This document shows positions 1 through 64,000 of a stretch of DNA of 64,000 nt, one piece after another; the stretch's first letter is position 1, and every line of letters starts with the position of its first letter. The notes beneath the pieces were generated by a model. It saw nothing but the letters and a program-made list of their open reading frames with translations. It was not told where the DNA came from and did no database searches. Both the position numbers and the translations under genes were made by a program. The DNA lies in assembly GCA_002269645.1 (NCBI GenBank), contig NIVC01001054.1, forward strand, positions 208,744 through 272,743, written 5' to 3'. The stretch comes from Macrostomum lignano. Lineage: Eukaryota.

Positions 1-1744
1 GTCCTATTGTCTGTCTACATGTCTGTGTCCTATTGTCTGTCTGCATGTCTGTCTCTTATTGTCTGTCTGCATGTCTGTCTCTTATTGTCTGTCTGCATGT
101 CTGTGCCTATTGTCTGTCTACATGTCTGTGTCCTATTGTCTGTCTGCATGTCTGTCTCTTATTGTCTGTCTACATATCTGTGTCCTATTGTCTGTCTGCA
201 TGTCTGTCTCTTATTGTCTGTCTGCATGTCTGTCTCTTATTGTCTGTCTGCATGTCTGTGTCCTATTGTCTGTCTGCATGTCTGTGCCTATTGTCTGTCT
301 ACATGTCTGTGTCCTATTGTCTGTCTGCATGTCTGTCTCTTATTGTCTGTCTACATGTCTGTGTCCTATTGTCTGTCTGCATGTCTGTCTCTTATTGTCT
401 GTCTACATATCTGTGTCCTATTGTCTGTCTGCATGTCTGTCTCTTATTGTCTGTCTGCATGTCTGTCTCTTATTGTCTGTCTGCATGTCTGTGTCCTATT
501 GTCTGTCTGCATGTCTGTCTCTTATTGTCTGTCTGCATGTCTGTCTCTTATTGTCTGTCTACATGTCTGTGTCCTATTGTCTGTCTGCATGTCTGTCTCT
601 TATTGTCTGTCTACATATCTGTGTCCTATTGTCTGTCTGCATGTCTGTCTCTTATTGTCTGTCTGCATGTCTGTCTCTTATTGTCTGTCTGCATGTCTGT
701 GCCTATTGTCTGTCTACATATCTGTGTCCTATTGTCTGTCTGCATGTCTGTCTCTTATTGTCTGTCTGCATGTCTGTCTCTTATTGTCTGTCTGCATGTC
801 TGTCTCTTATTGTCTGTCTGCATGTCTGTGCCTATTGTCTGTCTACATGTCTGTGTCCTATTGTCTGTCTGCATGTCTGTCTCTTATTGTCTGTCTACAT
901 ATCTGTGTCCTATTGTCTGTCTGGGTGTTTCTGTCCTATTGTCTGTCTGGGTGTTTCTGTCCTATTGTGTGTGGGTGTTTGTGTCCTGTTGTCTGTCTGG
1001 GTGTTTGTGTCCTATTGTCTGTCTGGGTGTTTGTGTCCTATTGTCTGTCTGGGTGTTTGTGTCCTATTGTCTGTCTGGGTGTTTGTGTCCTATTGTCTGG
1101 GTGTTTGTGTCCTATTGTCTGTCTGGGTGTTTGTGTCCTATTGTCTGTCTGGGTGTTTCTGTCCTATTGTGTGTCTGGGTGTTTGTGTCCTATTGTCTGT
1201 CTGGGTGTCTGTGTCCTATTGTCTGTCTGCGTGTTTCTGTCCTATTGTGTGTCTGGGTGTTTGTGTCCTATTGTGTGTCTGGGTGTTTGTGTCCTATTGT
1301 CTGTCTGGGTGTCTGTGTCCTATTGTCTGTCTGCGTGTTTCTGTCCTATTGTGTGTCTGGGTGTTTGTGTCCTATTGTGTGTCTGGGTGTTTGTGTCCTA
1401 TTGTCTGTCTGGGTGTCTGTGTCCTATTGTCTGCCTGGGTGTTTGTGTCCTATTGTCTGTCTGGGTGTTTGTGTCCTATTGTCTGTCTGGGTGTTTGTGT
1501 CCTATTGTCTGTCTGGGTGTTTCTGTCCTATTGTGTGTCTGGGTGTTTGTCTCCTATTGTCTGTCTGGGTGTTTGTGTCCTATTGTGTGTCTGGGTGTTT
1601 GTGTCCTATTGTCTGTCTGGGTGTTTGTGTCCTATTGTCTGTCTGGGTGTCTGTGTCCTATTGTCTGTCTGCATGTCTGTGTCCTATTGTCTGTCTGGGT
1701 GTCTGTGTCCTATTGTCTGTCTGCATGTCTATGTCCTATTGTCT
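1..1744. repeat. 26-bp minisatellite array, two sub-domains
   Basis: Unit GTCCTATTGTCTGTCTGCATGTCTGT (1 to ~915) switches to GTCCTATTGTCTGTCTGGGTGTTTGT (~915-1744). It explains the three overlapping ~570-600 aa ORFs. Confidence 0.97.
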
Positions 1745-3690
1745 TTCCGCCTAAATATGCCAAGTCTGATTTTGTGTTAGCAGAATTGAGGCATTTAAAA
1801 AAATAGAAATCAAGTCAACCAGGAGAGCCCCCATCAAGGGGGAAAGTCTGTCACAGTTGCCAGGAACGGAGTGGGTGGCAGCACAGGGACTCCGGAAGAA
1901 AGCTGGGATTTGAGGAAAATTTACACTTGGTCCAGTTCTTTCAACATCAGCATTGGTGAGAAAGTTCTTGGAAAGATGGAGGAGGCGACGGGGGGAAGCC
2001 AGAGACGCGGGCTTAACGGTCTGCCTGCTCAGGAAACCATGCCAAGCAAAAGCAGAAGTCTTGCACAAATGCGCGTGTGTGCGTGGCGATCTGGACCCTG
2101 CAGGGCTCTTGCGGTAATCAATAATTCACGGACTGAGTTCTTTCTCGCGCGGCACAGCTCCCAGCAACGCTACCACCCACCCAGTGTAAGGTGGGTGTAA
2201 TTTTTTCTCTTCACAATCAAGTCGCCTCCCTTCCTGAGTTGCTGCTTGGAGGAGCCGAAAGCTTACGGAGATGGGAGTGTTATAAAGTGTGCCTTTCTCT
2301 GTATGTTTCTCTAGGAGTCGATTTTTTAAGGTGTAAAGACGCAGACGCATTCCGCTTTCTTCATGCGATGTTTTGAACGTTACGTTCATTCTGATGGGAC
2401 TTTTGCACTAAGCATTCCAGCTCCCAAGGCACAGATAGTGTACCTGTCTGGCGATTAGAAAGTCAGGGCAGCTGTGCACCCTGTGTGAGCCTGTGTGTGA
2501 GTGCGTTTCTGTGTACAGCATTGCTGGTTAGTTGTGTGACGATGTCGCCGAGAGCGTTACGCCAAGTTGCCCCCAGCCCTTATGCAATTGTTATTAAAGA
2601 CGCGAATATAAATAATGCGATTAGAAGAGTGACTCGAATATTATAAAGACTTCTAAAGGTAAGATTCTTGTTTGTAAATATCAAAGGTGAAAGGTTCTGC
2701 AGTGGAGCCTGGGACTGAGTTCAAGCAACAATCTGCTTAGACTTGAAGACTTTTCCAAGAAAAGCACAGGACTTGTTTGGCAAAGTAACAACAACGAACC
2801 CAGCGCTGTTGGGTCTCAAGTTACAAAAGGAAAATTAATTTGAACACAGAAATGCAAGCATAAGACCCGCAACTGGGTCTCTGTTTTGAAAAAGAAGCCT
2901 GGAACAAGTATTAGAAAAGCGTCGAGATGAAATGCGAAGCCAGAATTTTTGACAAAAAAACAGATACAGAACCGAAAGCGACGAAACGCCTGCAGGAGCA
3001 GCAGGCCTTGGGGTGATCCATCCTAACAGCGAATTTGCTTTGGCTCGGACTGCAAAAGCTTCCATGCAGTCAGCTATATTTATACATACCTTCTACCTTT
3101 CCCTCTTCTACCTTGGGGGCATCGGGACTAACAAACACGCGGTGTATAGTAGCCCTGCAAAGGTGATTACACGCGCACACATACACACTCCAACAATAGC
3201 TGTCTGTTATACTGCCCTATTAATATACAATGCATTCGGGACCTGCTGTTGCATAGCTGCCTGCTGGCAGTACTGAATTCCCCCTCTGTTACTGTGGACC
3301 CTGGCATTTCTACATTCTTCTAAAAACCTCCAGCATCTGTGTTGGCAAACAGACACACAGCATACGGACACAAAGAGGATTTCCTTACTTCCCCGCAGCT
3401 GCAGCAGCTGGGGGCCATCAATATGCGCCTACTTAGCGGAACCAAAGGCAATCGAAACTGCGGAAGGAGGGCGACAAACCCTCCCAGCTACTGACCCTGT
3501 CCCAGCTGTCCCTACAGGGGAGATAAGATGCTGGCAGAGAAGGGGAAATGAAGACGGAAGTGCTGCTAAGAATATATGATGCGGCAACGTGGAGGCTGGG
3601 CCAGCCATTGGAATTCTTGGCTGCTGTGCCATGCTAGATGCGGCAGATTGCGGTGGGCCTCACAGCCTGACACTTCAGGCCTTGCACTGG

Positions 3691-3752
3691 AGAGACAGAC
3701 AGACAGACACACAGACAGACAGACAGGCAGACAAAAAGACACACAGACACTC

Positions 3753-3791
<39 letters not shown>

Positions 3792-3808
3792 AAGACACAC
3801 AGACACTA

Positions 3809-3865
<57 letters not shown>

Positions 3866-3936
3866 GGCAGACAAAAAGACACACAGACACTAAGACAGAC
3901 AGACAGACAGGCAGACAAAAAGACACACAGACACTA

Positions 3937-3977
<41 letters not shown>

Positions 3978-3998
3978 GGCAGACAGACAGACAGACAC

Positions 3999-4033
<35 letters not shown>

Positions 4034-4062
4034 CACAGACAGACAGACAGACAGACAGACAC

Positions 4063-4095
<33 letters not shown>

Positions 4096-4322
4096 AAGAC
4101 ACACAGACAGACACGAGAAGTCAGACAGACTCACAGACACACAGACAAAAAGACACACAGACACTAAGACTCACAGACACACAGACAAAAAGACACACAG
4201 ACACTAAGACACACAGACAGACAGACAAAAAGACACACATACACTAAGACAGACAGACAGACAAAAAGACACACAGACACTAAGACAGACAGACAAACAG
4301 GCAAAAACACACACAGACACTA

Positions 4323-4359
<37 letters not shown>

Positions 4360-4424
4360 GGCAGACAAAAAGACACACAGACACTAAGACAGACAGACAG
4401 ACAGGCAAAAACACACAGACACTA

Positions 4425-4499
<75 letters not shown>

Positions 4500-4676
4500 A
4501 AGGCACACAGACACTAAGACACACAGACAGACAGACAAAAAGACACACATACACTAAGACAGACAGACAGACAAAAAGACACACAGACACTAAGACAGAC
4601 AGAAAGACAGACAAAAAGACACACTAAGACAGACAGACAAAGACAAAAAGACACACAGGCAGACACGCAGACAGTC

Positions 4677-4733
<57 letters not shown>

Positions 4734-4752
4734 GGCAGGCAGACAAACAGGC

Positions 4753-4850
<98 letters not shown>

Positions 4851-4873
4851 ACAGAGAGACAGACAGACAGACT

Positions 4874-4905
<32 letters not shown>

Positions 4906-5058
4906 GGCAGGCAGGCAGGCAGGCAGACAGACAGACAGACAGACAGACAGGCAGGCAGGCAGGCAGGCAGGCACACAGACAGACACTAAGACAGACGCTA
5001 CAGACAGAAAGACGCTAAGACAGACTCTCGGAAACTAAGACAGACAGACAGACAGACA
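3691..5058. repeat. compound (GACA)n/(GGCA)n microsatellite
   Basis: Long GACA runs interrupted by CAAAAAGACACACAGACACTAA modules, with GGCA runs after ~4730. Confidence 0.97.
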
Positions 5059-6030
5059 TTCTAGGACAGACACTAAAGCACTAAAGCAGACGCTAAGACA
5101 AACTAAAATAGACACTAAAATGGCAGCACTAAGACAAATTCTAAATAAGAAAGACAGGAGCCCCATGGAGTTAGACAGCTAATCAGGCAGACAGAGACAC
5201 AGAAAAGACACTTAGACAATTCTAGACAAAAGCGTAAGACATTCGGAACAGATTCGGACAGACAGTTCGATACGGATTTATCCGTCTGTTTAACGTCTTC
5301 TACCCAACTGGCTATACTTTGATTGTGTCCGTTCTGTTCTCCCCAGTCCCGCATGCAGTCGTGGCTCAAGGAAAGCATGAGTAGGCATAGGAAGAGAAGA
5401 TGGCTCTCTCTGTGTGTACACTTTTTAGCTTAGCTACAGGTGTGGCGGCAATTTTTTCTAGGAATGATTTTTTTATTTCCAAATCTCCCTACCTCCGTAG
5501 CAACGGTCCCTAGCCGTCTCTTTCTCCCTCTCTCCATCCGTCAGCTTCGTCACACGCCTTGATCAGCCGCGCTTAGAGGCGAGGCTGCATGCGCGAAAGA
5601 AGATGCTTGGGCAAAAATCTCTGCCTGTCTGTCTTCCCACCTCCCAGCCTCCCTCCCTTGCTACTAAGGACTGCCCTTCTGTTCGCTTCTCCATCGACTC
5701 GGATCCGCTCGATCGCGGTGACCTCCACCCCATTCATCCAGTTCCCATTTCCCGGCTCCTCAGCTGCATCTCACCTGATTCAACATCGCGCCATGGATGA
5801 TCGAAACAGAGGGAATGTTGCTTCAATTCCCCCTAAAGAAAACAAGAAGCGTGAATTTGAAATCAAATGAGATTAAATTTGACAAAGTCAAAGCGATGTT
5901 GATGTTGCATTTTCTACGCTATGGTCATTCCTTTAACTCTATCTAATGTCCATTAATAACAAGCAGTTAACAAGAATCTATTGTAGAATATCTAGATGGA
6001 AAAGCAATTAGATGGTTACTAGCAATCTAC

Positions 6031-7050
6031 GCCCCCCGTTGGGGAGCCAAAGAAATGCAATACACGTTTTTTTAATAAACTACATGTATCCTTGAAATCT
6101 TAAAAAATCTCCTGTCAAACCTTGTAAGCCTTGACATGTCAGTAATTCCCCCCCCCACAAGCTTTAACATATCAACTTCCCCCCTTGACATCTCAGCAAT
6201 GCCCCAAATAAGCCTTGGAAATCTAAAAATATCTGTCAACCTTCTAACCCTAACCCTAGCCTAACCCTAACCCTAACCCTAACCCTAACCCTAACCTAAC
6301 CCTAAAGCATTGAAATTTCAATAATTCTCTCTAAGAGTCATTATAGCACTACTACAACATTATAGCGATTCCCTGCAAGCCTCGACATCGTAGAGATTCC
6401 CAAATGAATCTCTTAACTTCGACATGAAGCTTATTTTATTTTTTACATTACGCTTTTTTTATCAGCGATCCCTCCCCAGAGGAGGCATCAAATAATGTAA
6501 TAAAAAGTTTTCAATAAACTACATGTAGCTTCTGACTTTAGCCTTGAAATCTCATTTATACCCCGTGAACCTTGACATCTCAGATATTCCCCCGTAAGTC
6601 TTAACATGTCAGCGATGGCCCCCATAAACCTTGAAATCTAAAAAATCCCCTGTTATTCTGTTAACCTTGAAATCCGATAAAATATAACCCTCAACCCACA
6701 CCTGACCTAAACCTAACTTTAACCCAACCTAAAGCCTTGAAATCTCAGCAATTCTTCTCCCCTAAGCCTTGGAATTTAAGTGATTCCTTCTTTAAGAATC
6801 ACAGCACTATAACGATTTCCACCAAGCTTTGACATCGTAGCAATTCCCAAATGAATATTTTAACTTCGACATGACTTTTCTTTTATGTATACGTAGTGCT
6901 ACTTTTATTTTTTACATGACTCTTCTTCTATCAGCGCCCCCCCCGTGGCGAGCCAACAAATAATGCAATAAAAAAATTGAGTAAAGTACATGAACTTTGA
7001 AGTAGCTTCTGACTTTTGCTTTGACATCTCAGAACCCCCCCCCGTAATCT
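6031..7050. repeat. diverged ~435-470-bp tandem repeat, about 2.3 copies
   Basis: Colinear blocks recur: CCCC..AATAATGCAATAAAA..TAAACTACATG near 6031, 6465 and 6934; GACATCGTAG..ATTCCCAAATGAAT..TTAACTTCGACATGA near 6383-6426 and 6831-6873. Confidence 0.75.
6244..6305 (-). repeat. interstitial telomere-type (TTAGGG)n tract, ~10 units
   Basis: CTAACCCTAACCCTAGCCTAACCCTAACCCTAACCCTAACCCTAACCCTAACCTAACCCTAA on the + strand. Confidence 0.85.
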
Positions 7051-7199
7051 CAGTTATTCTCTGAGAGCCTTTACGTCTCAGTTTTTCCTCCCCAGCACAG
7101 CATTATAGCTGCATTTAATTTTTACATGACACCCTTCATGTCTGACATGACGCTTCTTTTATTCTACCATGATGCTTCTTAATTTTTTAAATGACACTT

Positions 7200-8516
7200 T
7201 CATTAGTTTTTAAATGAGGCTCCTATGATTTTTTCATGACGCTTCTATGATTTTTACATGACACTTCTATGATTTTTTATATGACGCTTCTATGATTGTT
7301 TATATGACGCTTCTATGCTTTTTACATGACGCTTCTATGATTTTTTTACATAACGCTTCCATGATTGTTTACATGACGCTTCTATGATTGTTTACATGAC
7401 GCTTCTATGATTGTTTACATGACGCTTCTATGATTTTTTACATGACGCTTCTATGATTATTTCATGACGCTTCTACGATTTCTGCAGGACGCTTCGATGA
7501 TTTTTACATGACGCTTTTATGATTTTTACATGACGCTTCTATGATTGTTTACATGACGCTTCTATGATTGTTTATACGACGCTTCTATGATTTTTACATG
7601 ACGCTTCTATGCTTTTTACATGACGCTTCTATGATTGTTTACATGACGCTTCCATGATTGTTTCATGACGCTTCTATGATTGTTTACATGACGCTTCTAT
7701 GATTGTTTACATGACGCTTCTATGATTGTTTACATGACGCTTCTATGATTGTTTACATGACGCTTCTATGATTGTTTATACGACGCTTCTATGATTTTTA
7801 CATGACGCTTCTATGCTTTTTACATGACGCTTCTATGATTTTTTACATGACGCTTCTATGATTGTTTCATGACGCTTCTATGATTGTTTACATGACGCTT
7901 CTATGATTTTTTACATGACGCTTCTATGATTGTTTACATGACGCTTCTATGATTGTTTATACGACGCTTCTATGATTTTTACATGACGCTTCTATGCTTT
8001 TTACATGACGCTTCTATGATTTTTTACATGACGCTTCTATGATTGTTTCATGACGCTTCTATGATTTTTTACATGGCGCTTCTATGATTGTTTACATGAC
8101 GCTTCTATGATTTTTTACATGACGCTTCTATGATTGTTTACATGACGCTTCTATGATTGTTTAAATGACGCTTCTATGATTGTTTACATGACGCTTCTAT
8201 GATTTTTTACATGACGCTTCTATGATTGTTTACATGACGCTTCTATGATTGTTTACATGACGCTTCTATGATTTTTATATGACGCTTCTATGATTGTTTA
8301 CATGACGCTTCTATGATTGTTTACATGACGCTTCTATGATTGTTTAAATGACGCTTCTATGATTGTTTACATGACGCTTCTATGATTGTTTACATGACGC
8401 TTCTATGATTGTTTACATGACGCTTCTATGATTTTTTACATGACGCTTCTATGATTGTTTACATGACGCTTCTATGATTTTTTACATGACGCTTCTATGA
8501 TTTTTACATGACGATT
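7200..8516. repeat. 23-bp minisatellite
   Basis: Unit CATGACGCTTCTATGATTGTTTA, ~55 copies, with a degenerate ramp at 7120-7260. Confidence 0.97.
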
Positions 8517-10159
8517 CTTTTTAAAAAGTCTTTTAGTTTTCCTGACGTTGAAAAGCTTTAATTAAAAAATTATACTCTATGAAAATTCAAACCATCGTCG
8601 CTGCATTTAACAGTTCAGTTTGTTCACCTCTAGGCTAGCTCTCATCGTTTTGATAACATCAAATTTTGCACTTATATAACTCAACACTTTAAAATCCAAG
8701 CATAGAGTAAATCACACGAAGCAGTTATGACATAATCAGTTTCTCAGTCAGTCAGTATCAGTTAACAATATGGTTACGCAATCTAAATCAAGTCTGGTGC
8801 TACGCTTCCACACTGCATTTTCAATTCAAGTCGGAGTTACAATTCAGTTATGATGCAATCTATTTCAGAATCAGAATTCAACCAGTCAGTTTTTTCTCTA
8901 GCATTCTTACAATGCATTTCAAGTCGAAAAGTTTGCTTGACCTTTGCAAAAAAGCATGTTTTTCGAATATTTAATGCCTTTAGCATCAAGAAATTTCTTA
9001 GCCACGATGCATGTACAGTCACGGGAAAATTTCTGATCGAACAGTGCAAGTTCGAACAAAATCGGTACAGCCATTTTTTCTCTAATCGATCACATAGACA
9101 CAGACAGACCATTTTTAGTATATAGGATTTTCTGCAACAGTCTCTGTACAGATGCGAGTTTGCTTTTTTTGGAGCAACTCTGCTTGAACGGCAGATTTTC
9201 TCACGCACAAGTTGTATTTGCGCTCTCTCAGCCGGCACACTTTCACTTTGTCACGGCATTTTCTCGGTTTTTTCTGTATGCCTCCTTCATTTTATTATGG
9301 TTAGATCTTTAGACGCAGATCATTATTTGCTTCTGTTAAGCTCTCTCTTCTGCGGATTAGCTTAGTTCTCAGCGGGTTTCCGCTGGACCCCTGAGCACGG
9401 GCAGAGTCAGAGTCATAGCCTTGAATCTCACGTCAAGCCGTCAATTGTCAGTTAACTCAATTAATGCAGTCTCGCAGGGAATAGAACCCCGGGGTACCAC
9501 TGAGTTCGAAGCTCTGAAAGTGTTTTGTCCTTTGAAATTTTGACTGCCTGAAGCGTGTGTTCAATGTACGAACGTATGTGTATCCAGAAGATATATTAGC
9601 TTATACTAATGGCAAATCCTTTCTGCCATTATCCAAGCCCCGAGTCTCTCGCAGTCTTGTTGGCCTGCAACTGGCGTGTAAATTATTGATTGCCCATTGG
9701 GAAGAGGGAAAGAGAGGGGACTGAGAGGGACCTCAAGTCAGTTGCTGATAAGCTACCCTATAGGATTATATCCCCTGACTAGTTTAGCTTGGTTGGCCAT
9801 TGCTAAAGTCTGCTTCAGCAAGCTTAGTGACGATTTCTTGAGCTCCCGCGCTGTGCCTTTCTCCGCTTTCCTCACTCTGCAATGACTGTTTTCAGTTACA
9901 GAACTCGATCTCTTTAGCGGGGTTTTTGCCACTATATCAACCGACGTCTCTTCCTACACATGAGAGTTGGGAATTCAATTTTCCTACGCAAATTATCTGA
10001 CAAGTAGACCTTGCTCAGAGTGTAGAACTGAGTGTAGTGCTAGGAACTGGCTTTTTCGGCTTGTACTGGGGTGGGTTTGGTGCCTGATAGTTCCGGATGT
10101 TTAGAGGAAAAAGAAAAACTAAGAAAATTAAGAGAAGGCAAGGAAGGAGAAGAGGGCAG

Positions 10160-10790
10160 TCTGAAAAAGACATGAGAGATGAAAGGGAGATAGAAGATGA
10201 GAGGTAAATGATAGATAAGAGGGAGATAAGAGATCATTTAAAAATGAGAGATGAGAAGGAGATGACAAATGACTGAGAGATAAGAGATGAGAGAGGGAAA
10301 TGAGAGACGAGAGATGATAGGGAGATAATAGATGAAAGGGAGATAAGAGATAAGAGTGAGATGAGAGATGAGAGAGAGATGAGATATGAAGGGGAGATGG
10401 TGGATGAGAGGGAGATAAGAGCTAAGAGGGAGATGAGATATGAGAGGGAGATGAGATATGAAGGGGAGATGAGAGATGAGAGGGAGATGAGAGTTAAGAG
10501 GGAGATGAGATGTACGAGAAGGAGATGAGATATATGAGAGGGAGATGAGATATGAAGGGGAGATGAGAGATGAAAGGGAGATGAGAGTTAAGAGGGAGAT
10601 TAGATATGAGAGGGAGATGAGAGATGAGATTCAGATGAGAGAGGGAGATGAGAGATGATAGGGAGATAAGAGATGAAAGGGAGATGAGAAATAAGAGGGA
10701 GAAGAGAGATGAGAGGGAGATGAGAGGTGAGAAGGAGATGAGAGATGAGAAGATAAGATGCAGAAATGAAATGAGGGGAAAAAGAGTTGT
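10160..10790. repeat. purine-rich degenerate GAGATGAGA/GGGAGAT repeat
   Basis: Almost purely G/A/T with a recurring GAGATGAGA motif. Confidence 0.85.
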
Positions 10791-11086
10791 TAAAAGAAAA
10801 CGAGGGCTTTGAGGATCGCGGTAAAGTGGACCATGTACTGTATCCAATGCAGAAATACAATAAATTTCCCTTGAAAGTAATTGATGCAACTTCAGTTCAA
10901 TCGTTTTTCTCAGATCACCACAGGCCATTTTTCTATGTACCTAATTCTTAATCTGTTTGCGCAACCCGAATTCTTATTTTCATGCATAGTAAATACAAAA
11001 AACGCTAGCGCTACTACTGCTGATTTTCAAACAGTAGCTAAATAGAATATTTTTATCCATTTTTCCATTTATCCATCCAACCGCAG

Positions 11087-14000
11087 CTGCTGCAGAAGAG
11101 CCGTCAGAACCGACTGGGCAGCAACGGTGACATCCAGGAGGTGCGCAAGCATCCGTTCTTTGCCACCATCGACTGGCAGCTCCTTGAGCAGCGCAAGATT
11201 GAGCCGCCGTTCAAACCGAAGCTGATGAGTCCGCTGTCTACTGAGTACATTGACTCTGAGTTCACGAGGGAACCAGTGCCGCGTGAGTGCCATTTTTCTA
11301 TTTTTGCGTGCCATTTTCTAGCTGAGTGCGCCATTTGCTGGTTAGGGGTGCCATTTTCATATTTGGGTGTGTCATTTCCTTATTTGGGTGTGCCATTTCC
11401 ATATTTGGGTGTGCCATTTCCTTATTTGGGTGTGCCATTTCCATATTTGGGTGTGCCATTTCCTTATTTGGGTGTGCCATTTCCATATTTGGGTGTGCCT
11501 TTTCCATATTTAGGTGTGCCATTTCCATATTTGGGTGTGCCTTTTCCATATTTGGGTGTGCCATTTCCATATTTGGGTGTGGCATTTCCATATTTGGGTG
11601 TGCCTTTTCCTTATTTGGGTGTGCCATTTCCATATTTGGGTGTGCCTTTTCCTTATTTGGGTGTGCCATTTCCATATTTGGGTGTGCCTTTTCCATATTT
11701 GGGTGTGCCATTTCCATATTTGGGTGTGCCTTTTCCTTATTTGGGTGTGCCTTTTCCTTATTTGGGTGTGCCATTTCCATATTTGGGTGTGCCTTTTCCT
11801 TATTTGGTGTGCCATTTCCATATTTGGGTGTGCCTTTTCCTTATTTGGGTGTGCCATTTCCTTATTTGGGTGTGCCATTTCCGCATTTGGGTGTGCCATT
11901 TCCATATTTGGGTGTGCCATTTCCGCATTTGGGTGTGCCATTTCCATATTTGGGTGTGTCATTTCCATATTTGGGTTGCCATTTCCTAGTTGGGTGTGGC
12001 ATTTCCCTGTTTGGGTGTGCCATTTCCCTATTTGGGTGTGCCATTTCCCTGTTTGGGTGTGCCATTTCCCTGTTTGGGTGTGCCATTTCCCTGTTTGGGT
12101 GTGCCATTTCCCTATTTGGGTGTGCCATTTCCCTGTTTGGGTGTACCATTTCCCTGTTTGGGCGTGGCATTTCCCTGTTTGGGTGTGCCATTTCCCTGTT
12201 TGGGTGTGGCATTTCCCTGTTTGGGTGTGGCATTTCCTAGTTGGGTGTGCCATTTCCCTGTTTGGGTGTGGCATTTCCCTGTTTGGGTGTACCATTTCCC
12301 TGTTTGGGCGTGGCATTTCCCTGTTTGGGTGTGCCATTTCCCTGTTTGGGTGTGGCATTTCCCTGTTTGGGTGTGGCATTTCCCTGTTTGGGTGTGGCAT
12401 TTCCTAGTTGGGTGTGGCATTTCCTAGTTGGGTGTGGCATTTCCCTGTTTGGGTGTGGCATTTCCCTGTTTGGGTGTGCCATTCCCGATGGGAAAAGGGC
12501 AGCCTCTAATTTTTACCCTAGCCTCAAACGCAGCCTCGAATGAACCTCAAAGTGGATTTTTTGAGGCTGGTTAGATGCTAGCCTCAAAAATAATCTTTAA
12601 CCTCAAAAGAGATTGTATTTGATGCTGGATTTGAGGCTAGAGTAGAGGTTCAAATTAGAGTCTGAGATAGAGGCTAGATTCGAGGCTGGATTAGAGGCTT
12701 TTTTTGAGCCTGGATTTGACGTTTAATTTAGAGGCTAAATTCGAGGCTGGATTAGAGGCTTTATTTGAGCCTGGATTTGACGTTTAATTTAGAGGCTAAA
12801 TTCGAGGCTGGATTAGAGGCTTTTTTTGAGCCTGGATTTGACGTTTAACTTAGAGGCTAAATTCGAGGCTGGATTAGAGGCTTTATTTGAGCCTGGATTT
12901 GACGTTTAATTTAGAGGCTAAATTCGAGGCTGGATTAGAGGCTTTATTTGAGCCTGGATTTGACGTTTAATTTAGAGGCTAAATTCGAGGCTGGATTAGA
13001 GGCTTTATTTGAGCCTGGATTTGACGTTTAATTTAGAGGCTAAATTCGAGGCTGGATTAGAGGCTTTATTTGAGCCTGGATTTGACGTTTAATTTAGAGG
13101 CTAAATTCGAGGCTGGATTAGAGGCTTTATTTGAGCCTGGATTTGATGTTTAATTTAGAGGCTAAATTCGAGGCTGGATTAGAGGCTTTATTTGAGCCTG
13201 GATTTGATGTTTAATTTAGAGGCTAAATTCGAGGCTGGATTAGAGGCTGGATTAGAGACTGAATTAGAGGCTGGATTAGAGACTGGATTCGAGGCTCAAT
13301 TAGAGACTGGATTCGAGGCTCAATTAGAGGCTGGATTAGAGGCTGTATTAGAGACTGAATTAGAGGCTGGATTAGAGACTGGATTCGAGGCTCAATTAGA
13401 GACTGGATTCGAGGCTCAATTAGAGGCTGGATTAGAGGCTGTATTAGAGACTGAATTAGAGGCTGGATTAGAGACTGGATTCGAGGCTCAATTAGAGACT
13501 GGATTCGAGGCTCAATTAGAGGCTGGATTAGAGGCTGTATTAGAGACTGAATTAGAGGCTGGATTAGAGACTGGATTCGAGGCTCAATTAGAGACTGGAT
13601 TCGAGGCTCAATTAGAGGCTGGATTAGAGGCACAGCACTCATGGAAGACAAGGAGAGGCTCCAGGCGGCATTGGATGAGCTTTCACGTGACCATGACACG
13701 GAGGCGCAGTCTGTCGAAGGAAAAGTATCCAGCATGAAGGCTGATTTGCACCAGCTTGCCCTCGAGTATCGGCAGACTTGTACTTCCTTCCGAAACTCGG
13801 TGCGGATCATCTCATCGGTTGATAAAATGCTAGAGGACGCGAACAAAATCCACGCGCGTGCACGCACCGAGCTCGCCAAGATGGCGGAATTCTGCTCCGA
13901 CTCGCCAGCCACAATAGTTGACTCCTCCATGGCCACTGAAGTGGAGTCCTTAGGGATCACCTTGGCTGTTAACACTCGTGCGAGTGACAGTACGTCCGGT

Positions 14001-17000
14001 AGCACCACTATCAAAAAACCGGTGTCTTTGATACAGAAGGTCGCCCTCATTGACGCGTTCCCCACCGTAAAAGTGACGGACGACAGCATGCGCGGTATTG
14101 AAACAGCCATCAAGAGATACCACGATGCCAAGGAAGTTGCTCAACGAAAGCGCCTACTTGGCGTCGCTTACTCCACAATACTGCGGGCTGTCTTCTCTGA
14201 GGAGCAGCTTCAGACGTGTGTCTGGGAAGGACGAAAGGTAAAGAATGGCACCAACCGGTCGGCCGTCGACCCGATGCAGAAAGAGGCCGTCATTCAATTC
14301 GTTAAATCGAACGGCCTAGACCCAAGCCGCCTGTCACTTTACTTCAATCGCCTCGCCGCTTACGGCCGCAGTAAACTATCGGGCGCCGGTGGCGAGACGG
14401 AGGCCGGTGGCGGGACGGAGGCCGATGGCGAGACGGAGGCCGGTGGCGAGACGGAGGCCGGTGGCGGGACGGAGGCCGGTGGCGAGACGGAGGCCGGTGG
14501 CGGGACGGAGGCCGGTGGCGGGACGGAGGCCGGTGGCGAGACCGAGACCGGTGGCGGGACGGAGGCCGATGGCGAGACGGAGGCCGGTGGCGAGACGGAG
14601 GCCGGTGGCGGGACGGAGGCCGGTGGCGAGACGGAGGCCGGTGGCGGGACGGAGGCCGGTGGCGGGACGGAGGCCGGTGGCGAGACCGAGACCGGTGGCG
14701 GGACGGAGGCCGATGGCGAGACGGAGGCCGGTGGCGAGACGGAGGCCGGTGGCGGGACGGAGGCCGGTGGCGAGACGGAGGCCGGTGGCGGGACGGAGGC
14801 CGGTGGCGGGACAGAGGCCGGTGGCGGGACGGAGGCCGGTGGCGAGACCGAGGCCGGTGGCGAGACCGAGGCCGTGTTGTAGTAGGCGAAACGTAAGAAC
14901 TGATAACGGTACGAGGATTGTGATTCGCTGACAAATGTGACTATTAAACAAGTAAAAAAAGAAACTCTTAATAATCAATGTCACACTTCTCAACATAGTC
15001 ACCCCGGAGCTGAACACATTTGTGCCATCTTTCAGGCAGCTTGTCGAGGCCCTGGGCGAAGAATTTTCTGGGGACACTTCGCAACCACTGGTTGATCGCA
15101 GAGCCAAAAGCAGAAAGGCTTCCATAGCAGTGACCACGAAGTGGCTCTTTAATTTTCTCTAAGAGCACCCGCTGGATGTTCTCATCAGAGGTAGATGCTA
15201 GAGGTAGAGGTGGAGGTAGAAAGATACAGGATTTTCTGTCTTATATGAAGGCTAGAAGTAATATTTTCCATAGACATAACTGTCATGAGCCCTAGAGTCC
15301 TAGGCTAAAGTATAAACTCAAGTAAAAAAATACAAAAGAAACTAGAGATGTTTGTCAGCAGATTTATGACACATCCCTCGTAAAAAGAAACCAGCCTCTT
15401 TCTTTCTTTCTTTCTTTCGTTTTATTAATCGTAGCTTATTAATAAATCGCCAGCCTCTAATTGAGCCTCTAATTGAGCCTCTAACTGAGCATCAAATCGC
15501 CAGCCTCTAATTGAGCCTCTAATTGAGCCTCTAATTGAGCCTCTAACTGAGCATCAAATCGCCAGCCTCTAATTGAGCCTCTAATTCAGCCTCTAACTGA
15601 GCATCAAATCGCCAGCCTCTAATTGAGCCTCTAATTGAGCCTCTAACTGAGCATCAAATCGCCAGCCTCTAATTGAGCCTCTAATTGAGCCTCTAACTGA
15701 GCATCAAATCGCCAGCCTCTAATTGAGCCTCTAATTGAGCCTCTAATTGAGCCTCTAATTGAGCCTCTAACTGAGCATCAAATCGCCAGCCTCTAATTGA
15801 GCCTCTAATTGAGCCTCTAATTGAGCCTCTAACTGAGCATCAAATCGCCAGCCTCTAATTGAGCCTCTAATTGAGCCTCTAATTGAGCCTCTAACTGAGC
15901 ATCAAATCGCCAGCCTCTAATTGAGCCTCTAATTGAGCCTCTAATTGAGCCTCTAACTGAGCATCAAATCGCCAGCCTCTAATTGAGCCTCTAATTGAGC
16001 CTCTAATTGAGCCTCTAACTGAGCATCAAATCGCCAGCCTCTAATTGAGCCTCTAATTGAGCCTCTAATTCAGCCTCTAACTGAGCATCAAATCGCCAGC
16101 CTCTAATTGAGCCTCTAATTCAGCCTCTAACTGAGCATCAAATCGCCAGCCTCTAATTGAGCCTCTAATTCAGCCTCTAACTGAGCATCAAATCGCCAGC
16201 CTCTAATTGAGCCTCTAATTCAGCCTCTAACTGAGCATCAAATCGCCAGCCTCTAATTGAGCCTCTAATTCAGCCTCTAACTGAGCATCAAATCGCCAGC
16301 CTCTAATTGAGCCTCCAAAACGAGCCTCAAATTGCCAGTCTCTAATTGAGCCTCCAAAACGAGCCTCAAATTGCCAGCCTCTAATTGAGCCTCCAATACG
16401 AGCCTCAAATTGCCAGCCTCTAATTGAGCCTCCAATACGAGCCTCAAATTGCCAGCCTCTAATTGAGCCTCCAATACGAGCCTCAAATTGCCAGCCTCTA
16501 ATTGATCCTCCAATATGAGCCTCAAATTGCCAGCCTCTAATTGAGCCTCCAATACGAGCCTCAAATTGCCAGCCTCTAATTGAGCCTCCAATACGAGCCT
16601 CAAATTGCAAGCATCAAATCTGGGTCATTTTTAGAGGCTGCGACACCCAAGAGTCGAGCCTCTAACCCAGCCTCTAGCCTCCCATTGGTTTAGTGTAACC
16701 AAATAAAAAAAATCATTAGAGGCTAGCACCAAAAAGTGAGCCTCCAACACCCCTCCAGATTTTCCATCGGGATTTCCCTGTTTGGGTGTGCCATTTCCCT
16801 GTTTGGGTGTGGCATTTCCCTGTTTGTGTGTGCCATTTCCCTGTTTGGGTGTGGCATTTCCCTGTTTGGGTGTGGCATTTCCCTGTTTGGGTGTGCCATT
16901 TCCCTGTTTGGGTGTGGCATTTCCCTGTTTGGGTGTGGCATTTCCCTGTTTGGGTGTGGCATTTCCCTGTTTGGGTGTGGCATTTCCCTGTTTAGGTGTG

Positions 17001-19098
17001 GCATTTCCTAGTTGGGTGTGGCATTTCCCTGTTTAAGTAGCCATTTCCCTGTTTGGGTGTGGCATTTCCTAGTTGGGTGTGGCATTTCCCTGTTTGGGTG
17101 TGGCATTTCCCTGTTTGGGTGTGGCATTTCCCTGTTTGGGTGTGGCATTTCCCTGTTTGGGTGTGCCATTTCCCTGTTTGGGTGTGGCATTTCCCTGTTT
17201 GGATGTGCCATTTCCCTGTTTGGGTGTGGCATTTCCCTGTTTGGGTGTGCCATTTCCCTGTTTGGGTGTGGCATTTCCCTGTTTGGGTGTGGCATTTCCC
17301 TGTTTGGGTGTGGCATTTCCCTGTTTGGGTGTGGCATTTCCCTGTTTGGGTGTGGCATTTCCTAGTTGGGTGTGCCATTTCCCTGTTTGGGTGTGGCATT
17401 TCCCTGTTTGGGTTGCCATTTCCCTGTTTGGGTTGCCATTTCCCTGTTTGGGTGTGGCATTTCCCTGTTTGGGTGTGGCATTTCCCTGTTTGGGTGTGGC
17501 ATTTCCTAGTTGGGTGTGGCATTTCCTAGTTGGGTGTGGCATTTCCCTGTTTGGATGTGGCATTTCCCTGTTTGGGTGTGCCATTTCCCTGTTTGGGTGT
17601 GCCATTTCCCTGTTTGGGTGTGGCATTTCCCTGTTTGTGTGTGCCATTTCCCTGTTTGGGTGTGGCATTTCCCTGTTTGGGTGTGGCATTTCCCTGTTTG
17701 GGTGTGCCATTTCCCTGTTTGGGTGTGGCATTTCCCTGTTTGGGTGTGGCATTTCCCTGTTTGGGTGTGGCATTTCCCTGTTTGGGTGTGGCATTTCCCT
17801 GTTTGGGTGTGGCATTTCCTAGTTGGGTGTGGCATTTCCCTGTTTGGGTAGCCATTTCCCTGTTTGGATGTGGCATTTCCTAGTTGGGTGTGGCATTTCC
17901 CTGTTTGGGTGTGGCATTTCCCTGTTTGGGTGTGGCATTTCCCTGTTTGGGTGTGGCATTTCCCTGTTTGGGTGTGCCATTTCCCTGTTTGGGTGTGGCA
18001 TTTCCTAGTTGGGTGTGGCATTTCCCTGTTTGGGTAGCCATTTTCCTGTTTGGGTGTGGCATTTCCCTGTTTGGGTGTGGCATTTCCCTGTTTGGGTGTG
18101 GCATTTCCCTGTTTGGGTGTGGCATTTCCCTGTTTGGGTGTGGCATTTCCCTGTTTGGGTGTGGCATTTCCTAGTTGGGTGTGGCATTTCCCTGTTTGGG
18201 TGTGGCATTTCCCTGTTTGGGTGTGCCATTTCCCTGTTTGGGTGTGGCATTTCCCTGTTTGGGTGTGGCATTTTCCTGTTTGGGTGTGCCATTTCCCTGT
18301 TTGGGTAGCCATTTCCCTGTTTGGGTGTGGCATTTCCCTGTTTGGGTGTGGCATTTCCTAGTTGGGTGTGGCATTTCCCTGTTTGGGTTGCCATTTCCCT
18401 GTTTGGGTGTGGCATTTCCCTGTTTGGGTTGCCATTTCCCTGTTTGGGTGTGGCATTTCCCTGTTTGGGTGTGGCATTTCCTAGTTGGGTGTGGCATTTC
18501 CCTGTTTGGGTAGCCATTTCCCTGTTTGGGTGTGGCATTTCCCTGTTTGGGTGTGGCATTTCCTAGTTGGGTGTGGCATTTCCCTGTTTGGGTTGCCATT
18601 TCCCTGTTTGGGTGTGGCATTTCCCTGTTTGGGTGTGGCATTTCCCTGTTTGGGTGTGGCATTTCCCTGTTTGGGTGTGGCATTTCCCTGTTTGGGTGTG
18701 GCATTTCCCTGTTTGGGTGTGGCATTTCCCTGTTTGGGTGTGGCATTTCCTAGTTGGGTGTGGCATTTCCCTGTTTGGGTGTGGCATTTCCCTGTTTGGG
18801 TGTGGCATTTTCCTGTTTGGGTGTGGCATTTCCCTGTTTGGGTGTGGCATTTCCTAGTTGGGTGTGCCGTTATATTTCTAAAGAGTTATGCCACTTTTCA
18901 ATAGTTGACTGTGTCATTTCTAGTTGCCAAACTTAACTGTACTCTTCAACCTGCTCCTTCCATCCATTTTCCCCAGAATCTGTCGGACGCTCCATCAAAA
19001 TCAGCGCCAGCGTTCAGGAGGCCGACAACGACTTCATGGGATTCTCCTACGTGCCGCCGACCTTTGTTGATTCCGCTGGCTTGGGCACCGACCTGTGA
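11087..19098 (+). CDS. SGK: serum/glucocorticoid-regulated kinase, last two exons (partial; upstream exons not found in window)
   Basis: Exon 11087-11282 (ccgcag|...|gtgagt) = LLQKSRQNRLGSNGDIQEVRKHPFFATIDWQLLEQRKIEPPFKPKLMSPLSTEYIDSEFTREPVP. It joins in phase 1 to exon 18977-19098 (ccccag|) = QSVGRSIKISASVQEADNDFMGFSYVPPTFVDSAGLGTDL*. This is an AGC-kinase C-tail with SGK-type EFT.EPVP..S.G and hydrophobic motif FxxFSY. Intron is 7694 bp. Confidence 0.9.
11343..12480. repeat. 21-bp minisatellite, left part (SGK intron)
   Basis: Unit TGGGTGTGCCATTTCCATATT, switching to TGGGTGTG(G/C)CATTTCCCTGTT at ~11990. Confidence 0.97.
12660..13630 (+). repeat. left subterminal array of the element (GAGGCT motif; 61-bp then 96-bp higher-order units of 12-mers)
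   Basis: 61-bp unit TTTAATTTAGAGGCTAAATTCGAGGCTGGATTAGAGGCTTTATTTGAGCCTGGATTTGACG (copies at 12721, 12782...), then 12-mers such as TTAGAGGCTGGA/TTAGAGGCTCAA in 96-bp blocks. Confidence 0.93.
13641..14882 (+). CDS. 413-aa element-encoded protein: N-terminal coiled coil + BEN-like domain + (GGETEA)n acidic tail
   Basis: Intact ATG-TAG intronless ORF. The segment ILRAVFSEEQLQTCVWEGRKVKNGTNRSAVDPMQKEAVIQFV (~14180-14305) fits the BEN pattern L...lFs.eeL....G.......+.alDp.....i..fv. Residues ~1-85 look like heptad coiled coil. 18-bp repeats at 14389-14875 encode GGETEA/GGGTEA. Confidence 0.75.
   Translation: MEDKERLQAALDELSRDHDTEAQSVEGKVSSMKADLHQLALEYRQTCTSFRNSVRIISSVDKMLEDANKIHARARTELAKMAEFCSDSPATIVDSSMATEVESLGITLAVNTRASDSTSGSTTIKKPVSLIQKVALIDAFPTVKVTDDSMRGIETAIKRYHDAKEVAQRKRLLGVAYSTILRAVFSEEQLQTCVWEGRKVKNGTNRSAVDPMQKEAVIQFVKSNGLDPSRLSLYFNRLAAYGRSKLSGAGGETEAGGGTEADGETEAGGETEAGGGTEAGGETEAGGGTEAGGGTEAGGETETGGGTEADGETEAGGETEAGGGTEAGGETEAGGGTEAGGGTEAGGETETGGGTEADGETEAGGETEAGGGTEAGGETEAGGGTEAGGGTEAGGGTEAGGETEAGGETEAVL
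14968..15200 (-). mobile_element. mariner (Tc1/mariner) transposase remnant, internally deleted
   Basis: Minus frame ASTSDENIQRV-LLEKIKEPLRGHCYGSLSAFGSAINQWLRSVPRKFFAQGLDKLPERWHKCVQLRGDYVEK. The C-terminal part matches the mariner tail (G..KL..RW.KC....GDYVEK). The DDD catalytic core is absent. Confidence 0.85.
15444..16615 (-). repeat. right subterminal array of the element (reverse complement of left-arm motif)
   Basis: 12-mer GCCTCTAATTGA repeated in 45/57-bp units with CTGAGCATCAAATCGCCA spacers, then 39-bp units from ~16310. TTGAGCCTCTAA is the reverse complement of left-arm TTAGAGGCTCAA. Confidence 0.93.
16775..18866. repeat. 21-bp minisatellite, right part (continuation of array split by the element)
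   Basis: Unit TGGGTGTGGCATTTCCCTGTT with a 20-bp ..TTCCTAGT variant; same variant as immediately left of 12484. Confidence 0.97.
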
Positions 19099-20734
19099 GC
19101 TCCGGGACTGCCAGAGATAGGAGATTAGTCCCGACTTGAGTACAGAGCTGCTGAGCAAAGAGATGAGAGAAGAGAGGGAGAGCAGACGATAAAAGGGCGA
19201 GGGAAGATCAGAGAAGAGAGGGACATGAGAGAAAAAGAAAATGATAGATGAGAGGTAGATGATAGATGAGAAAGACAAGAGAGGGAGATGATTGATCAGA
19301 GAGGTGAGAGGAGATAGGGATATGGGAGGAGAGAGAGAGGTGAGAGAACAGAGATGGAGAGAAGAGAATGGAAGAGGGGGGTGTTATAGAATTGTCTTCA
19401 ACTTTTATTTAAATTTGTTCCATAATTTGTTTTAAAAATATATTTTTATCAGTGATTGCTGCATAGACTAGACAGTGTGATGTTCACTGCCGAGGTGATG
19501 ATATTCTGCAATATAGTCCTGAATTGTATCCTGCAATATCCTTCCAAAGCTCTTGGTTATTGACAGTTATTAACCTACAATAACTGAACAATAACTTATT
19601 AAGTGTCATATTTTATTCACAAATTCTAATTGTGTATTTATTGGATTTGTAAAACGGTGTTTTTAAGTCTGCTGTTTATCGACGTTTTTTTATCAAATTT
19701 GTGTGTTTATTAACCTGCGTTATGTGTTTAATAATTTGTTCGTTTAGCGACAGCAATGTGTGTTTTGTTTAGGCTGGCTATGGATGTTTATCAAAATAAG
19801 GATCTATTAGATATTTTCGAAATTATACTGGCATAAATTTTTATTTGTTAATTGTGTTTTTAATGTTTTCATAGAAACAGTTTTTATGTACATCACTGCT
19901 AATAAAGCTGGATATGCCATTCAGGCGTGTATCTGTATATGCTAAATAAAACAGTTTATCTACTTTCAGTTCAGTAGCAAAGAAGCGTATGTATGCTATT
20001 TTATAAAAATAACGGCGGATAAAATGAATTTTAGGGACGAGTAGACCTTTTAGACGAAAACAGCTTGATAATTGATTCAGCCGTAATGTACATTAGTTAG
20101 TTCCGCTAATGTGCATGCCAGCTTTAGGCAATAAAAATTGGGTGGCGTTGGTGGCGGGGTAAGAGATTTTTATAGCCAAGACCCTCGGGGTTATGTTTGG
20201 GACCCCGTTTCCCCGGCCTTATCATTTTATTGGCCTGGCGCAATAAAACTCCAAATAAAATTGGCGTTCCTATAAGTATAGTCTATGGCCGTGGCCAAGC
20301 GGTGAATAAATGAGTCATATGTTAAAAATAACACTAAAATGCTTCTGTTTAGCTGTCTACTGAGCTGAAAGTAGCTTACACGCAAATTTGCTGATCTAGT
20401 TATTATCTGTGTCGTATAAAATTTTTTATCATATCTTCCTTTGAGATTGCTGAATGTGCCTAATAACTGCGAGCAATTAATTGAATTGATCATTGGTGCT
20501 CATTCTATCGAATATGCTTTTCCCAATTCGCTAAACCCCAGTCTTCCCAAAACTATATGTGCTCTTTTAACTCTGTGTTTTTATAATGAGCAGTTTGGTA
20601 TTGAATTGCTGGATCAAATAAACAAATTGAACTGAGGTTGCGACGAAAAATTTTAGCTGAGTCAGTTTTTGTCATTTTGAATACTTGCTGAATTCTTCGT
20701 CTGGTTAGTATTGATTTTTTCTGTAGAGGTGCCA

Positions 20735-20935
20735 GGATTAGGATTAGGCGCCAAGGTGATTAGCGCCAAGATTAGGCGCCAAGGTGATTCGCGCCAAGAT
20801 TAGGCGCCAAGGTGATTAGCACCAAGATAAGGCGCCAAGGTGATTCGCGCCAACATTAGGCTCCAGGATGTTTATCGTCAGTTTTTGGCGCCAGGATAAT
20901 TAAAACGCTAGATTTGGCGCCAAGATTAAGCGCTG
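20735..20935. repeat. short 28-bp GCGCCAAG repeat cluster
   Basis: ATTAGGCGCCAAGGTGATTAGCGCCAAG about 4 times, plus scattered GGCGCC in both orientations. Confidence 0.8.
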
Positions 20936-21279
20936 GGAAGGGAGACAGCAGCCAAGACGATACAAATTTAGCCGGGAAACTTGGCTGGAAAAGTGGCTTG
21001 TACAAAGGTTCAAGGATTTGAGGTACGGAAGGAAGCGTGGAAAGGCGGAGAGGCTGCAAGGAAGAATGCGTGGCTAAGGATGAAGCAAGCGGCAGGCATT
21101 TCGAAAGAGGCCCTTCGAGTGAAACGCATCCTTTGTGCATCGCTGTATCGAAATCAGCAGCGCACCCACAGTTAAGCCTTGGGGAGGGGGGGGGGGTTGA
21201 AATTCGGGGACGGATGGAGGCAGGCCGAGGAGACCTGCGAACGAATGTCTGCGCACTGGAAAAAATGGGCGGACCAGAT

Positions 21280-22948
21280 ATTTTAGCGCCGGTGGACTTG
21301 ATATTTTAGCGCCGGTGGGCTGGATATTTTAGCGCCGGTGGACTTGATATTTTAGCGCCGGTGGGCTGGATATTTTAGCGCCGGTGGACTTGATATTTTA
21401 GCGCCGGTGGGCTGGATATTTTAGCGCCGGTGGACTGGATACTTTAGCGCCGGTGGGCTGGATATTTTAGCGCCGGTGGACTTGATATTTTAGCGCCGGT
21501 AACTGGATATTTTAGCGCCGGTGGACTGGATATTTTAGCGCCGGTGGACTAGATATTTTAGCGCCGGTGGGCTGGATATTTTAGCGCCGATGGACTAGAT
21601 ATTTTAGCGCAAGTGGACTAGATATTTTAGCGCCGGTGGACTAGATATTTTAGCGCCAGTGGACTAGATATTTTGGCGCAAGTGTACTAGGTATTTTAGT
21701 CCCGATGGACTAGATATTTTAGCGCCGGTGGGATGGATATTTTAGCGCCAGTGTACTGGATATTTTAGCGCAAGTGGACTAGATATTTTAGCGCAAGTGG
21801 ACTGGATGGTTTAGCGCCGGTGGGCTGGATGGTTTAGCGCCGGTGGACTAGATATTTTAGCGCCGGTGGACTGGATGGTTTAGCGCCGGTGGGCTGGATG
21901 GTTTAGCGCCGGTGGGCTGGATGGTTTAGCGCCAGTGGACTGGATGGTTTAGCGCCGGTGGGCTGGATGGTTTAGCGCCGGTGGGCTGGATGGTTTAGCG
22001 CCGGTGGGCTGGATATTTTAGCGCCGGTGGACTAGATATTTTAGCGCCGGTGGGCTGGATATTTTAGCGCCGATGGACTAGATATTTTAGCGCAAGTGGA
22101 CTAGATATTTTAGCGCCGGTGGACTAGATATTTTAGCGCCAGTGGACTAGATATTTTGGCGCAAGTGTACTAGGTATTTTAGTCCCGATGGACTAGATAT
22201 TTTAGCGCCGGTGGGATGGATATTTTAGCGCCAGTGTACTGGATATTTTAGCGCAAGTGGACTAGATATTTTAGCGCAAGTGGACTGGATGGTTTAGCGC
22301 CGGTGGGCTGGATGGTTTAGCGCCGGTGGACTAGATATTTTAGCGCCGGTGGACTGGATGGTTTAGCGCCGGTGGGCTGGATGGTTTAGCGCCGGTGGGC
22401 TGGATGGTTTAGCGCCAGTGGACTGGATGGTTTAGCGCCGGTGGGCTGGATGGTTTAGCGCCAGTGGACTGGATGGTTTAGCGCCGGTGGGCTGGATGGT
22501 TTAGCGCCGGTGGGCTGGATGGTTTAGCGCCGGTGGGCTGGATGGTTTAGCGCCAGTGGACTGGATGGTTTAGCGCCGGTGGGCTGGATGGTTTAGCGCC
22601 GGTGGGCTGGATGGTTTAGCGCCGGTGGGCTGGATGGTTTAGCGCCGGTGGGCTGGATGGTTTAGCGCCAGTGGACTGGATGGTTTAGCGCCGGTGGACT
22701 GGATGGTTTAGCGCCGGTGGGCTGGATGGTTTAGCGCCGGTGGGCTGGATGGTTTAGCGCCGGTGGACTGGATGGTTTAGCGCCAGTGGACTGGATGGTT
22801 TAGCGCCGGTGGACTGGATGGTTTAGCGCCGGTGGGCTGGATGGTTTAGCGCCGGTGGGCTGGATGGTTTAGCGCCGGTGGGCTGGATGGTTTAGCGCCG
22901 GTGGGCTGGATGGTTTAGCGCCGGTGGACTGGATGGTTTAGCGCCAAT
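21280..22948. repeat. 23-bp minisatellite
   Basis: Unit GATATTTTAGCGCCGGTGGACTG grading into GATGGTTTAGCGCCGGTGGGCTG; contains an internal 483-bp duplication. Confidence 0.97.
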
Positions 22949-23389
22949 ATTTGGCTAAACAAAAGTGATAGCTTCGGTAGAAAGTGAGGTCCTGCATGCA
23001 CCTACCAGATTTGTGTTCATGGCCTCCTTGGATGCTCCGTTGAAGGAAGAAAACAAAGAACCCTTGACCGTCCAGTGCGATCTTATTGCTTTTTTAGATT
23101 CAGCATCCCTAGCTAGGCTACAAGGACTTCTAAAACTGGCATATTGTTGTACAACTTGCTTCCCAGTCCAGATTCCTAACGTAGTTAGGAAAAGTGGAAT
23201 CAGTGTACACCCTCTCGCACGAAGAGCGTTCGGTCAGTACCAAGGGTGGGAATAACCCGGAGGGGGGATATTTGAAGTTGAAGCCACTTGGGGAAAGCAA
23301 CTTATTCTGCTTTTTGCGTCAGAAGACTAAAAGAAGGTATAGCTTTGTGCAACAAAGTTGCAGATCGTGCTTCTTAGGGACAAATTAAA

Positions 23390-26300
23390 ATGGCGTCAGC
23401 TCAGGTAACGACTAATCTAATTGATTGATTCTAATTATTCTACGAAGAATAAATTTCGAAAGAATAACGATTTTGTCAATTCACATTTTTCAATCTAGGA
23501 TGAGGGCATGGATTTCCACAAGGCCTTCCTGTCGATCGATACGGACCAATCTGGCGAAATCACAGTTGATGAGCTGCAAAGGTGAGGCTGCATGGGTTCT
23601 TCTGGGTAGCCTTTGAACCAAGTAGCTGCAAGTTGCAGGGCGTGCCAATGTCTAACAAGTGCTATCGTGTCTAACAGGTGCTATCGTGTCTAACAGTTGC
23701 TATCGTGTCTAACAGGTGCTATCGTGTCGAACAGGTGCTATCGTGTCTAACAGGTGCTATCGTGTCTAACAGGTGCTATCGTGTCTAACAGGTGCTATCG
23801 TGTCTAACAGTTGCTATCGTGTCTAACAGGTGCTATCGTGTCTAACAGGTGCTACCGTGTCTAACAGGTGCTATCGTGTCTAACAGGTGCTATCGTGTCT
23901 AACAGGTGCTATCGTGTCTAACAGGTGCTATCGTGTCTAACAGTTGCTATCGTGTCTAACAGGTGCTATCGTGTCTAACAGGTGCTACCGTGTCTAACAG
24001 GTGCTATCGTGTCTAACAGGTGCTACCGTGTCTAACAGGTGCTATCGTGTCTAACAGGTGCTATCCTGTCTAACAGGTGCTATCGTGTCTAACAGGTGCT
24101 ATCGTGTCTAACAGGTGCTACCGTGTCTAACAGGTGCTATCGTGTCTAACAGGTGCTATCCTGTCTAACAGGTGCTATCGTGTCTAACAGGTGCTATCGT
24201 GTCTAACAAGTTCTATCAAGTCTAACGGGTGCTATCATGTCTAACAAGTGCTATCGTGTCTAACAGTTGCTATCAAGTCTAACAGATGACACCATCATGT
24301 CTAACAAGTGCTATCGTGTCTAACAGTCGCTATCAAGTCTAACAGATGACACCATCATGTCTAACAGGATAATATCATCATGTCTAATAGGATGACACCA
24401 CCATGTCTAACAGGATAATATCATCATGTCTAATAGGATGACACCATCATGTCTAACAGGATAATATCATCATGTCTAATAGGATGACACCACCATGTCT
24501 AACAGGTAACACCATCATGTCTAACAGGATAACATCATCATGTCTAACAGGTAACACCATCATGTCTAACAGGATAACATCATCATGTCTAATAGGATGA
24601 CACCACCATGTCTAACAGGTAACACCACCATGTCTAACAGGTAACACCATCATGTCTAACATCCCCCCTACCGCAGCTACTGCCGCAAGATGAACTACCA
24701 AGAGACGTTCGTGCAGAAGTGGCTGATGCTGTTCGACGCTGATCAAAACGGCCGCATCACCTACGACGAATACTGCAACGCGCTGGGCCTCCCGCCTAAG
24801 AAGGACGTCGTTGCCAAGCACAAGTCGCAGCAGAGCAAAGGCAAAAAGGTTAGGAAAAAACTTGATTTCACCTACTATGAGTAGCATTATGTAGAAATGT
24901 GTTTTTTGCATTTTGCTTCAGTCTGGCAAGACGGCACGTGCGGTGAAAGTTGCGAAGAGACGTAAGGAGCAGGAAGAGACGCGGGTCACTGTGGAGACTG
25001 TGAAGCCGCCTGTGCAAGAGGAGGTCGTGCAGGTAAAATTAACAATTTTTTTTACATAACCACTTATGAGACAATTTAGTGGTGGGTTGAGAGTTGCGAC
25101 ATGAACAGATTAGACAGGTAGGATGGGGTGAGGCATTTAGTTGAAGGGGTGAGACAGGGAGATAAAGGGATTCGACAGAGAGATGAAGGGGTGAGACATG
25201 TAGTTGAATGGGTGAGACAGGTATATGAATGGGTGAGACAGGTATATGAAGGGGTGAGACAGGTATATGAAGGGGTGAGACAGATAGATGAAGGGATGAG
25301 ACCGGTAGATGAAGGGGTGAGACAGGGAGATGAAGGGGTGAGACAGATAGATGAAGGGGTGAGACAGGTAGATGAAAGGGTGAGACAGGTAGATGAAAGG
25401 GTGAGACAGGTAGATGAAAGGGTGAGACAGGGAGATGAAGGAGTGAGACAGGTAGATGAAAGGGTGAGACAGGTAGATGAAGGGGTGAGACAGGTAGATG
25501 AAGGGGTGAGACAGGTAGATGAAGGGGTGAGACAGATAGATGAAGGGGTGAGACAGGTAGATGAAGGGGTGAGACAGGTAGATGAAAGGGTGAGACAGGT
25601 AGATGAAGGATGGGACAGGTAGATAAAGGGTGAGACAGTTAGATAAAGGGGTGATACAGGTAGATGAAGGGTGAGACAGGTAGAGAAGGGGCTGATACAC
25701 ATGACAAAGAAACACTAATTAACATTTTCCTGCAATTGAAAAGGCAGCTGCAGTTGCCCCCGTAGCCGCCTCCAAGGCTGCTGCAGCCGGTCAGGCACCT
25801 CAGCCGCCGCCGTCGCAGGCCCCCAGTCGCCGCAGCCGTATCCGCAATGAGCAGCTGAGCTACAGCGGGGTGATGCTCCACAGTCGGGCTCGGGTGTTTC
25901 AACGCAAAGCCCTGTACAGGCTGGCCAAGAAGTCGGCGGCCAACAAGCTGGCCAGGAAGCTGAAGGGAGCGGCCAGCACCGCCGCTCAGCAGCGACCGGC
26001 CGTGGTTGAGAAGCCCATCGGCGGCGATAAGAATGGAGGGATTCGGCAGGTAGGCCGGAGGCGAGAAGAAATTTTCCACCAAAGACTAATCTAGAAATTG
26101 CCCACACTCTAGACAAAGTGAGTAATTTCCCTTGCTAGAAAAAGTGAGAAATTCCCCTCTCTAGACAAAGTGAGAAATTCCCCTCTCTAGACAAAGTGAG
26201 AAATTCCCCTTGCCCCTTGCTAGACAAAGTAAGAAATTCCCCTCTCTAGACAAAGTGAGAAATTCCCCTTGTCCCTTGCTAGACAAATTGAGAAATTCCC

Positions 26301-27360
26301 CTTTTCCCTTGCTAGACAAATAGAGAAATTCCCCTTGTCCCTTGCTAGACAAAGTGAGAAATTCCCCTTGTCCCTTGCTAGACAAATTGAGAAATTCCCC
26401 TTTTCCCTTGCTAGACAAATAGAGAAATTCCCCTTGTCCCTTGCTAGACAAAGTGAGAAATTCCCCTTGTCCCTTGCTAGACAAATTGAGAAATTCCCCT
26501 TGTCCCTTGCTAGACAAATTGAGAAATTCCCCTTGCCCCTTGCTAGACAAAGTAAGAAATTCCCCTTGCCCCTTGCTAGACAAAGTGAGAAATTCCCCTC
26601 TCTAGACAAAGTTAAAAACTCCAGTCTTAAGCAAAGTGTGAAATCCCCTCCCCCCAGAAGACAAAAATCCCCTTCAATAACGGAGAGAAATCTAGGCATT
26701 CCCCAATCCCCATTCAGGTGGCCAGCCGCCGCCAGCCCCGTAGTCTGCCCACCGAGCCTACCTCGAAGCCGCGCCGTCTTCGTCCAGTCAAGACCTTCGC
26801 GCGGCAGCGACGTCGCCTCAGAGCCTCCATCCAGCCGGGCAGCGTGCTGATCCTGCTGGCCGGTCGGCACCGCGGCAAGCGGGTGGTGTTCCTGAAACAG
26901 CTGGCCAGCGGCCTGCTGCTGGTCACGGGGCCATTCAAGGTCAACGGCTGCCCGCTGAGACGCGTCTGCCAGAGCTTCGTGATCGCCACCAGGACTCGGC
27001 TGGAGCTGGGGGACCTGCGGCTGCCGGAGCGGCTCAACGATGCCTATTTTAGAAGGTTGGTTCGTGGGAGTTGTCGCCCCCTCAACTCCCATTTAAAGCT
27101 AACCCATTCTCGAACCCGCTGACAGGACCAAGAAGCAGTCCAAGCAGAAGGCTAGTTCAGCAGCCCAGGACCCGTTCACCCGCCCGGAGGCCGCCTACCA
27201 GCTCGCCCAGGAGCGTCGCGAGGACCAGAAGTCGGTCGACAGCCAGGTGATGTCGGCCTTGGTGAAGCTGGGCCGACCGGACAAGAAGCTCATGCTGGGC
27301 TACCTGAGCAGTCTGTTCTCGCTGAAGAGCGGCCAGCGGCCGCATGACATGGTGTTCTGA
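23390..27360 (+). CDS. RPL6: two-EF-hand (tegument-allergen-like N-terminus) - 60S ribosomal protein eL6 fusion, 419 aa
   Basis: Exons 23390-23404, 23499-23581, 24677-24848, 24922-25032, 25744-26049, 26718-27055, 27126-27360; all GT-AG, 1260 nt, one open frame. EF loops [12 protein letters not shown] and [12 protein letters not shown]. eL6 motifs [74 protein letters not shown]. The eL6 part is near certain; the fusion joins are inferred, and the 25744 acceptor (AAG) is the weakest. Confidence 0.8.
23648..24660. repeat. 19-bp minisatellite grading to 22-25-bp units (intron 2 of EF-hand/RPL6)
   Basis: Unit GTGCTATCGTGTCTAACAG, then GTAACACCATCATGTCTAACAG. Confidence 0.96.
25130..25690. repeat. 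21-bp minisatellite (intron 4)
   Basis: Unit GTAGATGAAGGGGTGAGACAG. Confidence 0.95.
26108..26610. repeat. 26/33-bp minisatellite (intron 5)
   Basis: Unit CTTGCTAGACAAAGTGAGAAATTCCCCTTGTCC. Confidence 0.95.
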
Positions 27361-27544
27361 GACTTATAGATTGAGAGACGATGATGGACTTACCCTGGCA
27401 GATGCCGCCCTTGTTGAGATAGTAAATTTGAAAATAGAAAGTGAAAAATTCGAACTTCATGAACTGGATTGGTTTGCTGCCGGTTGGAAATCCAACATTC
27501 GGATTTTGTTTGGAACTGATTTGAGTCACCTTAGTCTGCATTCT

Positions 27545-28370
27545 TCTCTATCCTTGTTCTCTATCCAATTCTATCTTGATTTTCTATCTATCTCTATATA
27601 TCTCTTTCTTTAGTCTCTATCCAATTCTATCTTAATTCTCTATCATATTCTATCTTGATTTTCTATCCTATTCTATCTTGATTCTCTATCCAATTCTATC
27701 AATTAATTCTCCATCAGATTCTATCTTGATTTTCTATCTATCTGTATCTCTTTCTTGATTCTCTATTCAATTCTATCTTTGTTCTCTATCCTATTCTATC
27801 TTGATTCTTTATCTATCTCTATATCTATCTCTTTCTTGAGTCTCTATCCACTTCTATCTTGATTCTCCATCATATTCTATCTTGATTTTCTATCCAATTC
27901 TATCTTGATTCTCTATCCGATTCTATCCTGATTCTCTATCCGATTCTATATTGGTTCTCTATCCAATTCTATCTTGATTCTCTATCCAATTCTATCTTGA
28001 TTCTCTATCCAATTCTATATTGATTCTCTATCCAATTCTATATTGGTTCTCTATCCAATTCTATCTTGATTCTCTATCCAATTCTATCTTGATTCTCTAT
28101 CCAATTCTATCTTGATTCTCTATCCGATTCTATATTGGTTCTCTATCCAATTCTATCTTGATTCTCTATCCAATTCTATCTTGATTCTCTATCCAATTCT
28201 ATCCTGATTCTCTATCCTATTCTATCTTGATTCTCTATCCGATTCTATCTTGATTCTCTATCCAATTCTATCTTGATCCTCTATCCAATTCTATCTTGAT
28301 CCTCTATCCAATTCTATCCTGATTCTCTATCCAATTCTATCTTGATTGTCAATGCAATTCTATCTTGGTT
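27545..28370. repeat. 23-bp minisatellite
   Basis: Unit TTCTATCTTGATTCTCTATCCAA. Confidence 0.95.
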
Positions 28371-29196
28371 CTCTTTAATTAATTTAGTTTTTCATATTGT
28401 TTGCTGTATCCATGGCAGGCCATGTTGCTAGCCAAAGTAAGCCAAAGCCCAAAGGTAATTAGAGGCGGGCTTTGAAGTGTCTTCCAGTGAAGCCACTCTT
28501 CTACTCGCATACTTTTTTTTTCCTGCCAGACTCTTCCTATAGAGCTTTTTCTCAGACTTTGCGGGGTTGCAGCACAGCCTGCAGCCGTAGACTCAACCTC
28601 ACAGCTATTTTTAGCCCAATGGTAGAGCAGCGACCTTCTGCGCTAGCGACGTCACTTACCATGGATTGCTAGAACAGAAAAATTCTGGACTGAGGAAACT
28701 GATCAATTCCTAAAATTTTAGTCTTAAAAATCTTCATTCAAAGTCTTGTAATTAGTTAGTTTTCAATAAAAAGGCTTTAAAGAGGCAGAGCGGCCCCATA
28801 GGGCTGTAATCTCGTGGCTTATTTCTCTGGGAGTTTCCTCCCCAGATGGCTGTCCCCCTCGAACTCCCTGGTCCCGCGCAGCCGCCTCTCCAATCTCATT
28901 CTCTGTCTCTCTCCCTCCCGTTCTCTGCCAGCCCGCACCCTTTTCAGTTCAACGCCCACAAAAAGAATACTCAGCTGGCATAAGCTGGGGGCGCGCGAAC
29001 GCTATTGTGTAGTTTGCTTGGTTGCTAAGCAACCGTGAGAGCGCACACATTGGCGCACAGCTATAGTTATAGAGAGAGAGAGAGAGAGACTGCTCATAAG
29101 AGCTTGCGATCCACTGCGACATCAGAGCAGAGAGCAGAGCTTACCTAGAAACAGTGCGACTTAGCGGACTCAACCTAAAAATTAAATCTTGATTAT

Positions 29197-32100
29197 ATGG
29201 CTGGCCGAGTCAACCCCGCATTCATGCAGCAGCAGCAGCAGCAGCCGGAGAACTGGATGCCGAAACCCAGCGGCGGCAGCGACTGCCCACCCGGGCTCGA
29301 GTACCTGACCCAGCTCGACCAGGTGCTGGTCAAGCAGAAGAAGGAGTTCTTTGAAAGTGAGTAGGCATTAACCTGCATTAGTCTAACGCCACCGAGCATT
29401 AATAAATCATGCAAAACGCAATACCTGTCATTCCCCTCTATTTGCAGTGGTGACTGGCTGGGAAACGAAGAACAAGTACGTAGTGAGGAACTCCATGGGC
29501 CAGCAGATCTACTATGCTAAGGAGCGTAAGTGTTCAAGCCAACCTTTTTTTGTTGTTGCCAGGGCTTTAGCTAGACCTCAGCTCTGACTCACCCGAGAAT
29601 TTGATCCAGGTTGACCCAAGCACTCGGCCCAGGTTGACCCAAGCACTCGATCCAGGTTGACCCAAGCACTCGACCCAAGTTGACCCAAGCACTCGATCCA
29701 GGTTGACCCAAGCACTCGACCCAGGTTGACCTAAGCACTCGATCCAGGTTGACCCAAGCACTAGACCCAGGTTGACCCAAGCACTCGATCCAGGTTGACC
29801 CAAGCACTCGATCCAGGTTGACCCAAGCACTCGATCCAGGTTGACCCAAGCACTCGACCCAAGTTGATCCAAGCACTCGACCCAAGTTGACCCAAGCACT
29901 CGACCCAAGTTGACCCAAGCACTCAACCCAGGTTGACCTAAGCACTCGATCCAGGTTGACCCAAGCACTCGACCCAGGTTGACCCAAGCACTCGATCCAG
30001 GTTGACCCAAGCACTCGATCCAGGTTGACCCAAGCACTCGATCCAGGTTGACCTAAGCACTCGATCCAGGTTGACCCAAGCACTCGACCCAAGTTGACCC
30101 AAGCACTCGATCCAGGTTGACCCAAGCACTCGACCCCAAGCACTCGATCCAGGTTGAGCCAAGCACTCGACCCAGGTTGACCCAAGCACTCGACCCAGGT
30201 TGACCCAAGCACTCGACCCAGGTTGACCCAAGCACTCGATCCAGGTTGACCCAAGCACTCGACCCAGGTTGACCCAAGCACTCGACACAAGTTGACCCAA
30301 GCACTCGACCCAGGTTGACCCAAGCACTCGACTCAGGTTGACCCAAGCACTCGACACAAGTTGACCCAAGCACTCGACCCCAGGTTGACCTAAGCACTCG
30401 ATCCAGGTTGACCCAAGCACTCGATCCAGGTTGACCCAAGCACTCGATCCAGGTTGACCCAAGCACTCGACCCAAGTTGACCCAAGCACTCGACCCAAGT
30501 TGACCCAAGCACTCGACCCAAGTTGACCCAAGCACTTAACCCAGGTTGACCTAAGCACTCGATCCAGGTTGACCCAAGCACTCGACCCAGGTTGACCCAA
30601 GCACTCGATCCAGGTTGACCCAAGCACTCGATCCAGGTTGACCCAAGCACTCGATCCAGGTTGACCTAAGCACTCGATCCAGGTTGACCCAAGCACTCGA
30701 CCCAAGTTGACCCAAGCACTCGATCCAGGTTGACCCAAGCACTCGACCCCAAGCACTCGATCCAGGTTGAGCCAAGCACTCGACCCAGGTTGACCCAAGC
30801 ACTCGACCCAGGTTGACCCAAGCACTCGATCCAGGTTGACCCAAGCACTCGATCCAGGTTGACCCAAGCACTCGACCCAGGTTGACCCAAGCACTCGACA
30901 CAAGTTGACCCAAGCACTCGACCCAGGTTGACCCAAGCACTCGACCCAGGTTGACCCAAGCACTCGACACAAGTTGACCCAAGCACTCGACCCCAGGTTG
31001 ACCTAAGCACTCGATCCAGGTTGACCCAAGCACTCGATCCAGGTTGACCCAAGCACTCGATCCAGGTTGACCCAAGCACTCGATCCAGGTTGACCTAAGC
31101 ACTCGATCCAGGTTGACCCAAGCACTCGACCCAAGTTGACCCAAGCACTCGATCCAGGTTGACCCAAGCACTCGACCCCAAGCACTCGATCCAGGTTGAG
31201 CCAAGCACTCGACCCAGGTTGACCCAAGCACTCGACCCAAGTTGACCCAAGCACTCGATCCAGGTTGACCCAAGCACTCGATCCAGGTTGACCCAAGCAC
31301 TCGACACAAGTTGACCCAAGCGCTCCACCAAAGTTAACTAAGCGTGGCTCCCCACCGCGCCGCAGACTCTGACAATTGCCAGCGCCAGTGCTGCGGCAAC
31401 CAGCGCGCATTCGAGATGACGGTGGAGGACAACACGGGCCAGGAGGTGATCCACATCAGCCGGCCCTACAAGTGCATGTGCTACGGCCAGTGCTTCTCCT
31501 GCTCGAAGTGTTGTTTCGACACGGTCACCGTGGAGGCCCCGCCCGGCCGCGTGGCCGGCAAGGTGAAGCAGATCTACGGCTGCTGCGAGGCCAAGTACAA
31601 AATCGAAGACAAGGATGGCGACACCGTGCTGTACATTGACGGACCGAGCTACTGCAAGTGCTACTGCCCCGGGGATGACATCCCGTTCAAGGTGAGTCAG
31701 GGTGATTCGTTCGGGCTCATAGGTCAGGATTCTAATTGGTGGGTCAGGATTCTAATCGGTGGGTCAGGATTCAAGTTGGTGGGTCAGGATTCTAATTGGT
31801 GGGTCAGGATTCTAATAGGTGGCTCAGGAGTCTAATCGGTGAGGCAGGAGTCTAATTGGTGTGTCAGGAGTCTAATTGGTGTGTCAGGAGTCTAATTGGT
31901 GTGTCAGGAGTCTAATCGGTGGGTCATCAGGATTCAAATTGGTGGGTCAGGATTCTAATCGGTGGGTCATCAGGGTTCAAATTGGTGGGTCAGGAGTCTA
32001 ATTTGTGGGTCAGGAGTCTAATTGGTGGGTCAGGAGTCTAACTGGTGGGTCAGGATTCTGGTTTGTGGGTCAGGATTATAGCTCGTGTGCCGGTGCATGG

Positions 32101-33093
32101 TAGGTGAAGACTAGAGCAGGTGGGTCAATCAATGATAAGTTATAATATTAAACAGGCAATAAAACTTACTCGCATCTCAAACAGCTGGTGACAAAGGACA
32201 GGGAGCACGAGATCGGTCGCGTGTCCAAGCAGTGGTCCAACCTGCTGCAGGAGTACTTCACGGATGCGGACAACTTCGGTATCACATTCCCAAAGGATCT
32301 GCACCTGGATGCCAAGGCCACCATCATCGGAGCCTGCTTCCTGATTGTGAGTCTGAGCTTTGAGAGTGCAAAATGCCTTAGCGATATTTAAAGTGATTAG
32401 CTTCTTTTAGCACCAAATTTCCAATGTCTCAACTTCCGGACTTCTCATGTTAAAATGAAGCAATTGCGTGTTTTCTCCGGGGTGCTGCACGCACAAGTTT
32501 GTTGTGAGAATGTTGGAAAAAGTATTTCTGGAGAGCAACAATGCTTGGGTCAACCTGGGTCGAGTGCTTGGGTCAACCTGGGTCGAGTGCTTGGGTAAAC
32601 TTGGGTCGAGTGCTTAGGTAAACTTGGGTCGAGTGCTTGGGTCAACCTGGGTCGAGTGCTTGAGTCAACCTGGATCGAGTGCTTGGGTCAACCTGGATCG
32701 AGTGCTTGGGTCAACCTGGGTCGAGTGCTTGGGTCAACCTGGGTCGAGTGCTTGGGTAAACTTGGGTCGAGTGCTTAAGTAAACTTGGGTCGAGTGCTTG
32801 GGTCAACTTGGGTCAAATGCTTGGGTCAACTTGGGTCGAGTGCTTGGGTAAACTTGGGTCGAGTGCTTGGGTAAACTTGGGTCGAGTGCTTGGGTCAACT
32901 TGGGTCGAGTGCTTGGATCAACTTGGGTCGAGTGCTTGGGTCAACCTGGATCGAGTGCTTGGGTCAACGTGGGTCGAGTGCTTGGGTCAACCTTTAGTGT
33001 ACAATAACTGACAGCTACAACAACTCGCCGTTCACACCCATTACCCAGGACTTCATGTTCTTCGAGCGGTCGGGCAACAACAGGCGGCACTGA
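29197..33093 (+). CDS. PLSCR: phospholipid scramblase (PLSCR family), 256 aa
   Basis: Exons 29197-29356, 29448-29525, 31366-31691, 32185-32346, 33049-33093 (771 nt, GT-AG, phases consistent). Motifs WMP..CPPGLEYLTQLDQVLVKQ, ETKNKY..NSMGQ, CCG..RAF, Cys-rich segment, IGRVSKQWS..EYFTDADNFGITFP.DL...KA..IGACFLIDFMFFE. Confidence 0.95.
29601..31322 (+). repeat. 23-bp minisatellite (scramblase intron 2)
   Basis: Unit GTTGACCCAAGCACTCGATCCAG, ~75 copies. Confidence 0.97.
31720..32080. repeat. 20-bp minisatellite (scramblase intron 3)
   Basis: Unit GGTGGGTCAGGATTCTAATT / GGAGTCTAATT variants. Confidence 0.9.
32542..32992 (-). repeat. 23-bp minisatellite, inverted copy of intron-2 array (scramblase intron 4)
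   Basis: Unit CTGGGTCGAGTGCTTGGGTCAAC is the exact reverse complement of GTTGACCCAAGCACTCGACCCAG; ~19 copies. Confidence 0.97.
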
Positions 33094-33519
33094 TTGCTTG
33101 AGCGACTGAAATTTGACTGCTCAAAACACCTTACACCTGATTCTTTAAAGCTCAGATTTGTCTTATTGAACTGTCCTATTTATCAGCAATGCACTGTTAT
33201 AATTGTTATTTTTTCGACTTTTTGCGGAAATAAAAAGAAGCGGCTACAAAAATTTTTCGAGCAAATCGAACTTTTTTATTGGCTTTTTCAGTGTTCAGCT
33301 GATTGGTTTTTCCTAACTACCAGCGTAATTTTTGAGTTCGATAATTTCACTGAAAGCTGCAGACCCTGAATTTTGTGAATGTGTTTATAATTATAACAAC
33401 AATATGAATAGTTAATAGTAGTAGTAGTAATAACAATAATAACTTTAATAATAACCTCATGAGGCTGAGGGCACCCTGGCGCAACGCCCTCTCGGCTACG
33501 GCGTCACCCTGAGGTCGTC

Positions 33520-34465
33520 ACCCTGCTAGACATGCTGTTGTCACCCTGCTAGACATGCTGTTACCCTGTTAGACATGCTGTTGTCACCCTGTTAGACATG
33601 CTGTCACCCTGTTAGACATGCTGTTGTCACCCTGTTAGACATGCTGTCACCCTGTTAGACATGCTGTTGTCACCCTGTTAGACATGCTGTCACCCTGTTA
33701 GACATGCTGTTGTCACCCTGTTAGACATGCTGTTGTCACCCTGTTAGACATGCTGTTGTCACCCTGTTAGACATGCTGTTGTCACCCTGTTAGACATGCT
33801 GTTGTCACCCTGTTAGACATGCTGTTGTCACCCTGTTAGACATGCTGTTGTCACCCTGTTAGACATGCTGTCACCCTGTTGGACATGCTGTCACCCTGTT
33901 AGACATGCTGTTGTCACCCTGTTAGACATGCTGTTGTCACCCTGTTAGACATGCTGTTGTCACCCTGTTAGACATGCTGTTGTCACCCTGTTAGACATGC
34001 TGTTGTCACCCTGTTAGACATGCTGTCACCCTGTTGGACATGCTGTTGTCACCCTGTTAGACATGCTGTTGTCACCCTGTTAGACATGAGGTTTTTTACC
34101 CTGTTAGACATGCTGTCACCCTGTTAGACATGCTGTCACCCTGTTAGACATGCTGTTGTCACCCTGTTAGACATGCTGTCACCCTGTTAGACATGCTGTC
34201 ACCCTGTTAGACATGCTGTTGTCACCCTGTTAGACATGCTGTCACCCTGTTAGACATGCTGTTGTCACCCTGTTAGACATGCTGTCACCCTGTTAGACAT
34301 GCTGTTGTCACCCTGTTAGACATGCTGTCACCCTGTTAGACATGCTGTTGTCACCCTGTTAGACATGCTGTTGTCACCCTGTTGGACATGCTGTTGTCAC
34401 CCTGTTGGACATGCTGTTGTCACCCTGTTAGACATGCTGTTGTCACCCTGTTAGACATGCTGTCT
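33520..34465. repeat. 23/20-bp minisatellite
   Basis: Unit CACCCTGTTAGACATGCTGTTGT. Confidence 0.96.
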
Positions 34466-35244
34466 AACATCTAAGACACACGTCTACAACGCTAACTCCA
34501 GCTAGATGCAATTTCAGCTACTTCAAGTAGTCGGTCATGACGCCAAGTAGAATAGACGATTATTGATGAGAGAACAGAGGAGACGCGAGAGATGGAATGC
34601 GGGTTCCAAGAAAATCCGCCGATAAAAATCCGATTTTTCGGATTTCTCGACAACTATGCCGTTCCTTACCTACCTTCAGCTGGTTTCTAAGAAAATCCAG
34701 CTTTGCGTGCTTCCACTTCTGTCGCGTGTTTGTGTGTGTGTGTGTGTGTGTGTGTGCCTAAGTCCATAAAACTGGTTGGGGTTCAACTGTCTCGTGTTAG
34801 CAAAAATGCCAGCTAAAAATAAACACACTGTTGACGGCGTGCGCAGTTTGCTGCTGAAAATAAAATGAGACTTGAATAAGCAGAAAGAGATTAATTCAAA
34901 GCTTTGGATACTTGACCGTTTGATGAGAATAATAAACCTTGAAGTGGCTGCAACGGCTGACAGACAGTGAGCGTTTTTTGGGCTGAAGAAAGCTATTTTT
35001 AAATTCATTTTTAGTTCGCGCTGCACCCCACTGGGCTTCGGCTTGGTAGAAAAGCGACAACTGCAGCTCTAATTGCATCTCCTTTCCTGCCATTCATTTT
35101 GCAGCTGCACCGCTAGGGAAAGACTATGAAGAGTCTGGCTGCTTCATCGGAATAGATGAAGCAGTTTTTTCATAGCTCGTAGTCATGGGCGTAGCCACGG
35201 TGGCGGAGGGCCGCCGCCCCCCTCACTCCAAAGAGCTGACAAAA

Positions 35245-35605
35245 ATTATGGCGCTCCCTTCACGGCAGGCTTGTCGACCCTGTGCACAACTTGGTGCTGG
35301 CGCTCCTTGGTGCTGGCGCCCCTTGGTGCTGGCGCCCCTTGGTGCTGGCGCCCCTTGGTGCTGGCGCCCCTTGGTGCTGGCGCCCCTTGGTGCTGGCGCC
35401 CCTTGGTGCTGGCGCCCCTTGGTGCTGGCGCCCCTTGGTGCTGGCGCCCCTTGGTGCTGGCGCCCCTTGGTGCTGGCGCCCCTTGGTGCTGGCGCTCCTA
35501 AGGTGGCGCTCCTAAGATGGCGCTCTAAGATGGCGCTCCTAAAGTGGCGCTCTTAAGGTGGCGCTCCTAAGGTGGCGCTCTAAGATGGCGCCTCTGAGGT
35601 GGCGC
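35245..35605. repeat. 16-bp GC-rich minisatellite
   Basis: Unit TGCTGGCGCCCCTTGG about 13 times, then GGCGCTCCTAAG(G/A)T variants. Confidence 0.93.
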
Positions 35606-35735
35606 GTCCTTTGTTTCGAGTAGGCTTAAGTAATTTATCTAGCTCTGCATTTCTATCCAAAATTAGGTTGCTAGCAAGTGTCCTTCACCTTTTCTGCACT
35701 GGTACTATTTTGCACTGGTACTGGTGCAGTACCTT

Positions 35736-37959
35736 CAGGAGGAGCAGGAGAAGCAGCCGGTGGTCTGGATGCCGAAAACCAGCGATGACAGCGGCTGCCC
35801 GCCCGGGCTCGAGTACCTGCTGCCACTCGATTAGGTGATGCTATAAACCAGAAAATCGATTACCTGGAAACTCTGACAAGGGTGGAGCAAACAGACAAAT
35901 ACGTGATCAAGAAGCCAGCAGATCTACACTGCTAAAGAGCGTAAGTACTTGCTCGTGCTCTGCACTACTAGTCTCCAGACAAGAGGGAGACCTATTGACC
36001 CATGTTGACCCATTGACTCACTTTAACCAATCGACTCACCTTGATCCATTGAACCATCTTGATCCATTGACTGAATTTAACCCGATCGACCCACTTTGAC
36101 CCACTGACTCATCTCGACTCATTGACTCACCGTGACCTATCTTGACTGATTGACTAAATTTGACCCATTGACTCACTTTGACCCGATCGACCCAACGATG
36201 TATTTCGATTCATCGACCCGAATTGACTCACATTGTCCCACATTGACCCATTGACTCAAGACACCTCACCGACGCGCCGCAGACTTTGAAGACTACGAGC
36301 GCATGTACTGCGGTAATCAGCGAGCATTCGACATGTCCGTGGAAGACTGCAATGGTCAGGAGGTGATCCACGTCAGCGGGCCCCACCGCTGCCAGTGCCA
36401 CTGAAGTGCAGCGCCTACTGCAGTGCTGCTTCGACACGGTCACGGTGGAGGCCCCGCCCGGTCGCAAAGCCGCGGCAAGGTGCGGCAGATCCACAGCTGC
36501 TGCATGGTGAAGTACGCCATCGAGGACAAGGAAGGCGACACCGTGCTGTACCTGACTGGGCTTCGCTATTGCAACTGCCCATGCCCGGGGCTGAAATCCC
36601 GTTCTCGGTGAGTCAGCTTCATGTTTCTGGATTAACATTCATAACTAAGTAGGTCAGTGCTCTTAAATTGGTAAGTCAGTGATCAGATTGGTGAGTCAGG
36701 GATCTGGTTGGTGGGTCAGGGATCTGGTTGGTGGGTCAGGGATCTGGTTGGTGGGTCAGGGATCTGGTTGGTGGGTCAGGGATCTGGTTGGTGGGTCAGG
36801 GATCTGGTTGGTGGGTCAGGGATCTGGTTGGTGGGTCAGGGATCTGGTTGGTGGGTCAGGGATCTGGTTGGTGGGTCAGGGATCTGGTTGGTGGGTCAGG
36901 GATCTGGTTGGTGGGTCAGGGATCTGGTTGGTGGGTCAGGGATCTGGTTGGTGGGTCAGGGATCTGGTTGGTGGGTCAGGGATCTGGTTGGTGGGTCAGG
37001 GATCTGGTTGGTGGGTCAGGGATCTGGTTGGTGGGTCAGGGATCTGGTTGGTGGGTCAGGGATCTGGTTGGTGGGTCAGGGATCTGGTTGGTGGGTCAGG
37101 GATCTGGTTGGTGGGTCAGGGATCTGGTTGATGGGTCAGGAATCTGGTTGGTGGGTCAGGGATCTGGTTGGTGGGTCAGGGATCTGGTTGGTGGGTAAGA
37201 TATCTGGTTGATGGGTCAGGGATCTGGTTGGTGGGTCAGGAATCTGGTTGGTGGGTCAGGGATCTGGTTGGTGGGTCAGGGATCTGGTTGGTGGGTAAGA
37301 TATCTGGTTGATGGGTCAGGATCTGGTTGATGGGTTAGAGATCTGGTTGGTGGGTCAGGGATCTGGTTGGTGGGTCAGGGATCTGGTTGATGGGTCAGGG
37401 ATCTGGTTGGTGGGTCAGGGATCTGGTTGGTGGGTCAGGGATCTGGTTGGTGGGTCAGGGATCTGGTTGGTGGGTCAGGGATCTGGTTGATGGGTCAGGA
37501 ATCTGGTTGGTGGGTCAGGGATCTGGTTGGTGGGTCAGGAATCTGGTTGGTGGGTCAGGGATCTGGTTGATGGGTCAGGGATCTGGTTGATGGGTCAGGG
37601 ATCTGGTTGTTGGGTCAGCAGGTATCTGGTTGATGGGTCAGGATCTGGTTGATGGATCAGGGATCTGGTTGGTGGTTCAGGGATCTGGTTGATGGGTCAG
37701 GGATCTGGTTGATGGGTCAGGATCTGGTTGATGGGTCAGCGATCTGGTTGATGGGTTAGAGAGCTGGTTGGTGGGTCTTGGTGGGTCAGAGATCTGGCAT
37801 GATGGGTCAGGAGGTCAAACAAGCAATGACTCGCTTTAAATGATGCTGGTGAAGTCGAAGGATGAGGACCAGGTGATCGGTTTCGTCGCTAAGAGGTGGA
37901 CCAACCTGATGCAGAAGGATTTGCACCTTTACACGAAGGCCTGGACATTTGCACCTTGA
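35736..37959 (+). pseudogene. decayed tandem paralog of the scramblase
   Basis: WMPKTSDDSGCPPGLEYLLPLD* (TAG at 35832-35834) followed by frameshifts. Exon 36283-36607 is homologous to exon 3 but has a TGA and several indels. The 37846-37959 segment LVKSKDEDQVIGFVAKRWTNLMQ-KDLHLYTKA lacks EYFTDADNFGITFP and has no clear AG acceptor. Confidence 0.85.
36690..37810. repeat. 20-bp minisatellite (paralog intron)
   Basis: Unit GGTGGGTCAGGGATCTGGTT; near-perfect from 36700 to 37130. Confidence 0.97.
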
Positions 37960-38469
37960 AAAATGGCTTGTTTTAATTTGAGAACATTAACAAAATATTA
38001 AATATGCGTAAATTTGCAGGACTTAAATGTACTTCGAGAAGAACAGAGCTGCCTGTGTATGCTAAAGTGAAGCCATTGACTCGATTGACTGCCAGGGATT
38101 ACTGATCACTACTATATTTAATCATTAAACTTTTTTATTAATGCTCGCACTTGTTTAACTAAGCAACAATCGAAGATATGTGTACACGCAGCGCACAATG
38201 TAGCAATGTGCCAACCTCGTAGAATAGAAACCAATCCACCAAGCAGACACAACAGCATGTGCTCTCCTTACTTTTCAAACTGCTGGATTCAGTTGACCCA
38301 GTTTCTTTTCCAGGCACAGATCCAATTCGTTTGGTTTGCCTTCATTTATTTATTCTTATTTGAAGTTTAATATAAGCTCTTGAGTAATAAATTAAAACTG
38401 CGTTTGTCACGTCAACTTATTAAAGCATGTGTGTTCTGCTTTATTGCTTACTGGCAATCTTGATCCTCT

Positions 38470-39245
38470 ACTTAACTCGTGATCCTGGCTCAGTCCCGAT
38501 CCAGTCCTGACTCAGTCCCGACCCATTCCTGATTCAGTTTCGGGCCATTCCTGACTCAGTCCCGATCCAGTCCTGACTCAATCCCGACCCATTCCTGACT
38601 CAGTACCGACCCATTCCTGACTCAGTCCTGACCCATTCCTGACTCAGTCCCGACCCATTCCTGACTCAGTCCCGACCCATTCCAAACCCAGTCTTGATCC
38701 ATTCCTGACTCATTCCCGACCCATTCCTAAACCAGTCCTGACCCATTCCTGACTTAGTCCCGACCCATTCCCGACCCATTCCTAACCCAGTCTTGACCCA
38801 TTCCTAACCCAGTCTTGATCCATTCCTGACTCATTCCCGACCCATTCCTAAACCAGTCCTGACCCATTCCTGACTTAGTCCCGACCCATTCCCGACCCAT
38901 TCCTAACCCAGTCTTGACCCATTCCTAACCCAGTCCTGACCCAGTCCCGACCCATTCCTGACTTAGTCCCGACCCATTCCTGACTCAGTCCCGACCCATT
39001 CCTGACTCAGTCCTGACCCATTATTCCTGACCCAGTCCCGACCCATTCCTGACTCAGTCCTGACCCATTATTCCTGACCCAGTCCCGACCCATTCCTGAC
39101 CCAGTCCCGACCCATTCCTGACTCAGTCCTGACCCATTATTCCTGACCCAGTCCCGACCCATTCCTGACCCAGTCCCGACCCATTCCTGACTCAGTCCCG
39201 ACCCATTCCTGATTCAGTTCCGGGCCATTCCTGACTCACTCCCGA
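38470..39245. repeat. ~22-bp minisatellite
   Basis: Unit CCTGACTCAGTCCCGACCCATT and variants. Confidence 0.93.
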
Positions 39246-39302
39246 CCGAAAACCTTACTAACTCTCGACCCACTCCTGGCCCACTCCCCACCCACCCCCA
39301 TC

Positions 39303-41111
<1,809 letters not shown>

Positions 41112-42280
41112 GGTGGCGAGTTTATACAAATAAATGAGTTGGATTTTGCTGGCTGGGATTTCTGCACAAATGCAGTGAGGAAAAAACAGGTGTAGGAACT
41201 CGCGGCTTTATTTACTACAGAAAATTGCATCTGCCAGATGCTGGGCGACTTTCGCAAGAAGCAAATATTTGACTGACAGATTTTTTTGTTTGAGCGATGC
41301 ATCCTCGATGGATGTGAGCAGATCCCCGGTGAGCAAGGTTTTGATAGGCAAATGGAAACTCAGCAAGCTTGGCAGGAATACGAGGAGGGTTTACCATGCT
41401 TTTAGTTCCTGGAATCGGACGAGCGTGTATTTCACATGCAAGCGCCCGGCGCTTCTGTAAACAGAGCTCAATTATCGCTAATTCCGATAGCTACCGTGTT
41501 TTTCATGAAAAATAGGGGTGTCATAAATGTGAGCTCAAACTCGCAATAGAGGTGACAGCATGCATGGTTACTGCACTCAGAGAAGGCATGAGCAGGGTTG
41601 CTTTGCAGAACTGTGGATCATTTGCAGAATCGCTGGATTGTGTAACATGTACATGTGCATTCAATTTTTACATAAAATCGTGGAAAAATAAAGGAAAATT
41701 TTAACCATGTACATGGACTACAAAAAATATGCCATGTTGAAGTTACGTTACACCATATTGTGGATGTAATGGGCCCTTGTGGGCTGCAAGCGGAGGCGGC
41801 GGAACGCGCGTGGATGGAACTTGCCCGAAGAAGTTAAGTGGTGCGAGAAAAATATGCACCAATGGTTTGTGGTTTAAAATCTAATTAGAACCTGACGATT
41901 ATATTACTATTACGAGCTAGTTAAGCTGTTTTAGGACGTTAATCTTCTGCGTAGATAATACGTACATTATTCGTAAAATCAGATGCGTAGATTTAAAGCA
42001 TTTTCACGCGACACTTTCAACGTGAAATCTACGTAAAATATCTACGTATATTCTACCAAAGTTTTGTTGATATTTAACGTACGCTCGTAATTTTAACGTA
42101 AATTTTGCGTAACTTTTCCAGTTGGGAGGTGAGCAGTAGGACGTCCTGAACAGATAGGGGGCAGTCGTATAGCCCTTTGGCCCAGATCACGTGGCCCGCC
42201 GCCATCCAAAGAGATCTGCCAACAAGGTGGTGGAGGCGTCAACTCCTGGAGTTTCAAATGTATCTGATCCCCCATCCAAC

Positions 42281-42440
42281 TCAGTCTCCGTATCCAAAAA
42301 ATCTAAACTTCGCGTCACCCATAAAATGCCGACTATATTAAAGGCTGGCTACAACACGGTGCGACAAGATCGGTCCTCTGGCTCAGAAGGTGGAGTGTTG
42401 GTACTCTTCGTTCATAACAACATCAAATACTGCAAATTAC
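42281..42440 (+). mobile_element. non-LTR retrotransposon AP-endonuclease fragment
   Basis: SKLRVTHKMPTILKAGYNTVRQDRSSGSEGGVLVLFVHNNIKY resembles the LINE EN motif E.KL....GY...R.DR....GGGV...V...I.Y. Confidence 0.6.
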
Positions 42441-43519
42441 CGCCTAATCGGCTGGCACAAAAGGGCGAAGTCTCGGGGGTTCCTTTGGAATTGACATTAC
42501 AAGTATTTGTCGTAACGACACGATTTGCACTGTTAATGGTATGTTCCACCGGTGAGCAGCTGCTCTGTGGGGTACTTGCCACCTGCAGGCGGCCTCTACA
42601 TCGGGTGCTAGCGCTAGTTGTAGTTCGCACGTGACACCGTTATCGTGATGTACTAAATGCAATCTTAAACAAAATTGTTAACTTTTTATTAACTATTTCA
42701 GTCAAATATAAATATTAAAAAGTCGTACACCCGTATGTATGCAAGATTTTTAGTTTTCTAAATTATCATGTGACACTTACCTTACTGTAGTTTTACACTG
42801 CGAGAAAAAATTATTACATTCGATTTCTTTAGAATCCAGGAATTTATTGTAATTAGGTAGGTACCTGTAAAGTGGTATAAAGTCAAGTGGGTAATTATGG
42901 GTAATTCAGTTATTATTTCATTTTTTATACGTGCGTCAAAACTTTTATCATTTGGAACAGACTAGCATAACTAGGGGGGGGGGTCACAACAGATTTGATG
43001 GAAAGTAGTATATAGTATTGTTTTAAAAAATCTTAATTATTTAATATTTTGTTGACAGGCCTGATATGCTAGGTACTTCTAAGTTCTAAAGTCAGACTTC
43101 TGAACAAAAAACTGAGGAGTAGCAAGTCAGGGAGAGCAGAAGGGATTTATAATCATGTTTTTGGTAATGTTTCTATTTTAACTTCAAAATACAATTTTAT
43201 TTGTAATATTTGTAGCATTCATACATTATTTCAGTATCATTACATGAGAATTTATTGAGCCTTGTAATTTTTTCTATTGATTGGATCTATCTTCTTGGCT
43301 TAATAAGTCTACTTGTTCAATAATTTATCACAATTTTTATTAGATTTTTTATAAAATTTAATTAAATAGGTTTTGAAAAACAAATTTTATAAATTAATTA
43401 ATATATAAATAATAATAATATAGGAAGTTGGTCAAGTATGCTAGAGTAGAGAAAATAAAAAGATAAGCAATACTATACTTGTGTATGGCATTATGCCAAT
43501 GTTTATGGCTACAATTAGT

Positions 43520-43810
43520 GACTAGTAGTTAGTATCAACATATGACTTGAAGAAGGTCAGAGGTTCAATTTCTAATCCCACATGAACAATTTGTATCCTT
43601 GAGTAAGACACTTACCTCTGCATTTTTTTCAGTTTACCCAGCTGTAAAATGGGTGCTAGCATTAACTGGGATAATTGAGGCTGTTTGGCAACCCAGTAGT
43701 ACATAGACTAAGCAGCTATATATAACTGTCAGATGTGCTATGCAATAGCTGCAGCTGAGCTGTCAGTTGCGCATCTAGCCCAATTGGGGCAGGTATAATC
43801 AATTATTATT
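43520..43810 (+). mobile_element. degenerate CORE-type SINE
   Basis: B-box-like GGTTCAATTTC followed by TCCTTGAGTAAGACACTTACCTCTGC...CAGTTTACCCAGCTGTAAAATGGG, similar to the CORE-SINE central domain; AT-rich ATT tail. Confidence 0.55.
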
Positions 43811-44171
43811 GATTATTACTAATGATAAATAAGGTTAAGGCTGCTATATATTCTGTATATGTTGATATACCACATACACAACAGTTGCATATATATTTGC
43901 ATGTATCATACTCATATATGCTAACTTGGGAGAGTTAGTAGAATGGGCAGTAATGTTTCTTGCCAGTTATGTGACAATGCCAATTTAAAGTATGCCAGGG
44001 TGTGCGCAGTAATCTGCCTTTAACTGAACTTTGAGCTGCTACATGAAATGGAAGTTTTTTTTAGGTTTAGTTTAAGCCTTTTGCAAATCAAGTGAAATAA
44101 TTAAAAAAATTAATTTTGCAGTACAAGCTATTCTAAACACATCAAATAATTTTTAAAAACTTGAAAGTATC

Positions 44172-46157
44172 ATGGCAGACAATGGGGAAAGTTTAAATTC
44201 GGAAGAGCCATCCAAGCCAGTGGAATTCACAGACAATTTGAGCAATCCCAATGATGAAGATGATGACGAATCCACTGAGCCGTGCAGGTCCAACTCAGAT
44301 GATTCTCAGCAGCCGCAGGCTCCGAGTCTGCCAGATGAGGATTCTCCTCAGCAGGAGCAGCAACAGCAATTGCAGTTGCAAAAGCAGCAACAACAGAAGC
44401 AGCAATTAGAATTTGTTGCAGACGATTTTGTAGCAAGGATTCGTGCAGCAAGCGCAGTGAAGTCTTCAATCAGCGGTTCCTCCATCAGCAGCTGGGCCTC
44501 GTCATCAAATTATGGCGCAGGTGGCAGTGCGGTGGCTGGTGCACCCGGCGTGGGAGTGAGCAGAAGCACCAGCTATCCTATTGGACTGCTGGCTCAGGTG
44601 GGTAGGGCGCTGCCTGTTGTTTTGCCTTTTTTCTGCATTTCCAAACTTGATAAGCTACTGCGAGTAGGCTGTTTGGAGTTTTGTTGAACCAACAGCAGAA
44701 AGTTTTTGATGAGAGATCCTAAAGAGTTTAAACGAAATTAAATGCTATGTGCAAGCAAGTTACAAAGGTGGAGTGTGAGGCAGACTGACAGAGATACGGG
44801 GTCAAACAGGGAGATGAGATGGGGTGAGACAGGGAGATGAGATAGGGTGAGACAGAGATGAGATGCGGTGAGACAGAGATAAGATTTGGTGAGACAGGGA
44901 GATGAGATGGGGTGAGACAGGGAGATTAGATAGGGTGAGACAGGGGGATTAGATAGGGTGAGACAGGGAGATTAGATAGGGTGAGACAGGGAGATTAGAT
45001 AGGGTGAGACAGGGAGATTAGATAGGGTGAGAAAGGGAGATTAGATAGGGTGAGACAGGGGGATTATATAGGGTGAGACAGGGAGATTAGATAGGGTGAG
45101 ACAGGGGGATTATATAGGGTGAGACAGGGAGATTAGATAGGGTGAGACAGGGAGATTAGATAGGGTGAGAAAGGGAGATTAGATAGGGTGAGACAGGGAG
45201 ATTAGATAGGGTGAGACAGGGAGATTAGATAGGGTGAGACAGGGAGATTAGATAGGGTGAGACAGGGAGATTAGATAGGGTGAGAAAGGGGGATTAGATA
45301 GGGTGAGACAGGGGGATTAGATAGGTTGAGACAGGAGGATTGGATAGGGTGAGACAGGGAGATTAGATAGGGTGAGACAGAGATAAGATGCGGTGAGACA
45401 GAGATAAGATGCGGTGAGACAGAGATAAGATGCGGTGAGACAGAGATAAGATGCGGTGAGACAGATAAGATGCTGTGAGATAGGGAGATAAGATGGGGTC
45501 AAACAGGGAGATGAGTTGCGGTGAGACAGGGGGATTAGAGGAGTCAAACAGGGAGATAAGATTGGTGAGACAGGGAGATGAGATGAAGTGAGACAGAGAG
45601 ATTAGATAGGGTGAGACAGGTAGATGAGACGAGGCTTTTTAATTTTGACACTGAAAGAAGTTTACCATTAAAACGGCATTCATTGTATAGACGCCATGTT
45701 CACTACCTGCCTACTTTTAGTAGACTGTAACGTGTATTGTAAAAATTAAAAGAAGACTCGGAAGGCATATTTTTATGAATGGTTTGCTAAAATTTGACCT
45801 TTCTGTGACCTTCCCTTCCATTAGGTGACCCCCGACGATATCCCAGAGATCGATCCTCACGCCCTCGCGGACTTGGAGACCCACGCCAGGCGTTTATCCG
45901 ATCAGCTGATCCACCTCACCGCCTCGCTTCGTGCCGGACTTCAAGCCGCCTGCGGCATCACTGCTCAGCACTCGCGGCTGCACAAACAGTCGGTTGATTC
46001 CGCCTGCGACACTGTGGAGACTGCCATCCGGCATATGTACGCTCTGATGGCCCGGTGCGAAGAAGTGGCCAGCGCCATGAGCTCTGTGCACCAGCTCAAG
46101 CACGATGTTGACAATGTGAAGAGAATTCTTGATCGGTTAGAGGCCTCTCTGCATTGA
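44172..46157 (+). CDS. BORCS6: BLOC-1 related complex subunit 6 (lyspersin), 252 aa
   Basis: Exons 44172-44597 (cag|gtgggt) and 45825-46157 (ttag|), phase 0. C-terminal IPEIDPHALADLE..AR.L...SVD..C..V...IRHMYALMARCEEV...M..V..L..DV..VKRILD.LE is the BORCS6 domain; N-terminus is acidic/Q-rich low complexity. Confidence 0.85.
44790..45630. repeat. 23-bp minisatellite (BORCS6 intron)
   Basis: Unit GGGTGAGACAGGGAGATTAGATA. Confidence 0.95.
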
Positions 46158-46162
46158 GCTGT

Positions 46163-47055
46163 GCGCTATCGGATGACCCCTCCCTGGTGCTATCGGATGG
46201 CGCCTCCCTGATGCTATCGGATGACCCCCCTGATGCTATCGGATGACCCCTCCCTGGTGCTATCGGATGGCGCCTCCCTGATGCTATCGGATGACCCCTC
46301 CCTGATGCTATCGGATGACCCCTCCCTGATGCTATTGGATGACCCCTCCCTGATGCTATCGGATGACCCCTCCCTGATGCTATCGGATGACCCCTCCCTG
46401 ATGCTATCGGATGACCCCTCCCTGATGCTATCGGATGACCCCTCCCTGATGCTATCGGATGACCCCTCCCTGATGCTATCGGATGACCCCTCCCTGATGC
46501 TATCGGATGACCCCTCCCTGATGCTATCGGATGACCCCTCCCTGATGCTATCGGATGACCCCTCCCTGATGCTATCGGATGACCCCTCCCTGATGCTATC
46601 GGATGACCCCTCCCTGATGCTATCGGATGACCCCTCCCTGATGCTATCGGATGACCCCTCCCTGATGCTATCGGATGACCCCTCCCTGATGCTTTAGGCC
46701 CTTCCTTGATGCTTCAGCTCCTTCCTTGATGCTTCAGGTCCTTCCTTGCATGATGCTTCAGGTCCTTCCTTGCATGATGCTTCAGGTCCTTCCTTGATGC
46801 TTCAGGTGGGATCTCCTTGATGCTTCAGGTAGGATCTCCTTGATGCTTCAGGTGGGATCTCCTTAATGCTTCAAGTGGGATCTCCTTGATGCTTCGGGTG
46901 GGATCTCCTTGATGCTTCAAGCCCTTCCTTGATGCTTTAGGTGAGATCTCCTTGATGCTTCAGATGAGATCTCCTTGATGCTTCAGGTGGGATCTCCTTG
47001 ATGCTTCGGGTGGGATTTTCTTGATGCTTCAGGCCCCTCCCTGATGCTTCAGGTC
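46163..47055. repeat. 24-bp minisatellite starting just after the BORCS6 stop, grading to a CCTTGATGCTTCAGGT family
   Basis: Unit ATGCTATCGGATGACCCCTCCCTG to 46693, then CTCCTTGATGCTTCAGGTGGGAT variants. Confidence 0.95.
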
Positions 47056-47489
47056 TCCCTAAACAGCGTTACACCTGTCTTCAAAAGGCGATTCAGTTCA
47101 CTACTTCAGTTATACAGAAAATACTCAGTAATGCGTCTTTCTAGATAAGCAAATTTACTAAACATTGTTGTTTTTAATTCGAGTCTGAACTGCATATACA
47201 ATATGATTGTTTCTTAGTAGCAATCTTGTATAGTAATGACTTTATGATCCTATTATGTTCATTAATCTATTTTGATTCTAACCTCAACCATATTGCACAG
47301 ACTAATGTAAATATACGCATGTCTGTTGGTCATAATAGTATATATATGGAATCTGATTAATTTCTTCGATGACATTCATTAATGTCCTTTGTAAATCACT
47401 TTCTTTCATTTTAATATTCCTATTGTATTTTGACATCGAATAGTTATCCAGAATATAACTCTTAGCGATTCCGAGGTGGATTGAAATAG

Positions 47490-48510
47490 GGAGATGGGGT
47501 AAGGCAGGGAGATGAGATGTTGTGAGACAGGGAGATGAGATGTTGTGAGACAGGGGGGTGAGATGGGGAGAAACAGGGTGATGAGATGTTGTGAGACAGG
47601 GAGATGGATGAGGTGACAGTAATGGAGTTGGGATAAGACACTGAGATGGATGAGGTGACAGTGAGGTAGATGGGATAAGACACTGAGATGGATGAGGTGA
47701 CAGTGAGGTAGATGGGATAAGACACTGAGATGGATGAGGTGACAGTGAGGTAGATGGGATAAGACACTGAGATGGATGAGGTGACAGTGAGGGAGATGGG
47801 ATAAGACACTGAGATGGATGAGGTGACAGTGAGGGAGATGGGATAAGACACTGAGATGGATGAGGTGACAGTGAGGGGAGATGGGATAAGACACTGAGAT
47901 GGATGAGGTGACAGTGAGGGAGATGGGATAAGACACTGAGATGGATGAGGTGACAGTGAGGGGAGATGGGATAAGACACTGAGATGGATGAGGTGACAGT
48001 GAGGGGAGATGGGATAAGACACTGAGATGGATGAGGTGACAGTGAGGGGAGATGGGATAAGACACTGAGATGGATGAGGTGACAGTGAGGGGAGATGGGA
48101 TAAGACACTGAGATGGATGAGGTGACAGTGAGGGAGATGGGATAAGACACTGAGATGGGTGAGGTGACAGTGAGGGAGATGGGATAAGACACTGAGATGG
48201 ATGAGGTGACAGTGAGGGAGATGGGTTAAAACACTGAGATGGATGAGGTGACAGTGAGGGAGATGGGATAAGACACTGAGATGGATGAGGTGACAGTGAG
48301 GGAGATGGGATAAGACACTGAGATGGATGAGGTGACAGTGAGGGAGATGGGATAAGACACAGATGGATGAGGTGACAGTGAGGGGAGATGGGATAAGACA
48401 CTGAGATGGATGAGGTGACAGTGAGGGAGATGGGATAAGACACTGAGATGGATGAGGTGACAGTGAGGGAGATGGGATAAGACACTGAGATGGATGAGGT
48501 GACAGTGATG
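47490..48510. repeat. 42/43-bp minisatellite
   Basis: Unit GAGATGGATGAGGTGACAGTGAGGGAGATGGGATAAGACACT. Confidence 0.96.
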
Positions 48511-48597
48511 GAGATAAAGTCAGTCTAAAAGTAGCATCAAAGACGCCACAGATTTGACTTACTGCGTGTGGCTCGTCTCGCACTCCGCAGCAGTGAG

Positions 48598-51348
<2,751 letters not shown>

Positions 51349-51721
51349 TTTATCACCCATGGTTTGGGGACAGGATTGACAACGAATTTATGGTTTCTGA
51401 TCTGCCCAGTGAGCTCTGCAGTGAATTTTGGTCAGTTTATTATGACTGTAGCTTATTTCTGTCTGTCTGTGTGTCCTGTGTTTATCTATGTAATATAATC
51501 ATGAATACTCATTTATTAATAAATACAGAATTAAGCTAAAACGGCCCGTTTTAATTAACTCAACGTTCTAGTGTTTTATATTCAAAACCATTTATAAATT
51601 TTTATGAGAGAAGTGTTTGGATCAAATGACTCAATTAAATGTCAGCCAGTGGCCAAATTTTCCGGGTTTTTGGTTGAAGTTTTTACTTGCTACTATCGAA
51701 TATCGATGTTTCATAATATGG

Positions 51722-51889
51722 ACAGTCAGTCAGTTTGTTTGTTTGTTTGTCATTTAGTTAATTTGTTAGTTTGTCAGTTAGTTAGTTATTTAGTTATTTA
51801 GTTAGTTAGTTAGTTAGTTAGTTTTTTTTTTTTGTTTGTTTGTTTGTTTGTCAGTTAGTTAGTTAATTTGTTAGTTAGTTAGTTAATTT

Positions 51890-51945
<56 letters not shown>

Positions 51946-52420
51946 ATTTGTTAGTTTTTTTTTTTGTTTGTTTGTTTGTTTGTTAGTTAGTTAGTTACTT
52001 TGTTAGTTAGTTTGTTTGTTTGTTAGTCAATCAGTTAGTTAGTTAGTTAGTTAGTCATTCAGTCAGTCAGTCAGTCAGTCAGTCAGTCAGTCAGTCAGTC
52101 AGTCAGAGTCAGTCAGTCAGTCAGTCAGTCAGACAGTCAGTCAGTCAGTCAGTCAGTCAGTCAGTCAGTCAGTCAGTCAGTCAGTCAGTCAGTCAGTCAG
52201 TCAGTCAGTCAGTCAGTCAGAGTCAGTCAGTCAGTCAGTCAGTCAGTCAGTCAGTCCATCAGTCAGTCAGTCAGTCAGTCAGTCAGTCAGTCAGTCAGTC
52301 AGTCAGTCAGTCAGTCAGTCAGTCAGTCAGTCAGTCAGAGTCAGTCAGTCAGTCAGTCAGTCAGTCAGTCAGTCAGTCAGTCAGTCAGTCAGTCAGTCAG
52401 TCAGTCAGTCAGAGTCAGTC
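51722..52420. repeat. (GTTA)n/(GTTT)n/(GTCA)n microsatellite
   Basis: Tetranucleotide runs. Confidence 0.96.
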
Positions 52421-52969
52421 CCAAATACATACATTATAAGAATATGCGTGTAAACGTGTTTACAACCCATAAGCCAGATTAGACCGTTTTAACAGAGTCA
52501 TATGACTTTAAATTCAACCATATAGCTAGCAATATGCAATATGTATTCATATGTAAAAAGTGTTTAATAATTTTAGCTTGCCTGGAAAAGGCTCATCTGG
52601 CATCTCCGCAGTCACATGCCTCACGAGTCGCTCAAGCTACTGCTCTTATCTTTGTATTGGATATTTGCCCTGGCAGTGTACTGAAGCACTGTACATACAG
52701 CCTATGAGCAGTTACTCAGAATCTTATCTTTGAGTAATGTTTACGCAGACTAACTAATTCACAGAGCACAAATCGCAATTTTCTGTGGGAATATAAAACT
52801 CAAAATTGGGATTCAGGTTTATTCTTAAGCGAGTAGTCAACTCAACCATTGTTTGTATTAGCTAACTAAACACCTGCAAATTTTTGTGGTAAGTATTACT
52901 TTTTTAAAAACTGCACAAATAGCTTGAAATGTGTCGAATTGGGAAAAACCTGAAGATCTTAACTTAACA

Positions 52970-64000: not shown

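What the first reader, a model, noticed from the sequence alone, without database searches (positions are those of the whole stretch)
12484..16771. Transposase-less, BEN-protein-encoding foldback transposon with an En/Spm-like layout, inserted in a minisatellite in the SGK intron
Seen: 12-bp TIR (CCCGATGG(G/A)AAA, 11/12), a 3-bp ATT duplication that exactly restores the host 21-bp unit, ~1.0-kb and ~1.2-kb arms of a 12-bp motif (TTAGAGGCTCAA/TTGAGCCTCTAA) in opposite orientations, mixed-orientation copies in the outer ~150 bp, and one intact 413-aa ORF. Established: maize En/Spm has 13-bp TIRs, 3-bp TSDs and 12-bp subterminal motifs bound by an element-encoded non-catalytic protein (TnpA); CMC termini begin C(A/C)C; BEN is a sequence-specific DNA-binding domain. 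Inference: a non-autonomous CMC-like family (or PHIS-like, since ATT fits an ANT TSD) in which a coiled-coil BEN protein plays the TnpA role and binds dozens of GAGGCT sites on its own arms. I do not know of a described element with this combination.
Basis: partly seen in the sequence, partly recalled or inferred. Interest (0 to 1): 0.88.

Follow-up and report, generated by a model that had tools for sequence, protein, structure and literature searches.

The report
Foldback transposon carrying BEN-like gene
A 4.3-kb mobile DNA element with no working transposase, built from two long mirror-image arrays of a 12-base motif, sits in an intron of a flatworm kinase gene and carries one gene for a probable DNA-binding (BEN-fold) protein; this is an unusual but not unprecedented kind of transposon, and whether the protein binds the element's own arms is untested.

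Summary
At 12484-16771 of this Macrostomum lignano window, an insert interrupts a 21-bp minisatellite in the last intron of an SGK-like kinase gene. It has 11/12 inverted termini (CCCGATGG...), an ATT duplication that restores the host unit, arms of about 1.0 and 1.2 kb of ATTAGAGGCT-type 12-mers in opposite orientation, and an intact 413-aa ORF. A second copy at a different locus is about 99.9% identical in unique sequence and ends at the same terminal base, so the element moved recently.

The BEN call is supported by predicted structure only. Every good Foldseek hit is a BEN domain, but no Pfam BEN hit was found. The BEN-like domain shows purifying selection (hand-counted dN/dS about 0.15).

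The interpretation needs correcting:
- The termini are CCC...GGG, not the CAC...GTG hallmark of CACTA/Chapaev elements.
- ATT is not the TWA target typical of PIF/Harbinger, so the superfamily is unresolved.
- The interior also holds a mariner transposase 3' relic, so it is a mosaic.
- The protein family is tiny: three sequences among about 15 billion.
- Binding of the BEN protein to the arms is pure inference (about 0.3).

Verdict: a new variant of foldback-like non-autonomous transposons, of moderate interest.

The parts
12481..12483 (.). Left copy of the ATT target-site duplication (host minisatellite unit)
   Evidence: Removing the insert plus one ATT restores the 21-bp unit in phase.
12484..12495 (+). 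Left terminal inverted repeat, CCCGATGGGAAA
12496..12616 (.). Left subterminal region with GAGGCT/AGCCTC hexamers in mixed orientation (-,-,-,+,-)
12617..13631 (+). Left arm. Tandem 12-mers (ATTAGAGGCTGG, TTAGAGACTGGA, TTCGAGGCTCAA) are organised in 61-bp and then 96-bp higher-order units. It holds 50 GAGGCT copies, all on the + strand. It ends 9 nt before the ORF's ATG.
13641..14882 (+). Intact 413-aa ORF. It has a long N-terminal helix (aa 2-86), a linker, a BEN-like five-helix domain, and an acidic (GGETEA)n tail.
   Evidence: A transcript-based gene model exists for the L001 copy.
14073..14381 (+). BEN-like domain (aa ~145-247): five helices plus a middle loop
   Evidence: AF2 model with pLDDT 78 and pTM 0.74. 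Foldseek top hits are Bsg25A, Insv, BANP, BEND6 and NACC1 BEN domains and bracovirus BEN proteins. It is about 75% identical to L002, with hand-counted dN/dS ~0.15.
14385..14874 (+). 18-bp in-frame coding minisatellite: 27 copies here, 18 in the second element copy
14883..15192 (-). Relic of a mariner transposon 3' end: about the last 74 codons of the transposase plus about 85 nt downstream. It is also present in the second copy.
   Evidence: Mos1 residues 301-345, E 7e-5; SETMAR, E 0.002. (582/584 identical in L001). The extent upstream of the HMMER match is my reading.
15193..15443 (.). Internal unique or low-complexity spacer, including (CTTT)n
15444..16620 (-). Right arm. Tandem TTGAGCCTCTAA 12-mers are organised in 50/62-bp and then 39-bp higher-order units. 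It holds 75 GAGGCT copies, all on the - strand.
16621..16759 (.). Right subterminal region with mixed-orientation hexamers (+,-,-,-,+,-). It is 100% identical in the second copy.
16760..16771 (-). Right terminal inverted repeat (reverse complement CCCGATGGAAAA)
16772..16774 (.). Right copy of the ATT target-site duplication
11087..11282 (+). Host context: penultimate exon of an SGK-like AGC kinase, followed by a GTGAGT donor at 11283
   Evidence: SGK1, E 1.4e-16. (Pkinase_C)..
18975..19098 (+). Host context: last exon with the hydrophobic motif FMGFSY and the stop codon. The start coordinate is approximate.

Best explanation
This is a recently mobile, non-autonomous, foldback-type cut-and-paste DNA transposon of Macrostomum lignano.

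Shown:
- It has 12-nt imperfect TIRs and a 3-bp (ATT) duplication at a precisely restorable host site.
- It has two roughly 1-kb arms of the same 12-bp motif in inverted orientation.
- It has no transposase of its own.
- A second, near-identical copy at another locus ends at the same base.
- It carries one intact, transcribed gene whose C-terminal domain is predicted to adopt the BEN DNA-binding fold and has evolved under purifying selection.
- It also carries a dead mariner fragment.

Inferred:
- It is mobilised in trans by an unidentified DDE transposase that makes 3-bp staggered cuts and recognises the CCCGATGG termini.
- The roughly 130 GAGGCT-type sites in the arms act as a high-avidity platform for a sequence-specific DNA-binding protein that pairs the two ends.
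- That binder is either the DNA-binding domain of the missing transposase (as with Galileo's THAP domain) or the element's own coiled-coil plus BEN protein (as with En/Spm TnpA). I put the BEN-binds-own-arms step at about 0.3.
For: - TIR, target-site duplication (TSD) and restored host unit.
- Motif statistics and strict arm polarity.
- Second copy (L001, Mlig_3_7 contig NIVC01002201.1): identical right terminus, unrelated flank TAATTACTGTCC(CTGT)n, 0 substitutions in 800 nt of the ORF region and 2 in 584 nt of the interior. It differs only in array copy numbers and one 1-nt indel.
- No transposase-size ORF in the element or elsewhere in the window.
- Fold: domain model with pLDDT 78 and pTM 0.74. 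The best PDB hits are five different BEN proteins (prob 0.9-1.0, TM 0.5-0.63, rmsd 2.2-2.6 A). The best viral hits are bracovirus BEN proteins. The model has five helices plus a middle loop, which is the published criterion (PMC10789644).
- Sequence hint: a sub-threshold DUF4806 hit. DUF4806 is described as a BEN subtype (PMC11075544).
- Selection: between the window and L002, codons 169-245 show about 33.5 synonymous and 26.5 non-synonymous differences. That gives pS ~0.6, pN ~0.16 and dN/dS ~0.15 (hand count).
- Transcription: BOX15_Mlig026769g4 comes from a genome-guided transcriptome annotation.
- Precedents: Galileo's THAP domain binds tandem repeats in its long TIRs (PMC3688188). DBD1 of the Tn3 TnpA transposase is BEN-like and binds the transposon's inverted repeat (PMC9579193).
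Against: - Only one complete copy and one partial copy were seen, so TSD length and target preference rest on a single locus. A 2-bp AT reading, with one extra T on the element, is also compatible.
- No autonomous partner was found.
- BEN is not detected by any sequence method. The Foldseek E-values are weak (0.02-0.9), and the model was made from a single sequence.
- The homolog L002 has no arm repeats within 106 bp upstream or 69 bp downstream, and it is itself disrupted.
- The interior is a mosaic containing a mariner relic. As in other foldback middle domains (PMC4079207), this fits a passenger gene.
- The L001 ORF copy carries a frameshift. This may be a long-read assembly error.
Confidence: 0.72

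Rival explanations
1. Passenger gene. The BEN-like ORF, like the mariner fragment, is cargo that ended up between the arms of a foldback element by capture, nested insertion or deletion. It plays no part in transposition. The arms are bound only by the trans-acting transposase.
For: - The interior is a mosaic with a mariner 3' relic on the opposite strand.
- The L002 homolog is not next to arm repeats, and its reading frame stays open 33 codons upstream of the aligned start.
- Middle domains of foldback elements vary in composition (PMC4079207).
- The protein family is tiny and not TE-like in abundance.
Against: - No separate host paralog exists in the M. lignano annotation or in about 15 billion proteins. 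The only M. lignano homolog is the element-borne copy.
- The array stops 9 nt before a complete ORF whose start aligns with the start of the homolog.
- The DNA-binding-like domain shows long-term purifying selection.
Confidence: 0.4
2. One reading: a CMC (En/Spm-like) non-autonomous family in which the coiled-coil BEN protein is the TnpA analogue and binds the 12-bp subterminal motifs.
For: - A 3-bp TSD at this locus, a short TIR, and subterminal motifs in both orientations followed by polarised arrays.
- A BEN-like fold.
- CACTA elements have subterminal repeats and 3-bp TSDs (PMC8978399).
Against: - The termini are CCC...GGG, not the invariable CAC...GTG of Chapaev (PMC4079192) or the CACTA motif.
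- No CMC transposase was found.
- Binding is untested.
Confidence: 0.12
3. A PIF/Harbinger-ISL2EU (PHIS)-type non-autonomous element. These insert into A/T-only 2-3-bp targets, and their accessory DNA-binding protein is a separate ORF.
For: - The flanks are A/T-only: ATT here, and TAA at the right flank of L001, which fits TWA.
- PIF elements make 3-bp TSDs and ISL2EU elements make 2-bp TSDs, typically AT (PMC4122938). An AT reading is possible here.
- PIF/Harbinger elements normally need a second DNA-binding ORF (my knowledge).
Against: - ATT is not TWA.
- No transposase or Myb-like ORF is present.
- Long tandem-repeat arms are not typical of this group.
Confidence: 0.2
4. Not a transposon. 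The structure is a locally formed palindromic satellite, or a segmental duplication, that happens to be bounded by short inverted sequences.
For: - The M. lignano genome is rich in tandem repeats and duplicated blocks (PMC5730564).
- Both copies lie in or beside tandem arrays.
Against: - The host unit is restored exactly with a 3-bp duplication, and an 11/12 inverted match lies exactly at the borders.
- The second copy ends at the same nucleotide with an unrelated flank.
Confidence: 0.04

Closest known systems
Foldback-like DNA transposons (Drosophila FB, Tetris, Galileo; nematode Tm1)
   Same: - Long inverted arms are built from tandem repeats whose higher-order structure changes from the tip inward.
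- The middle domain is short and variable.
- Most copies are non-autonomous and copy number is low.
- Galileo shows that a DNA-binding domain can recognise multiple sites in such arms (PMC3688188, PMC4079207).
   Different: - Known foldback elements have 7-10-bp TSDs and belong to the Mutator or P superfamilies (PMC4079207). This element has 3 bp, or possibly 2.
- Its repeat unit is only 12 bp.
- Its middle domain carries an intact BEN-like gene.
En/Spm (CACTA) and Chapaev elements (CMC)
   Same: - 3-bp TSD and a short TIR.
- Subterminal motifs of about 12 bp in direct and inverted orientation.
- In En/Spm, an element-encoded non-catalytic DNA-binding protein, TnpA (my knowledge; PMC8978399 for the layout).
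   Different: - The termini are CCC...GGG rather than CAC(TA)...GTG (PMC4079192).
- There is no transposase ORF.
- The arms are about 1-kb regular arrays rather than a few hundred bp of scattered motifs.
- The candidate binder has a BEN-like fold and is unrelated to TnpA.
BEN-solo DNA-binding factors (Insensitive, Elba1/Bsg25A, Elba2; BEND5/6) and the DUF4806 BEN subtype
   Same: - A single C-terminal domain of five helices plus a middle loop, preceded by a helical or coiled-coil region.
- The predicted structure superposes on Bsg25A, Insv and BEND6 at 2.2-2.6 A.
   Different: - No significant sequence similarity: Pfam BEN gives no hit, and DUF4806 reaches only E 0.11.
- The gene is encoded inside a transposon.
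- It has a long acidic (GGETEA)n tail.
- The DNA target is unknown. GAGGCT resembles none of the known BEN motifs I recall, namely CCAATTGG, CCAATAAG and TCTCGCGAGA (my knowledge).
Mariner (Tc1/mariner) transposons
   Same: The minus-strand segment at about 14971-15105 encodes the last ~45 residues of a mariner transposase (Mos1 301-345).
   Different: Only a 3' relic is present. The host element's TIRs and its non-TA flanks are not mariner-like, so the relic is a nested or captured remnant, not the element's own machinery.

Membership tests
Foldback-like transposons (structural class) | Long terminal inverted arms composed of tandem repeats, with a short middle domain | tested here: met
   The arms span 12617-13631 and 15444-16620 and have opposite polarity. 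The middle domain is 1.8 kb.
Foldback-like transposons (Mutator/P affiliation) | TSD of 7-10 bp (PMC4079207) | tested here: not met
   ATT, 3 bp, at the one complete locus.
CMC: CACTA/Chapaev | Termini 5'-CAC(TA)...GTG-3' (PMC4079192) | tested here: not met
   The termini are 5'-CCCGATGG...CCATCGGG-3' in both copies.
CMC: CACTA/Chapaev | 2-4-bp (typically 3-bp) TSD | tested here: inconclusive
   A 3-bp ATT at one locus. A 2-bp AT reading is also possible. The left end of the second copy is missing.
CMC: CACTA/Chapaev | DDE transposase with the CMC signature, in this copy or an autonomous relative | not testable with these tools
   The element and the window contain no transposase. No M. lignano genome was searchable.
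PIF/Harbinger (PHIS) | 3-bp TSD with TWA consensus | tested here: inconclusive
   The length fits. ATT is not TWA. The right flank of L001, TAA, would fit.
PIF/Harbinger (PHIS) | Transposase plus a Myb-like second ORF | tested here: not met
   The only ORFs are the BEN-like one and the mariner relic.
BEN domain (Pfam PF10523 / DUF4806 subtype) | Significant match to the family HMM | tested here: not met
   PF10523 gives no hit at E<=10. DUF4806 reaches E 0.11-0.14 at 13 bits, against a cut-off of 25. PDB sequence and profile searches find no BEN chain.
BEN domain (structural definition, PMC10789644) | Five alpha-helices plus a middle loop in a globular arrangement, with a reverse structural search returning solved BEN domains | tested here: met
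   The model has helices at aa 147-162, 166-184, 187-192, 211-223 and 228-247, with a loop at 193-210. The top PDB hits are Bsg25A, Insv, BANP, BEND6 and NACC1. The top viral hits are bracovirus BEN proteins. This rests on a prediction, not a solved structure.
En/Spm TnpA-like accessory system | An element-encoded protein binds the subterminal 12-bp motifs | not testable with these tools
   This needs EMSA, DAP-seq or CUT&RUN. No co-varying relatives are available.
Tc1/mariner | TA TSD and mariner-type TIRs at the element ends | tested here: not met
   The flanks are ATT/ATT. The TIR, CCCGATGG, is unrelated. Only an internal transposase relic is present.

The most novel reading that the evidence does not exclude
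A transposon family whose only gene is a BEN-solo-type protein acting as a TnpA-like architectural factor. The protein would oligomerise through its N-terminal helix, coat the roughly 130 GAGGCT sites on the two inverted arms, and so pair the ends or shield them from silencing, for a transposase supplied in trans. This would be the first eukaryotic mobile element shown to use a BEN domain for end recognition. It would parallel the BEN-like DBD1 of bacterial Tn3 transposases and would suggest a transposon origin for some BEN-solo chromatin factors.
Probability: 0.2. Interest if true: 0.75.

Novelty: new variant of a known kind. Interest (0 to 1): 0.45.

Why it matters
- **A recently active transposon in a model flatworm.** Two copies about 99.9% identical at different loci point to a DNA transposon that was active very recently. 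Macrostomum lignano is a regeneration and stem-cell model in which transposon-mediated transgenesis has so far failed (PMC5730564). Finding the partner transposase could provide a native tool.
- **A foldback layout on new machinery.** The element shows the foldback architecture arising on a transposition system that makes 3-bp TSDs. This supports the view that foldback structure evolves repeatedly.
- **A possible link between BEN proteins and mobile DNA.** If the BEN-like protein does bind the arms, BEN-solo insulator and repressor proteins would be tied to mobile-element end recognition. The arms would also give a ready-made array of about 130 sites for studying BEN-DNA recognition.
- **If not.** It is one more non-autonomous element with a passenger gene in a repeat-rich genome.

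Tried and rejected
- **Pfam.** Scans of the whole ORF, its first 248 aa, the domain alone and the repaired L002 domain gave no BEN hit.
- **PDB by sequence.** A single-sequence search and a 2-sequence profile search found no BEN chains.
- **Homolog searches.** All three word-indexed protein searches and the exhaustive HMMER search found only P0001 (the L001 copy) and P0002/P0003 (both on L002).
- **Chimeric query.** A 1,097-aa query joining arm-, terminus- and interior-encoded ORFs, meant to fish out other copies, found nothing.
- **Exact look-up.** The 413-aa product is not on record.
- **Metagenome scan.** The arm dimer TTAGAGGCTNNATTAGAGGCT gave 50 loci, each with a single isolated hit and no arrays, so these are chance matches.
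- **Paralogous empty site.** A search of the window for the L001 flank found none.
- **Python sandbox.** It was lost. dN/dS was therefore counted by hand from the alignment and is approximate.
- **Papers not held.** Yuan & Wessler 2011 and Pan et al. 2023. The statement that 'CMC termini begin C(A/C)C' could not be checked against its source.
- **Rejected reading.** I considered that the element derives from a mariner. The TIR and TSD do not fit, and the relic is antisense and 5'-truncated.
- **Rejected reading.** I considered that the arm repeats encode part of the protein. They are in a different frame, with stops in the ORF frame.

Full report
**What is in the sequence.**
Reading 12000-17300 confirms the description. 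A 21-bp minisatellite (unit GTGCCATTTCCCTGTTTGGGT) spans 11287-12483 and 16772-18866. It is interrupted by a 4,288-bp insert at 12484-16771.

- The insert starts CCCGATGGGAAA and ends TTTTCCATCGGG, an 11/12 inverted match whose first 8 nt are perfect.
- ATT flanks both sides. Deleting the insert plus one ATT restores the host unit in phase.
- The borders are set independently by the minisatellite, so an 11/12 inverted match exactly there has a chance of about 2e-6 (my arithmetic). The 13-mer alone, allowing 2 mismatches, would not be remarkable in 64 kb.
- The duplication could also be read as 2 bp (AT) if the element carries one extra T on its left. In the second copy the base after ...CCATCGGG is T, not A, so the right end does stop at GGG.

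**Arms.**
Tandem Repeats Finder gives a left arm at 12617-13631 (periods 12, 24, 61) and a right arm at 15444-16620 (periods 12, 50, 62).

- All 94 TTAGAGGCT copies in the window lie inside the element, against 0.5 expected.
- Of 155 GAGGCT hexamers, 138 lie inside the element, which is 6.7% of the window. Fifty are on the + strand in the left arm and 75 on the - strand in the right arm.
- The outer ~150 bp hold mixed orientations: -,-,-,+,- at the left and +,-,-,-,+,- at the right.
- The shared core is ATTAGAGGCT plus two variable bases.
- The two arms have different higher-order repeats and pair at only 80-84% over about 73 nt. They therefore expanded independently around one motif.
- Beyond the 12-nt TIR, the two ends are not homologous.

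**Organism and host gene.**
The ORF's only close database match is BOX15_Mlig026769g4 of Macrostomum lignano.

- Upstream, 11087-11282 (+) is an exon that best matches SGK1 (E 1.4e-16). It has a cag| acceptor and a |GTGAGT donor.
- The AGC hydrophobic-motif exon (…FMGFSYVPP…stop) lies at about 18975-19098 (+).
- The element and the minisatellite therefore occupy the last intron of an SGK-like gene, on the same strand as the ORF.

**Second copy and mobility.**
The protein look-up returned locus L001, the end of contig NIVC01002201.1 in assembly Mlig_3_7. It holds the same element from inside the left arm to the right terminus.

- The last 157 bp are 100% identical and end at the same ...TTTTCCATCGGG.
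- The flank is then unrelated: TAATTACTGTCC followed by (CTGT)223.
- Unique sequence is almost identical. There are 0 substitutions and one 1-nt deletion in 800 nt across the ORF, and 2 substitutions in 584 nt of the interior.
- The arrays differ in copy number. The coding 18-mer has 27 versus 18 copies, and the right arm is 1.18 versus 1.39 kb.
- This is what a very recent transposition looks like. The contig ends before the left terminus of L001, so its TSD is unknown.
- The gene model comes from a genome-guided transcriptome annotation (PMC5730564), so the ORF region is transcribed. In that annotation, transcripts clustered at 95% identity share a name prefix. The 'g4' suffix hints at further loci, but I could not test this.

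**The ORF.**
It is 413 aa: 248 unique residues followed by (GGETEA)n.

- The exhaustive HMMER search of 1.84 billion cluster representatives found three hits. These were P0001 (the frameshifted L001 copy) and P0002 plus P0003.
- P0002 and P0003 are two overlapping calls on one 1,128-bp Logan contig (L002, run SRR31628403).
- When repaired, L002 is 50% identical overall and about 75% identical in the C-terminal domain. It has GTG where this ORF has ATG, two frameshifts, and TGA in place of Trp195.
- L002 has no arm repeats within 106 bp upstream or 69 bp downstream.
- I hand-counted codons 169-245 on the alignment. This gave about 33.5 synonymous and 26.5 non-synonymous differences, so pS ~0.6, pN ~0.16 and dN/dS ~0.15. 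The domain has been under purifying selection for most of the divergence.

**BEN or not.**
Sequence methods do not find BEN. Pfam gives only a sub-threshold DUF4806 hit (E 0.11-0.14) over aa 176-208, and PDB sequence and profile searches give nothing relevant. DUF4806 is described as a BEN subtype (PMC11075544, citing Pan et al. 2023).

Structure prediction is clearer.

- The 248-aa model (pLDDT 58) has a helix spanning aa 2-86, and it already put the Insv BEN domain first.
- The domain-only model (aa 125-250; pLDDT 78, pTM 0.74) has five helices and a middle loop. That is the published structural criterion for BEN (PMC10789644).
- All of its low-rmsd PDB hits are BEN domains from five proteins: Bsg25A, Insv, BANP, BEND6 and NACC1. 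Probabilities are 0.9-1.0, target-normalised TM-scores 0.5-0.63, and rmsd 2.2-2.6 A over 75-84 columns.
- Its top viral hits are bracovirus BEN proteins.
- The E-values are weak (0.02-0.9) and the model comes from a single sequence.
- I rate 'BEN-like fold' at about 0.75-0.8.

**Interior mosaic.**
On the minus strand, 14971-15105 encodes the last ~45 residues of a mariner transposase (Mos1 301-345, E 7e-5; SETMAR, E 0.002).

- By my reading, the similarity extends to about 15192. The ~85 nt between the relic's stop codon and 14883 is about the size of a mariner 3' UTR plus TIR.
- The relic's end abuts the BEN ORF's TAG stop (14880-14882). A mariner insertion may therefore have created the present C-terminus. 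This is speculative.
- The relic is shared by L001, so it predates the last transposition.
- The element has no working transposase, but it is not free of transposase-derived sequence. Its middle domain has accumulated foreign DNA.

**Classification.**
A 3-bp TSD is compatible with several superfamilies:

- CACTA/Chapaev (CMC);
- PIF/Harbinger (PMC4079192, PMC4122938);
- Zator or Academ (from my own knowledge).

The hallmark termini of Chapaev (CAC...GTG) and of CACTA are not met, because this element has CCC...GGG. ATT is not the TWA of PIF/Harbinger or Chapaev3, although TAA beside L001 would fit. ISL2EU elements make 2-bp AT duplications (PMC4122938), which the alternative reading would match.

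Known foldback elements have 7-10-bp TSDs and belong to the Mutator or P superfamilies (PMC4079207). The layout here is foldback-like, but the machinery differs. The window contains no transposase-size ORF. The superfamily stays unresolved.

**Mechanism.**
Shown: a non-autonomous TIR element that moved recently and carries a conserved, transcribed gene with a BEN-like fold.

Inferred: a trans-acting DDE transposase makes 3-bp staggered cuts. The dense, strictly polarised motif arrays act as multivalent binding platforms that bring the ends together.

- Galileo shows such arrays bound by a transposase THAP domain (PMC3688188).
- En/Spm TnpA shows a separate accessory protein doing this (my knowledge).
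- DBD1 of the Tn3 TnpA transposase shows a BEN-like fold reading transposon ends (PMC9579193).

For the view that the element's own BEN protein is the binder:
- It is the only gene in the element.
- It is selectively constrained.
- It has no host paralog in M. lignano.
- It starts 9 nt from the array.

Against that view:
- L002 has no adjacent arrays.
- The interior is a mosaic.
- The family is tiny.
- There are no binding data.

I put arm-binding by the BEN protein at about 0.3, and a passenger gene at about 0.4.

**Novelty and score.**
This is a new variant of foldback-like non-autonomous transposons. The new features are a 3-bp TSD, 12-bp-unit arms, and a BEN-like gene as cargo. It is not a new category.

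Hydra genomes show DUF4806 expanded alongside transposase domains (PMC7642931). TE-borne BEN-subtype domains may therefore already exist unrecognised.

The reason is that the exciting part, a TnpA-like BEN protein, remains an untested inference, and the CMC assignment fails a hallmark test.

**Limits.**
- No M. lignano genome could be searched.
- All attempts to find more copies failed.
- The script machine was lost.
- Two key papers were not held.

Noticed in passing
window 14883-15192 (- strand): The interior of the element holds a 3' relic of a mariner transposon: about the last 74 codons of the transposase plus a stretch the size of a 3' UTR and TIR. The second copy shares it. Its predicted end abuts the BEN ORF's stop codon at 14880-14882, so the ORF's present C-terminus may have been created by that insertion.
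   Followed up: partly
window 14385-14874; L001 1256-1582: An in-frame 18-bp coding minisatellite encoding (GGETEA)n has 27 copies here and 18 in the other element copy, even though the surrounding unique sequence is identical. Array turnover is therefore much faster than point substitution.
   Followed up: partly
window 11287-12483 and 16772-18866: About 158 units of a 21-bp minisatellite fill most of the last intron of the SGK-like gene. The array begins only 5 nt after the GTGAGT splice donor at 11283.
   Followed up: no
L001 3708-4614: The second element copy lies 6 nt from a (CTGT)223 microsatellite. Both known insertions are in or beside tandem arrays. This could reflect a target preference, or simply the genome's 15% content of simple and tandem repeats (PMC5730564).
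   Followed up: no
L002 1-1128 (Logan SRR31628403): This is the only non-M. lignano homolog of the ORF. It has GTG at the aligned start, two frameshifts and a TGA for Trp195. Its frame stays open and coiled-coil-like for 33 codons upstream. The source organism is unknown.
   Followed up: partly
window 12668-13240: Each 61-bp higher-order unit of the left arm holds three forward GAGGCT motifs plus one degenerate reversed copy (TTGAGCCTGG, whose reverse complement is CCAGGCTCAA). The left arm is therefore not purely unidirectional at the level of degenerate sites.
   Followed up: no
window 1-1800, 3580-5015, 10172-10750, 25076-25715, 29589-31309, 36708-37211, 47302-48583, 50299-51350: The window is crowded with other micro- and minisatellite arrays, including (GTCT)n-derived, purine-rich 18-mers and others. 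These generate long spurious ORFs. No transposase-like ORF was seen among ORFs of 160 aa or more.
   Followed up: no
window 31344-31835 (+): A 163-aa ORF begins with non-repetitive, cysteine-rich sequence (…CQRQCCGNQRAFEMTVEDNTGQEVIHISRPYKCMCYG…) resembling a phospholipid-scramblase-type motif. It then runs into a tandem array. It may be an exon of a neighbouring gene.
   Followed up: no

Follow-up and report, generated by a model that had tools for sequence, protein, structure and literature searches.

A small folded domain is encoded in frame with, and N-terminal to, a ribosomal protein in the ubiquitin-eL40, ubiquitin-eS31 and FUBI-eS30 fusions, in which this domain is cleaved off after a Gly-Gly motif. 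To our knowledge, ribosomal proteins almost never gain folded signalling domains. Canonical eL6 (RPL6; Pfam families Ribosomal_L6e and Ribosomal_L6e_N) has its own Met start and contains no folded N-terminal domain. The protein occupies the back of the large subunit, where its N terminus is positioned at ES7L, and its N-terminal helix threads the ES7L junction in animals and plants (PMC10281867).

In flatworms, EF-hand pairs of about 80 aa form the N-terminal module in tegument-allergen-like (TAL) and CaBP proteins, such as CsTAL3 of Clonorchis (PDB entry 5x2e), SmTAL of Schistosoma and FhCaBP of Fasciola, and the TALs have in addition a C-terminal dynein-light-chain-like dimerisation domain. 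Flatworm genes can also be arranged in operon pairs that are resolved by spliced leader (SL) trans-splicing. Flatworm SLs all end in an AUG that is able to initiate translation (Cheng 2006, as cited in PMC12582326). The SL of Macrostomum lignano is CGGTCTCTTACTGCGAAGACTCAATTTATTGCATG, with a terminal ATG. For the annotation of this species, RNA-seq transcripts were divided wherever SL and poly(A) sites had been measured (PMC5730564), and the GenBank models were presumably derived from that pipeline. Here we describe an M. lignano locus in which an EF-hand pair and eL6 are encoded in one reading frame.

Results

The locus was analysed within a 64,000-nt stretch of M. lignano DNA, referred to as the window, to which all positions refer. 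Rebuilding the exon model of positions 23390-27360 (+) gave seven GT-AG exons that form a single 419-aa frame, with a CDS of 1260 nt and a TGA stop at 27358-60 (Table 1); every intron of the gene starts with GT and ends with AG. The translation matches the M. lignano protein PAA72884.1 (BOX15_Mlig004334g1) with 100% identity over 100% of the length, and the CDS of this protein, NIVC01001054.1:232133-236103, equals the 3971-nt feature in the window. The original prediction for this locus had proposed seven exons with one EF-hand-eL6 frame, and its junctions 24848/24922, 25032/25744 and 26049/26718 are correct, all being in phase 0 in the rebuilt model. Both genomic copies of the gene in M. lignano have kept 12 of the 12 splice sites and an intact frame (pN/pS 0.22), and intron 3 is identical at 71 of its 73 nt in the second copy. 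A candidate poly(A) signal, AGTAAA, follows exon 7 at 27421. No Rfam family, intronic snoRNAs included, and no SL RNA gene was found across the whole window, and inspection by eye of the region 5' of the EF-hand exon for TOP-like promoter motifs gave nothing convincing.

Table 1. Features of the fused gene, in coordinates of the 64,000-nt window.
Feature	Position	Strand	Remarks
Exon 1, start codon and MASAQ	23390..23404	+	matches PAA72884.1 CDS start; in-frame TAG upstream at 23375
Exon 2, first EF-hand	23499..23581	+	loop 1 at 23538-23573
Intron 2, 1095 nt	23582..24676	+	packed with 19-bp and 23-bp minisatellites
Exon 3, second EF-hand, TAL-like C..LGL.P motif and Lys-rich tail	24677..24848	+	loop 2 at 24735-24770
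Intron 3, 73 nt, fusion joint	24849..24921	+	donor GTTAGG, acceptor CTTCAG
Exon 4, Lys/Glu-rich tether	24922..25032	+	counterpart of the variable N-terminal extension in animal eL6; phase 0
Exon 5, Ala/Pro-rich tether, then eL6 N-terminal helix motif and GGDKNGG segment	25744..26049	+	
Exon 6, eL6 globular core	26718..27055	+	contains invariant alignment columns
Exon 7, eL6 C-terminal helices and stop TGA	27126..27360	+	

In-frame ATG codons are present at 23390, 23508, 24690 and 24726, all of them in the EF part, and the next one is found at 25873 (M171), inside the eL6 N-terminal helix motif of exon 5 (about 25840-25932). The ATG at 23508 in exon 2 (M9) is the counterpart of the MDFHKAF start of the orthologues. 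In-frame stops are located closely 5' of exon 4 (TAG 24892) and exon 5 (TAA 25720), with no ATG between these stops and the exons. Upstream of the conserved N-terminal motif, the eL6 exons thus lack an own start codon, just as the listing of start codons in the original prediction had it; an out-of-frame ATG at 25847 was missing from that listing. Exon 3 terminates on a codon boundary, and reading through the donor of intron 3 (24849) leads to a TAG at 24882-84, where the prediction had also placed the end of an unspliced EF-hand frame (TAG 24884). This stop of the upstream ORF is present only when intron 3 is retained.

The EF-hand-to-eL6 frame was recovered in at least 12 independent samples, on contigs that are mRNA-like and lack introns, representing about eight divergent lineages whose fused proteins are 41-55% identical to that of M. 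lignano. Continuous ORFs spanning both parts, with their own 5' and 3' UTRs, are carried by contigs L001-L007, L011 and L015-L017; contig L008 carries the same fused ORF with one frameshift in an A10 run, and the unrelated genomic contig L009 has a two-exon version, in which the EF exon is joined in frame to the eL6 exon across a GT..AG intron. An exhaustive profile search found both domains solely in this small group (442-608 bits), the next matches being plain eL6 proteins with at most 301 bits. Two proteins that looked like EF-less relatives, P0272 and P0146, are really fused genes split by the homopolymer frameshift (L008) or by the intron (L009). When a flatworm-like eL6 core was used as query in a homology search, Paragonimus was the sole named flatworm among the matches listed.

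A pure annotation or assembly chimera is ruled out, because the fused frame recurs in assemblies made independently from divergent species and is present in each of the two M. lignano copies. Many species have conserved the joined frame in mRNAs that look mature, and the fusion is therefore a real product and not merely a chimeric annotation. These data confirm that it is a real, conserved variant of a ribosomal protein in Macrostomum lignano and several relatives. The fusion is already deposited in public databases and is apparently undescribed in the literature searched, in which we found no match for an EF-hand/eL6 fusion, for RPL6 in Macrostomum or for the gene identifier, nor anything in the searched supplements of M. 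lignano papers.

With the eL6 part (265 aa) as query, phmmer aligned residues 13-265, up to the last one, to animal eL6 chains of solved structure (E = 1.8e-63 to about 1e-57), which agrees with the proposal that a complete eL6 follows the linker. The alignment with human eL6 opens at query residue 13 and runs from human residue 53 onward, the N-terminal motif being included, and 49 invariant columns are common to the fused eL6 part and canonical eL6. Pfam family PF01159 is listed for P0001, and PF03868 (Ribosomal_L6e_N) is listed for P0004, P0006, P0007 and P0009 but not for P0001; the N-terminal helix motif is missing from the P0011/L008/L009 lineage. The top Foldseek matches are all eL6 chains, even though the AF2 model has low confidence over this part. 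The eL6 part, which is complete, has the look of the ordinary eL6 of the lineage, and not of a side paralogue.

The original prediction interpreted the protein as a lineage-specific, divergent eL6 paralogue. In the corresponding alternative considered here, a canonical eL6 is encoded elsewhere, and the fused copy is a divergent duplicate that serves a subset of ribosomes, a single tissue or a function outside the ribosome. The M. lignano protein does have LPTEP in place of YPTED, many genes of this species are duplicated, and a second eL6 may fall beyond the matches listed (the best 120 per homology search) on which the comparison is based. However, all of the flatworm-like eL6 sequences examined, the unfused one of Paragonimus among them, diverge in the YPTED region, and the fused cores cluster with trematode eL6: in an NJ distance tree the fused P0010 and P0011 groups join Paragonimus eL6 with 100% bootstrap, the value for the M. 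lignano group being below 50%. Moreover, the six M. lignano eL6 entries among the matches listed (clusters P0001, P0002, P0003 and P0005) are all of the fused type, and a search among the same matches for a separate canonical RPL6, or any other eL6 of M. lignano, returned none. The fused form is also abundant enough to be assembled from environmental metatranscriptomes, as ribosomal-protein mRNAs are. The paralogue interpretation is not supported by the matches listed, and we regard it as the least probable of the alternatives discussed here.

In the trematode Paragonimus, eL6 is plain and starts at an ATG of its own, which implies that the EF-hand is dispensable for eL6 function in some flatworms. 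There is no EF-hand coding sequence within 10 kb upstream of this gene, and an ancestral neighbourhood of EF-hand and eL6 genes in the trematode was rejected on this ground.

Both EF loops of the M. lignano protein are canonical 12-residue loops, as had been anticipated, with D1, D3, S/N5, G6, I8 and E12, and both have Glu at -Z. Residues D, D, G, E and I of loop 1 are invariant in nine fused sequences, and this loop is canonical in 9/9 family members (in P0273, positions 5 and 12 are Cys and Asp); for loop 2 this holds in 7/9, and in the P0011/L008/L009 lineage it is degenerate, with His at -Z. In an AF2 model built from a seven-sequence alignment, which outside the EF domain is too poor for domain contacts to be read from it, the EF domain has a pLDDT of 73-84 over residues 10-80 and consists of four helices and two short strands.

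The EF domain of CsTAL3 (5x2e) is the best single-domain PDB match, with 48.8 bits for the sequence and 63.1 bits for the family profile, the per-domain scores listed for other proteins, among them a calmodulin/calcineurin-B fusion (4il1) and a plant CDPK (2aao), being 8-36 bits. The alignment to 5x2e extends through the C..LGL.P motif, and the same entry is the first non-eL6 match in Foldseek (TMt 0.72). These matches bear out the assignment of the EF module to the flatworm TAL type. Everything past the tether is eL6, and a dynein-light-chain family is not among the Pfam families listed for any fused protein; as this domain is absent, the fused protein is not a TAL by architecture.

The mean pairwise identity of the fused proteins is 67.5% in the EF module, 52.8% in the eL6 core and 21% in the linker, showing that, at the level of the aligned sequences, constraint is tighter on the EF module than on the ribosomal core. 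The tether is unconserved, varies in length and has an AF2 pLDDT below 45, and is predicted to be disordered; in P0265, an expansion of a 48-aa repeat in the linker is tolerated.

Such a linker would be open to proteases, which raises the possibility that the EF-hand module is cut off after translation, so that a TAL-like calcium-binding protein is released in amounts that follow ribosome production, while the ribosomes carry plain eL6. N-terminal fusions of small domains to ribosomal proteins have precedents, and full-length CsTAL3 was cleaved between its two domains during crystallisation (PMC5431922). In the alignment, however, no conserved cleavage motif, GG or other, is present at or after the boundary of the EF module, and this module is not ubiquitin-like. 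Moreover, we know of no dedicated protease, and we consider this explanation highly improbable.

The alternative that deserves most attention concerns the acceptor of intron 3. Among the acceptors of the gene, CTTCAG at 24922 alone agrees with [T/C]TNCAG, the trans-splice motif of M. lignano, and it is followed by TCT in phase 0, with the result that an SL-donated ATG would be in frame and the product would read MSGKTARAV... An EF-less eL6 isoform may therefore coexist with the fusion. A contig from a relative of a fused lineage (L010/P0124) hints at such an isoform: it encodes an EF-less eL6, opens with cATG exactly at the fusion boundary and contains in its 3' end TTATTGCATG, the same 10 nt with which the M. 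lignano SL ends. As this contig begins 1 nt before the ATG, it represents either an SL-type mRNA or a truncation, and it was not accepted as proof of an unfused paralogue.

Taken further, the locus could be an operon-like one with two outputs, in which 24922 is mainly trans-spliced to give an EF-less eL6 of 330 aa, the upstream exons encode a separate 101-aa EF-hand protein ending at TAG 24882, and cis-splicing, in competition with trans-splicing, produces the fused mRNA only as a minor by-product. Besides the in-frame acceptor and the contig just mentioned, this explanation can draw on the facts that flatworm annotations often mis-fuse operon genes, and that acceptors are widely common to cis- and trans-splicing. 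Several observations argue against it. The transcript-derived M. lignano annotation retains the 419-aa fusion, unsplit at 24922. From the at least 12 samples of about eight lineages, the fused form alone was assembled, and neither the matches listed nor their 90% clusters include an EF-less variant of these sequences. In L009, an ATG donated by the SL would not be in frame, so the gene on this contig can make eL6 only as a fusion. The 73-nt interval 24849-24921 contains no AATAAA-like or other poly(A) hexamer, and the very strong conservation of the EF module along with eL6 would be unexpected in a by-product. We therefore think that this two-output scheme is unlikely, although SL addition at 24922 is mechanistically possible as the source of a coexisting isoform; it cannot be the whole story.

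Discussion

Based on these results, the locus is probably the M. lignano eL6 (RPL6) gene, which in this flatworm lineage has 5' exons for a TAL-type EF-hand pair. Cis-splicing from the donor at 24849 to the acceptor at 24922 yields one mRNA with one 419-aa frame, and the fused protein would assemble into the 60S subunit like any eL6. On the back of the subunit, its solvent side, the N-terminal helix of the protein would pass through the ES7L junction, and the EF-hand pair would consequently hang beside this expansion segment on a flexible tether of 70-150 residues. There, the pair would bind Ca2+ and, depending on Ca2+, would also contact either the surface of the ribosome or some partner. The EF module has been kept on eL6 across deeply diverged lineages and is more conserved than the core, which argues for a selected function on or alongside the ribosome.

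As to its origin, a TAL-like EF-hand gene may have been located upstream of eL6, a donor in this gene having captured the acceptor at the start of eL6. The captured acceptor may once have received the spliced leader, the terminal AUG of which was the eL6 start codon. It is because the spliced leader would formerly have supplied the start codon that such a conversion of an operon into a fusion is conceivable. We tentatively extend this view, with rather more reserve than for the locus itself, to a clade of free-living flatworms comprising Macrostomum and other lineages: essentially every cytosolic ribosome of these animals might possess a built-in Ca2+-sensing EF-hand pair, tethered to eL6 near ES7L, conserved for a very long time and derived from a TAL-type gene that captured the trans-splice acceptor of eL6.

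If true, no ribosomal protein with a calcium sensor as an integral part would have been described before, as far as the literature searched shows. Both transgenesis and RNAi are available in M. lignano, and a ribosome-resident fusion would offer a natural, genetically tractable system for the study of a direct action of Ca2+ on the ribosome surface near ES7L. The locus is also relevant to the function of the TAL/CaBP family of EF-hand proteins, and to how AUG-donating SL trans-splicing can turn neighbouring genes into fusions. For annotation it holds a warning in both directions: fused gene models of flatworms can be chimeras, but the EF-hand-eL6 model is not one.

Compared with canonical eL6, the C-terminal 260 residues of the fused protein align end to end, with the N-terminal helix and the invariant core, and they are preceded, as in other animals, by a poorly conserved extension rich in Lys, Ala and Pro; in contrast to canonical eL6, the start codon is situated in the added EF-hand exons. 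The EF-hand pair is of the same subtype as that of the TAL and CaBP proteins (KW..LFD, C..LGL.P), and in both families it is the N-terminal half of a two-part protein, but eL6 occupies the position that the dimerisation domain has in the TALs. In addition, only the first loop of CsTAL3 binds Ca2+, the second one not doing so because its -Z position is Thr, unlike the two Glu residues of M. lignano. The SL-resolved operon pairs of flatworms, and the chimeric models made from them, resemble the locus in that a strong acceptor, where an SL with a terminal ATG would be in frame, comes within 73 nt of an upstream ORF; here, however, an upstream donor permits the use of the same acceptor in cis, and the joined frame is conserved in many species. 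Finally, the ubiquitin-type fusions have in common with the EF-hand-eL6 protein that a small, folded and conserved domain is encoded in frame and N-terminal to a ribosomal protein, so that the two are made in a 1:1 ratio, but their domain has the ubiquitin fold with a terminal Gly-Gly, whereas that of the M. lignano protein is an EF-hand pair without such a motif.

Structure of the fused gene and its surroundings

The coding sequence rebuilt from the window comprises 1260 nt and specifies a protein of 419 aa (see table) that is identical over its full length (100%) to PAA72884.1, 'hypothetical protein BOX15_Mlig004334g1', whose CDS (NIVC01001054.1:232133-236103, assembly GCA_002269645.1) coincides with the 3971 nt of the window feature. 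The rebuilt model and this identity reproduce the seven GT-AG exons and the single 419-aa frame of the original prediction. Its layout of two canonical EF loops, a Lys-rich and then Ala/Pro-rich linker and a complete eL6 is likewise borne out by the model and by phmmer, in which the eL6 part matches animal eL6 chains from the N-terminal helix motif through the last residue (E = 1e-57 to 1e-63). In-frame ATGs are present in the EF part (23390, 23508, 24690 and 24726), and then only at 25873 (M171, within the eL6 N motif). Exons 4 and 5 are each preceded by an in-frame stop (TAG 24892 and TAA 25720, respectively) with no ATG between stop and exon, and hence the eL6 exons are unable to initiate translation alone. 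The claim that no eL6-side ATG precedes 25873 thus holds in frame, the sole correction being an out-of-frame ATG at 25847 that had not been mentioned.

Coordinates of the fused gene, its product, the adjoining minisatellites and the related locus L009
Feature	Position	Strand	Remarks
EF-eL6 gene, exons 1-4	window 23390-23404, 23499-23581, 24677-24848, 24922-25032	+	rebuilt model, GT..AG introns
EF-eL6 gene, exons 5-7	window 25744-26049, 26718-27055, 27126-27360	+	rebuilt model, GT..AG introns
EF-hand pair	residues 9-74		two canonical loops
Linker	residues 75 to ~156		Lys-rich, then Ala/Pro-rich
eL6, complete	residues ~157-419		phmmer match to animal eL6 chains
Minisatellites	window 22000-22945, 23649-24661, 25112-25699, 26093-26599, 27591-28374		introns 2, 4, 5 and both flanks
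L009 (genomic-looking)	EF-hand exon 395-681; intron 682-877; eL6 exon 878-1535		GT..AG intron

Minisatellites with units of 19, 21, 23, 26/33 and 23/46 bp (6 to 41 copies, 80-92% identity) fill introns 2, 4 and 5, three of the gene's four longest, as well as both flanks; none is found in the 94-nt intron 1 or the 70-73-nt introns 3 and 6. Intron 6 measures 70 nt in the window, whereas its counterpart in the second M. lignano copy extends over ~900 nt. Three older M. lignano models (ML2 / WormBase ParaSite), P0002, P0003 and P0005 (A0A1I8JNJ5, A0A1I8FHH7 and A0A1I8FP09), render the fusion with frameshifts or faulty splicing, one of them being named 'SANT domain-containing protein'.

Elsewhere in the window, an ORF segment at 49871-50330 (+), probably one exon of a peptidase gene of the ClpP/S49 type, matches signal-peptide peptidase SppA / protease IV (3rst, E = 5e-7) and continues into a long microsatellite of the (CTGT/CTGTCTGT)n type. 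A Cys-rich ORF segment at 31344-31700 (+) (…RPYKCMCYGQCFSCSKCCFDTVTVEAPPG…KYKIEDKDGDTV…), adjoining a minisatellite at 29.5-31.4 kb, has no sequence match in the PDB and is, we assume, reminiscent of phospholipid scramblases.

Fusion or chimeric gene model

About 30% of M. lignano genes are trans-spliced and operons are present (PMC8629364), and chimeras that merge operon genes are known from flatworm annotations (PMC12582326). RNA-seq transcripts split at experimentally mapped spliced-leader (SL) and poly(A) sites formed the basis of the Mlig_3_7 gene set (PMC5730564), which retains the 419-aa fused ORF despite this splitting; the GenBank gene models appear to derive from the same pipeline.

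Protein searches recovered the fused relatives P0004, P0006, P0007/P0008, P0009, P0010, P0011 and, later, P0273, which carry both the EF-hand and the Ribosomal_L6e Pfam families and show 41-55% identity to the window protein at 98% coverage, except P0011, whose coverage is only 43% because its eL6 N-terminal region is missing. Their contigs are mRNA-like (1.1-1.6 kb, without introns, one continuous ORF), with individually different 5' UTRs of 17-158 nt and often an AATAAA in the 3' UTR. The original prediction had proposed searching related flatworm transcriptomes for EF-hand+L6e proteins, and such proteins were found in at least 12 independent samples (SRR28338163-6, SRR30276804/12, SRR14039982, ERR1719229, JGI 3300019149, 3300073438/58 and 3300030569). 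In an exhaustive profile search covering 1.84 billion representatives, EF-hand and eL6 occur together only in this small fused group (442-608 bits), the next score being a plain eL6 at 301 bits.

Two loci considered as EF-less relatives were rejected: L008 contains the entire fused frame, interrupted by one frameshift within an A10 run, and in L009 the EF-hand and eL6 exons join in frame (318 aa). The L009 acceptor is in phase 2, which would put an ATG donated by the SL out of frame, so that the gene can make eL6 solely as a fusion. The transcript-based annotation, the fused relatives with their mRNA-like contigs, and L008 and L009 confirm that the EF-eL6 fusion is real and not a chimeric gene model.

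Trans-splicing at the fusion joint

It should be considered whether a trans-spliced, EF-less eL6 isoform is also present at a meaningful level, which would be compatible with a fused principal product. The M. lignano SL is CGGTCTCTTACTGCGAAGACTCAATTTATTGCATG (PMC8629364) and, according to Cheng et al. 2006 as cited in PMC12582326, flatworm leaders all end in an AUG usable as initiator. Exon 4 begins at a codon boundary, and therefore SL plus exon 4 would encode a 330-aa eL6. The gene has six acceptors, of which a single one, CTTCAG at the fusion joint (window 24916-24921), fits the reported M. lignano trans-splice motif [T/C]TNCAG. P0124, encoded by contig L010 (JGI 3300030938), is an EF-less eL6 and the 100%-bootstrap sister of fused P0010; its first residue maps directly after the EF module of P0010, that is, at the fusion joint. 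L010 opens (1-12) with 'cATGGAAGCG', placing the ATG at nucleotide 2, and at its 3' end (927-936) reads TTATTGCATG, the same 10 nt with which the M. lignano SL ends, followed by TGATTGTGATTT. This decamer was found in none of the 16 other loci and nowhere in the window. L010 may represent an eL6 mRNA with SL initiation that the assembler linked to a second SL-capped transcript, and its sequence suggests that at least one relative has EF-less, SL-initiated eL6 mRNAs.

As the leading explanation in M. lignano, however, such an isoform is opposed by an annotation that is unsplit at the 24922 acceptor, by the lack of an EF-less version of the fused lineages among the matches listed, by the acceptor phase of L009, which does not suit an SL-donated ATG, and by the absence of a poly(A) hexamer within the 73-nt intron 3. 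We consider the fused protein to be probably the principal product, and a meaningful level of the EF-less isoform beside it to be rather unlikely.

In the second M. lignano copy (L013:2612-2690, NIVC01000227.1; site equivalent to window 24889-24894), the intron-3 TAG (window 24892-94) reads CAG. The frame ATG(24889)-CAG-AAA... is consequently open into exon 4 there, which is not so in the window copy, and an intron-retaining transcript could start eL6 4 nt past the EF-hand stop.

Kinship of the eL6 half

A simple NJ distance tree was computed from 178 columns of the eL6 core with 200 bootstraps. At 100% bootstrap it unites the eL6 of the trematode Paragonimus kellicotti (P0442, 247 aa, without EF-hand) with the fused P0010 and P0011/L008/L009 groups. 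The P0007/P0009 group and the M. lignano group, to which P0004 and P0006 also belong, adjoin this cluster without support, and P0273 (Tara Oceans) is an outlying long branch. The P. kellicotti gene (L014, LOND01000823.1) consists of two coding exons and starts at an ATG of its own, and the 10 kb to each side of it show no potential to code for an EF-hand; the fusion is absent from at least one trematode.

The original prediction had regarded the gene as a divergent eL6 paralogue marked by LPTEP in place of YPTED, which would imply a separate canonical eL6 elsewhere in M. lignano. This was not supported: the 'YPTED' region is divergent in all of these eL6 sequences, unfused Paragonimus included, and all six M. 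lignano eL6 entries among the matches listed are of the fused type. A specialised paralogue is thus weakly disfavoured. We read the fused gene, from these sequences, as the ordinary eL6 of its lineage, the fusion having been lost or never present in trematodes. The fused taxa beyond M. lignano are environmental or SRA assemblies, and the fusion may span both sides of the macrostomorph/other-rhabditophoran split.

Conservation and signs of selection along the fusion

Over nine fused sequences, the EF module has a mean pairwise identity of 67.5%, followed by the eL6 core (52.8%), the eL6 N motif (33%) and the linker (21%). In the alignment, 27 EF-module columns are invariant, most loop ligands among them; the second loop is degenerate in the P0011/L008/L009 lineage (His at position 12). 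Linker length ranges from ~20 to ~90 residues. P0265 (JGI, 408 aa, in the 90% cluster of P0008) has a 48-aa expansion of the tether between the EF-hands and eL6, in which a ~16-aa unit, KPVDQKPKDxTSAAPV, stands three times in tandem; judged from this insert, changes in length are tolerated in the tether. In the second M. lignano copy (PAA87491.1, L013), 12/12 splice sites are kept and the frame is intact; it differs from the window copy at 7 amino acids, with a pN/pS of 0.22. An AF2 model, built on a 7-sequence alignment and weak outside the EF domain, has pLDDT values of 73-84 in the EF domain, <45 at residues ~110-170 and poor values in eL6; ribosomal proteins fold on rRNA.

By analogy with ubiquitin-ribosomal-protein fusions, the EF module might possibly be removed post-translationally, but the fused-sequence alignment contains no conserved cleavage motif.

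Proposed mechanism and comparison with known systems

The fusion is made from one mRNA in one frame, without a separate eL6 start, and combines a conserved EF module with a floppy tether; its calcium and ribosome roles we infer. On the large subunit, eL6 occupies the back (solvent) side, with its N terminus at ES7L, and the region preceding its N helix is the least conserved stretch of the protein (PMC10281867). The fusion would assemble into the 60S subunit as other eL6 do, with the EF-hand pair hanging on a ~80-residue tether next to ES7L as a putative Ca2+-dependent docking or regulatory appendage. The tether (exon 4 and the first half of exon 5) resembles the Lys/Ala/Pro-rich N-terminal extension of animal eL6, which fits joining exactly at the old start of eL6. 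The L010 contig suggests an origin in which a trans-splice acceptor, at which the SL had formerly provided the eL6 start codon, was captured by a donor site of an EF-hand gene lying upstream.

The fused protein is already in GenBank and UniProt, auto-named eL6; literature searches on the EF-hand/eL6 architecture, RPL6 in Macrostomum and the gene id found no paper. To our knowledge, no ribosomal protein has been described with an integral EF-hand sensor.

The best single-domain PDB match of the EF module is 5x2e, the calmodulin-like domain of the Clonorchis tegument-allergen-like (TAL) protein CsTAL3 (48.8 bits by sequence, 63.1 by family profile), in an alignment spanning the unusual KW..LFD and C..LGL.P motifs; the per-domain scores listed for other proteins (calmodulin/calcineurin-B fusion, plant CDPK) are 8-36 bits. 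The same entry is the first non-eL6 Foldseek match (TMt 0.72). TALs are defined by a calmodulin-like EF domain and a C-terminal dynein-light-chain-like domain, and CsTAL3 shifts its conformation on Ca2+ binding (PMC5431922). The M. lignano fusion shares the EF-domain type of the TALs, many of which have a second loop degenerate in much the way of that in the P0011/L008/L009 lineage. The proposal of a TAL in which this C-terminal domain was replaced by eL6 therefore stands as regards the TAL-type EF module; since no dynein-light-chain-like domain is present, however, the fusion is not a TAL, and we class it as an eL6 with an accessory TAL-type EF-hand domain.
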